From Nemertoderma westbladi (Eukaryota > Animalia > Xenacoelomorpha): DNA of 64,000 nt. The translations under genes were made by a program, and so were the position numbers. The DNA is taken from positions 1 to 64,000 of the forward strand of contig JAUCBJ010006096.1 of NCBI GenBank assembly GCA_032718475.1, written 5' to 3'. The notes under the pieces were generated by a model. It was not told where the DNA came from. It searched no databases and saw only the letters and a list, made by a program, of their open reading frames with translations. Positions 1-64,000 of this stretch are shown piece by piece. Position 1 is the stretch's first letter; every line of letters begins with the position of its first letter.

Positions 1-1662
1 AAGGCTCATCTGGACTTGTGTGTGCGCGATCCCCTTTTAATGTAAAGAACAAAATATTTTAGTGGCAGAACTTACCATCAGACCAGCTCTTTAAAATTGA
101 CATCATTAAATTTAACTATAAATTTCGGGTGTAGACACTATGCCGCCAACCTACAACAACTGTCGACAAATTTGAATATGTAACCTGGGCCCAAGACTAT
201 CGTTTATTGTTTTGGTTAGAATAGACTTACACTGTAACTTGTTCGTTTCTGCTTGCGCTTTTAAGACTTCGATAATTTCCAACAATCAATTTTTATTATC
301 ACAGAAATCTTGCTTAATTTTGTCAAACGTGTTAACATCGGATATAAATCAGCTAGCGCAGCGTGTGACCCAAAGGGAGTCTGAAATATATCGGCGTACC
401 AAAAATGGGCCGTCTTGTATCATTCGATTGATTCTCGCTATGTAATACCCAACAACTATGTTTACGTACGGGATAGTATTAACAGTTAACAGTTTCAGAT
501 GTTGCGTTCTAGATAACAAACAGGTCTATCTATGTCTTACGGTAATTACAACAGATTGCTACAATCATAGTCTGCACACCTTTTATGGGCGTGGTAACCC
601 GACTGAGATACACTCTGGGGCATGACTTGCTGACTTGGGACAATTTTGTTCATGAATAAGGAGTTGATGGGCTCACAAACGTTGTGGCTATAAAATAACA
701 TGTATACTCACTCATGCACACCAATTGATGTGAACCAGAACCGTTAATTTACCAACCAAAGCTTATACCTCGTTTTATTTAAATAACGATATGTTAAGAT
801 TCAAGAGTTATTGATTACGCGACATCTCCATATATTATCACCAATATTTACATAAATTGAATCATCAAGCATTACATATCAACAACAATAATCAGTATTT
901 AGTTATTTACAGTCAGTATGTGCAATTTAGTATTTCATTACTTTGAGTGTAATTTATTGCTTTGTTAATTGACCATGATTCTTCCGCATTTTAAGCCTGG
1001 ATCTTAACGGCAAAATACGTCCTTCTGCTATGAGCAAAAGCAGAACAATGAACTTCCGGCATACAAAATCATGTCATCATCCAATGAAAAGCTAACATGC
1101 GTCATTGTTTACCTTTTGAGCCAGGGCCAGCTGTATTAGGACAAAGAAAAAAGTTTCCATTGGCAGTTCAAAAATAGTGTAGGCCTATAGGGCTACTGGA
1201 ACCGAACACGGGGCATGTGGGTTTTAAGCGAAACTTATTAAGAGACTTACTCAGTTCTATTTGTTTGGAGTAGACTAAGGTTATCGCTAATAAAATAGGC
1301 ATTTTAGTCGCAGAAGCTTTAACAGTTTCCCCATAATTAACATTAATTAGTGTTAATGATGGCTACCGGCTTTGGTTGTCGATTGAAGGCCATTAATTTC
1401 CAGGTGCGAAGTCACCACAAATGGGGGCAGTTCACGTTTAATTTTGAAGTTTGAAAGTGAGAAAATTATAAAATGTAAATATAGCTATTCTTTTATTTCA
1501 TAAAATACAGTAATTACATACTGACATATTTTTCATGTCCGTTAAATCATTGATTATGTCAGTTTTTGATATTCATCGGTTTATTATTTTTTTGTCCAAT
1601 TTTTCTTCGAAGATTTAGGTTATATTTACTGCAGTTTTCTTAGACCATCAGTAGGCCTACCC

Positions 1663-3670
1663 GTATCAGTATCAGTACTGTGCTGCGTTATAGATCAGTA
1701 TAATCAATACCTGTATGAGTACTGTGCTGCGGTATAGATCAGTATAATCAGTCAGTACCTGTATCAGTATTGTGCTGCGGTATAGATCAGTATAATCAGT
1801 ACATGTATCAGTAGGCCTACTGTGCTGCGGTATAGATCAGTATAATCAGTCTGTCAGTACCTGTATCAGTACTGTGCTGCGGTATAGATCAGTATAATCA
1901 GTACCTGTATGAGTACTGTGCTGCGGTATAGATCAGTATAATCAGTACCTGTATCAGTACTGTGCTGCGTTATAGATCAGTATAATCAGCACCTGTATCA
2001 GTACTGTGTATAGATCAGTATAATCAGTACCTGTATCAGTACAGTGCTGCGTTATAGATCAGTATAATCAGTACCTGTATCAGTACTGTGCTGCGGTATA
2101 GATCAGTATAATCAGTACCTGTATTAGTACTGTGCTGCGCCTGCGGTATAGATCAGTATAATCAGTACCTGTATCAGTACTGTGCTGCGGTATAGATCAG
2201 TATAATCAGTACCTGTATCAGTACTGTGCTGCGGTATAGATCAGTATAATCAGTTCCTGTATCAGTACTGTGCTGCGGTATTTATCAGTATAATCAGCAC
2301 CAGTATCAGTACTGTGCTGCGTTATAGATCAGTATAATCAGCACCTGTATCAGTACTGTGTATAGATCAGTATAATCAGTACCTGTATCAGTACAGTGCT
2401 GCGTTATAGATCAGTATAATCAGTACCTGTATCAGTACTGTGCTGCGGTATAGATCAGTATAATCAGTACCTGTATTAGTACTGTGCTGCGGTATAGATC
2501 AGTATAATCAGTTCCTGTATCAGTACTGTGCTGCGGTATTTATCAGTATAATCAGCACCAGTATCAGTACTGTGCTGCGGTATAGATCAGTATAATCAGT
2601 ACCTGTATCAGTACTGTGCTGCGGTATAGATCAGTATAATAAGTACCTGTGTCAGTACTGTGCTGCGTTATAGATCAGTACAATCAGTACTGTGTCAGTA
2701 CTGTGCTGCGGTTGCGGTATAGATCAGTATAATCAGTACCTGTATCAGTACTGTGCTGCGGTATAGATCAGTATAATCAGTACCTGTATCAGAACTGTGC
2801 TGCGGTATAGATCAGTATAATCAGTACCTGAATCAGTACTGTGTTGCGTTTTAGATCAGTATAATCAGTACCTGTATCAGTACTGTGCTGCGGTATAGAT
2901 CAGTAGAATCAGTACCTGTATCAGTACTGTGCTGCGGTATAGATCAGTATAATCCGTACCTGTATCAGTACTGTGCTGCGGTATAGATCAGTATAATCAG
3001 TACCTGTATCAGCACTGTGCTGCGGCATAGATCAGTATAATCCTTACCTGTATCAGTACTGTGCTGCGGTATAGATTAGTATAATCAGTACCTGTATCAG
3101 TACTGTGCTGCGGTATAGATCAGTATAATCAGTACTGTGCTGCGGTATAGATCAGTATAATCAGTACCTGTATCAGTACTGTGCTGCGGTATATATCAGT
3201 ATAATCAGTACCTGTATCAGTACTGTGCTGCGGTATAGATCAGTATAATCAGTACATGTATCAGAACTGTGCTGCGGTATAGATCTGTATAATCAGTACC
3301 TGAATCATTACTGTGCTGCGGTATAGATCAGTATAATCAGTACCTGTATCAGAACTGTGCTGCGGTATAGATCAGTATAATCAGTACCTGTATCAGAACT
3401 GTGCTGCGGTATAGATCAGTATAATCAGTACCTGTATCAGTACTGTGCTGCGGTATAGATCAGTATAATCAGTACCTGTATCAGTACTGCACTGAGGTAT
3501 TTATCAGTATATTCAGTACCTGTATCAGTACTGTGCTGCGGTATAGATCAGTATAATCAGTACCTGTATCAGTACTGGGCTGTGGTATAGATCAGTATAA
3601 TCAGTACTTGTATCATCAGTCAGTCAGTCAGTCTGTAATGCACTGAGATATTTATCAGTATAATCAGTAC
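1663..3670. repeat. 44-bp tandem satellite (~45 units), consensus CAGTACCTGTATCAGTACTGTGCTGCGGTATAGATCAGTATAAT
   Basis: Directly visible tandem units built from ATCAGTA sub-repeats; the array resumes at 5194-5270 after a transposon insertion. Confidence 0.95.
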
Positions 3671-3672
3671 TA

Positions 3673-5193
3673 TAGGGCTCGATCGGAGCTCCGGCTCCGG
3701 CTATTTTGGCACCTCCGGCTCCTGCTCCGGCTCCGGTAAAAATATTGCCGGAGTTAATTTTTTAATAAAAGTACCGGCTGACCGGTATTATAATTCGTGC
3801 ATATACTACTCTGGCGAATTATTTACACTCCAAACATCTGAACATACAGCCAGACAGCATACAGGCATACTATATTCTATATTGTCATACTGTAGTAGCC
3901 TACATCTTAAAAGCATCAAGCATACTACTGCAGTATTCACTTACAGTCACAGACTGACTCTGTGCAGCTAAGTCATACAATAGCAGTCTGACAACTGCAA
4001 CAGCACTACAGGCAAACGGGACGATCTCCTCTGCTGGTACAGGCTGCATGGCAGTGTGAACTTCAAAATGTTTCAGTTTAGCTGCACTGGTACTGGCGGA
4101 CTGGTACAGGTACTGTAAAAAATTGTAGGCCTAAATGATAAGATTGTAGTCATAGTCAGCATTGTACACCCCTGCAAACATGGTACGTTAAATTTACGTT
4201 AATATAGGTGTGGATTAAGTTGGAAAATCACATGAATAAATAACATATTGTTCAACGTTTGATTAACATTCCACTATGCTAGAAAAATTACATGTTTAAA
4301 ATAAACCAATCATAGTCGTTAATTCAGCGTAAAATTCGAACGTTAATTTTCATTGATCTCTAAATGTGTGATGACGTTCGATAGCAACGTTAATTCCGAG
4401 TTTAATTATAAACGTTAATAACGTTCACCTTGTAGTTCTACAATGTGCCAGCCAGACACCATGATACATTCCCATGTGGATGGATATTACAGTAGACACA
4501 CTGCCCAACAACACAATACCTGCCTATGATGGTGTTATAATATATTGCTTCTGATTGGTTACTTACAATATATTTGTCAGTATTATTCTGACTCACACTG
4601 CTATCTCATTGTGTATTATTATATTATAGGATTTGAGTAAAGTTGCATATATTACAGTATAATGTTTACTGTATTCACACTATTATTATATTATTCACAT
4701 TATTAGTAAATGCATCTACTTACCTAAAGAACATATATGCATGCAATACAAGTAGGTACTGAACTGTGATGGATATTATTGCATTTAACAGTTTTATTGT
4801 TTTTTTTATTTCCTTAAATTCGCCCATGTGAAGAATACCAGGATTTCACTTTTCGGTCTGTACCGGTAACTTCTGCACTTATTGCAGTTAGGTACTGTAG
4901 GTAATTGTTAGCTGTCTGTCCGTGTCCATCCATAAATAATAAATTAATTACTTCATTTTAAATTAAAAGTTCGTAAATCTGTAAATTATGAAATTAAATT
5001 GGGCCTACGAGTAGACGAGCGATTGGAGAATGATAACCAGATAACGGTAGCCTACTTTATTTTTTTAAATACGGTAGGCCTAAATAATTTTTTTTGAAAT
5101 TTATGAAAAACTCCGGCTCTGGCTCCGGCTCCGGCTCCGGCCAAATTGTCCAGACTCCGGCTCCGGCCAAATCCCAACTCCGATCGAGCCCTA
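3673..5193. mobile_element. Non-autonomous hAT-like DNA transposon inserted in the 44-bp satellite
   Basis: 16-bp TIRs TAGGGCTCGATCGGAG (3673) / CTCCGATCGAGCCCTA (ends 5193); (CTCCGG)n subterminal repeats at both ends; ATCAGTAC at 3663-3670 and 5194-5201 (probable 8-bp TSD, with an extra TA on the left). Confidence 0.8.
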
Positions 5194-5270
5194 ATCAGTA
5201 CCTGTATCAGTACTGTACTTCGGTATAGATTAGTATAATCAGTACCTGTATCGGAACTGTGCTGCGGTAT
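5194..5270. repeat. Continuation of the 44-bp satellite, abutting ZnF copy 1
   Basis: About 1.7 degenerate units ending GCTGCGGTAT, running directly into the sequence shared with 12991 onward. Confidence 0.85.
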
Positions 5271-5330
5271 TTCATTAGCCTATTTTCGCCATTGATCGAT
5301 CCTATTGAAACCTGATACCCAATTTCCATT

Positions 5331-7083
5331 ATGGAATCACAAAAAGATTCATTGACTAGAAATTGTATAAAAATCGAAGAATCCAACAACTATATACCCT
5401 TACCTATTATCACATCAATATTTACCTGTGGAGATATCGATTCTCACAAAAAACAAAATAAATCAGTTAAACCGGAGCCAATTACTACTGCGGCATTAAA
5501 ATATGCGGAGAACGATGTTAGATCTTACAAACAGACAACGCATTTATTTGTTGATGATGGAACCGTTACGTCAAGGTTTGATGTGGGTCCGCGTTATAAT
5601 AACAATGAGTTGGGAGACAGTAAGGTTCAATTGAATATTTCTGTGGGTGGAAATATTTCGACTAGATCGGAAGAGACCATTGATAGATTATGCTTCGGAC
5701 CTGAAACGACAGAAATATCACAGAATACTTTCGATGCTAGTGAAACAAATTCTTCTTCTATTGTCGCTCCACAAACAATGTTGTTCGGATCTGTATTGGA
5801 GACAGAAAAGTTTGAATTTATGGGGTCTAGTGATGCTGTAACTGATTTTTCTACTGGGATGGATCCAGTTTGTAACGATGATGGTACATCTGCTGTTCGC
5901 AAACTGAATTCTACCAATAACATTGAGACAACTGAGGCGAATACTGAGATATCTGGAAGTATGCCGGATTCTCCAACTGATGTCGAGATATTTCCAGAAT
6001 TTGTACCTGAGTGTACCAATGATATCGAGATATCTTCTGAAAATGTAACAGTTTGTACCAATATTAATGATCCTTCCACTAATGTGTATGGTATACCATT
6101 AGCTCCACCGACGGATGTAACTATATCACCCCTCAGATTTAAATGTTGGTTCGATAAATGCCAGAAGATATACCAAGGTAAAACTCAGTTGTCCAGACAT
6201 ATAAGAACCACACCATAGGACTAAATGCCGCCACTGTGGCGAACAGTTTTCATGTAAAATCAATCTAAGAAAAACTGAAATCAAAAACCATATTTGTGTT
6301 GCTAAAAATGACATCCTGAAGTTTCAATGTTCTCTTTGTGATAAAACTTTTAATTCTTTGTTGCGCCAACGACGTCACGAAATCATAGATCATAAAAAGA
6401 TTGGATATCAGTGTCCAAAATGCGGAAAATCGTACAAAACAATTGATCAAAGGCGATATCATATCAGAGTTACGCATGGTCAGGGGAAATATTTCTGTCC
6501 CCATTGTGATAAAACCTATAAATCAAAGATGGCCTTAGCAGACCATATAAAGGGGTTTCATGAGAATAACAAATACCAGTGTAAATCTTGTAATACGTTT
6601 TATACGGGTAGATATGGTTTGGAGGCCCACATTGATAAAGTACATCATAATCAGCGCTATCATTGTTCAAAGTGTGAAGCACATTTCTCATCCGTTGCAG
6701 CCCTAACTACACATGTAGATAGTGTTCACGGGAATAAACGTTTTGATTGTGCTGAATGTGACAAGTCATACGCCTTCCAAAGTGGTCTTTCCTATCACAT
6801 CCGAAGTGTCCATAAATCCGAGAAGTACATTTGCCCCGATTGTTCCAAGTCGTATGCGTTCCTTCCCGCTTTGGACCACCATATGAAGACTATTCATTCA
6901 TCTACACGATACAAATGCAACGAGTGCGAGGAACTATTTGTTGGGAAGAAGGGCCTTACTGATCATATAAACAAGAAACACAAGTTAAATAGATTTCACT
7001 GTCCTCAGTGTAGGAGATCCTATGTTACTAAAAGTAGTTTAGATAGTCACCTCAGGAACTTTGTTCATCGCAAAACTTTGTAA
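5331..7083 (+). pseudogene. Intronless C2H2 zinc-finger array gene, copy 1 (acidic Ser/Thr-rich N-terminus plus 11 fingers), split by a +1 frameshift at ~6210
   Basis: ORF 5331-6218 ends in CWFDKC...HIRT; the +1 frame from 6211 reads HHRTKCRHC...CSLCDK... without a stop into ORF 6358-7083 with CX2C-X12-HX4H fingers. Removing one A at 6210 restores finger 1. Confidence 0.85.
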
Positions 7084-7103
7084 GTTATTGACTTTTGATG
7101 TAC

Positions 7104-10100
7104 CGGTATGTATATTACACTAATAACTACATTAATACGACGGCATGTCTATTACACTACTAACTACATTAATACGCCAGTATGTCTATTACACTAATAA
7201 CTACATTAATACGACGGCATGTCTATTACACTACTAACTACATTAATACGCCAGTATGTCTATTACACTAATAACTACATTAATACGACGGCATGTCTAT
7301 TACACTACTAACTACATTAATACGCCAGTATGTCTATTACACTAATAACTACATTAATACGACGGTATGTCTATTACACTACTAACTACATTAATACGCC
7401 AGTATGTCTATTACACTACTAACTACATTAATACGCCAGTATGTCTATTACACTACTAACTACATTAATACGCCAGTATGTCTATTACACTACTAACTAC
7501 ATTAATACGACGGTATGTCTATTACACTACTAACTACATTAATACGACGGTATGTCTATTACACTACTAACTACATTAATACGACGGTATGTCTATTACA
7601 CTACTAACTACATTAATACGACGGTATGTCTATTACACTACTAACTACATTAATACGACGGTATGTCTATTACACTACTAACTACATTAATACGACGGTA
7701 TGTCTATTACACTACTAACTACATTAATACGACGGTATGTCTATTACACTACTAACTACATTAATACGACGGTATGTCTATTACACTACTAACTACATTA
7801 ATACGACGGTATGTCTATTACACTACTAACTACATTAATACGACGGTATGTCTATTACACTACTAACTACATTAATACGACGGTATGTCTATTACACTAC
7901 TAACTACATTAATACGACGGTATGTCTATTACACTACTAACTACATTAATACGACGGTATGTCTATTACACTACTAACTACATTAATACGACGGTATGTC
8001 TATTACACTACTAACTACATTAATACGACGGTATGTCTATTACACTACTAACTACATTAATACGACGGTATGTCTATTACACTACTAACTACATTAATAC
8101 GACGGTATGTCTATTACACTACTAACTACATTAATACGACGGTATGTCTATTACACTACTAACTACATTAATACGACGGTATGTCTATTACACTACTAAC
8201 TACATTAATACGACGGTATGTCTATTACACTACTAACTACATTAATACGACGGTATGTCTATTACACTACTAACTACATTAATACGACGGTATGTCTATT
8301 ACACTACTAACTACATTAATACGACGGTATGTCTATTACACTACTAACTACATTAATACGACGGTATGTCTATTACACTACTAACTACATTAATACGACG
8401 GTATGTCTATTACACTACTAACTACATTAATACGACGGTATGTCTATTACACTACTAACTACATTAATACGACGGTATGTCTATTACACTACTAACTACA
8501 TTAATACGACGGTATGTCTATTACACTACTAACTACATTAATACGACGGTATGTCTATTACACTACTAACTACATTAATACGACGGTATGTCTATTACAC
8601 TACTAACTACATTAATACGACGGTATGTCTATTACACTACTAACTACATTAATACGACGGTATGTCTATTACACTACTAACTACATTAATACGACGGTAT
8701 GTCTATTACACTACTAACTACATTAATACGACGGTATGTCTATTACACTACTAACTACATTAATACGACGGTATGTCTATTACACTACTAACTACATTAA
8801 TACGACGGTATGTCTATTACACTACTAACTACATTAATACGACGGTATGTCTATTACACTACTAACTACATTAATACGACGGTATGTCTATTACACTACT
8901 AACTACATTAATACGACGGTATGTCTATTACACTACTAACTACATTAATACGACGGTATGTCTATTACACTACTAACTACATTAATACGACGGTATGTCT
9001 ATTACACTACTAACTACATTAATACGACGGTATGTCTATTACACTACTAACTACATTAATACGACGGTATGTCTATTACACTACTAACTACATTAATACG
9101 ACGGTATGTCTATTACACTACTAACTACATTAATACGACGGTATGTCTATTACACTACTAACTACATTAATACGACGGTATGTCTATTACACTACTAACT
9201 ACATTAATACGACGGTATGTCTATTACACTACTAACTACATTAATACGACGGTATGTCTATTACACTACTAACTACATTAATACGACGGTATGTCTATTA
9301 CACTACTAACTACATTAATACGACGGTATGTCTATTACACTACTAACTACATTAATACGACGGTATGTCTATTACACTACTAACTACATTAATACGACGG
9401 TATGTCTATTACACTACTAACTACATTAATACGACGGTATGTCTATTACACTACTAACTACATTAATACGACGGTATGTCTATTACACTACTAACTACAT
9501 TAATACGACGGTATGTCTATTACACTACTAACTACATTAATACGACGGTATGTCTATTACACTACTAACTACATTAATACGACGGTATGTCTATTACACT
9601 ACTAACTACATTAATACGACGGTATGTCTATTACACTACTAACTACATTAATACGACGGTATGTCTATTACACTACTAACTACATTAATACGACGGTATG
9701 TCTATTACACTACTAACTACATTAATACGACGGTATGTCTATTACACTACTAACTACATTAATACGACGGTATGTCTATTACACTACTAACTACATTAAT
9801 ACGACGGTATGTCTATTACACTACTAACTACATTAATACGACGGTATGTCTATTACACTACTAACTACATTAATACGACGGTATGTCTATTACACTACTA
9901 ACTACATTAATACGACGGTATGTCTATTACACTACTAACTACATTAATACGACGGTATGTCTATTACACTACTAACTACATTAATACGACGGTATGTCTA
10001 TTACACTACTAACTACATTAATACGACGGTATGTCTATTACACTACTAACTACATTAATACGACGGTATGTCTATTACACTACTAACTACATTAATACGA

Positions 10101-10655
10101 CGGTATGTCTATTACACTACTAACTACATTAATACGACGGTATGTCTATTACACTACTAACTACATTAATACGACGGTATGTCTATTACACTACTAACTA
10201 CATTAATACGACGGTATGTCTATTACACTACTAACTACATTAATACGACGGTATGTCTATTACACTACTAACTACATTAATACGACGGTATGTCTATTAC
10301 ACTACTAACTACATTAATACGACGGTATGTCTATTACACTACTAACTACATTAATACGACGGTATGTCTATTACACTACTAACTACATTAATACGACGGT
10401 ATGTCTATTACACTACTAACTACATTAATACGACGGTATGTCTATTACACTACTAACTACATTAATACGACGGTATGTCTATTACACTACTAACTACATT
10501 AATACGACGGTATGTCTATTACACTACTAACTACATTAATACGACGGTATGTCTATTACACTACTAACTACATTAATACGACGGTATGTCTATTACACTA
10601 CTAACTACATTAATACGCCAGTATGTCTATTACACTACTAACTACATTAATACGA
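7104..10655 (+). repeat. 37-bp tandem satellite, ~96 units, consensus GTATGTCTATTACACTACTAACTACATTAATACGACG
   Basis: Essentially identical core units; variant units (GCATGT, TAATAAC, ...CGCCAG) at the 5' edge and in the penultimate unit. Confidence 0.97.
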
Positions 10656-11099
10656 TGGAGTACCGGGTGCTATCGATGGTTGTGTTGTTGTACTGTATGT
10701 AATTTGCCCGGGATTGTAAGTAGTCAACCGGTGTATCAGGAATATTTGCCCCCCCCGCCCCCCGTATAATCTTTCCTCATGCCCATGGGCTGGGTATAAT
10801 CTCCAATAATGTCACCCAAGTCTCATTCCCCTAGAATATTTCGTCCCCCCTGGACATAATATCATAAGTATAATTTTCCTCCCCGCAGCATAAATGTCCT
10901 CCCCATTCAGAGGGAAACTAGCTGAATGAAATAGGCCCTACAGTCGTACTGCTAATTTTTAAGAACCATACTGTGCTGCTTATTTACGCAATTTTAAACG
11001 AATTTGAGTAGGTTTTTAGTGTTTTGACCTTAAGAAATTCAAACCTAATGTTAGGATAGGCCTTCTGGCTTTCATAGAAGATCAAGAAATCGTATCTCC

Positions 11100-12352
11100 C
11101 AGTGCCGGCGTTAGGGTCTGCGCCCCCCCCCCCCCCCCCCCCGAAATAAACAAAATAGGGCCTCTAAACAAACAAAATTGGTCCCGAGGAAGAAGAAAAA
11201 AGGAGCTCCTGCATGCCCCCCCCCCCCCCCCCAGTGTGTGAGGATGGGGGATGGGAGGGGGGGGGGGGGGGGGGTGTACAAGGCTGAGATAACTCCCTCT
11301 TGAAATAACACCCCAGTTATCTCAGCCTAGGCTGAGAACACTCCTCAGTCGTCTCAGCCTAGGCCGATAACACTCCCCAGTTATCTCAGCCTAGGCTGAG
11401 AACACTCACCTTAGGCTGAGATGACTCCCCAAATTTGAAATTGCGAAAAACCCTACAAATAATTATATCTTTAAGTTAAATCCAGATGCTGCCTTTTTCA
11501 ATGTTAAATAATTATATTAAATACTGTAGTTAGAAAAGCCCGTTTTTTGTTACGTGCTATTTTTTCGCATTTTGTATTGTAACTGTTTATTGATTTGATT
11601 AGAATAGCCTGCCTCTGTTACCTGCTCCTTTCCCTCAATTGGTATGTTACCTGCTCTTTTTTCTCATTTTGTATTGTAACTGCTTATTGTTTTGGTTAGA
11701 AAAACTCGCCTCTGTAACCTGCCCCTTTCCCTCAATTGGTAATTTTATCGTTTGTTGTTTTGGTTAGAAAAGACCGTCTATGTAACCTGCCCCTTTCCTT
11801 CAATTGGTAATTTTATCGTTTATTGTTTTGGTTAGAAAAGACCGTCTATGTAACGTTTCTGTAACGTTGTTTATGTAACGTTGTTTCTATGTCGTGGGAT
11901 ATCTGGATTTAATCGCGTACAAAGCGAATAGTACTATAACACTGCCTTTCATCGAATTATGTTCAACCCAAGCTCAAAATTAAACTAATACAATACCCAA
12001 ATAAACGTTCTCAAATAGACAGGCCATGCCCATGCAGTTTGGAGGGGGTGGGGGGGGGGGGGAATCGAGCCCCATACCCCCCCCCCCCCCCCCCCCTAGA
12101 CGCGCCCCTGAGTATACCTAACTCACCCAGCCCCTTTGGTCTGGCTCTGTTGCCATGGCTCATATTGAAGTATTGGCTATGTGGGGCCCTGGTGTGCTCG
12201 GGGCCCCGGCGTGCTCTGGACACCGGCGTGCTCGGGGCCCCGGCGTGCTCTGGACCCCGGCGTGCTCGGGGCCCCTGCGTGCTCGGGGCCCCTGCGCTCG
12301 CCCCCCCCCCCCCCCCGATCGGGGGGTTCGGGGGGCCCTAACGCCGCCACTG
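11100..12352. mobile_element. Non-autonomous hAT-like element
   Basis: TIRs CAGTGCCGGCGTTAGGG / CCCTAACGCCGCCACTG; 8-bp TSD GTATCTCC / GCATCTCC (1 mismatch); GC-rich subterminal repeats 12185-12300; internal AGGCTGAGA and TGTAACCTGCCCC repeats. Confidence 0.85.
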
Positions 12353-13053
12353 GCATCTCCATTGATTTATGCCAAAAATTGAATAGATCAAATTTTGCAA
12401 AACTCATGTATTTAAATTTTATGATTATTAAAAATTTTTGTCGTTATTTCGGGTATAACATAGATATATTAAAAATTTGAAAAGCGAAGCGAAACATGCA
12501 GAATAGTGTATACTATAATATAATTTATATTCGCTTGATCGCATTGCATTGCATTAACAACGTAACCAAAATATGTTAAAATGAAGTTTTCTCATGTTGT
12601 TAGTAGGAAGTGCGATATCTCATCATGTGGTAAGGCACCGCGGGACTTAGTATCCGTTCTACTTATACTTTCACTTTTCATGACGCACTTCATTTCTTGT
12701 CCTTCATAACAATAAGTTTCGAATACAATTACGAATAAAATGGCTTAATTGTGGCGTTTTACTATATTAAAATAGTTTTTAAAATTTATTTTGTCGTGAT
12801 CATGTTTTACAATGTACAATCTTGTGTAAAAATACAATTAAAATAAAATAAGCAAATTCGATGATCGCAGAACATTAATTACTGTAGTAATCGACTATAC
12901 TGGTATTCCATGTTAACTTTACATTAAGTTGTTATATTAAGTATTAATATTGTCTGGTTGTGTCAAGGAAGGTGTTTGGCCAAGCGGATTTATTTCATTA
13001 GCCTATTTTCGCCATTGATCGATCCTATTGAAACCTGATACCCAATTTCCATT

Positions 13054-14809
13054 ATGGAATCACAAAAAGATTCATTGACTAGAAATTGTATAAAAATCGA
13101 AGAATCCAACAACTATATACCCTTACCTATTATCACATCAATATTTACCTGTGGAGATATCGATTCTCACAAAAAACAAAATAAATCAGTTAAACCGGAG
13201 CCAATTACTACTGCGGCATTAAAATATGCGGAGAACGATGTTAGATCTTACAAACAGACAACGCATTTATTTGTTGATGATGGAACCGTTACGTCAAGGT
13301 TTGATGTGGGTCCGCGTTATAATAACAATGAGTTGGGAGACAGTAAGGTTCAATTGAATATTTCTGTGGGTGGAAATATTTCGACTAGATCGGAAGAGAC
13401 CATTGATAGATTATGCTTCGGACCTGTAAAGACAGAAATATCACAGAATACTTTCGATGCTAGTGAAACAAATTCTTCTTCTATTGTCGCTCCACAAACA
13501 ATGTTGTTCGGATCTGTATTGGAGACAGAAAAGTTTGAATTTATGGGGTCTAGTGATGCTGTAACTGATTATTCTACTGGGATGGATCCAGTTTGTAACG
13601 ATGATGGTACATCTGCTGTTCGCAAACTGAATTCTACCAATAACATTGAGATAACTAAGGCGAATACTGAGATATCTGGAAGTATGCCGGATTCTCCAAC
13701 TGATGTCGAGATATTTCCAGAATTTGTACCTGAGTGTACCAATGATATCGAGATATCTTCTGAAAATGTAACAGTTTGTACCAATATTAATGATCCTTCC
13801 ACTAATGTGTATGGTATACCATTAGCTCCACCGACGGATGTAACTATATCACCCCTCAGATTTAAATGTTGGTTCGATAAATGCCAGAAGATATACCAAG
13901 GTAAAACTCAGTTGTCCAGACATATAAGAACCACACCATAGGACTAAATGCCGCCACTGTGGCGAACAGTTTTCATGTAAAATCAATCTAAGAAAAACTG
14001 AAATCAAAAACCATATTTGTGTTGCTAAAAATGACATCCTGAAGTTTCAATGTTCTCTTTGTGATAAAACTTTTAATTCTTTGTTGCGCCAACGACGTCA
14101 CGAAATCATAGATCATAAAAAGATTGGATATCAGTGTCCAAAATGCGGAAAATCGTACAAAACAATTGATCAAAGGCGATATCATATCAGAGTTACGCAT
14201 GGTCAGGGGAAATATTTCTGTCCCCATTGTGATAAAACCTATAAATCAAAGATGGCCTTAGCAGACCATATAAAGGGGTTTCATGAGAATAACAAATACC
14301 AGTGTAAATCTTGTAATACGTTTTATACGGGTAGATATGGTTTGGAGGCCCACATTGATAAAGTACATCATAATCAGCGCTATCATTGTTCAAAGTGTGA
14401 AGCACACTTTCTCATCCGTCCTGCAGCCCTAACTACACATGTAGATAGTGTTCACGGGAATAAACGTTTTGATTGTGCTGAATGTGACAAGTCATACGCC
14501 TTCCAAAGTGGTCTTTCCTATCACATCCGAAGTGTCCATAAATCCGAGAAGTACATTTGCCCCGATTGTTCCAAGTCGTATGCGTTCCTTCCCGCTTTGG
14601 ACCACCATATGAAGACTATTCATTCATCTACACGATACAAATGCAACGAGTGCGAGGAACTATTTGTTGGGAAGAAGGGCCTTACTGATCATATAAACAA
14701 GAAACACAAGTTAAATAGATTTCACTGTCCTCAGTGTAGGAGATCCTATGTTACTAAAAGTAGTTTAGATAGTCACCTCAGGAACTTTGTTCATCGCAAA
14801 ACTTTGTAA
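13054..14809 (+). pseudogene. Intronless C2H2 zinc-finger array gene, copy 2, with the same +1 frameshift (~13933)
   Basis: Near-identical to copy 1 from 12991; 5 amino-acid differences in the N-terminal ORF; net +3 indels at ~14405-14422 (FSSVAAL becomes FLIRPAAL). Confidence 0.85.
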
Positions 14810-14829
14810 GTTATTGACTTTTGATGTAC

Positions 14830-16652
14830 CGGCATGTCTATTACACTACTAACTACATTAATACGACGGTATGTCTATTACACTACTAACTACATTAATA
14901 CGACGGTATGCTCCTATTACACTAATAACTACATTAATACGACGGTATGTCTATTACACTACTAACTACATTAATACGACGGTATGTCTATTACACTACT
15001 AACTACATTAATACGACGGTATGTCTATTACACTACTAACTACATTAATACGCCAGTATGTCTATTACACTACTAACTACATTAATACGACGGTATGTTT
15101 ATTACACTACTAACTACATTAATACGACGGTATGTCTATTACACTACTAACTACATTAATACGACGGTATGTCTATTACACTACTAACTACATTAATACG
15201 ACGGTATGTCTATTACACTACTAACTACATTAATACGACGGTATGTCTATTACACTACTAACTACATTAATACGACGGTATGTCTATTACACTACTAACT
15301 ACATTAATACGACGGTATGTCTATTACACTACTAACTACATTAATACGACGGTATGTCTATTACACTACTAACTACATTAATACGACGGTATGTCTATTA
15401 CACTACTAACTACATTAATACGACGGTATGTCTATTACACTACTAACTACATTAATACGACGGTATGTCTATTACACTACTAACTACATTAATACGACGG
15501 TATGTCTATTACACTACTAACTACATTAATACGACGGTATGTCTATTACACTACTAACTACATTAATACGACGGTATGTTTATTACACTACTAACTACAT
15601 TAATACGACGGTATGTCTATTACACTACTAACTACATTAATACGACGGTATGTCTATTACACTACTAACTACATTAATACGACGGTATGTCTATTACACT
15701 ACTAACTACATTAATACGACGGTATGTCTATTACACTACTAACTACATTAATACGACGGTATGTCTATTACACTACTAACTACATTAATACGACGGTATG
15801 TCTATTACACTACTAACTACATTAATACGACGGTATGTCTATTACACTACTAACTACATTAATACGACGGTATGTCTATTACACTACTAACTACATTAAT
15901 ACGACGGTATGTCTATTACACTACTAACTACATTAATACGACGGTATGTCTATTACACTACTAACTACATTAATACGACGGTATGTCTATTACACTACTA
16001 ACTACATTAATACGACGGTATGTCTATTACACTACTAACTACATTAATACGACGGTATGTCTATTACACTACTAACTACATTAATACGACGGTATGTCTA
16101 TTACACTACTAACTACATTAATACGACGGTATGTCTATTACACTACTAACTACATTAATACGACGGTATGTCTATTACACTACTAACTACATTAATACGA
16201 CGGTATGTCTATTACACTACTAACTACATTAATACGACGGTATGTCTATTACACTACTAACTACATTAATACGACGGTATGTCTATTACACTACTAACTA
16301 CATTAATACGACGGTATGTCTATTACACTACTAACTACATTAATACGACGGTATGTCTATTACACTACTAACTACATTAATACGACGGTATGTCTATTAC
16401 ACTACTAACTACATTAATACGACGGTATGTCTATTACACTACTAACTACATTAATACGACGGTATGTCTATTACACTACTAACTACATTAATACGACGGT
16501 ATGTCTATTACACTACTAACTACATTAATACGACGGTATGTCTATTACACTACTAACTACATTAATACGACGGTATGTCTATTACACTACTAACTACATT
16601 AATACGACGGTATGTCTATTACACTACTAACTACATTAATACGACGGTATGT
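14830..16652 (+). repeat. 37-bp tandem satellite, second array, ~49 units
   Basis: Same unit as 7104-10655 and same position ~20 bp after the ZnF stop; followed by TACGCCAG at 16653-16660. Confidence 0.97.
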
Positions 16653-16677
16653 TACGCCAGTTGATAATTAGCCAGAC

Positions 16678-17100
16678 TAGAGCCAGAGCGCTCTATATAA
16701 TTACCCAGAGCCAGAGCGCTCTATATAATTACCTAGAGCCAGAGCGCTCTATGTAATTACCTAGAGCCAGAGCGCTCTATATAATTACCTAGAGCTAGAG
16801 CGCTCTATGTAATTACCTAGAGCCAGAGCGCTCTATGTAATTACCTAGAGCCAGAGCGCTCTATATAATTACCTAGAGCCAGAGCGCTCTATATAATTAC
16901 CTAGAAGAGCCAGAGCGCTCTATATAATTACCCAGAGCCAGAGCGCTCTATATAATTACCTAGAGCCAGAGCGCTCTATATAATTACCTAGAAGAGCCAG
17001 AGCGCTCTATATAATTACCTAGAGCCAGAGCGCTCTATATAATTACCTAGAGCCAGAGCGCTCTATATAATTATCTAGAGCCAGAGCGCTCTATATAATT
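16678..17100. repeat. 28-bp minisatellite (~15 units) AGAGCCAGAGCGCTCTATATAATTACCT
   Basis: Visible tandem units containing the palindrome AGAGCGCTCT. Confidence 0.93.
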
Positions 17101-18738
17101 CTCGATTTGATTGGTTGGACTGATTTGGAGGGAAGTTCAAATGCATGTGAGGTAATGGTTTGGGGTTGTACCGGTACTCTAATTAATTATAAATATGTTA
17201 CCGGTCTGCCGGTGTAAAAAAGGGCGAGATCATAATTTTGAAAAATCAGTCCAACCAATGATATCATACATTAGTATTGGTTTTGTTTTATATGTTTTAT
17301 GGTCTATAAGGTCTATTATATTTAAGGTCTATTCTGGTTATAGGTCTATGTTTTATTATGTTTTATAAACATGTATATTTTGTTATGAATATGTATATTT
17401 TGTATGTTATGTTATATTACTATATGTTAAATTCAATGTCTTTATATAGTTAGAAAAAAAGAAAAAGGTTGGTTCTGAAATTATTGTGTAATATGTTTAG
17501 GTATGGTTTGCAGATTGTATCTTATAGACACTCTTAATTAATTAACATAAATGTGATATATATATTTATATTATATTTTATTATATATAGGCCCATAGCA
17601 AAAGTAAAAATAATTAATTGTGAAACAATCTCCGTATCAAATTTCATGCAATCTCATTAAGATTTGTAGAAAGTTTTGGGAGAGGGGGTGGGGGCGGTCG
17701 TGTCATTAAATTACGACACTATATTCCGGGATATGGTGTACAGTACAGTAAGATCCTTAATCAACATTATCCAAAAATGCGTAAGTTTTTTTTACGTAAC
17801 TTTGCCCACCACGCCGCCGGGGGGGGGGGGGGGGGGGGGGGGTAGCGCTACTTCAATAATTTTGCAAAAAAAAAATTTATTTCATCTAGAGCAGAATTTT
17901 ATAAAGATTCCAAATTTGAAAACCGTTTAGCAAGATCTGTCCTGACCTCTCGAGATATGGCTGTCTGTCCGTTTTACTGTCCGTTTGTCCGTCAGTATAT
18001 CTGTCTGTCAATAAAGAACATACTATCTGATTAAAAAATTCCCTGTATTGGTTTTGGTGGTCAGTGACTTGATTTCTGATGTCATTAATCAAAGTTGGCC
18101 TTGCCGGTTCTGTCTGTATGCCTGTCAGTTTGTCGGTCAAAATATAACCGACAGTCTGACAGCCAAACAGACAATTTGAAAATCATCAAAATGATAAAAT
18201 TGACACTCGAAATTCATTCTGCGACCAGTAAACTCCTATAGCTAAACTTTTAGCCCAATGCTGCGCCTTTTTCTTATATTTGACAGACTGATAAGTCGTA
18301 TAATCAGAAAGACCGACAGACAGACAAACTAGATTTCATTAAAATTGAAAAATGACCTCAGAAATGAATCCAGCGACCAGGAAAACCCCATAGCAAAATT
18401 CTTAGCAGGCTCATTCAATGCAAATGTCAACCGCAGTGCCAATTTTGAAAAAAAGTGAATTATTGCTTCTCATATAAATTTTCAGAACCAATATACAGTA
18501 TGATGCGGTTTACGAATTTAATACAAAAAACCGCATCAAAATTGGGTAATCTTCTGAAATCTGGTCTTATTCGCCCTTACCTCTCAAACTGCAAAAATAC
18601 AGTTAACTGAGTGCATAATACAGTATGACAACCGCGTTTTATGAGTATTTTTAGGTAGAAGGCAACGTAATAGAGTACTTTTAGAAGCAAAACAATAATA
18701 TTTTCTAATGAAATCATTTGCTGTCAAATAAAACACGT

Positions 18739-19072
18739 TCGTGGGTCCTTCGCGCAGCACGAAGTGAGCAAAGCCTTTAGCATATGGTCACCATTAACGA
18801 GTTGTCTGCCGTTAGTCAGAAGTCTTCAACACAATACTCGACCTATTCTTGTGCCGCGTTGCGTTCGTTCGTTTTTGACCAAACTTCAGATTCTTTCTAA
18901 ACTTTTGACGGACTACATACATACCAAGTTTCGTTTAATTTCATCAAGGAATAACCGAGTTATTAGCGATCAAAAATTTACGACGACAGACGACGACGAC
19001 AGACGACGACAGTCAACTCGCCAATGGTATCCATATGCTAAGGCTTCGCTCACTTCGTGGCTCGTCCCACAA
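18739..19072. mobile_element. Short inverted-repeat element with GAC microsatellite (MITE or Helentron/DINE-1-like)
   Basis: CGAAGTGAGCAAAGCCTTTAGCATATGG (18760) is inverted to CCATATGCTAAGGCTTCGCTCACTTCG (19031); (GACGAC)n before the right arm; related right end at ~27140-27262. Confidence 0.55.
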
Positions 19073-19117
19073 CGTTGTGTCAAAAAATTCAGTGCACATA
19101 ATCTGTTTACATCATAA

Positions 19118-20316
19118 TGTCCCGCACTTTACGATGAACACCATATTTTGTTTGTACAGGATAGACATATTATAGTAGAATGATGTTATGTCGTTTGTAA
19201 AGCACAAATATATGTATCTTTAATCTGGAGTACTTAGTTTGTTTGTGGTGTTTCGTGTTATGTTGTAAACAGGTGTCCCGCACTTTACGTAAAGTGCGGG
19301 ACAAAAAGTAGAAAAATATCAAAGGAAGTAGAGTAAGCGTGTACAACTTAGATGGAAGAACTTCAACTGGAATAATCATAACTGACATAATAACTTCATA
19401 TCAATATCTGATATTAAGACACTATGAAAAAATGCATGAAAATCACATATATTTCAGTAAATATCCTGAAAATTTAAATTCCTATTTTTATTAGTATATT
19501 TATACTCTGAATAATATTTTGTAGCCTGCCATTAACCTCTTCCTGGCTGGAGCGTACTGCAAAGCTCCCATATGCCAAGGCCTACAGCCGTATTTGGTAC
19601 GCAAGGCCTACAGCCGTATTTGGTACGCTAGGCCTACAGCCGTATTTGGTACGCTAGGCCTACTATTTATTAACGGTTTTATGGGTGCACTACAGTTCCA
19701 AGTCTAATCTGGCTATCTAATCTGTATTACATTAGGCCTACAGCGCACTTAAATGGTAATTTTACATAAGCCTAAAATAATATTGAATTGTCTGGAGGTA
19801 ATAATACATCAAGTAGGAGCCACGCTGTACTAGGGCATAGGCTAAGGCTATACAAACAAATGATACAAACAAATTCGTCATGCCTACTCTTCTGTTGTAC
19901 TTACAGTACAGTATTATGCACTATACTTTACATGACTTTGCTGCACTTAAACTACTCCCCTGATTCATTGATGTTACCTACCAGCTTACTAAAGGCTAAT
20001 TTATTTTCCCTACATATATCTAGGAAGATCATGAAACAAAAGCTTTCCCACTAACTTTACTCAATTCGATGAACTTTAGCAATGAAGTTGACAGTTGAGA
20101 ATTTCACTTTCGTACGCGTCCCGCACTTTACAATTTTTTGAAGCAATAATTGTGAGACATAAACTGTTTTGCAAACTGTTTTTTTTACTGAACCGATAAT
20201 TGGTTTTTCTAAGAAACATAAGCATTATAATATTTTAGTTCATTTTCTTGATGTACAGTACTAAAGTATGCACAAAAAGTCGTACGAATGTCCCACACTT
20301 TACATGGAATGAGTCA
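19118..20316. mobile_element. Unclassified non-autonomous DNA element with TGTCCCGCACTTTAC motifs
   Basis: Motif at 19118, 19274-19303 (perfect 30-bp palindrome), ~20117 and ~20289; left end not identified. Confidence 0.45.
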
Positions 20317-22176
20317 GCATGGTTTTATGCTTTCTTGTTGATAGATATATATAGACAGACTTTCTCACATTAACAGACAATTTTTGCGCGGGGAGGTTCA
20401 AATTTTAAACGCAATTATCTCGGAATGGTATTTTTTCATTTCAACGAATTTTAAAATGCTACTCCTCTGCCAATTTTTAATATTTTTTCATGAAATTTCG
20501 ACAGAGTAACAACATGCCTCAGGCATGTTGTTCAAAGGTATCTTCAAAAGTATTGGTAAGAATTTTAAAATTTGATCCTAACTAATTTTATTGGCTTCGA
20601 AATGTGAAAATGCTAATTTTTTTTTTAAAAATAGGAAAATAATTAATTAATTTGATAATAAAATTGGAAATAATCAATATGAAAAAATGTTGACCATTAC
20701 TGTACGCGCTTTTATAGACCTTCAGCAATTCCCCCCCCCCCCCCCCCCCCCCCCTCCCCACTTACTTTGATCTCTCTCTGCCATTTCGCAAAAGCTTTTA
20801 CAAATACAGTGACGTTTCTTAATAGGCCTACAGTATATAAGGTTAATTAAATATAATGTTTACTATCCTTTTTTTTTAGATAATATCAATTCAGTTTTTC
20901 CCTTTTTTTGAACCGTATCCGATCCTTTTTGTCCTTTTTTTGAACTGCATCCTATCCTTTTTTTATCGATTTTTTGGCTGGGAGGGCTGATAAGGTAAGT
21001 TTTAATATTTCTTACAAATTGGGTCGCCTCCACGCCAAAAATATTTAACTCATTACTTTATGTATATTGATTTCTTTGTTGTTTAAATAAATAAATAAAA
21101 TAATATGCGATCTTTTACTATTTCTGCTAGAAATTGTTGCTGTTTGTAAATTTGTGAATCGCTTCCAGTTATACTTTGTGTTATATTAAAAATATTTTTA
21201 AAACACAAATTGCCTGTTAATACCTGCCTTTCATCAATCCTCTGTGCGCCTTTGGGTGGAGGTGGTGCAGATTATTATGCAGGTTGAAGGGGAAGGGGGG
21301 GGGGGGGGGGTGGGAGACTTCTTATAATATACCTACAGTGATGTAGGACAAATAAATAGGAATGGCACATTGCACAAACTTTAAACTAAAGAGTGCAAGT
21401 TGCTATCCAACAAGGTAGATATAAGTCTGTCTGTATTCGTGTTCTAAATCGTTAGATGATATAAAATAGAATAGTGACATAGTCTGGTAAGTTATAAATA
21501 ATAATATATAATATTGGCTCTGTTACAAACAAAATTACTTGCATTTATAGCAACACTATATTAATAATCTTTGGAGTTTTCATTATTAAATTAAATTTGA
21601 ATTAATTGAGTTATCTTGAATATATTAGGATATATAATGAAGATCAAATTACAAGTTTTTTTTCAAATTTAAATTTTATTCCAAGCAATAAAATATCAGA
21701 TCGACCTGCATGACGCTGTCCCTTCAATATTACTACAGTGCGCGTTACAAAAATGGCAACACACCAACTGCTACTGTATAAAACCCAGCATTGTTCCTAT
21801 ACTACATGTAAGATAAATAAATAGTTCCGGTGTGCACATCTTCTAAATAGAAAAGTGCATGTTGAACTCGTCCCATACCGATTAAACCATTGAATGAGTC
21901 AGTGTATCTGATCGTTGGTTGGATATAATATAGAATAGCGAAGTATTCTGGTTGGTAAGTTTTAAATAATATTACATATATTGGATTACGTTTACACTAT
22001 AATTGCTTGAGATACACGAACACTACACTGATATTTATAGTTTTCATTATTAAATTAGTTTGGAATTAATTAATTTATCGTGAATACATTATGATTTATA
22101 ATAAAGAATAAAGTCAAAGTTAATATTGACATATCGTACCCAAAGTGTACTATACTACCTGAGATCAGTCTGGTTT

Positions 22177-24350
22177 ACTACTACTACTAGGATCGGCATG
22201 CTGCATTGCAGCTGCATTTTTAAGAATGCTGTGCCGGCTTATCGACAAAATTGCACCGCCACAACTCCCTATCACCCATGACATTTGCTAGATCATCCGC
22301 ATCTTCAAGGCCAGTGTCCTTTAAGATGCGTCTCAAGAAAGTCATGGGCTGTCCACCATGCTTATTCACTCCATGAGGCTGTCAAAGTACAAGATTATGC
22401 ACTGGCTGGTCCTCACGGCGAAAGCAATGTCCTGCAAAGCGGAGGCGATTTTGTTCTAGTGTCAAGCTTGGGGGAACCAATGAGACACCTCCAATGTTAT
22501 ATAGTGTCTGGTTGGAGATGTGTGCATTGTACTTGATACACTGAACCCGGCGTAGCATTCTTGTGAATGTGCCATCCAGAGATTTGGTGTCCTCAGCAGT
22601 TAGAGCCCAGCATGGACTCCCGTAGAGGAGTACTGGAACTACTACTGCTCTAAATAATCGGACCTTAAGTTTCCGATTAATTCTCGGTGACTTCCAAATC
22701 CTGGAAAGCCTAGTCAAGGCTGCTCATGCCTTTCCCTTACGTATTCGAAGGTCCTCGCCTGACTTCCGGATCCATGATCCCAGGTAACAGAAGTCGTCCA
22801 CATGCTCAAGCATACCATCCTTTGAGCTTATGCTCATCCGATCAGAGACTTGCTGAGGACTTTCAAAGTTAACTGTCAAAATTTTGGTCTTTCTGGAGTT
22901 AATAAAAAGACCAACACTAGAAGCAGCATGTTCTAATGAGCTGAGGAGCCGTTGGGCTCCCTCTAATGATTCTGAAAGTACTCCTAAGTCATCAGCAAAG
23001 TCTAGATCAGTTAGGTACTTGGCAGGATTTCCTCGACTTCTGGAGCCAGTAGGTGGAGTTATCATCACCCCATCATCATTATGATGATCTAAGGACATGC
23101 GTAGAACATAGTCAACCACAATAATGAACAAGAATGGTGCAAGTGTGTCTCCTTGGAGGACGCCCCATAACACTTCAAATGGTTCTGTGTCACCGTCAAT
23201 AGTAGACACAAATGTTGTCGAACCATCGTATACTGATCTGATTGCTGCAATAATTTCATTAGGAATCCCATATAATGAAAGTATGCTGAACATACGTGAG
23301 CGAGAGACTGAATCAAAGGCCTTGAAGAAGTCAACAAAGATAACAGCCAGATGCCTGTCTTTCTTTTTTGATAATTCTTCAATTATCCTTCTAAGTGCCA
23401 AAATGGGCTCCATGGTCCCACGACCTTTACGGAACCCATTCTGATTTCCACGGAGCAGTCTCTCAATGGGATCCCTGATGCGATTTAATAGAATCCTATT
23501 GTATAGCGTTGCTGCAATCGAGATCAATGAGATTCCCCGAAAAGAACCATAGAGTGTTAGGTTGCCCTTCTTGGGAACTGGCACCAACTTATTTGTTTTC
23601 ATTTCTTGTGGGACTCTTGTTGTTCGGTACATGTCTACTATGATGGGATAGATGAGCTTTAAACACTCAGGTATTTTAAAGACCTCAGGGGGAACACCAT
23701 CTACTCCACTGGCACGATTGGTCTTAATGCACTTTGCAGGAGATATCGCCAATGGGAATATCTGGGAGTACAGACTCAGACACTTTTACTTCTATAAAGT
23801 TATCAGGCAATACCCTGTCATTATTGAGGAGCTTTTCAAAGTGGGCTTTCCAACCATTGAGGCGATCGGCTGGTGATTCAGCCTTAACCTTGGTGGTTGG
23901 TTGGCTTTTCCACCCAGTAAGCACATTGGTCGATTTCCATGCCTGGGATGATTGCCTGCTGTCGTCAGCACCATTGATGGGATGGCATCAACCTGTTGGT
24001 TTATTAGCTCCTGTAGATTAACAGAGTACTGCCTGTTCAGGGACCTAGATGCAGCCTTAACTGCATTCTTGGCCGCTGTAGTCTGTTTGAGTCGGGACTC
24101 TTTCTGCGCGTTATGAAGATCATTTCGGCACTTCTGAATTTTGTTGTCAGTCCAGGGGGCCCTTTTCCAGTTTCGAGGGTATACAGGAACTGTTTCTGCA
24201 GCTGCTAACTTAACTGCTTCTGTAAAGGCAGTATAGCCCTCACAGTGATCTGCCGCCTCAGAGGCAAGAGCCTCATACCTGTTGCTCAGCTGTAGTGTGA
24301 AGCTGGATCTCACACAGTCTGGTTTAATCTGCAGTGTAGATAGAGTGTGC
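22177..24350 (-). mobile_element. 5'-truncated, decayed non-LTR retrotransposon (RTE-like LINE), reverse transcriptase region
   Basis: ORF 22724-23752 has NQNGFRKGR, FVDFFKAFDSV, GVLQGDTLAPFLF, DFADDL, FCYLGS; continues past an in-frame TGA into 22382-22717 (RLRFAGHCFR); upstream frameshifted pieces; (TAG)n 3' tail at ~22177-22190. Confidence 0.92.
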
Positions 24351-24467
24351 AGTAGCTTCGTTGTTTTTGGGTATTGGATATGAATCAGCGATATAAGGGA
24401 AGGAATAATTGATAATAACAACATTGTACAACACCGCACACTGACAAAACGTAGCTGGCCATACACC

Positions 24468-25718
24468 GGATGTAGGACAATTCGGTCCCGGACAATTCGG
24501 CACGGACAATTCGGCACGGACATTTCTGTCCCAAAACAGCAAATAAATGGGACCGAATTGTCCGGGACAGAATTGTCCGGGACCGAAATGTCCGGGAACG
24601 AATTGTAAACTTTTTATCGTTTAAGGCCTGTTTACACGTGGCAACTTTTAGAGCAACTTTCTTGGCAACTACTGTAGCAACTTTTTTTGGAGCAACTTGG
24701 CTAGTTTGACTGTAAAATAGTGGGTAATTTTATCTACTAGCTAGTTTTTGATAATTTAATTTGATTATCCCGCTTTAATTCGCCAACGCAAATTCCTTCA
24801 AGTTGCCGTAAAAGTTGGGCAACTTTTACTGCAACTTTTTTACGTGTTTACACGGAGCAACTTGATCGGCAACCTGGGTTGCTCTACAAGTTGCCGAGAA
24901 AGTTGCTCTAAAAGTTGCCATACGGGGATAGTAATACAGTACATAGCTATACATAGATACACATAGCTAGTATTTTTTTTGAAATTATAAAAACATTGAT
25001 ATTTCAGAATTAGGCCTAAACTGTTACATAATATATCAATTACCAAAAATATTGATGATATTATAACAATTTAAGCTGAACATCGTGTGGCGGTACAGTT
25101 ATTATAATCTAAATTCAGCAACTACTGTAGTGTCTCTGAATGAGATCCTGCTATTGTATAGGATAATAATAATTTAGGCTTGTTAACCAATACAAACGCA
25201 ACACAAACGTAATTAATACATACGCAACATATTAAAAAATTTGTTTTATGCAAATACAATATACTAATAAATAAAATATATAAAATATAAAATAAATACA
25301 ATATGCTATATCTAGCTACAGTAGTAAATAATTCACAAGCTCCATAAAAACACCATATTATAGCTAACTGTACCATAACTAAAAATGTAAACAAAAAAAT
25401 AAACTTTTTTAATTTCAACAAAATACTAGCTAGTAAAAAAACACTAGCCTCACCATAAAAAATATCCATTAAGGTTCTAGAACATTCACCATTATATAGT
25501 ACCAATTAAATTTTGTCCCGGTCAATTTGCTCCCATTAATTAGGTTTGTTTTGAGTTTGTTTTTGGAATTCGGTCCCAAAACAAAAATATAATGGGACCG
25601 AATTGTCCGGGACCGAATTGTCTGGGACCGAATGTCTGGGACCGAATTGTCTGGGACCGAATTGTCTGGGACCGAATTGACTGGACCGAATTGTCCGGGA
25701 CCTAATTGTCCTGCATCC
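24468..25718. mobile_element. Non-autonomous Mutator/MULE-like foldback element
   Basis: TIRs GGATGTAGGACAATTCGGTCCCGG / CCGGGACCTAATTGTCCTGCATCC built from 15-bp GGACAATTCGGTCCC repeats; perfect 9-bp TSD CCATACACC (24459-24467, 25719-25727). Confidence 0.85.
24625..24924. mobile_element. Palindromic PIF/Harbinger-like MITE nested in the MULE-like element
   Basis: Starts GGCCTGTTTACACG after TAA; arms TGGCAACTTTTAGAGCAACTTTC / GAAAGTTGCTCTAAAAGTTGCCA; right terminus damaged. Confidence 0.55.
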
Positions 25719-26072
25719 CCATACACCATATCCCGGATTATAGCGTCTTTCCTACATGCCCACCACCCCCCCCCCCCCCCCCCCATAATTTTCTACTAAT
25801 CCTAATGAGATGATTGCCTGAAATTTGCAAGAGAGATAGTTTCACTTCCCGACAGTTAGAAGGTGAGCAGAAATTTTTTTTATTTTCGCTTTCATTCTTT
25901 ATCTACCAACGCATAATATAAAATATGGGATCATCGTGATATATACATAAAAAATGGCAATATAAAATGATATACACCAACACAAACGTCTACTAATTAT
26001 TCAAATTCAGATTATAGTATGAATAATTATAGTATCCGATACCTATAGAATATCAATTCAACCTCACTATTC

Positions 26073-27370
26073 TACGGAGCCCCTAAGGGGACATTAAAAA
26101 TAAAATTTTCTTTTGCGTAGATAGCTCGTGCGAACGACTTACTAACTCATGCGAACGACTTATCTATACTTCGATTGGCTAAACTTTACTGGTAATAAAA
26201 AATACAATAGTAGTGGGATTTCCAATTCAATATTCAATACTTGTAACTCAATAATGGCTCACTCAAGTCCGTCTGAAATTCTCTAGTCTGTCGCTAGAGG
26301 GCTTAATTTAAATCCTTCGACCCATTCCGTAATTTATAATCTGTTCAAGCTGAAACTTCTCAGCTATGTGCAATAACTACATCTTGTGTCTTTGTGGGGA
26401 CGGTAATCGGTCTGCAGGAATTACTTCACGATTGCTTGAGGATCAATATGATTGCATCGATTTTACTTTTTTCCCGGCTCGCTGGCGCTCGGTACACAAT
26501 ATGCCTCGAGAATAATGAAAAAGGTCCTACTTTTTTTTCCAAAGTAATACATTATTAATAAAAAGGTCCTTCGAAAGTTACAATATTAACCGTTGAAAAT
26601 GAGGAAAGCAGGTCGGACAATTCGGTCCCGGAAGATACAGTACCGGAGAATTAGAACCCGGACAGTTGGATCCCGGACAATTCGAATTAGGTCTCGGATA
26701 ATTCGGTACCGGTCAATTCGGCCTCTGACTATTCGTTTTCGGACAATTCGGCCCCGGACAATTCGGTCTCGGACAATTCTGTTCCTGAGAATGCGGCCCC
26801 GGACAATTCGGTCCCGGAAGATACAGTACCGGAGAATTAGAACCCGGACAGTTGGATCCCGGACAATTCGAATTAGGTCTCGGACAATTCGGTACCGGTC
26901 AATTCGGCCTCTGACTATTCGGCCCCGGACAATTCGCTCCCGGACAATTCGGTCTCGGACAATTCTGTTCCTGAGAATTCGGTCACGGATAATTCGGTAC
27001 CGGACGATTGTAGCATCGGTCCATGAAATTGCAGGACGCCAAAATTCACAACTAAATTGTCTAACCTTTTTCTCTTCTATATACAAACTAAATTTAAAGA
27101 AAAACTGACAGAACCGTTGCTGAGATATTGGTGTCTAAACATTGAGCCAGACAGACCAACAAGACAAACATAAGCACGTGATGGACCAACATAGACAACG
27201 CCGATTTGGCCATGCATTAAACTGTATGCTAAGGCTCGCTTACTTCGAGGCTCGCCCCACAAATATCATTTATAGCAGGGAGTCATATTTAATCATCGAA
27301 CGACTTAGTAAGTCGTTCGCACGAGATAGTTAAGTCATTCGCACGACTTAGCAAAAAAGGCTCCTCCGTA
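26073..27370. mobile_element. Non-autonomous DNA transposon with a 6-bp TSD
   Basis: Termini TACGGAG / CTCCGTA, CTATTC on both flanks, inverted subterminal GCGAACGACTTA repeats; carries a GGACAATTCGG repeat block internally. Confidence 0.75.
26610..27010. repeat. 15-bp GGACAATTCGGTCCC-type array with a ~190-bp higher-order duplication
   Basis: Same unit as the TIRs at 24468/25718; explains the Arg-rich spurious ORFs 26586-27108. Confidence 0.85.
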
Positions 27371-27376
27371 CTATTC

Positions 27377-28620
27377 AAACACATTTAAATAGAATACCAG
27401 TATAGTCACCCTGTACATTCCTCAGTTTGTTTATTTTTGCTGGTTCACCGATCACGGACATGACTGCTGGTAATCCAAACAAACCAATGATTTCCTTATC
27501 AGGCCATTTCCATCTGTACCCAACTGACTTTTCCATCATTGATACTTGAGCCATATCAGCCAGAAATAGTTGGAGTTTACCTGGGATGAAGACACTATTG
27601 TTCTTCACAATCACATTAGTAAATTTATGCTCGATTCTTTGCGTGTTCTGTGAAACAGTTAATAAGTTTATTATTCCCGGCAAATTGGGAACTTTGCACA
27701 AATTAGCGAGTATGGATACGTGTAACTATTTCACTGTCCCCTTTGCTCGGTTCTACAAGATGGATAGACATAATTCCAGGGACTGATTTTGTATTTTCTT
27801 ATTTTTCCTTAATTTTCCATTTGGATATCTCCTTATCATATACTAAGATGGCTTTGGTGTTGTCGTCAACAGTCTCTATGGATGGTGCATCATTAACAAT
27901 CATATTTTGTCTCAGAATTTATATTTTTGTCTTTAATGAAACCAACACTAGTAAATAAAGAATCTTGGGTAGTGTTCCAATGGCCCGATTGCACCTCGTC
28001 TTGATAGTTGCAAGAAAAATTATCTGCAAAACCGACTTGCAACAGTGCTATATCTGAATTGTCTGTAGCCTTCTTGCATATGCCGTAATAAGCCGCACGT
28101 TTTACCAATAAATGAAATAGAAACTTTGGCATCATCAATTCCAGCACGGATAACATCACACTACGTTGAATCAAACTCATCGACTTGGGGGTTCCGTTCT
28201 CCTTTAAGATTTATTTCCATTCCCACAATGAAAAAGAATTATCCAAACCACTTGTCATCTTCTCAACGAAATAAATTTGTAAAATTATGACATATATTTC
28301 TTGTTATCAATATCACAAACACACCTCTTTATAAAATAATCAGAATAAAGTGGGAAGGTCGCTGGTAGATCTCGATGAAAGGCTTGCTGAAGTCTTATAA
28401 TGTTTTGGTGATAAATGCAAATAGAGACGTTTCGAGGGAGTTTGGATGATAATAGTAAATGGCAGGGACGCAATGTTGTAAAATTTGTAAAACATATATC
28501 ATCCCCCATGGAAGGATGTTTTTCTTCATAATCTTATTATGCCGCCCATAGAGTAAGAATTATTACAGTATTAAGTCTCTTTTGTTTTTTTACTTTCTCT
28601 TTATCGATATAGACTGTCAT
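27377..28620 (-). pseudogene. Degraded DNA transposase, Sola2-like
   Basis: Frameshifted fragments: FTTLRPCH...CIYHQNI...CVCD and GFADNFSCNYQDEVQSGHWNTTQDSLFT, matching the DF(S/A)ENY..QDEVQSxHW..QxT motif I recall from Sola2-type transposases. Confidence 0.6.
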
Positions 28621-28631
28621 AACGTCTCACT

Positions 28632-28820
28632 GGCTTTCGCAGTGAGGACCAGCCAGTTTGCCATTTCAGCCAGCCATTGTGCTTTGGCAGATTGGTTTTG
28701 AAGATGCGGATGATCTAGCAAATGTCATGAGTGATGGAGTTGTGGCGGCGCAACTTTCTCGACAAGCTGGCATAGCATTCTTAAAAATGCAGCTGCAATG
28801 CATGATCCTAGTAGTAGTAG
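28632..28820 (+). mobile_element. Short 3'-end copy of the RTE-like LINE with an internal deletion
   Basis: 28698-28820 is the reverse complement of ~22180-22310 including the TAGTAGTAGTAG tail; 28633-28657 matches the FRxEDQPV segment. Confidence 0.85.
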
Positions 28821-29360
28821 TCATACCGTCAGCAATAACGACGAAAGACTCAAAAACGACGAAGGTCGTCGAGGAAGTAACGGCATTTGTGGGCGGCCCA
28901 TGCGGCCCTCAGGGCATCGAGTTCAGCCATCCCGGTCAAGTTGGCTTCACGTTTAGCGAGGGTCCGGGATCCGCATCGGATCGTTAACCAAAGGTTTCGG
29001 GGTGGGCCCCATTGCCGCATGAGAAATCCGTGTTCATTGAGATGGGAGGCATCGGTGAGGAGCTCAGTGCGACGGTCGGGTTGAAACCCGGAAAGGTGGT
29101 GGGGGCTGGAGAGCGCTGTGCGGATTGCCTCGAAAGCATCCTGGTGTTGGTGGTCAGGTGGTTGGGGAGCCACAGCCACGAGGAGTAGTTGGAGTTGATG
29201 CTGCGGAGGGGCTCAACCACTTGGCTGCTTGGGTAATTTCGGCGGTGGAGTTGCCGAGTTGCTGCGCGAGGCCGAGGAAGGATCGGAGTTCTTTCCAGCA
29301 CGTCGGAACGGCGAAATGTTGGAGGTCGTCTGTGAGCTCCGGGTCGATGTGGTGCCAAAA
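28821..29360 (-). pseudogene. Ty3/Gypsy pol fragment (RT thumb to RNase H), GC-rich
   Basis: KELRSFLGLAQQLG, FEAIRTALSS, ELLTDAS..GFLMRQ, CGSRTL..REAN...ELDAL..AWAAHKCRYFL, with frameshifts. Confidence 0.8.
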
Positions 29361-32051
29361 CTAGATAGGTAACACAGTCTGACTCTGACTGTATGTAGGC
29401 GTACGGTAGTAACATACTAACACAAGGGGCGAGCCATCAAGGGAGGTGGGTACTATGGATGTTACTAAAATAGGCACACAGTCAAACACAATCAAACACA
29501 AGCAGGAGGATGTTTGTAGAACCCCTAAAGGTCTAACTACACAGCAGCTTTTTAGGCTAAAGTGCTAACTTTTTTAAAGTGCTAACATAAAGTGCTAACC
29601 AAACCTGCCAAATGAATTCTAAAGACATGATTGGTGCAAATTTGCTTTCAGTTTGGCTGTTAGCACTTTAAAGGTTTTGCAAACCCGGACATGTGTATGT
29701 GTAAATTGCGATGCGCCCCCTAGCGTCTCATGTGTGCATCAATATATTGGCAGAATCTTCTATAGTGCTAACTTTGTGTGTAAATGTTAGCAGTATAATA
29801 TTATAAAAATAAAGTTACTATAGTGCTAACTGCACTGTGTAAATGTTAGCAGTAAAATATTTTAAGAGTAAATTGAATATAGTGCTAACCTAAGTGTGAC
29901 AATTTTGGCAGTTATAATGAACAAAAATCACATAATGAAAATATATAAAAGTTAAACTGTTTTTGGGACGATGAAAAAGGCAATTGAAAATCATTGAATT
30001 ACTATTAATATCGTTTTAGGACTCTACGTAGGTACAATACTGTATGACAAAATAAACTTTAATGTCTTAATGTAATAAACTTTAACTTTAATTTAAAAAA
30101 ACCATCACTTTTTGCACTTTGAGAGGCCCAGTTCCTTTTTTTATTCATTCCGTTGGATTCAGAACAAATGATTTTCAATTGGTGCTCAAATTTGGTACTA
30201 ACACCAAAATTGAACACCAGAATAATAACAAGTTTCAAATCTCTAGTACATTTTTCCGAAGAATTCTGAACCCCCCAAGTCCGTGGACAAAAAATAGAGA
30301 TGACTGTATGGTACAATTCATAAGTTCTATATCTTGAAAAGGTTTTTTTTTTTAAAAGTAGTAAGTTCAGATTCCGAACTCTGTTTGATTGAGAAACATA
30401 ATTGATAAAACCACGGATCGTATTACCCCCCACATCCTCCGGGTTTAATAGGGTTAAGTATGATGGCTTAATAACATTTATTGATATTATTCAGAGTCGA
30501 ATACTAAACTTCATGTGACTGACATGGTAATTTTGATAACAATAATAGGCAGTATTTATTTTTATCACGTTACAGTTAATGGTTAATTAATTTATCTTTT
30601 ACGTTTCCTGATTCGGTTATATATTTGATGGTAAATATGCCGCCATGGGATACTACCAAGAATAGTGTGCTCTCTTTGAATTTGCTCTATTTCCTCCTTT
30701 TTGGGCGGCGTCATATTAAGTAGGTTTTTCTCAAAGCACCTCTCTATTGTCTTTAAATCTTTTGTAAAAGCTTCTGTGGGATATAACTGGCCCTTTTGCT
30801 TCGCAATCCAGTTTCCCCCCTAGGCGCTGGAATACTCTAAAAGGCTCTATAACTATATATATATTCCCCTCGCCCGCAAGGTACCGTTATAGGTGTTTTA
30901 ACGGACATAAAAGTCATTCTGCTATATACGTGTTTTGGCGGACATGGTAAGGCAAAAAACCTGCAATGCACCAAATACCTTTACACAGCTTAGCCTTGAT
31001 GATTCAGATTGCGACATCTAGCAGCTGGTTGCTGGCATGGAAACAGCCATTGGACGCATGGTTCTTTGTTTGGCTTGAGCCAATCAGAGCGATTTTTTCT
31101 GTCGACGTGTAGATATTCGGCCGATCATACTGGGAGTGTTCAGTCTTACTGTTTTTAGTGATACCGTTGTGTTATTGCTATCTAGGCCAGGAACACCGGC
31201 TCTAGAGTCAATTCGTTTTCATACTTTAGAAGAAACATTAGTAGGCTTAAATTATAGAGCGTATAACTGTTATCAGTGCAGTCTTGTCACATCTTGTCAT
31301 ACCATATCTTAACCTACCGTCTTAATGCTGTTTACTGTTGTGTTTTGGTTGAATATTATTTGGAGAACATATATAAAGAACCCAAATTTCCCAATTTTCT
31401 TGATACACTACAGGTTAGAGAGACGGGTTATATATAGCGATTGCGACTTATATTATTATGGTTTGTAGTGAATTTAATGCTATTTGATAAGCCCTACATG
31501 AGTCCGTTGCTGTTCTCTTTATATATGATAAAATTCATTGACGGTCGGCAAATTAGTGAGCAGTATTGTGTGTTACCGGTAGTGTGCATGATTGTGACTG
31601 ATAACTAAGCATTTCCTAAAGAATGCGCCTCATACGTGAATCATAAGCCTTACCGACTTACCGTTGTGATTAGTATAAGTCATATCTCTGTTTACCTAGA
31701 TAGAGCGCCACGTCCTAAAGGAACTGTTAATATTTCCCGAAAGTGAATAATATTAGTCAGAAATTATTTATTAACGATCAATCGAATAATACAATACAGT
31801 AAGCTTACACTGCAATAATAATCTAAGCCCTCAGAATCCAGTCTCCCGGGTATATCCAGCGGGTGAATGGACGCGCACTATGCTGGCTTCTGCTAATGTT
31901 GTGTTTATTGGTATTAAATATTTGTCATCTTCTAAAGTCTATTTATAAACCAAAAGACATATAAATTTTGGCAGGTTAAACTGCTAAAGGTCTTCAAAAG
32001 CGCGTACAATAACAGTTATTGTCTTTATTGCAGTAAGCAATAAAGTTGAAA

Positions 32052-32200
32052 GTACCGGTCGACCGGTAAACCTGAACCGGTACTTCTGTAGGTCAGTAGG
32101 CCCAACTGCCAGAACCGGTACTGCTGTAGGTCCGTAGGTCCAACTGCCAGAACCGGTATTTCTGTAGGTCCGTAGGCCCAACTGTCCTAACCGGTACTTC
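32052..32200. repeat. ~38-bp tandem repeat (3-4 units) ACCGGTACTTCTGTAGGTCCGTAGGCCCAACTGCCAGA
   Basis: Visible degenerate tandem units upstream of the BEL gag. Confidence 0.75.
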
Positions 32201-32379
32201 CAGTATAAGTACATTAGTATTATTCGATTTTGATTATTGTATACTGGTAGGTCTTAGTATTTAATCAGGGACTGCAGCCCTGGTTTTTTATTGAGATTTT
32301 ACTCATTTCTGTCGGTTTTATTTACATGTAAGTTAATATTGAGCTGAAGACGTGTAAGTCTGCTCAGATTGTTCAGATA

Positions 32380-32955
32380 ATTGTAGGCCGGACTGTTGTT
32401 AGATTGTTGTTGAGTTTGGAGAGATTACGGCGTGTGTAGAGTTTGTCCGATAGAGTGCCAGTTAGTAAGTTGGGGCAGCCATAGCTGTAAGGTCAATCCC
32501 CTCTTAAAGAATAAGTCGTACTACCGTGTTAGAACGCATACTAACTAACAATTTTGGAATCTGCACATACTGTAGTTTATTTAGGCTTGACAGTATTCTG
32601 CCAGCGCTTTGGCCTGTGTTTGTTTGTGTGGTCTGTTCAGGTACCGTAATAGTTATTACTCAGATATTTTGTAGGCTGGATTGTTGTCTAGCTATTATTA
32701 GGTCTGAAGAGATTGCTGCTTGTGTAGAGTTTGTCTGATAAAGTGCCAGTTAGTAAGTTGGGGCAGCCATAGCTGTAAGGTCAATCCCCTCTTAAAGAAT
32801 AAGTCGTACTACCGTGTTAGAACGCATACTAACTAACCGTTTTGGAATCTGCACATACAGTAGTTTATTTAGGCTTGGTGGTAGTCTGCCAGCGTTTGGT
32901 TTGTATTTTGTTTGAGTATTCTGTACGGGTAGCGTAATATTTATTATTCAGAGTT
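32380..32955. repeat. ~290-bp tandem duplication in the presumed BEL 5' leader
   Basis: GTGCCAGTTAGTAAGTTGGGGCAGCC...AGAACGCATACTAACTAAC occurs at ~32455 and ~32743. Confidence 0.85.
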
Positions 32956-34216
32956 TATGCGATTATTCGCAACATTCATGTCCCCAAGTTTATTCCTAAA
33001 GTAATTGTGTTTGTTACACATACCGTTATAGTTAAATTAACCCCGGTACTACACGGGCTGCTTGGCGTAGGACAAGACTGGTGACTTTGTGCTTCGGTCA
33101 CTCCAGCAGATGCCGTGGTTCTTTTAACTGTTCAAGTATATTTAACTACTGATTATTTGTTGTACCAGTACTTGTACCTAATTTAGGGTTTAGTGTACAG
33201 TGCTTTCCGAAGTAATTAGTGTGTAGGCAGTATATTTGTGTTGTAAAGTGGTTAATAGGCACGCTGGATCTGGTAGTCCGCGGTAATTAACTTCCAGGTA
33301 GGAACACTCCGTGATACATAACGTAGTACCTATAGCGATACGGCTATAGGTCGTCAGGCGGTGGTATTTTCCTATCTGGACAGCGCAATATATTTACTAC
33401 TACTTATTATTTCAAATACCGTAGTACCCTGTCCATTGTAATAACCAGAAATCTAACCCTTTGTTAGGCTGGTTTGTAGACTTCCTGTAAAATTACCCTA
33501 AAATTTCGTACGTAATATTTTTGTTGTGTTTAATTAGAGAATTAATCTCACCCGTATCGTAAGAAATTTGTAGTATTAAGTAACTTAGGAAAATTAGAAT
33601 GTAGCACTCCACTGAGAGCGCACAGCTTCTGTGTAGTGACCCCAGAAATAATAACATTTATTTCAAATATTGACAAAACCCATTTTAAACGGGTATATAA
33701 ATATTATAAATCAACTCAAACGATTTATAAATAGTAGGCCTGCCATACAACAACTAGGTCTCAATATCAGTTGGACTACTGCTTAAATAACAGTAATAAA
33801 GTAAGTTAAAGTAATCAAGTAACCCTAAAATATTCAGAAATTCAATTATTCTAAAATAATTGACATACCGGTATTTACCATAGGCTTATTATATTTATTT
33901 CTATAAATTTGAGCTAAAATCATACCGGTATTCTGTAATTAATTCTAGTTCATAATTATACTTATATATACTATAAGTGTAAGCTGTATACCGGTATTCA
34001 CGATAGGCCTATTATATATTTATATATATTTGTGCTAAATTATATACCGGTACTCTGTGACAAAACTAGTTTACAATACTTATATATATTATAAGTGCAT
34101 ACCGGTATTCTAATATACTGCAATAAATTACTGGTACTAGGCCAACGGTCATACTGAATTACTAGACTTGCTTTAACTGTAACTATAGCAGTAAGCATTC
34201 AACTGTATAGCTAAAC

Positions 34217-37200
34217 ATGTCTGACACTCAGCAAAACCTGTCAGACAGTCTAATCGATACAACCATCTGTGACACAGATAGGAGTGTGGAGCGATTAAGA
34301 AAGGAGTTCAGCTCACCTCCTACTGAAAGAAAAGTCATCCCTCCAGTAGTGGTATCGGACCCTAAGCTAATCCAACACCGTAGGTCTATCATCGGCACTC
34401 GGGCCCAAGTCAAACGGAACCAGGAAGCAGCTGTCCCACAGCAGCAACAGCCTAGTCAAGAAACTTGTTCCCAGCGATCCGATAGCTCCAGTAGTTCGGA
34501 TACTGTCGAGCTGACCCCCGAACGCGGATTGCGGATGGCGGCTAAAGCCTACTCGGACCCCCTTCTCACCCTCCCTGCCGCAGTGCTAACTACTATATTG
34601 ATTGCGGTGGAGGAACATCAAGCCAATTGGGCGAGAAATAAGCGAGCGACCCAAGATAATTATGCGGGATACGCCAGGGAAGAATTGATGTCTATTGTCG
34701 AGTCACAATGGAACTTTCCCGAACCCGGACTCCCGTTAGATCTGTCCGAGGCTACTTGGGAAGATATACACAGGATGGGAGTGGCTAAAGATACGATGGA
34801 TCCAGCTGTTTGGAAGAGGTCGGCAGCAGGATATGTGCAGGGATTCTTCGGCTCCTTAGAGCGATTAGAAGAACAACTGTTTCGACAACCCCAAGGACCT
34901 CAAGAGCAAGAAGAACTGCTATACCAAGTACGCGAAAGAACCCTACGCATTCGACTAATCCTATCAGCCTTTGAGGAAACTTCCAAAAGAAGACAGGACA
35001 CGTCGCTGCAAGTTGCTGTCAAAACTTGGTTCCAGCGGGTGGGTCGCAAAGTACAAGAAACGGACCAGTGGAAATCCCAGCTGTCTGAGAGACTAACCTA
35101 TGAAGAACCAACCGATGCCACCCTTCCTCAAGTGGAAGGCGAAGAGACCGCAGAGAGACCACGAACGAGAGACGCCATAGACATTTATCTGTCCGACTAT
35201 CAGCGATTCCTAGGAGACGAAGAGTTGAGGAGACGGCTTTCTGGACTTTCCCCTAATAGTGAAGGAACCCAACGTGTGTTAGACTCAATCGATGCTGAAA
35301 TGTTAGCTGCTAACCAAGCAGAATTTGATGAAAAACTCTGCCTCGCTAGAGTCCAGGAAGAACAAGTAAAGAAAAGACGGATAGAGGAACAAAAGGCGGC
35401 GGCTATGGCAGAAGCAGAAGTAGAAAGAAAGGCAGTGACGGCAGAAGCAGAAGCAGAAAGAAAAGCAGCAAAGGCAGTGGCAGAAGCAGAACGGAGAGCC
35501 TCTGAGCAGAGTACCCAACTGGAGTTGGAAAATCTGCAAGAGACGCAAGACAACATAAATAAACAGTTAACTGCTAGTCAAATGCAGATGATGAGACGAT
35601 CTACTCCCAAACGCCAGGGATACACATCATCGGAGGAAAGCGAAACCACCGATCCTGAAGGCGGAGGAAATAGATCTCGTCTAAGCAGGCGTAGAAAAAC
35701 ATCTCACCGTCACAAATTGCCTGATTTGCCCCCAGCTATTAGAAGACAGCTAGCTAGCACAGACTTAGGTAGTACGGAACCCGCATACCAAACTATTCAG
35801 GTCAAAAGACTCCCTACAATAGTTGATGAGCCTGAAATAATTAGGCCTGTCGTTCCCAAAGTCACTTCTGTGTTAGAGACCCCTGTACTTCCAGAGCTTA
35901 ACTCTAAATTCCCTTTACATAGTACTACACTGCCTGTACCCGGTAGAACAGTCCAAGAGAATATCCCTGTCCTGGAATCTGAGAGAGAAATCAAAGATTT
36001 GTCTCCTGTCGTCCCGCGTAAGCCCGCTACAATGTTGGCGACTCCCGCTTCGGCGGTCGAGTGGGTAGAGGAGGGACGGCGGGGGATGAACCTCCTGCTC
36101 GGACAGATGCAGGAGACTGTCCACCAACTTAAGGGAACAGTAAGGGAAGGTAGGGCAGAGTTGCAAGAAGTGCAGCAAAGTATCGCACTGGAACGCGACA
36201 AGTTAGTCAATATACAAAAAGGGATACCAATACCCCCTGTAAAATTGTGTCAACCTGTTAGGTCTGAAGTATTGCATGCGCAAGGTGTGGAGCCTACACG
36301 CATCTATACTGCTAGTGAAGTAGAAACTCCTATAGCAAACCCTATTAAGGGTGATTATAGACCTGTTGTTAATGATGTTCCTTATAGACCTGACAATGAT
36401 CCGAGAAATTTATATACCGATAATTCGATATTAAATAACACGATGGCCCAAGAAAGCTTTACGCGTCAGATGGCCAGAACAGAAGCCCGCCAAGCGGTCA
36501 AAGTGGGAGAGATCGTCAAATTCAATGGAGATGAGATGAAATGGTTACCTTTCAACGAATATTACAAAGATAGCATACAAAACTCTGTACTATCTAACGG
36601 AGAGAAACTTAGGTTCCTCATCAAGTGCTTGGAAGGACCTCCCAGGTTAATGGCGTTAAAGTTTATTGGACATCCAGAAGGATTAAGACAAGTATGGGAT
36701 ACATTAAACATCAGGTACGGTAACAAGGATAACATAGCTAAGTATTTGTATGCAAAATTAGTAGCCCCCCGACGCTTCCTTAGTAGCGGGATTATAGAGT
36801 TTTCCGATGAAATTCAGGAAATCTGTAGACAATTGGACTGGTTAGGTAAGTCTCATGAATATCAAAGTTCCATGGTTATTGGAGCAGTAGTCTCTACTTT
36901 ACCAAAGGGTGGAGTATGTACACGCTGGGACAAGAAAGTGTTGTACATGAATGAACAACAACAACGAAGTCCTACCATGGCTGATCTCATGTCCTTCTTA
37001 GATAGTGAAGTAAAACTACAACTCATCAACCAGTCCAGAGAGAAAACATCGGAAAATAAGGTAAGTGAGAAACCCGCTTCTAGGAGAAGAGTAACCCCGG
37101 TGTGTTACACTGACGACGGCGAAAGCCAAGCTTCTCAAGAAGAGGACAGCGGGAAAGACACTGAGAGATCTTACTACGTTGACAAAACCTCAAAAGATGT

Positions 37201-37333
37201 AAGTAAATACAAGGCTCGAAACAACAATAGGAGAGAACAGGTTGCCAAGACCCCCCTCAGTCTCCTAACAGAATGCACCGAAGAAAACCCGAAGAAAAAA
37301 CGAGAGTGCATCAAGTTACCCAAGGTAAAGTGA
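34217..37333 (+). CDS. BEL/Pao LTR retrotransposon Gag, 1038 aa, with a long N-terminal extension and coiled coil
   Basis: DUF1759-like capsid region (IVKFNGDEMKWLPF...EKLRFLIKCLEGPP...LNIRYGN); AEAEAERKA helical repeats; overlaps the next ORF in the -1 frame. Confidence 0.85.
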   Translation: MSDTQQNLSDSLIDTTICDTDRSVERLRKEFSSPPTERKVIPPVVVSDPKLIQHRRSIIGTRAQVKRNQEAAVPQQQQPSQETCSQRSDSSSSSDTVELTPERGLRMAAKAYSDPLLTLPAAVLTTILIAVEEHQANWARNKRATQDNYAGYAREELMSIVESQWNFPEPGLPLDLSEATWEDIHRMGVAKDTMDPAVWKRSAAGYVQGFFGSLERLEEQLFRQPQGPQEQEELLYQVRERTLRIRLILSAFEETSKRRQDTSLQVAVKTWFQRVGRKVQETDQWKSQLSERLTYEEPTDATLPQVEGEETAERPRTRDAIDIYLSDYQRFLGDEELRRRLSGLSPNSEGTQRVLDSIDAEMLAANQAEFDEKLCLARVQEEQVKKRRIEEQKAAAMAEAEVERKAVTAEAEAERKAAKAVAEAERRASEQSTQLELENLQETQDNINKQLTASQMQMMRRSTPKRQGYTSSEESETTDPEGGGNRSRLSRRRKTSHRHKLPDLPPAIRRQLASTDLGSTEPAYQTIQVKRLPTIVDEPEIIRPVVPKVTSVLETPVLPELNSKFPLHSTTLPVPGRTVQENIPVLESEREIKDLSPVVPRKPATMLATPASAVEWVEEGRRGMNLLLGQMQETVHQLKGTVREGRAELQEVQQSIALERDKLVNIQKGIPIPPVKLCQPVRSEVLHAQGVEPTRIYTASEVETPIANPIKGDYRPVVNDVPYRPDNDPRNLYTDNSILNNTMAQESFTRQMARTEARQAVKVGEIVKFNGDEMKWLPFNEYYKDSIQNSVLSNGEKLRFLIKCLEGPPRLMALKFIGHPEGLRQVWDTLNIRYGNKDNIAKYLYAKLVAPRRFLSSGIIEFSDEIQEICRQLDWLGKSHEYQSSMVIGAVVSTLPKGGVCTRWDKKVLYMNEQQQRSPTMADLMSFLDSEVKLQLINQSREKTSENKVSEKPASRRRVTPVCYTDDGESQASQEEDSGKDTERSYYVDKTSKDVSKYKARNNNRREQVAKTPLSLLTECTEENPKKKRECIKLPKVK

Positions 37334-40300
37334 GTAACATAAAACCTAACTGTGCGTTGTGCGACGGGACCCACCGTTTGAGTGCGTGTGCTGAATTTCT
37401 AAAGAAATCCCTTGTAGACAGACGTGCAGTCGTGTGGGACAAGCGGTTATGTTATAATTGCCTCAGACCAGGACACCAACGGCGAACCTGTTACTCCGAC
37501 ATAAAGTGTGCAAAGTGTGGCGCGAAACATCACATCTTGTTACACAGTGAGTTCGATCGAGACAAACTGAGTCAGGTAAGTGAGCCCGAACTACATGTCC
37601 AATTCAGTGATGTAAACGACACTGATCAAGAATCTGAGATGGAAGGATTCTATACTGACGAATTCTCCGACGCCAACGAATCCTGTTATCTAATCAATAC
37701 CGCAGTGTATCGAGCACTTACTTATGAAAAGGACACCAACGATGAGTTTCCCCCAACTACTTTTGCCAAACAACCATCTTGGAAAGCTCCAACTTCCAAC
37801 GTAGGAATCAGAGAATTTCCTGTAGTGCAGGTAAGAGTTCACGGTCTTAACAAAAGTTACATAGTGAACGCCCTCCTTGACTCTGGCAGCACAGGAACAT
37901 TCATCGATCAAGAACTAGCCGAAGATATCTTTGCTGGACAACCCAAGTTCCGGACTAAATTGAATATGTCAGGAATTATGCAGGTTTGGAAATCTACCCT
38001 AACGGCAGATTACTATGTAGGTGTGTTGTCCACCCCCCAGGATAAGTTAGGAGCACAAGGTATAAGGTCGGTAAAAATGGTGGCTATAAAGAACTTCGCT
38101 ACTACTCAAGCAGACCTTTATAATTGGGACGAGGATGAGAGCATCCAACATCTTAAGATACCTCGATTCCAGACAGATTATCCTGGAGTGCAAATACTCA
38201 TCGGCCAAAACGCGCATGAAGCGCTCGAAACATTGGAGAAACGGCCTGCTCAACCACAGCCACTGCAAACCTATGCGGTAAGAACTAGAGTAGGTTGGTA
38301 CCTTACTGGCCCTTCCCGCAGGACTCTCGAAGAACAAATATACCAAGTAAACGATTGGGAAGTGGAGAGCAGTGAGGTGGACGAACTAACTGAGGGAACA
38401 CCATACTCCTCAGATAATGACGACATCTACCAACTCTTCGATGAAGAGAATACAATCGACCTACTTACAGAAAACCAAACTTGGAAAAATCAGGTGAACC
38501 TATGTCAACTGATTCGCCCATCGGAACCCATCGCTTACAATGACGAACTAAACGATGAGATAGAGCGCTACAACGCTAGAACTCGGGACGAACTATCCGT
38601 ACGATTCTTTACTCAGGAACTGGTAGAGCCCAATTCATATGATAAGGCTCTATCGATAGAAGAAGAAAGAGCCAAGCAAATCCAGGAAACAACTACACGT
38701 TTTTTAAAAGACCAAGGTAGATATGAAATCGGCCTACCATTTCGAAAACGAGAACCTAGATTTATAAATAACAGACCTTTGGCAGAGAAAAGAATCGCTC
38801 AATTACATCGACGACTTACAGCTAATGCTTCAGCGAAAGAAATGTACCAAACTCAGCTGAAGAAATTTATAACAAAGGGATACGCGGAGCGAGTACCGGA
38901 AGGAACACCAGTGACTGAGAGAACGTATTACTTAACGCATCATTACGTTCCCAAACCCGGTAAACCACACGAAGTACGAGTCGTATTCGATGGCTCCGCC
39001 CTATATATGGGCCAATCCCTCAATTCCGAGTTGTTACCAGGACCCAACTTACTCCAATCTTTGTTGGGAATACTTTTAAGATTAAGACAATATTCCATCA
39101 CGTTCGCCTCAGATATAGAAGGAATGTTCTTACAAGTCAAGGCGCTGGATAGAGATAGAGACAGCCTGAGATTTCTGTGGTGGCCTGAAGGAGACCTCAA
39201 TCAGAAACCGGTAGAGTATTGGATGACCATCCAGGCTTTTGGAATCATATCAAGCCCTTCCAACGCCTGCTCCGTGGTGTGAACCACTGCGAATGACAAC
39301 CGAGACTCCTTCTCAAAGGAGGTGATAGATAACATCAAACGGAATATATACATGGACGACAATTTAAGGTCCCTTCCATCAGTAGAAGAAGCCATAGATG
39401 TCGCGAAAGGAACGGTAGAGTGATTGAAAAGAGGTGGATTTCGACTGACGAAATTCACCAGCAACTCCCGTGAGTTTCTAGAAGCGATACCGGTAGAAGA
39501 CCGCAGAGCGAAAGACCTAGACTTAATAAAGGACGATCTTCCTGAAACCAAGACGCTAGGCTTAAAGTGGGACACTGAAAGAGACATCCTGTTTTTTCAG
39601 TTAAAACAGCGAGATAATCCAGTTCGGACCAAACGGATTTGTTTAAGTATTCTGAGCACTTATTTCGACCCATTGGGATTCATTAGCCCAGTTATATTGA
39701 TTGCTCGGAGTTTAGTACAACAAATGTGGCTTGAAAACCACTCATGGGACGATCCACTTAAGGGAGAATTGTTAACGAAATGGATGAAATGGGAAGATTC
39801 TCTACCTGCCATCGAGAACTTTATAATTTCCCGTGCATATTTTGGCCATGTTCTCCCTACGTACTCTTATCAACTCCATGTGTTTGGAGACGCCAGCGAC
39901 ATGGGAATAGGTATAGTAGCATATCTGCGAGTCGAAACTCCGGATGGGATCAAGGTCGCCTTGGTTACCTCTAAGGCATTGATTAACAACAAGTTAAAGG
40001 TTCCTCGAGCGGAGTTAAAGGCAGCTTTATACGCTACAGCCATCGGCCGGAACGTAACGGAACAAATCGACTATCCACTGGAGAAAACGGTTTATTGGAC
40101 CGACGCTTTACTCGTGTTGGAGTATCTAACCAATGAAGTCTGTCAGTTCAGCGTTTTTGTTACTAACCGAGTAGCTATTATTCTTAGTCGCACAAAGATA
40201 GATCAATGGAGACATTGCCCTGGTACGATTAATCCAGCCGATATCGCCTCCAGGGGAGCAACTCCACAGGAACTGATAGATACTCCAGATTGGTTGGGTG

Positions 40301-41458
40301 GACCCGACTTCCTGAGCAAGGAAGAGGATGAATGGCCTCCTCACCTTACTACGGCAGAGATTAGACAAGCCAAGGGAGCGGAGACAGTCAAACCTAAAAC
40401 CCGGGCGAGTAAATCGAAGTTATTTAAACCGACTATCGATCTATCTGTATTACATACTTCCGGGAATGATGCTTCGGATCCACAATCCCTCAACACAAAT
40501 AAGTCTGTTGTGGAAATTAGAGATAAAGATTGGAAATCTGGAATACCAGACGTCTCGCAAGGAATCTCACCCATGCTGCAGAGAGCAATGCATCATTACA
40601 GTTCCTGGAATCGGCTCTGTAAAGCCGTCACATATTTAAGACGATGTTTTCATCATCACTACTCCAGGACGAAGACCACTAGTGATACCGCTCCATTGAC
40701 ATCTGCACAAGTTCATGTTATTAAAAATTTACCCAAATATAAGACATCTGACCGTTTTCTAAAGGAGAAAATTAGTCACCAGGAACATGAAGAAACCAAT
40801 AAGCAGGTACTGAGACTCCTGCAATGCTATGAGGATCCCGAAAAGTATTTCCTGTTGTTAAGAAATCCGCAGATGCGCTTAAGGGATCGATTCTCGAGCA
40901 CAATGATAGATGGGTTAATACGTGTTGGAGGAAGACTCACCAATGCGCCCTTATCCTTTGACACCAAATTCCCCATACTTATTAGAAATCTTGAAGTACA
41001 AATCAAGATGATTGTAGATGTTCACAGTAAACTTTATCATGCTGGTAGAGAACGAATTCTTAGCGAAATTCGAACTCGCTATTATTTTAATAAACCCCGT
41101 AGAGCTCTGAACCAAGTTCTTAGGAACTGCATACCCTGTAGGAAAGCATTCAGTAGGCCTTTAACACAGCGAGAGGCAGAATTACCTAGGGAACGAGTAA
41201 GCTTCTATGAACCACCTTTTACTAATACTGGTGTAGATTTATTTGGCCCTATTGAAGTATATCGTGCGAGGACTATAGTCAAGAGATGGTGTGTCATCTT
41301 CGTGTGCATGACTTGTAGAGCCATCCATCTCGATATGGTGAACGATCTATCTACCAACAGCTTCGTCTTAAGTTTACGACGACAGATCGCTCGCTTCGGG
41401 ACGAGTAATACCATAAGGGAACGAACTTCATTGGTGCCAACAACGAAATACAGGCTTA
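37273..41458 (+). pseudogene. BEL/Pao pol (3 Zn knuckles, protease, RT, RNase H, N-terminal integrase), two in-frame stops, 3'-truncated
   Basis: CALCDGTHRLSAC / CYNCLRPGHQRRTC / CAKCGAKHHILLH; ALLDSGS; VRVVFDGS, SDIEGMFLQV, YMDD at 39349; LHVFGDAS, NPADIASRG; H-H-CIPC, TGVDLFGP; TGA at 39280 and 39421; ends at the copia LTR. Confidence 0.93.
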
Positions 41459-41660
41459 CATAACATAACATAATACTCAGTTCTATAATGCTATAATGTA
41501 TATATTGGTTTAGACAATAATCACATACTTACATAAATCAGTCCTTCCTATTCTAACGCTAGGCCTATACTGCTATACATAAGTACAGTAGGAACCGGTA
41601 CTGTCACATCACCTCAATCATCCCATCACCAGAGCCATGGCCTATTCCAGAGCAGTCACA

Positions 41661-41671
41661 ATCTCCCCTCT
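41661..41671 (-). promoter_or_regulatory. Polypurine tract AGAGGGGAGAT
   Basis: Immediately precedes the 3' LTR on the minus strand. Confidence 0.85.
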
Positions 41672-41765
41672 TACAATATTAATGAAAACAGTACAGAATA
41701 AATCAATATGTATATCTCCCCCAACTTTGTAACAAATAACATCTATGAGTTTTGAGTTAGTGATA

Positions 41766-44700
41766 TTACTCATTAGTTTTATTACACCATCCCAAATAAG
41801 AATGATTTTGTAATTGCCCTGATTTCAATACCCCACGTAGAAGAGTTTTAGACGCCCCTCTTTTGGTCAGCGAGTCCGCCACTTGCTCTTTAGCTTCTAC
41901 CCAAAGAATTTCAAGCTCGTGCCGTTCTACCTTCTGACGGAGAAAGGCAATGTCAACCCTAAGACCGCGATCCTGAACGACATTCGTAGTTTGGACTGCC
42001 GAAAATAGACTTCTGTTGTCAATTAAACACACCAACGGGAGCTGAACACCATGAATTTCCTCCACAATAGCTAAGATCTCTCCAGCAGCATCTATCCCTT
42101 CCACCAGAGCTAACGTTTCGGCAGCTAATGTACTCCTCACCACCCTTCGTAATTTTCTGCTTTGCCAAGCCAATGGCAGACAAACACCTCGTCGATTAGT
42201 CAGAAATATAATGAATGCACCCTGTGATGATCCATCTGATAAATTCGCATATGATGCATCACTATACACCTGTAATATACAATTTTCAATAGATCCTAGA
42301 TTGGGATAATAAACATCCAGTTTCTCGTATTTAATATCCTTTATGACCTTATTAACTGTACGTATTACATTTATTGTCGCATTTTTAATATTAGTACTTG
42401 AAATGCAGATCTCATATCCAATATCTGGTCTCGTTTGATTGAAGATCCACATGAGTTGTCCCAATACAGTTTTTAATGATTTTTTACAATTATCATTTAG
42501 TTTATCTTCACTGTACTGATGCGATGGTACCTCAATTTCCTGTAGCTCTTGTATATAGTTGTCTTGGCTAATAGTTATACCTTCAGTTGTTTGAATCAAA
42601 TCTAAGCCTATATATTTAAAGGTACCAAGTTCTTCATGACTCAATAGAAATGTTGATCGAACTTTCCTCATAACCCGACTCTCAAAAACTTCTGTACCAC
42701 TGTAAACAATATCATCAACATGGGTCACAGCAATTCCATGTAATGTACCCGATATCTTGTAAATAAACATTGCCGGATCAATCTTACTGACAGTCATGCC
42801 CAATTTTAACAATTGGTCCCTAAAACGTGTGTACCACATTCTAGGCGCATCGACCAATCCATAAACGCATTTCTTTAGTTTCCATATTTTCCCTGGAATG
42901 TGACATTCTTTTGGAGGCTGAACATATACTTCCCGTGAAATAGGGTTTCCCTGTAAAAAGGCAGCACGAACATCAAATGACTTGAGTTCCCAGTTGTTGC
43001 TCACTATTGTGGCCAAAACCATCCTAAAACTTTCCTTACTACATGTTGGTGAATCACAGCGAACATCTGTAATTTCTTCGAAGCCCCTTGCTACAAGCCT
43101 TGCCTTCACAAATTTATGACCATTGAGTTCTTTTTCTGTTAATATCCATTTTATTGAAATAGTTTCTTGACCTATCTCATCAACCTCCAAATAAACATCA
43201 TTTTCTTTCCAACTTGTCAGTTCTTTTACCTTAGCATCCATTATTTCCTGCACTGAATGAGTTTTATGGGTAACAGTGGTTACTAAAACTTCGTTTAAGG
43301 TTTCATCTTTAATTTTCCATTGACTCACATAATCTGGCCAGTCTACACATTTTGGCTCCTTTTCATCAGCAACTTTAATGTTTACAAATGTATTATACTT
43401 CCCAGTTGACTTGAGTTTGCTTAATATCTTGCCTTCCTTCCATTGTTCAGATTCATACGGTCGAAATAAAACAGTATTTCGAATCTTTGGGATTATTGAA
43501 CCATTCTTATAAGAATGTATTTCCGCATCTTTACTCATTGAACCTTGAACTGTAATTTCACTATTGTCATTATTTTCCAGAATTGCCACATCATCACATC
43601 CTACTAATCTCTCTGTATTATTATGGTTAACTTGGCTGTCCTCATCTAGAACAGCAGTATCATTATCTGAAAGAACCTCAATTTGTTTCGATTGGAAATC
43701 GTTTATATCTGTATTGACAACAGACAGGGGTGACTTATCGATAGAACCTCTTCCACTTTCCTCCTTCGAACTTTTCTCCACAGGGTTGTGCAAGTCATCC
43801 ATTTGTCCAAATGTAACAGATTTTACATGCTTTAAATGACAGGGATGTACTCGATAATACTCAGACTGATGTTTAACTAAAACTGTTTGACCTTCTTGCC
43901 CTAGAACAATAGCTGGTCCACTCCAATATTTATGTTTATTTCTTCTAAAATAAACCTTATCTCCATTATTATAACTGACGTCATTGCTGGTACGTACCTG
44001 ATGTCTCAATGCTCGTCGTATTTTCTCACTAGATTCAGCTTTGATATAATTTTCTCTCGCTAAATGCATAGCATTGATATTCGACCCAACCAATTTACTA
44101 CAGGTTCTCCCTTCTAGAGCCGGTAATTCATCGACTAACACATTTGGTAAAGTAGGGTTGCGGCCAAAGGCTAGTTGATTAGGGCTATAACCATGTACCA
44201 TTTGAAGTGAGTTTTTGGCACTTAGGGCCCAATATAAGGCAGTTTCTAAATCACAGCCTGAATCCTGATATGTTCTCTCTAAAGTTTCTGCTAACACAGC
44301 ATTGTGCCGCTCCACTATCCCATTGGAGAATGGAGATTCTGCTGACGATACTTGTAGTTGTATATTAAAATTCTGACACATGTCTCTATAATGTTCATTA
44401 GAAAATTCCCCTCCATTATCAGACATGAATTTCTTTGCAGCCCCAAAGCACCATATCCATGTCTTAAATAAACCTTTAATGACACTATCCTTCTGTTTAT
44501 TTGAAATCAAACAAGCTGCAGAAAATCTCGATGCTAAATCTATAAGATGAAGAATATATACTCTCGGACGAATTTCTTTCAGATCCATTGCCACAACCTC
44601 ATTGAACTCATGTGCTCGCTTCAACCCTACAATAGGTCGGGGTTTAGGCTTTTTGTATTTCTGACAAACCTCACAAACAGAACATACATCATCAATTGTC

Positions 44701-46433
44701 AAAGAAAGCCTCTTATCTAAAATCCTGGCATCTCTAAGGAGAGATTTCAATTTAATAGCATCTGCATGTGCAAATTGACGATGAAGTTTAAGAACATCAC
44801 TTCTTAAATCAGAATCACTCTTATCTTTTAATGGGGTCACTTTAAAAACCAACTTTGGTCTTTGATCAGGAATATTTGATATCGATCGACGATAATTATT
44901 CAGCGGTAAACAAAAGTGACCTGTGGACGTAAGATCTAATTTCAATTTGGTACCAAAAAGTTCAATCGTGTTAGTAGTAAAACATAAAGAAGCTCCAGCC
45001 TTTTTAAGTGATGTATTACTTAATAGTAATGGCAGATTATTGTCAACAACATTACACTCTATAAACACTGAAAGATGCCTAAGAAATGCTGGTATTTTAA
45101 CCAATGTATCTGATATAACAGGGTTTCCAACTCCAAATTTGAAAGGTGTGCAACAAGATGTAATTTCTATTAATCTATCATCTTCTTCACTGAGAGTTTC
45201 CCTGTATCTATTCAACCAATCTCGCCCACAAACTGTACGCGTACAGCCAGTGTCTATAATTGCACACGATAAAGCCTCCTTTACAAACAGGCAGTCAACC
45301 TCTGACACGGATTCCATAAGCCGATCAACATTACTGATCCCATTAACAGTTTCACCTAAAGATATCCCCTCACATGATTGAAAAAATGTGTAAAACACTC
45401 TCTCTCCATTTGTATTATCATAATTGTCATTAAAATCTGCATTATCTCTATAACTATCAGCAAGAAATACAGCTTGCTGTGCAGGACATTGAGCCACATA
45501 ATGTTCTGTACTGTTGCAATTATAACAACGTCGCACATATCCACTTGAATCAACTACATTTTGGCGAGCCCTGAAACTAGGTTGGCCAGATCTACCAGTA
45601 CTGATACCCGATCCTCTGAATTGCAATGTCGGACCTCGTTGTAAATATCTTCCCCGTTCTGAACCTCGATTAAAGTTACCCCTTTGAACCCAACCTCTTT
45701 GATCCCTCCTAGATCCATAAAAACCTCCTCTACGATGATTCACAAACAATATCTCTGCATCACTATCCACCGGTTCAATCTTAATTTTATCCTCTCTTCC
45801 TCCAGTACCACTACCGGTAGCACTCACACTAATACCACTAGTGGTACTTCCTTGCAGTACAATGTCATATATCCTCAAAAGTGTGTCTGACATTCCCTCA
45901 TAATTTATTTCTGTAGTCGTAGCCAGAGCCAAATCTTTTTTATCTCTAGGAATATTCGCACTTTTTAACAGCCTATAAGCTAAAACAGGCCCAGGTAATT
46001 CAATTTTGTATTTTTTCATCTTTTCAACAAGACGCTCAAAATCGATAACAAAATTCTCAATCGAACTATCTTTATCTCTAACAAATTCTTCAAATTCTGC
46101 ATAAGACTGATACGCAGCCTGTGAATCTTTTTTTAAATGTAACTTATCAAGTTTCAGTAACACATGAGCAAGTCCGTCAGCCTGTTTTACCTGATCAACG
46201 CTAAGTGAGGATACAGCATCTTTAGGCTTACCTTTCAACTCCAAATAAACCGCCATTCCATGTTTTGCTGCTGGTAAACTTGTTAGTTCGGACCATACCT
46301 CTATGTCGAACTTCCACTGTTCATATTCATTCCTGCTGGCTTTATCTTTAAGCGCTGGTGGAATCTTCCACATTACACTACCACCAGTCATCCCAGTTGT
46401 ACCGGTAGGTCTACCTGTACCTCCAGTTGCCAT
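41766..46433 (-). CDS. Copia Gag-Pol polyprotein (Gag, CCHC knuckle, protease, integrase, RT, RNase H), uninterrupted
   Basis: CYNCNSTEHYVAQC; AIIDTGC; LHRQFAH..CEVC; SDNGGEF..NGIVERHN; KARLVARGF, LKKCVYGL, HVDD; VYSDAS, STLAAET, VADSLTK. First ATG at 46433 (the track starts at TTG 46472). Confidence 0.95.
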   Translation of the reverse strand: MATGGTGRPTGTTGMTGGSVMWKIPPALKDKASRNEYEQWKFDIEVWSELTSLPAAKHGMAVYLELKGKPKDAVSSLSVDQVKQADGLAHVLLKLDKLHLKKDSQAAYQSYAEFEEFVRDKDSSIENFVIDFERLVEKMKKYKIELPGPVLAYRLLKSANIPRDKKDLALATTTEINYEGMSDTLLRIYDIVLQGSTTSGISVSATGSGTGGREDKIKIEPVDSDAEILFVNHRRGGFYGSRRDQRGWVQRGNFNRGSERGRYLQRGPTLQFRGSGISTGRSGQPSFRARQNVVDSSGYVRRCYNCNSTEHYVAQCPAQQAVFLADSYRDNADFNDNYDNTNGERVFYTFFQSCEGISLGETVNGISNVDRLMESVSEVDCLFVKEALSCAIIDTGCTRTVCGRDWLNRYRETLSEEDDRLIEITSCCTPFKFGVGNPVISDTLVKIPAFLRHLSVFIECNVVDNNLPLLLSNTSLKKAGASLCFTTNTIELFGTKLKLDLTSTGHFCLPLNNYRRSISNIPDQRPKLVFKVTPLKDKSDSDLRSDVLKLHRQFAHADAIKLKSLLRDARILDKRLSLTIDDVCSVCEVCQKYKKPKPRPIVGLKRAHEFNEVVAMDLKEIRPRVYILHLIDLASRFSAACLISNKQKDSVIKGLFKTWIWCFGAAKKFMSDNGGEFSNEHYRDMCQNFNIQLQVSSAESPFSNGIVERHNAVLAETLERTYQDSGCDLETALYWALSAKNSLQMVHGYSPNQLAFGRNPTLPNVLVDELPALEGRTCSKLVGSNINAMHLARENYIKAESSEKIRRALRHQVRTSNDVSYNNGDKVYFRRNKHKYWSGPAIVLGQEGQTVLVKHQSEYYRVHPCHLKHVKSVTFGQMDDLHNPVEKSSKEESGRGSIDKSPLSVVNTDINDFQSKQIEVLSDNDTAVLDEDSQVNHNNTERLVGCDDVAILENNDNSEITVQGSMSKDAEIHSYKNGSIIPKIRNTVLFRPYESEQWKEGKILSKLKSTGKYNTFVNIKVADEKEPKCVDWPDYVSQWKIKDETLNEVLVTTVTHKTHSVQEIMDAKVKELTSWKENDVYLEVDEIGQETISIKWILTEKELNGHKFVKARLVARGFEEITDVRCDSPTCSKESFRMVLATIVSNNWELKSFDVRAAFLQGNPISREVYVQPPKECHIPGKIWKLKKCVYGLVDAPRMWYTRFRDQLLKLGMTVSKIDPAMFIYKISGTLHGIAVTHVDDIVYSGTEVFESRVMRKVRSTFLLSHEELGTFKYIGLDLIQTTEGITISQDNYIQELQEIEVPSHQYSEDKLNDNCKKSLKTVLGQLMWIFNQTRPDIGYEICISSTNIKNATINVIRTVNKVIKDIKYEKLDVYYPNLGSIENCILQVYSDASYANLSDGSSQGAFIIFLTNRRGVCLPLAWQSRKLRRVVRSTLAAETLALVEGIDAAGEILAIVEEIHGVQLPLVCLIDNRSLFSAVQTTNVVQDRGLRVDIAFLRQKVERHELEILWVEAKEQVADSLTKRGASKTLLRGVLKSGQLQNHSYLGWCNKTNE

Positions 46434-46675
46434 ATTAAAACTTAGAAGGTACCGGTACCGTATTCTATTCAATTAATTGTAATAACAAACAGGCACCGCG
46501 CCGTTAATAGCAATAGGCCTAACTGCCTAATACAGTTGTAGTTATGTCTAGCCTAATTTAGAGTTCCCAGTTCTGCAATTTGCAGATTTGCCATATACCA
46601 GTATACATACATCTGTACATCTACCGGGTGACCGGTACATCGATTTACACATCCAGACATCTTCTTATTGCTGAT

Positions 46676-46693
46676 AACCACGCTCTGCTACCA
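46676..46693 (-). promoter_or_regulatory. Primer-binding site for initiator tRNA-Met (TGGTAGCAGAGCGTGGTT)
   Basis: 2 nt inside the 5' LTR; complementary to the ...CTCTGCTACCA 3' end of animal tRNAiMet; TGGTAGCAGAGC is the PBS described for GalEa elements. Confidence 0.9.
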
Positions 46694-46934
46694 AATGTGA
46701 AATATCATAACATAACATAATACTCAGTTCTATAATGCTATAATGTATATATTGGTTTAGACAATAATCACATACTTACATAAATCAGTCCTTCCTATTC
46801 TAACGCTAGGCCTATACTGCTATACATAAGTACAGTAGGAACCGGTACTGTCACATCACCTCAATCATCCCATCACCAGAGCCATGGCCTATTCCAGAGC
46901 AGTCACACCTTACACTTTAAACGTATAAATTAAA

Positions 46935-47495
46935 ATGGATTCTGATTTATTTCAAAGATACAGTAAACCTCAATATGGGGGATCAGACTCTAATCTTCCT
47001 GTTTTTAAAGGTGGAAAAAGTACCAGAGGCTCGACGCAAGTTCCAGTTTTTCGTGGTGGATCATATATTGACCCTTACGGTCAACAAATTGGCACATTTG
47101 GTCCAAACTTAAAACAACGTCGTTTTCAGCGTTATCGTAGAGGTATGCGGGCAAATCAACACGGAGAAGGTATATTTACAGACGCCTTATCGACATTGAA
47201 AAAATTTGGTAAGCCATTAGCTAAAAAAGTTTTACAAAAAGCTTTACCATTTACCACAAAATTTATGAGACAACACGTAATACCAAAAGGTAAGCGGATC
47301 TTACATCGGCAGGCTAATACGGTTATTAATAAAGCATTAAATAAAATGAAACCATCAACAAGGTCGGTTGTAGAAAAAGTTTATAGAGATTTAAAGCGAC
47401 CCGCTAGACCAATGACTATGAACATACATCATCGACGTAGTAAAAAGAGAAATATAAAAGGTAAACAGAAACACTGCGAAAAAAGTATTTTTTAA
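46935..47495 (+). CDS. Polinton/adintovirus basic core or membrane-active protein (pVII/pX/GasderminX-like), 186 aa
   Basis: Lys/Arg-rich; QYGG, FKGG, FRGG and QHGEG motifs followed by an amphipathic segment (IFTDALSTLKKFGKPLAKKVLQKALP); 2 bp upstream of the capsid ORF. Confidence 0.7.
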   Translation: MDSDLFQRYSKPQYGGSDSNLPVFKGGKSTRGSTQVPVFRGGSYIDPYGQQIGTFGPNLKQRRFQRYRRGMRANQHGEGIFTDALSTLKKFGKPLAKKVLQKALPFTTKFMRQHVIPKGKRILHRQANTVINKALNKMKPSTRSVVEKVYRDLKRPARPMTMNIHHRRSKKRNIKGKQKHCEKSIF

Positions 47496-47497
47496 TA

Positions 47498-48757
47498 ATG
47501 TCAATTATTAAGGAATTAGATTTATTTTCTACACAGCCAATACAGACTGAATTTAAAGCAAAACATTATGAAACAATTTACCCTGTATCTAATCTCCGTA
47601 GCGAATCTAGGGAGGTTACCTTCCTTGTACCCAGATCCAATGAATTCTATACGAAACTGCAAGACGCGTTATTAATTACAAAATGTACAGTACGTTGGGA
47701 TAGACGACTTGAAAACTCCCATATTTATATGCTGAATTACCCAGCTGAAACTATGTGGAGTGATATTAAAATAGACCTTAATGAGAAGCAGGTTGAAAAT
47801 AGCAATAACCATTATTTCTACAAGTCGTACTTATCCAATTTATTATTTACAACTTACGAGGATAAAAATGGGCTACTAGGTGCCGGTGGTTTTCATCAAC
47901 CTTTATCAGAACATGGAAATGAAATTGATCCCGGCGCGCATCCTATTGCCGATGCCTTTAGTAAACAAATGCAATTTGTAAGTGGATTGACGATTGATTT
48001 TGATACTGAAACTAAAATAATACAACCTGGGTATGATTTACGAATGCATTTTAGAAAAGTATCAAATTCGTTTATTTTTAAAATCACTCCAAACGCAAAC
48101 GCTGTGACAAATCTTCGACTAGAGTTAGATGATATAAAAATTCTAATTCCTAGAATGGAGGTTAATCCGGTAATAGAAAGCAGTCACCTAAAAGGCTTAG
48201 AGAGCTACGATATTGAATATCAATTTCAAAAGAAAGAGGTAACTACATTTACTATTCCAGCTCAAACCACAAATTACACTCAAACAAACATATTTGATGG
48301 TAAAAAACCCAAATTAGTTATTATTGGTTTCATAACAAATAACGCTTATTCGGGAGAATTAATTAGCAATCCCTTGAAATTTGAACATTTTAACCTTAGA
48401 CGCGCGGAACTGATTGTAGACGGTCTTCCAGTAGGAGGTGTAATATACGAGCCTAATTTTACAGATGGAACATATATTTTTGAGTATACTCAATTAATGA
48501 AGAACATTAATACATATATTAACGGTTATGGAGGTAATAATATAGACCATGAAACCTATTTAGGTAATTGTCCCCTTCTATCCTGGGACTTAACCGCTGA
48601 CGGCTATGTTAGAGATCCACAACCCTCAATATATACTAACGGTCAATTAAAATTAAGATTTTCCGAACCGTTGGTTGAAACCATAAATGTAATTGTTTTT
48701 AATATTTATGATCAATCATTAAGTTTAAATAGCAGGAAAGAAATACATATCGATTAA
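47498..48757 (+). CDS. Polinton/adintovirus major capsid protein (hexon-like double jelly-roll), 419 aa
   Basis: ELDLF..QPIQ, YETIYP, NYPAETMWSDIKIDLNEKQV, YFYKSYLSNLL, PKLVIIGF...AYSG...NPLKFEHFNL, WDLTAD, LKLRFSEPL...INVIV; size and position next to adenain fit. Confidence 0.88.
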   Translation: MSIIKELDLFSTQPIQTEFKAKHYETIYPVSNLRSESREVTFLVPRSNEFYTKLQDALLITKCTVRWDRRLENSHIYMLNYPAETMWSDIKIDLNEKQVENSNNHYFYKSYLSNLLFTTYEDKNGLLGAGGFHQPLSEHGNEIDPGAHPIADAFSKQMQFVSGLTIDFDTETKIIQPGYDLRMHFRKVSNSFIFKITPNANAVTNLRLELDDIKILIPRMEVNPVIESSHLKGLESYDIEYQFQKKEVTTFTIPAQTTNYTQTNIFDGKKPKLVIIGFITNNAYSGELISNPLKFEHFNLRRAELIVDGLPVGGVIYEPNFTDGTYIFEYTQLMKNINTYINGYGGNNIDHETYLGNCPLLSWDLTADGYVRDPQPSIYTNGQLKLRFSEPLVETINVIVFNIYDQSLSLNSRKEIHID

Positions 48758-48759
48758 GT

Positions 48760-49212
48760 ATGTTATCTACAGAGGACCTTGATATGTTTCCAGTAGGTGG
48801 TCACTATTTGGGCGCGTTTCCGGCTAATAAATTACCTAAATTAGATAATAATAAGCGGCAGGAATATGGCTTGATAGTAAACACTGATAAACAGCATCTG
48901 CCTGGGATTCATTGGATCGCAATATATATACGAGATAATGAGGCCGAAGTATTTGATTCGTTTGGATCAAAATATCCAAACAGATGCATCGAAAAATGGC
49001 TTGAGAAAAATTCCACAAGGTGGCGTACTACACGCAAACAATTTCAAGACCCTCGAAGGACCACATGCGGACTGTACTGTCTCTATTATTTGGTAAATCG
49101 TATTCACTCAATCTATCCAATGAGAGCGTTTACAAATAATGTGGAAATCAATGAAATTATATTATATAAATGGCTTGTTAATTATTATAAATTAAACCAA
49201 CAAACTTTGTAA
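48760..49212 (+). CDS. Adenain-like (C5/Ulp1-fold) maturation cysteine protease, 150 aa
   Basis: IVNTD...PGIHWIAI (His), VFDSFG (Asp), QFQ....TTCGLYC (Gln/Cys). Confidence 0.93.
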   Translation: MLSTEDLDMFPVGGHYLGAFPANKLPKLDNNKRQEYGLIVNTDKQHLPGIHWIAIYIRDNEAEVFDSFGSKYPNRCIEKWLEKNSTRWRTTRKQFQDPRRTTCGLYCLYYLVNRIHSIYPMRAFTNNVEINEIILYKWLVNYYKLNQQTL

Positions 49213-49247
49213 TTAATCATTTAGCTTGCTTTTGTTTATCAGATAAA

Positions 49248-49838
49248 ATGGATAATATTATTTTTGTTGATTTTCAATACTATAAGATAGACAATAAGGA
49301 GTATCCGGTAGTATTTAAAGAATTTGCAATATACGATTCTAATTATACCAAAACTAATGTAAAGACGTTTTTAATTAAAGGCCCTCCTAATATTAAGTTG
49401 TCGGCTTTAGATGTAGCTCACGTAAACAATTTACGCGATATGGGTTCTCACTTGCCCTGGGACTACGGTGACATTTCTCAAGATGACTTTATAAAATATA
49501 TGAAGAGACATTTAAAATATAAAAAAAACATTCACGTATTTGGGTTGATGAAGCGGGCGATATTAGTTTCCCAATTCAATGTTCTCGAACCAAATTCGGT
49601 GGAGAAATTGGGAATATATAAGCAATATCACGATTATTTAACCCCATGCCGGTTCCACGATCGAATCACTACAGTATGCGCGTTCCACTTAAACATAGGG
49701 GATAACTGTATGCGATACTGCTCGGCAAAACGTGTTGGTTGGTTTGAGGCTCTACACTTTTTCTTGAGAAAGCGTTTAACTGCGACTGATGTCGATGATA
49801 AACAGAAAGAAATAACTGCGGTGGAAGATGTACTGTAG
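49248..49838 (+). CDS. Viral DEDD/DnaQ-fold protein with a Maelstrom-like E-C-H-C pattern, 196 aa
   Basis: IIFVDFQ...PVVFKEFAI, LPWDYGDI, CAFH......YCSAKRV; intact and co-oriented with the virion genes. Confidence 0.6.
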   Translation: MDNIIFVDFQYYKIDNKEYPVVFKEFAIYDSNYTKTNVKTFLIKGPPNIKLSALDVAHVNNLRDMGSHLPWDYGDISQDDFIKYMKRHLKYKKNIHVFGLMKRAILVSQFNVLEPNSVEKLGIYKQYHDYLTPCRFHDRITTVCAFHLNIGDNCMRYCSAKRVGWFEALHFFLRKRLTATDVDDKQKEITAVEDVL

Positions 49839-50406
49839 GTTTACTCTAAGCGTGTAAGGTGATGGGGTAATATATAATTTTATTTTGGTGATGCTCTTGA
49901 TGTTAATATAAAAATATAATAAAATATAATTTTTTTTACAACAAGTTCTCTAAAAAAGAGTCAATTGCGCTAGGTTAACCATACACCTTTAACAATATGA
50001 TGTAGACGTAACATGTACAGTAAGTATTCTCGATATCATTCTAATATAGATGTACAGGTATTGCGAAACATCCTTTACGTCGCAAACTAATAACACATAC
50101 AGTAGTTGACTAGTAATATTAGTCAGAAAATGCAACATAATCTGTATAGGGTGTAATGATAACCTGTTGGTACCGGTTCTGATAAATTATAGGCCTATCT
50201 ACAACGGTCATCCACTTTATCAGTACCGGTAGTGTTTTACTCTTCCAACACTGTAGTCGCTGTCTACTGGTATCGGTACAGCAGTAATCTGATGCATGCA
50301 GGGTCTCACATACAGGGATTAGATCACCTATCCAAACAATACAGTACTGCTGTACTTTCGCTGTTCTTGATGTAACAGCATAATCAGAGGGTAAATCTTT
50401 TCGACC

Positions 50407-50590
50407 TACGCGTAGGCCTACGCGTAGCTACGCGTAGCTACGCGTAGCTACGCGTAGTTCGCAACATTGGGTCATATATCACCAGTTTCAGAGTTTTAAC
50501 AATAACTACGCGTAGGTGCTACGCGTAGCTACGCGTAGGTGCTACGCGTAGCTACGCGTAGGTCCTACGCGACCTACGCATAGGTGCTAC
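50407..50590. repeat. Two clusters of the palindromic decamer CTACGCGTAG
   Basis: Tandem copies at 50407-50457 and ~50505-50590. Confidence 0.9.
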
Positions 50591-51099
50591 CCATAACTAT
50601 GCCTATACGTCGTTTATCATTAGTAGGCTTACGTATTCCAAGCGAGTCAGTACTAAAATAAGACACAATACGGTATGTTCAATAAACAACCCACAACCAT
50701 CAAATGCTTTCAACAGTAATGTATCCTATACCTGTATACTCTATATAGAGGAATACGCGAAAACTACATAATTCTTCACTTCATGCGTTGCGGGCGGTAA
50801 AATGTGTTAATAATTAATGTTTAGAGTTCAAAAATAGTTTACAAAGGAAATAGGCCGATGGTTCTTATCGATTCTCTATGCTTTTTATTGCCTTTGTTCA
50901 CGATAGGGCAACTAGGATATACTGTTTTTAATATGTTAACCCCTTGACAAGGGAAGGGGGAGACTAAATTGTCTATCATGAGACGTGAATTTTAAGTTTA
51001 CTTTTTATTCATCCTCTGTGTTTGTATGTGAAAGAGCCGAATATTATTTATTACCAGTGCTGTATGTAGAGATATGAGTTTCCGATTCTGATATTACTT

Positions 51100-53243
51100 C
51101 CCTGCAAACAATGTATTGTTAAAAAGCTGTTATTAAAATGTTATTTAATGACATAGATAACATTATTTCAAATTGTTACATTAATGATAAAAAAACTGTA
51201 AATTGGCCAAGAAATATGACGTTATATACTAACGTTATTATTTCGTTTTTAATAACATTAAAATAACAAAGCCAGGATGGTTATATATATCATTACTTTT
51301 ATGTTATTCCTTATCATTATTATTGTATTTTTATTGACATTAAAATAACAACGGCATAATGTTTATTTAGATCGTTACTTTTATGTTATTTCTTAACATA
51401 AAAATATTGTTTGCTAAAAATGTAACATTATACGTGCATTTAAGCCCTTCTCTCATGTTTTATGGTTGGTTCGCTTGCTCAAACTAATAATCCATTGCCG
51501 TTCTTTATATCGTTCTTTATAATTGCCAAACCCTTTATTGAATAATTAATTAATAATTTCCCTACGCATGTTGATATGGTATGGCAGGCTACAATCTCTA
51601 ACACAGTTTGATTGAATACAATTTTGTTGTAGGCAATTGTATGTAAATTAATAACAATTAAAACGTATAACATGAATTTAATTTTTTGTATAATGACCAG
51701 TCAGGAACAAATAATGAAATAAACAGCAAAATCAAAGTAAAATATCCCAGAATAAGTAAACAACAAATATATGGCTGTATGGCCCATTACGTAAATGGTC
51801 TTGATATTTCGGTTAAAGTTAATCACAGACTTAAAAAGAATATGTTTATGACTTAATAATAAGTGACAACAACGTAATGAATTGCATCAATTAAAATACT
51901 TTGAGTTAATATTATTCACTAGATTTATAGATCTGATTTGTAGTCTATATAAAATAATGTACATATAGTGGGTTTAATAAATAAAACCTCACAACAATGT
52001 TAAATTATTAAAAGGGGCAGGTTACAGTTGGCTACAGAGGCACATTATTATATCCTAGACGGGTAAACAAAAAAAAAACAGGTTACAGATTTATTTCTGG
52101 GAGAGTAATCAGTACTTATTTGAATCGATATCTCCCTGGAGAGGGATGATTTTGATTGCATCGCAAATCCTCCCTATCTGAACAAATCATATTTAAAAAA
52201 TTAAATGTTAATTATAATTATAGCTGAGTGAGCTTCATTTATTACATATTAAACTGTAAAAATAAATCAATAGGCCTAGGCCCTACAAAAGTACAATCTA
52301 AAAACTGAAACAATAAATAGTTTGTAATAACAGTTAATGTGAAGTTTTCAAATCGAAATCGAATCGAAAGTTTTGTAGTAATGCTGTCCCTGTGCCCTGC
52401 CCCTTCAACTGAAAACTGGGACCTCCCAATAATAAGAATTCCAATCTTTAGTCCTCGGCTGTTGAAATCCACCATCAGTACAGACAAATAAGTCAATCCT
52501 CCACCTGTCAGTGCTGGTTTAAGGGGACTTCCTGCTCCTGGTCCTGGCAGACTTGAATTCTGTAATTGGTAGGTCTAATGCAGTAATGTATGAATCCAGA
52601 GGGTAAAGGCGAACTCGCATTCAGGTAGATATGTTTTATTTATGAGTTTAGGTTAAATAAATCACAAAACCAAAAATATAAGCTACTGTACAGAGCAGTA
52701 GGCCTGCAGTAACTATACTACAGTAATAGAGATAGGCCTTGCAGTACAGCAGTATAACAATACATATACAGAATAAACATTGAATACAGGCAGGCCAGAA
52801 TGAGTATTGTACAACATACCTGATACCATACTGTATACCATTTACATGTGGAAAATTCCTCCATTACCGCGAATTTTAAAATTAGCCAATCATCAATCTC
52901 AGATTAGATAATAGAAGTGACAGCGTCTATCGCATAATGTTTATTTTATGTGACAAAATAACATTGTTCTGATATGTAACAAACCATGTTCTTAAAATGT
53001 TAGAACTAAACACTTATAAAACATTTTTGACTAATGTTTATGTTCTCACATTAAAATTACGTTTTTTTAACATCAACAGTTATCATTTATTTAATGTCTG
53101 ACAAAGACATTATAGAGTAATGTTAAAATAACATATATTGAACATCTAAATATTCTATCAAACAAGGGAATAACATTTATCAACATTTATAACAAATTAA
53201 TGATGTTTTTCTGACATTCCTTGAAAGTAAATTGTTTGCAGGG
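51100..53243. mobile_element. Non-autonomous CACTA/EnSpm-like element
   Basis: 13-bp TIRs CCCTGCAAACAAT / ATTGTTTGCAGGG, TT on both flanks (2-bp TSD), many AATAACATT/AATGTTATT subterminal repeats; a related end CCCTGCAAACA at ~4170. Confidence 0.75.
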
Positions 53244-53945
53244 TTCCCTCTATATAACGCAAGTGGAACGGTTTCGTTCTAATTAAAAGATACAGAGTTA
53301 TAATGATTTAAAAATTGTCAAAAATATCCAAATTTGGCCCAAAATTGGCCAAAAGTTGAATTATTGGAATACTGTTTAATATTTTTGGCCAATATTTTGA
53401 CCCGATGAACAACTGTATTGGATATGTATTCGGTATGAGTTTCAATCGAAATGGCCAAGCTGCTTTGGTGATAGTGAGAAAACAATGTAAAAATTTACCA
53501 TTGGGATAATTTTTGGGTAAAATTAAAATGTGGCCAAAATGGCCAAATTTGGCTAAACGAAATTTTTTAATGAAACTTGCAAATTTATCCGCGCACAAAG
53601 TCTCCGGAGAACATTTGAAGATTTCAGTCACCTTCATCCCGAATTTCACCAATTAGTGCTAGAAGTTTCCAAATTGGGGCAAAAATCCACTTTTGGTTGC
53701 CAATTTGGAAATGTTGGGGAACTAAATTGAAAAAACAAAAGCGTACAAAATTCTTAGAATAACAAAAACTACAAACGTGGCAAATTTCAGAGAATATAAT
53801 TCCTAGGAAGTTGTAAAACGCCCCGAGTAAGCTCCACTTTCTATATACTAATGTTGGAACGCCTACGCCCGGTGTGGGAGAATCCTCACGAAGGATCCTC
53901 CCACGTTGTGTTGTTTTTAGGTTTACATAAGAACCGCATATCCGA

Positions 53946-55740
53946 CAAGGCAAATCAACCGTATATAAACCGTTAGTGTCAAACCGTATATTTAATAGTT
54001 CTTTGAATGATATCTCGTTTTCTGGTGGAAATATCCCAAAACTGTCTAATGCCCAAAATTTTTTTAGGATTTCGAAAAAATTTTCATTGACCGAGATTCC
54101 AGTACTTTGCCTTTGTAACTCAGACTTAACCAACATACATGTACTTGTACTGTTATTTTGAATTTTGTTTTCTCTAACATTTGTATCACTTTCCATTTTA
54201 CCGGAAAGTAGCCAACCCACCCCTGAGTCCAGAGCTACCAATCCCGTTCCGGAAATACGAAACATTTTCCCAGTTACTATATCCCAGTAGTAATCTGAGC
54301 CAATTAAAATTTCAACTTCAAACGGTTGATCACTATGGTTTTTATTAAGTATGTCGTCTACTATGTTTGAATTAATACTGTCCGTAATGTCTTTAGAACA
54401 AATGTTATTTTGAATTGGGGAACAAATGTTATCTACAACCAATGCTGATACGACAACCGTTTTCTTGTCAAGTAGAATTAATGTAATCTGAGCAATTTCT
54501 AACAATGAAACATTTGAATTGACATCCTCACCTGGAATTCCTTGGAAATTATTGACTTCAATAAGTTTGGTTCCTATAATGGGTAAGTTGTATTTTTGAA
54601 TTATGGATTTCACAATGAATGACCGCTGGCTTCCTTGATCAAAAAATCCTTTAACCTGAAATGAATTTGAATCATTAACCGACTGATACTGACAATTCAT
54701 TATTGCCGTTTGAAGAATACCATTTGAAGTTATTACCGATAAACCTGAAACTTGAACAGACAATGTTGAACTATTATTAACAGATATTACGTTAACCGAT
54801 GTTTTGTTGATATCTTTTAATGGTTTTTGGATTTGTGGACGAGACATTGTCAGTTTGTTACATATTGCAGCGTGGTGTCCATATTTCTTGCAATTATAAC
54901 AAGGTTTGTCACGTGGACAGTCCCTTGCTATATGGCCACCCTTGATACACTTGTAACACAGTCGTTTATTTGATAGAATGTGTTTACGCTGCTCAATATC
55001 TGTAATGTCTTGACAGTTTGATGAATAGTGCGTTTGATCACAAAATACGCACTTTATTACCGGTACTTGTGATTTATTTTGATGTTGAAAATTTCCCTGT
55101 TGTTGTTTGGGCTTTACAATGTTTGTTGCATTGGCAGTAATTGGAAATGCCGCTACTGTAGATGTCATTGATCTATCATTTTGTCTCTGTGTTGTTATTT
55201 TGTTTATGGAATTTGTTCCGTTTGTTTCATTTTTATATGTGTTCATCACTTCCTCACTTGCTAATCGTGTACCTATTTGGTTCATTAGCCACAATAAATC
55301 ATCGATGTTGTTATTTTTCTTTTCTAGTATTTTAGTGCCATATGCAAAATCTAAAGTTTTCATGATGTCTGGTATCACAGTTATTTGATATTGTTGTGGA
55401 TTAGTGCCAAGTGCTTCCAATGCTCGTATGTGTGTCATACATGTATTGTGTACTTGTCTCAATGTTAATTGTTTATTCGCAATATTTCGTAGCTTTTCTA
55501 TGTGTGCCTGTATGATTCGGTGTTTCGAACCATACCTTTGTTCTAAAAGATCCATGGCTACTGGATAATTTTCGCTAGTGATTGATAGACCAGCAACTAC
55601 TGCTTTAGCTTCACCTTGCACAGCTTGCATTAAATGTTGTAACTTAAGTACATCTGGAAGACCAGAATCGTGTATAGCACTACGGAATGAATCTCGCCAA
55701 CCACAAAAATCTAAAACGTCACCGCTGAAATAGGTCTATC
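53946..55740 (-). pseudogene. BEL/Pao gag-protease fragment of a second family, truncated on both sides
   Basis: FSGDVLDFCGWRDSF upstream of the ORF; LEQRYGS; CVFCDQTHYSSNC / CYKCIKGGHIARDC / CYNCKKYGHHAAIC; FFDQGSQRSF; ILIGSDYYW; homology ends at YTVDLP. Confidence 0.88.
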
Positions 55741-55889
55741 CAATTTTGGAAGCACTGATCTGGCATATTGACTACTTATAGCATATGTACTACTACTAAC
55801 TGCACTAGAACCTGGATTTATTGCACCACTACTAACATTCGTACTTGTAGGTAGATTTGAGGCTGCTGAAAGAGACATTTCTAACAGAG

Positions 55890-57505
55890 TTATAGTTTCA
55901 GTGAGTCTAACCTTATAATTCGTTGAATTCGTTGAATTCCTTTAAACTGACAATGATGACATTGAGTCATAAATTGAGGACAGACTGCGAAGATGTGTAG
56001 ATTATTGAGTCTACAATACGCACAATAAATCTCCATAGCAGGTTGATCTTTAAAGTAGGAGCAGGGTACGCTGGAGTCAACCGGAGTAAAGTGATCTCGT
56101 GATGCACATAATCGGCAACGTTTCCTAGAAACATAATTGGCATGCCGATAATCGTATGCTGTGAGACATTGTGGACCTTGATACCATTCCAGAACATAAT
56201 CATTGTCTCTGCTCCTGGGCGCTGTGGGTTGAATCTCCTCGGACTCCAAGCAAATTGGTTCATCTTCCAATTGCATATCTGAGGTAGGTATAGCTGTTTC
56301 TTCAAGCGAACCCACTGTTTGAACTTCCACAATAGATCGTATTCAGAAATAATCAGAAATACGATCTCAGTAGGAGGATTCAACGTTCGAGGACTATCTC
56401 CAAATGAATTTATTCCCAATCACTAAGGGAGGTGAACAACCAGATTTATGACACGTAATGGTACCAGTTGTTCAAAGACTATTATCGTGTCCTTTCCCCT
56501 TTCAGTCCTTGTATCAATGGCCATGGACTTGAGGAAATTATTGGTGGTTGATTATCCAATCAACGACAAGAGGGTTGGAAGTTGATATTATGAATACCAA
56601 CACAATGGTACATGGACAGGAGGTGCGGACACCAATATAAGCATCCAAATAAACAGTAAGGGATGGGGAGGTTTAGTAGGAAGCGGTACGATCAATACCA
56701 TGATACGACTATGATTGGTCGATCATCTCCCGAAAGCTCCGAGCGCGTTGGGTAGAGAAGATGGGAAGAAGAGGGTTTCTCTATCAACGTCTTGTATCCT
56801 CGATAGCGATGGATAGAGGGAGAATAGTGGTAGGGAGGAGGAAGGATATGTGGGTAGTATCTATAAGATACCACAATGGACATGTTTTCCTTTCACGTCA
56901 TTACTCATTCTTACTCTTTGATTGTGACACTGATCACAATAATTGCAGGAAGAGGATGAGGTAAGAGGAAGTTACAGCCTCCCGAAGGAGACCACCCGCG
57001 AGCACCCGCACCCCGGGGAAAACTATTCACATTATAGAACCTGGACATTAACGTATGGTTTTTCTCCAGCTGGTTCTCCTCAACTTTCATTCTTTCATTC
57101 AACTTTCAACTTACATTCTTCCACATTCTCTCCTTTAGAGTCGGTTTCGAATAGAATTTTCATGTTCGATTCTCAGTTTACCATTCCGACTCCGCGGGTA
57201 TGATATTTAAATAGGTTAATTTCCCTTTAGGTGTCTACATCGTCCGTATCGTGTAAATCGATAGGATGACCAGTAGTTAAGAAGTCCATATACCTGCCAT
57301 TACGATGCGTATAGCGAGCGGTGAATTTTCTATAGTCCAATTCGCGCGTGAGCTGTTCCTTTGACATTGGCAGTTCGATATAACGGCCATCGTCCTCCTT
57401 AGTATGTTGACTAGCATCGCCGCTTATTAAACTATCAACAAACGCTTGCAATGGTAGGGTATATCGCCCCCTGATACCAAGATCATCTTCTATTAACTCA
57501 GTCAT
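55890..57505 (-). pseudogene. Degraded orphan ORF with C-terminal CCHC-type zinc fingers
   Basis: Co-oriented fragments 57227-57505, 56911-57102 and 55890-56330 (CRLCASRDH...C; CAYCRLNNLHIFAVCPQFMTQCHHC); joining them into one gene is inference. Confidence 0.4.
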
Positions 57506-58328
57506 AGCTGCTATATGAGTTTATCGATATTATAATTAATAATAATTAGGCTAGCGGTCGTCGCTGCCTCCCCCTCAGTGCCCTCGGACAGCGCAAGATC
57601 CTCAGCGCTGATGTACTGTCGCCACCGTGTCTCTCGCCAACGTAGTAGCTACACAACGACAACAATAACCAGCGTGAGTCACTCCACTGTCCGTCCCAAG
57701 GGCTTAGATATACTGGAGGTACTTGCTATAGAGGCAGGGTAACTTTCACAACTGCGACTCGCTACTGTAAACACACCTTAGTAGTAACATTCACCTATAA
57801 ACACACAAATTCCACATTCCTGTCACAATTTGTACAAATTCGGGCCATTTGTCCGTTAGTCAAATGCCTTCCAGAATGCCACGTTATTATTATGTATCCC
57901 TGGATACTAGCGGTGTGCTATTTATTCCGCATGCTATTCAATGGGGCAAGCATTCTATTGTTCTTTTAACTCGCTTCTAATTATGGCGGGGTTGTTGCTA
58001 TGGTGACATTATGGAAAGCTAGTGGTAGAATTAGGGTAATTCTCATGCATACAGATCTGGGATGCTATTTAATAGTAATCCTTTAATTGTCAATATTCCC
58101 CTTATACATGATTTTATGAATTTTATCGGCTATTGACTGTACACTGGAGATTCTCGCACACTAATATACTTAATAGGGTGAATCTCCACTCCCATAATCT
58201 ATTAATTATTGGAATTTTGGGAATGTTATAAATTGTATAAAATGACAATTTATCAAATTCATGAGAGGATATGAATTTAAAATTTATTCCCGTGAATTTT
58301 ATTATTTGATATTAAATAGACACAATTT

Positions 58329-58700
58329 TATTCCAGAACATGTCTGGGAACTAGGATCCTTAATTCTAGAAATTTTTGTCCTTTTAAGAGTATCGGTAAG
58401 TGCTACGATATCTTAATCGACTAGAATTTTAGAGGATCGAAAATTTTAACAGATTTGATTTATAGATTTTCTAGAGTTAATTTGTTAGCATTTACTCTAT
58501 TGTAACATTTGTTTTAACAGATTTTATAAATATTTATTAAATATTTAATATTTAAGATGGGCACCGATTTATTCCAGAACATGTCTGGGGACGTTAACCA
58601 CTGATTCTAGAATTTGGTCTTTCAAGTATATCGGTGGGTTGCCGCGATATCTTAATCGACTAGAATTGCAGATGGTCAAAGGGTTTAACAGATTTATTTT
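58329..58700. repeat. Diverged ~130-bp direct repeat with 240-bp period
   Basis: TTATTCCAGAACATGTCTGGG...CGATATCTTAATCGACTAGAATT...TTTAACAGATTT at ~58329 and ~58569. Confidence 0.8.
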
Positions 58701-58734
58701 GCGTTTTATGCTACTGTTAAATGGACATCATTCT

Positions 58735-60769
58735 CAGTGCCGGATTAACCTTAAGGCATATAAGGCACGTGCCTTAGGGCCAGCCGAAAATCCGGGCCAT
58801 TTTTTTTTGCAAGTCATTCCTGTAAAAAAAATATTTTTATCTGAAAAGTCCGGAAACAGAGCAAGAAAGTGCATCTTTCGACTACTTTCTATCCCTAAAT
58901 TTGTGATAGAAAGTGCAAAATTATAGCTCAGTCGACCGACAGGTGCTGTGTTATTAGTTCGAGACCTGATGGCAGAGAAATAATAAAACATGGGCAGTAA
59001 AACTTTAAAGTGCTAATTATGAACAATGGAGAATTTAATTTTATCTATTTGTGGGGAATTATTTGTAGTTATATGCTCTTAAACTTTCTAGAACAACCAA
59101 ATAATGACATACTGGAAATACTGTACATAGTAAATGTATGGCGTGTAGATATGGTAGTGCGAAATTAATTTTTTTTTACCGGAAACTAGTTTTATAAACA
59201 TAGGCCCTAATAGATAAAAAAAAAAGGATAAATTAGTTGTAGATAAAATAGTTGTTGATAAAAAAAGAAATAATTTCAGAAGTAACTTCTTGTCACTACT
59301 GTAACTTAGTTTAACTGAAATTCGGATGTTCTGCCCTCGTGTATTGAATTTTGCATTCGATGGCATTTTAGGTGCAATTCCTGCAAAACCTAAAACTCTC
59401 GGACAGCACAATTGAATTGGGGTAAATTAAAATTAGTGACAAAAAGTACTTATTTCCGAGACTGTTCTCTTATTGAAGAACATTACTTTCTCAGCAAGTC
59501 CAAATATAGATCAGAAATATTATATCTTTGCACTAAGCCCACACTTACTGTGTTTTATTTCTCAGCAACTCCTGTAAAGATAAGTACCCTGCGAAACCTA
59601 CAGCAAATAAATAACACATTCCCAAGATCCGATCAAAATTGCTAAATGCCTACAGGGGCCAGTCTGCCTTAAGGGGGCCAACTATAACCCCGACAGAAAT
59701 GAAATTTTCGAAAATTTACACAATTTTTTTGTAGTTTGATAGAAGGGCTTTCATAAGGTGATGTCGGTTTTCAAAAGTGAATTATATTTTGACCTCAAAA
59801 CTGCTCTTTTCAACAACATAATATATTGCGGATATTTATGACTCTCTGTATAAAACAACCTTTTTATCAGTTTGTCGATTTTTTACTTTTTTCATCACTA
59901 AATTCCCTACTATATACTATTTCATTTTTTACTCAATTGTCATCCAATATACAAAATGTTCGGCAGCTTTAGGACTACTATCGTTGGTTTTGTAAAACAT
60001 GGCCATTTGGATCTTCTAGAACCGATTTTGTAACTGCTACACTTTGTCTATCAAAAAATATTTATTCTCAAAATATAGCCCGGAAATACTAAAACCCCCC
60101 TAAATTTTTCAAAAACAATAATTTTGTGCTAAAATTATCATATAAGATAGCCTACATTTTTAGGTCCATTTTACCAAAGTCTTGGACCAAGAACTTCAAT
60201 GCAGGGTATTACAGATCCTTAAACATGAGCTAATTTACATAGAAATGCCACAAATTTATAGAATTTTTGAAAAAACCGACCTGCTCAAAAAGCGCCATAT
60301 TTTTCGAACAAACGGTTTATGAAGCTATCTATACTCAGTTTTAATAGTATATATAAGATCACAGATAATTGTATTAAAGTTTCAGAATAGTAGCTTTATA
60401 AATAAAACAAATAGATTTGGGGTAATGGTCTCATTAATATATTAAAAATTAAAGCTTGAGAAGTTCTACCAAAACCATTACACATTTTATAACAAAGGTT
60501 TTATAGGCATAATATGCCGTTTAGTAATGTTACAATTCTTGATGAAAACTATTTTTGCGAAGTACTTATTATTAAAGTACTTATTACTTATTTGCACGCA
60601 GTAATCCGACGAAAATACTTCATATTTCCTTCACAACATTTTCACAATTTCAGTTGTTTTTAGCAGCTTTTTCTTTTAAAAGGGTTTGCGGAAAAATATA
60701 AATTTTCGGGCCATTTTTGGAAATTACTAAAATGTGCCTTAGGGCCACCAGAGGCTTAATCCGGCACTG
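58735..60769. mobile_element. Non-autonomous hAT-like element
   Basis: TIRs CAGTGCCGGATTAA / TTAATCCGGCACTG; 8-bp TSD ATCATTCT / TTCATTCT; subterminal GTGCCTTAGGGCC at both ends. Confidence 0.88.
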
Positions 60770-61261
60770 TTCATTCTACTATATGTATTATTTAATATAC
60801 GGTATGAGAGCAATATTGCAAGAAGCAATGTCAGTGAGAAGAGGCAAGTCGTTTCCAAGGTCTACCCAGAGCTTGGTTTAGCCGAGACACGAGGATCTGA
60901 ACTTTGCATTCCTAATACTCTACTTATCAATAATACTTAAGTATAGTAGGGGCGGTATATTGTACTTTAATAAGTACTGACATTTCATCTTACTGTAGTC
61001 ACGTATTTATAGTATGTTACGGACAGCAAGGAAAGAGAAAATTAATTATTTCTCGCCGTTAAACGAAATATATTATACTAAGTAATTAAGTAATAAAACA
61101 CGAATATATTGCACTAATCTACTGAATAATCAATAAAATATTATTCTACTAAATAAAATTAAAGAAAACGATTATAATAATAAAAATTACGTAATAATAC
61201 ATACATAAATATAAAAATAAAAATATAAAATAATGTAGTCACACATCCACTCCAAACGCTG

Positions 61262-64000
61262 TTATGTTGGGGAGTCCCTAGATGTTTGTTGGATTAGGGA
61301 GGTGGTCGTAGGAAGAGTCTCTTGCCTTCCATAGTTCCCGGACAACTCTCGGTCTCTTTCCAGTAAACATAAACGACCAACTGGGCGATTAAGTTGTTGT
61401 GTTTCGAATACAATTCCAGGTTTTTTAAAGTTACGTCGCATGACGACGAGTTCTACCGATCGCACTAAACCATCATCGGATATATGAGTCTCGATGATAC
61501 GACCTGTCTGCCACCTCTTACGTGGAAGATCTGATTCCACGATAAGGACCATGTCTCCGGCGCTGACGTTTTCCTGCTGCGCAAACCACTTTGTTCGAAG
61601 TTGTAGTGTAGGAAGATAATGTTTTTCGAAATGGTCAGCGAAACGACGGGATAATAACTGCATAAGTTGCCAAGTTTGTCGGCAGTATTCATCTCCGTCC
61701 GTGATTTCCGATTGAGGGAGCATGGCTACAGGTTTCTTTAGTAGGAAATGCGCGGGTGTTAGCGCTTCTAGGGAGTCAGGACTCGATGAGACTGGCATAA
61801 GCGGTCTCTCATTAAGATAGGCGGCGATTTCTTCCATTAACGTCCGCAAAAGTTCGTCGGTGAGATACGCGCGGCACGGCACTATAAAGTGAAATGCGGT
61901 CTTCACGCTCCGTATTAGTCTCTCCCAACTTCCTCCCCACCAAGGGGCGTCGGCGGCGTTGAAGGTCCAGCTAGATGTTGTTACCCTTAGCTGATCGTCC
62001 ACCTGTCTTTGGTTCCAATCTTTCACGTAAGCTTTGATCTCATTATTGGTGCCAATGAAGTTCGTTCCTTTGTCGGATCTCATAGTGTTGCTAGTCCCAA
62101 AATGAGCGATCTGTCGGCGTAAACTCAGTATGAATCTGTTGGTAGATAGATCGTTCACCATATCTAGATGGATCGCTCTACAAGTCATACAGACAAAGAA
62201 TATACACCATCGCTTGACTATAGTCCTAGCACGATATACTTCAATAGGGCCAAATAAATCCACACCAGTATTAGTAAAGGGTGGTTCATAGAAGCTTACT
62301 CGTTCCCTAGGTAATTCTGTCTCTCGCTGTGTTAAAGGCCTACTGAATGCTTTCCTACAGGGTATACAGTTCCTAAGAACTTGGTTTAGAGCTCTACGGG
62401 GCTTATGGAAATAATAGTGAGTTCGAATTTCTCTAAGAACTCGTTCCCTATTCCCTACCAGCATGGTAAAGTCTACTGTGAACATCTACAATCATCTTGA
62501 TTTGTATTTCAAGATTTCTAATGAGTATGGGAAACTTAGTGTCAAAGGACAATGGAGCATTAGTTAATCTCCCTCCGACACGTATTAACCCATCTATCAT
62601 TGTGCTAGAGAAACAATCCCTTAAGCGCATCTGTGGATTTCTCAACAACAGGAAATACTTATCAGAATCTTCATAGCATTCCAGGAGTCTCAGTATCTGC
62701 TTATTGGTATCCTCATGTTCTTAATAACTGATCTTCTCAGTCAGAAACCTATCAGACACTTTATAAGTGGGAAGGTCTTTAATAACACGGACTTTTTCAG
62801 ATACTATTGGAGCGGTATCACTAGCGATCTTTGTCCTCGAATAGTGATGATGGAAACATCTTTTTATATACACAACGGCCTTGCAAAGCCGATTCCAGGA
62901 GCTATAATGATCTATTGCTCTCTGTAGGAGAGGGAAGAGTCCTTGCGAGACATCTGGTGTTCCAGATTTCCAGTCTCTTTCCCTGATTTCTATAACGGAT
63001 ATAGTCGTATTTCTCGTAACATCCGCGGGTGAGTTTAGATCCACAGCGTCGTCACCGGAGGTGTGTAGTACAGACAGATCTATCACGGGTTTAAATAAAT
63101 TTGATTTACTTGTCCGGGTTTTAGGTTTGACTTTCTCCCCGCTCCCTTGGCTTGTCTAATCTCCGCCGTGGTGAGATGAGGGGGCCATTCCTCCTCTTCT
63201 TTACTCAGGAAGTCGGGTCCACCTAACCAGTCCGGAGTATCTATCAGTTCTTGAGGAGTTGCTCCTCTGGAGGCGATATCAGCTGGATTAATTGTCCCAG
63301 GGCAATGTCTCCATTGATCTATATTAGAGCGACTGAGTATAATGGCTACTCTGTTGGTAACGAAGATGCTGAACTGACAGACTTCATTTGTTATATACTC
63401 CAGAACGAGTAAAGCATCAGTCCAATAGACAGTTTTCTCTAGTGGATAGTCGATCTGTTCTGTTCCATTCTGGCCGATGGCTGTAGCGTATAGAGCCGCC
63501 TTTAACTCTGATCTAGGAACTCGTAGTTTGTTGTTTATTAGGGCCTTAGAAGCGACCAATGAAACCTTAATTCCATCCGGAGTTTCAACTCTCAGGTAGG
63601 CTACTATACCTATTCCCATATCGCTGGCGTCTCCAAACATATGGAGTTGATAGGAATACGTGGGGAGAACATGACCAAAATATGAACTGGAAATCTTAAA
63701 GTTCTCGATGGATGGTAGAGAATCTTCCCATTTCATCCACTTCTTTAGCAGTTCTCCCTTAAGTGGATCATCCCACGAGTGGTTTTCGAGCCACATTTGT
63801 TGCACTAAGCTCCGAGCAACTAATATAACTGGGCTAATAAATCCCAATGGATCGAAATAAGTGCTCAGGATACTTAGATAAATCCGTTTAGTTCTAACTG
63901 GATTATCTCGTTGTTTTAACTGAAAAAACAAGATATCTCTCTCCGTGTCCCATTTTAATCCAAGCGTCTTGGTTTCCGGAAGATCGTCCTTGATGAGGTC
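61262..64000 (-). pseudogene. BEL/Pao pol 3' half (RNase H, complete integrase), same family as 37273-41458, frameshifted, runs off the window
   Basis: Near-identical peptides (FFQLKQRDNPVRTKR, NPADIASRGATPQEL, TGVDLFGP); includes SDKGTNF, WWGGSWERLI, LNERPL, LTPAHFL, RPVGRLCLL. Confidence 0.95.

What the first reader, a model, noticed from the sequence alone, without database searches (positions are those of the whole stretch)
7104..10655. The 37-bp satellite unit reads as a concatemerised miniature spliceosomal intron
Seen: on the ZnF gene's sense strand almost every unit carries GTATGT and TACTAAC. Edge units end in CAG, e.g. 7365-7402 GTATGTCTATTACACTACTAACTACATTAATACGCCAG (38 nt, last G shared with the next GT); CAG variants end at 7180, 7254, 7328, 7402, 7439, 7476, 10621, 15056 and 16660. 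The homogenised core has no AG at all, and both arrays have a CAG variant at or next to their 3' end. Known: GUAUGU is a strong 5' splice site, UACUAAC is the optimal U2/SF1 branch point, and ACUAAC followed by UAAU is the bipartite STAR-family (QKI/GLD-1/HOW) element. Inference: the satellite arose by amplification of a mini-intron (slippage, or rolling-circle copying of an intron circle). It may be excised as one long AG-free 3'-UTR intron, or a read-through RNA could act as a ~100-site sponge or scaffold for SF1/STAR/U1/U2. The match was noticed post hoc and could be chance.
Basis: partly seen in the sequence, partly recalled or inferred. Interest (0 to 1): 0.78.

Follow-up and report, generated by a model that had tools for sequence, protein, structure and literature searches.

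The report
Splice-donor minisatellite behind zinc-finger gene
A 37-base repeat, copied 96 and 49 times just after two copies of an animal zinc-finger gene, is likely the start of one ordinary intron (its splice-donor signal) duplicated head to tail, a known oddity, rather than a chain of whole miniature introns.

Summary
The motifs are real: 136 of 145 units carry GTATGT and TACTAAC, a pair that is rare in shuffles (5e-5 to 1.4e-3). The unit is not an intron, though. It is 37 nt while GT..AG needs 38, donor and branch point are 20 nt apart, only 5 of 145 units have all three signals, and the CAG sits on a decaying CpG. Array 1 is exactly 96.0 units, starting two bases before a GT that lies 22 nt after the stop codon. 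One public run that behaves like RNA holds a contig leaving the gene exactly at that first GT and resuming at 17281, beyond the arrays; three DNA-like runs pass 17280 unbroken. That fits a minisatellite grown from a real 3'-UTR splice donor, like human F7 intron 7 or lancelet 'mirages'. The weak point: the reference has GG, not AG, at the landing site, so an array-free allele remains possible. TACTAAC is most likely a passenger. New member of a known kind; interest 0.2.

The parts
5331..7083 (+). C2H2 zinc-finger gene, copy 1; one extra base near 6211 splits it into two frames in this assembly
   Evidence: ORFs 5331-6218 and 6205-7083; Pfam zf-C2H2 E 3.3e-33; 4 of 4 public runs lack the extra base, which gives 583 codons
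7084..7105 (+). 22-nt untranslated stretch between stop codon and first GT; likely the end of an exon
   Evidence: last aligned base of the X3 junction contig is 7105
7104..10655 (+). 37-bp minisatellite, array 1, exactly 96.0 units; unit = 2 bases before the GT plus 35 bases from the GT on
7106..7111 (+). First donor of the array; best U1-type match among the unit types (7 of 9 against 5-6 of 9); likely the authentic donor
7106..7328 (+). Three copies of a 74-bp dimer at the 5' edge; 7106-7180 reads GT..TACTAAC..CAG over 75 nt with donor-branch distance 57; untested cryptic intron
13054..14809 (+). Zinc-finger gene, copy 2; duplicated segment starts at 12991 (5268 in copy 1), about 99% identical, same break plus three extra bases near 14408-14421
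14830..16652 (+). 37-bp minisatellite, array 2, 49 units; first unit has GC instead of GT
16647..16660 (+). Truncated last unit ending in CAG, no TACTAAC
16677..17100 (.). Unrelated 28-bp minisatellite, about 15 units, inside the skipped stretch
17281..17610 (+). U-rich stretch where the X3 junction resumes; likely downstream 3'-UTR exon; reference bases before it are GG, nearest AG ends at 17274

Best explanation
The array is a local minisatellite whose first unit likely spans a real exon-intron border (a splice donor 22 bases after the zinc-finger stop codon), so every copy repeats that donor and the whole array is likely removed inside one 3'-UTR intron from the first copy. Shown: the register, the counts, the edge variants and one contig that leaves at the first donor. 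Inferred: that this contig is spliced RNA; that a 37-bp piece (2 exon bases, 35 intron bases) was duplicated by slippage and then expanded and homogenised by ordinary minisatellite turnover; that downstream donors stay silent as in human F7; that TACTAAC is a passenger in the intron's first 35 bases; and that CAG arises by mutation at the unit's last CpG.
For: Array 1 is exactly 96.0 units beginning at 7104, two bases before the GT; human F7 has the same anatomy, 4 exon + 33 intron bases (PMC1557585 Introduction). In run X3 one contig aligns through 7105 and continues with the 29 letters of 17281-17309; X3's contigs break at exactly 17280 while X1, X2 and X4 have contigs running through it, so 1 of 4 runs (1 of 3 samples) shows the junction. 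X3 is guessed as DNA by the tool but behaves like RNA (my inference): median depth of 14 high-copy repeat bins over gene depth is 5.3 against 204-442 in the others, and its longest record is 11.6 kb against 31-137 kb. The donor at 7106 matches the donor consensus at 7 of 9 positions, internal ones at 5-6. No AATAAA or ATTAAA lies between the stop and either array; such signals follow at 17705-18030. A junction 22 nt after the stop is inside the usual 50-55-nt decay limit (established rule; listing says the rule is imperfect). Variants sit at the array edges and at unit positions 35-37 (table 5c, 37), as in mirages (PMC3087553 section 16). A real donor removes most of the improbability: TACTAAC alone is in 0.9% (mono) to 13% (dinucleotide) of shuffles.
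Against: The skipped stretch ends in GG at 17279-17280, not AG; the nearest AG ends 6 nt earlier; pyrimidines are 6 of 12 and no YTRAY lies within 60 nt. X3's own contig over 17179-17309 has that GG and depth 36, so unspliced sequence is about as deep as the junction path (estimated 9 to 38, and the depths do not add up). GT-GG introns exist but are rare, and SNPs, indels and template switching mimic them (PMC4176328 passages). The evidence is one contig of one run not on record as RNA; strand is unknown. Only two exon bases are in the unit. In copy 2, the copy next to 17281, the first donor is GC in this assembly. The donor overlaps the palindrome TACCGGTA, found 15 times in the window against 0.7 expected, which makes G-GTA common without splicing.
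Confidence: 0.58

Rival explanations
1. Ordinary minisatellite in a 3' flank: the splice-like motifs are coincidence, and the X3 junction is an array-free genomic allele (a deletion through one shared G).
For: Non-AG landing site and poor acceptor context. TACCGGTA is about 20-fold enriched and supplies part of the donor. The exact motif pair also occurs at 29391 in non-array DNA; loose donor plus branch motifs occur in 2.1% of 111,840 window 37-mers. The scan reads very many repeat units, so rare matches are expected somewhere (inference). No special RNA fold, z -0.95 to 0.32.
Against: The left breakpoint falls exactly on the predicted cleavage point (one-base ambiguity), and only the RNA-like run shows it. 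The skipped stretch is a patchwork of two arrays, a multi-copy piece and low-depth DNA, so it does not look like one inserted element.
Confidence: 0.3
2. One reading: the unit is a whole 38-nt intron multiplied by slippage or by rolling-circle copying of an intron circle; the CAG units are the ancestral form.
For: The three signals in order are rare in shuffles, 7 of 600,000 exact; branch-to-AG distance of 17 nt is reasonable; some animals have such introns (Dicyema japonicum mean 38.2 bp, PMC6736024 passages); the host's intron-length mode is unknown.
Against: Unit is 37 nt; an intron circle would give AG|GT joints and a lariat circle a 21-nt unit, neither is seen. Donor-to-branch distance is 20 nt against a 46-nt minimum in human (PMC11291888 abstract). 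Both outer ends of array 1 are AG-less, 5 of 145 units have all three signals, and the runs show AG-making and non-AG changes alike at the same CpG (table 5c). The related gene has no unit after its stop in the 30 letters shown.
Confidence: 0.05
3. The array is kept as a functional RNA scaffold or decoy for SF1, STAR proteins, U1 or U2, or tunes the gene's 3' end processing.
For: 140 of 145 units carry TACTAAC with a TAAT five bases on; no poly(A) signal precedes the array, so any pre-mRNA would contain it; the RNA is predicted to be weakly folded.
Against: The half-site follows from composition (43% given TACTAAC); copy number differs twofold between the two copies; units that lose TACTAAC or GT are tolerated at the edge, including the first ones; homogeneity is explained by turnover alone (PMC3087553).
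Confidence: 0.05

Closest known systems
Human F7 intron 7 37-bp VNTR, with 6-16, CBS intron 13, lamin B2 and PDGF intron 4 minisatellites (PMC1557585; abstract and Introduction read)
   Same: 37-bp unit whose first copy spans a donor, so the donor is repeated in every unit; polymorphic length; first donor used.
   Different: F7 has 5-9 copies in a coding-region intron with a proven canonical acceptor. Here 49-96 copies, an intron in the 3' UTR, 2 rather than 4 exon bases, a branch-point-like heptamer in the unit, and splicing inferred from one contig with a non-AG landing site.
Lancelet 'mirage' minisatellites: Adh3, globins BflGb6/BflGb9, troponin C, PGBD5 (PMC3087553 section 16 and passages; PMC3902484 one passage)
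   Same: Tandem copies of an exon-intron border, homogeneous centre with divergent edges, unstable length, reported not to disturb splicing, proposed as raw material for new introns.
   Different: Globin mirages are a few copies of about 150-160 bp at coding exons; this one is longer and behind a stop codon.
Polyubiquitin UBC tandem dual-specific AGGT splice sites (PMC10809524; abstract read)
   Same: Splice signals repeated once per monomer of a tandem array.
   Different: UBC monomers are delimited by AG|GT sites used as both ends; here the joints are CG|GT or CA|GT, and an AG|GT variant was seen only at low depth in one run (table 5c).
Very short spliceosomal introns, e.g. Dicyema japonicum mean 38.2 bp (PMC6736024; passages)
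   Same: Length that a borrowed-G GT..AG reading of the unit would have.
   Different: Shows only that such introns exist in an animal; nothing ties this host to that architecture, and the unit fails the GT..AG register.

Membership tests
Splice-border minisatellite (F7 / mirage type) | First monomer spans a real exon-intron border | tested here: inconclusive
   Register starts 2 nt before the GT and the X3 contig leaves at 7105, but the run is RNA only by inference and the landing site is GG
Splice-border minisatellite (F7 / mirage type) | Splice signal reiterated in each unit | tested here: met
   140 of 145 units begin GTATGT
Splice-border minisatellite (F7 / mirage type) | Homogeneous core, divergent edges, variable length | tested here: met
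   84 identical consecutive units, variants mostly at edges, 96 versus 49 units
Splice-border minisatellite (F7 / mirage type) | Most upstream donor is the one used | tested here: inconclusive
   One junction contig at the first donor; later donors lay outside the stretch laid
U2-type intron (each unit a mini-intron) | GT..AG within one repeat period | tested here: not met
   Period 37, GT..AG reading needs 38; CAG in 8 of 145 units
U2-type intron (each unit a mini-intron) | Donor-to-branch spacing that fits the spliceosome | tested here: inconclusive
   20 nt, below the 46-nt human minimum; the host's limit is unknown and 38-nt introns exist in Dicyema
U2-type intron (each unit a mini-intron) | Pyrimidine tract before the AG | tested here: not met
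   6 of 12 pyrimidines
Intron-circle or lariat-circle concatemer | Joints AG|GT, or donor joined to branch A (21-nt unit) | tested here: not met
   Joints are CG|GT or CA|GT, unit 37 nt
STAR/QKI or SF1 sponge RNA | Many bipartite ACUAAY..UAAY sites (consensus recalled) | tested here: met
   Present in 140 of 145 units; 2.6% of shuffles, 43% given TACTAAC
STAR/QKI or SF1 sponge RNA | Stable array-bearing RNA bound by the protein | not testable with these tools
   Only contigs were available; no strand, level or binding data
Genome-wide satellite DNA | High copy number away from this gene | tested here: not met
   Rough only, depth is not copy number: unit-bin over gene depth 15-91 in three DNA-like runs against 1,530-4,720 for a dispersed repeat; no other copy in the window

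The most novel reading that the evidence does not exclude
Mutation among the repeats has built new working introns: the 74-bp edge dimer (7106-7180; one GT donor, one TACTAAC 57 nt later, one CAG, with the inner donor and first branch site disabled) is spliced as a 75-nt intron and regenerates a donor from the exon's last G, so the array is a caught-in-the-act case of intron birth from a mirage, and its excised RNA carries 50-90 ideal branch sites that could act as an SF1/U2 decoy.
Probability: 0.06. Interest if true: 0.62.

Novelty: new member of a known kind. Interest (0 to 1): 0.2.

Why it matters
On its own it is one more splice-border minisatellite, with two small twists: it lies in a 3' UTR, and the one junction seen lands on a non-AG site. 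It matters mainly as a data point for why tandem repeats seed at exon borders; unchecked notes of this scan list 16 such arrays in the same genome, which would make the organism a good system for that question and for the mirage model of intron gain. A satellite made of whole spliceosomal introns would have been more surprising; I found none described for animals in five searches of the held library, but this array does not have that anatomy.

Tried and rejected
No whole genome is held, so paralogue search, genome-wide orientation of the repeat and the host's intron length and branch consensus were not testable; the window holds no recognisable host exons besides the ZnF gene (48 ORFs scanned, only retroelement families hit). 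No RNA holder listed; this is no evidence either way. Homologue searches for the N-terminal half found nothing; the finger half gave only generic C2H2 proteins, at most 35% identical among 150 listed, so the host is known only as an animal by its gene and element content. The unit has no exact match in metagenome contigs and no look-alike note. Two loose-end motifs are not in the window. RNA folding is no better than shuffles. A coding role is excluded: stops recur on both strands. My first reading, pure chance plus an array-free allele, was lowered after the same-genome notes prompted the test of X3's library type. A perfect GTAAGT overlaps the stop codon at 7080 but has a poor exon side (6 of 9) and the X3 contig reads through it. 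GTATGT and TACTAAC are not enriched outside the arrays (40 vs 35.6, 14 vs 12.0 expected), weak because the window is mostly mobile DNA. Supplements of the papers were not read.

Full report
Observation. The window is AT-rich, repeat-laden animal-type DNA with retroelements. A C2H2 zinc-finger gene occurs twice (5331-7083, 13054-14809) in a segment about 99% identical from 5268/12991 into the array, with unrelated flanks. Each copy is followed by the 37-bp array: 96.0 and 49.2 periods. Of 145 units, 140 start GTATGT, 140 carry TACTAAC, 136 both, 8 end in CAG and 5 have all three.

Chance. For one unit the exact pair is rare: 20 of 400,000 mononucleotide shuffles and 216 of 150,000 dinucleotide shuffles on one strand; looser animal consensus gives 0.2-1% on one strand and up to 7% on either. 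With YAG in order: 7, 183 and 880 of 600,000 for exact, mid and loose motifs. The other features are cheap: no AG in 15% of shuffles, STAR half-site in 43% once TACTAAC is there. In non-array DNA 9 of 111,840 37-mers hold the exact pair, and the only such close pair is at 29391.

The unit is not an intron. In the GT register it ends ACG or CCA; the AG borrows the next unit's G, so a GT..AG reading is 38 nt on a 37-nt period. An intron circle would leave AG|GT joints and a lariat circle a 21-nt unit (inference from splicing chemistry); neither is present. The branch A is 20 nt from the donor, against a 46-nt minimum in human introns (PMC11291888, abstract); Dicyema averages 38-bp introns (PMC6736024, passages), so length alone does not exclude it for an unknown host. 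There is no pyrimidine tract. Array 1 begins CGG and ends TACGA, both the AG-less type, so the CAG form looks derived. It involves a G-to-A change at the unit's last CpG, and the public runs show further variants there, some making AG and some not (table 5c).

Public runs. Four runs (three samples, three studies) hold the gene, none on record as RNA. I laid all four on 5268-7143 and on 17073-18600, not on the arrays. All four lack the extra base near 6211, so the gene is intact (583 codons) outside this assembly. All four hold a related gene that leaves the alignment at 7073 and has no unit in the 30 letters shown. Unit depth over gene depth is 15-91 in three runs against 1,530-4,720 for a dispersed repeat; depth is a rough guide only, but it points to a local minisatellite. 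One contig in X3 aligns through 7105 and continues with 17281-17309; X3's contigs break at exactly 17280, where X1, X2 and X4 run through. X3 differs from the others as an RNA library would: repeat-to-gene depth median 5.3 against 204-442 over 14 bins, longest record 11.6 kb, and long near-identical pieces showing the same organism (331 nt with no difference). This is my inference; the tool guesses DNA, and the run was picked for holding the gene.

Reading. The junction leaves exactly at the first unit's donor, 22 nt after the stop, the best donor match of the unit types (7 of 9), and skips the 37-bp array, a 28-bp array and a small multi-copy piece (2,449 nt from copy 2, 10,175 from copy 1; which copy is not known). 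That is the anatomy of the human F7 intron 7 VNTR, a 37-bp unit of 4 exon and 33 intron bases in which only the first donor is used (PMC1557585, abstract and Introduction), and of lancelet mirages (PMC3087553 section 16; PMC3902484 passage). A real donor explains the least likely motif; TACTAAC (1-13% by chance) rides along; CAG is one mutation away. Sixteen unchecked notes among 17 distinct ones shown for this genome describe splice-border satellites in other genes. They led me to this reading and to the test of X3 but I did not check them and they are not support.

Against. The reference ends the skipped stretch in GG; the nearest AG is 6 nt upstream in an imperfect 6-bp duplication; there is no tract or branch motif nearby. 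The join can also be placed one base left (GG..TG). X3 holds the unspliced GG sequence at depth 36, the junction path is estimated at 38 from the bin residual (assuming one unlisted contig) or 9 by subtraction, and the downstream contig has 45, so the depths do not add up. An expressed allele with AG or without the 6 nt, a rare GT-GG intron (BANP is one; PMC4176328 passages), a template switch or a genomic deletion could each give this contig. The donor also overlaps TACCGGTA, about 20-fold enriched in the window. Hence 0.58 for the donor model, 0.30 for an ordinary minisatellite with an array-free allele, about 0.05 each for the mini-intron origin and the sponge.

At the edge of array 1 three 74-bp dimers alternate a GT unit with TAATAAC and a GC unit with TACTAAC and CAG, so 7106-7180 reads as a 75-nt intron with a 57-nt donor-branch distance. 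All differences between the two halves of the dimer (unit positions 2, 18, 35, 37; plus 7 in the very first unit) but that last one fall in the putative signals. I noticed this after the fact, copy 2 carries the same variants in other combinations, and no use was shown. It is the basis of the novel case (0.06).

Verdict. Observation confirmed; interpretation partly supported (long 3'-UTR intron from the first GT likely; whole mini-intron, intron circle and sponge unsupported). New member of a known kind, interest 0.2. Recalled without a call: the STAR/QKI consensus, the 9-letter donor consensus used for scoring (it agrees with the one given), CpG decay, and yeast-type status of GTATGT/TACTAAC. 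For the 50-55-nt rule and the intron-derived CapA satellite I saw only search listings; for UBC only the abstract.

Noticed in passing
window 6211 and 13934 region: Both gene copies carry the same one-base frameshift that none of the four public runs shows; copy 2 has three further extra bases near 14408-14421. Either assembly error or a private dead allele.
   Followed up: partly
window 5268-10655 and 12991-16652: The two gene-plus-array copies are about 99% identical but share no flanking DNA; in X2 and X4 the gene is about twice as deep as flank-specific pieces. Could be two haplotypes placed in tandem by the assembler, or a true duplication.
   Followed up: partly
window 7073 (loose ends): A related zinc-finger gene, roughly 92% alike over short pieces, is in all four runs and has a different C-terminus and 3' end; it is not in the window.
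   Followed up: partly
window 5465: X3 alone has a contig that leaves the coding sequence just before a weak GT (3 of 9) and continues with 111 letters not found in the window; possible alternative splice or other copy.
   Followed up: partly
window 7100-7106 and 10660-10666: The 7-mer GTACCGG flanks array 1 on both sides, and GT 7106 to AG 10660 would also skip the whole array; the motif is about tenfold enriched in the window.
   Followed up: partly
whole window: TA-flanked palindromes TACCGGTA (15), TAGGCCTA (16) and TACGCGTA (11) each occur against 0.7 expected, TACAGTA 48 against 11.5; they resemble DNA-transposon excision footprints (recalled, untested).
   Followed up: no
window 17110-17259: 17-bp inverted repeat (17110-17126, 17243-17259) around a piece that is multi-copy in three runs and shows a strand-switch joint; small MITE-like element.
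   Followed up: no
window 46935-49838: Four adjacent ORFs on +, one with an adenovirus-type protease match (PF00770, E 8.5e-06); likely part of a Polinton/Maverick-like element.
   Followed up: partly
window 34217-46433, 53624-55630, 61262-63796: BEL/Pao-type retroelement interrupted by a copia-type element with identical 202-bp repeats at 41459 and 46706; further Pao-type pieces; an RT-bearing LINE-like piece at 22382-24613.
   Followed up: partly
window 1669-3615 and 5192-5270: 44-bp minisatellite (44 units, 88% matches) upstream of copy 1, with two stray units ending right at the start of the duplicated segment, next to an acceptor-like TTTCATTAG.
   Followed up: no
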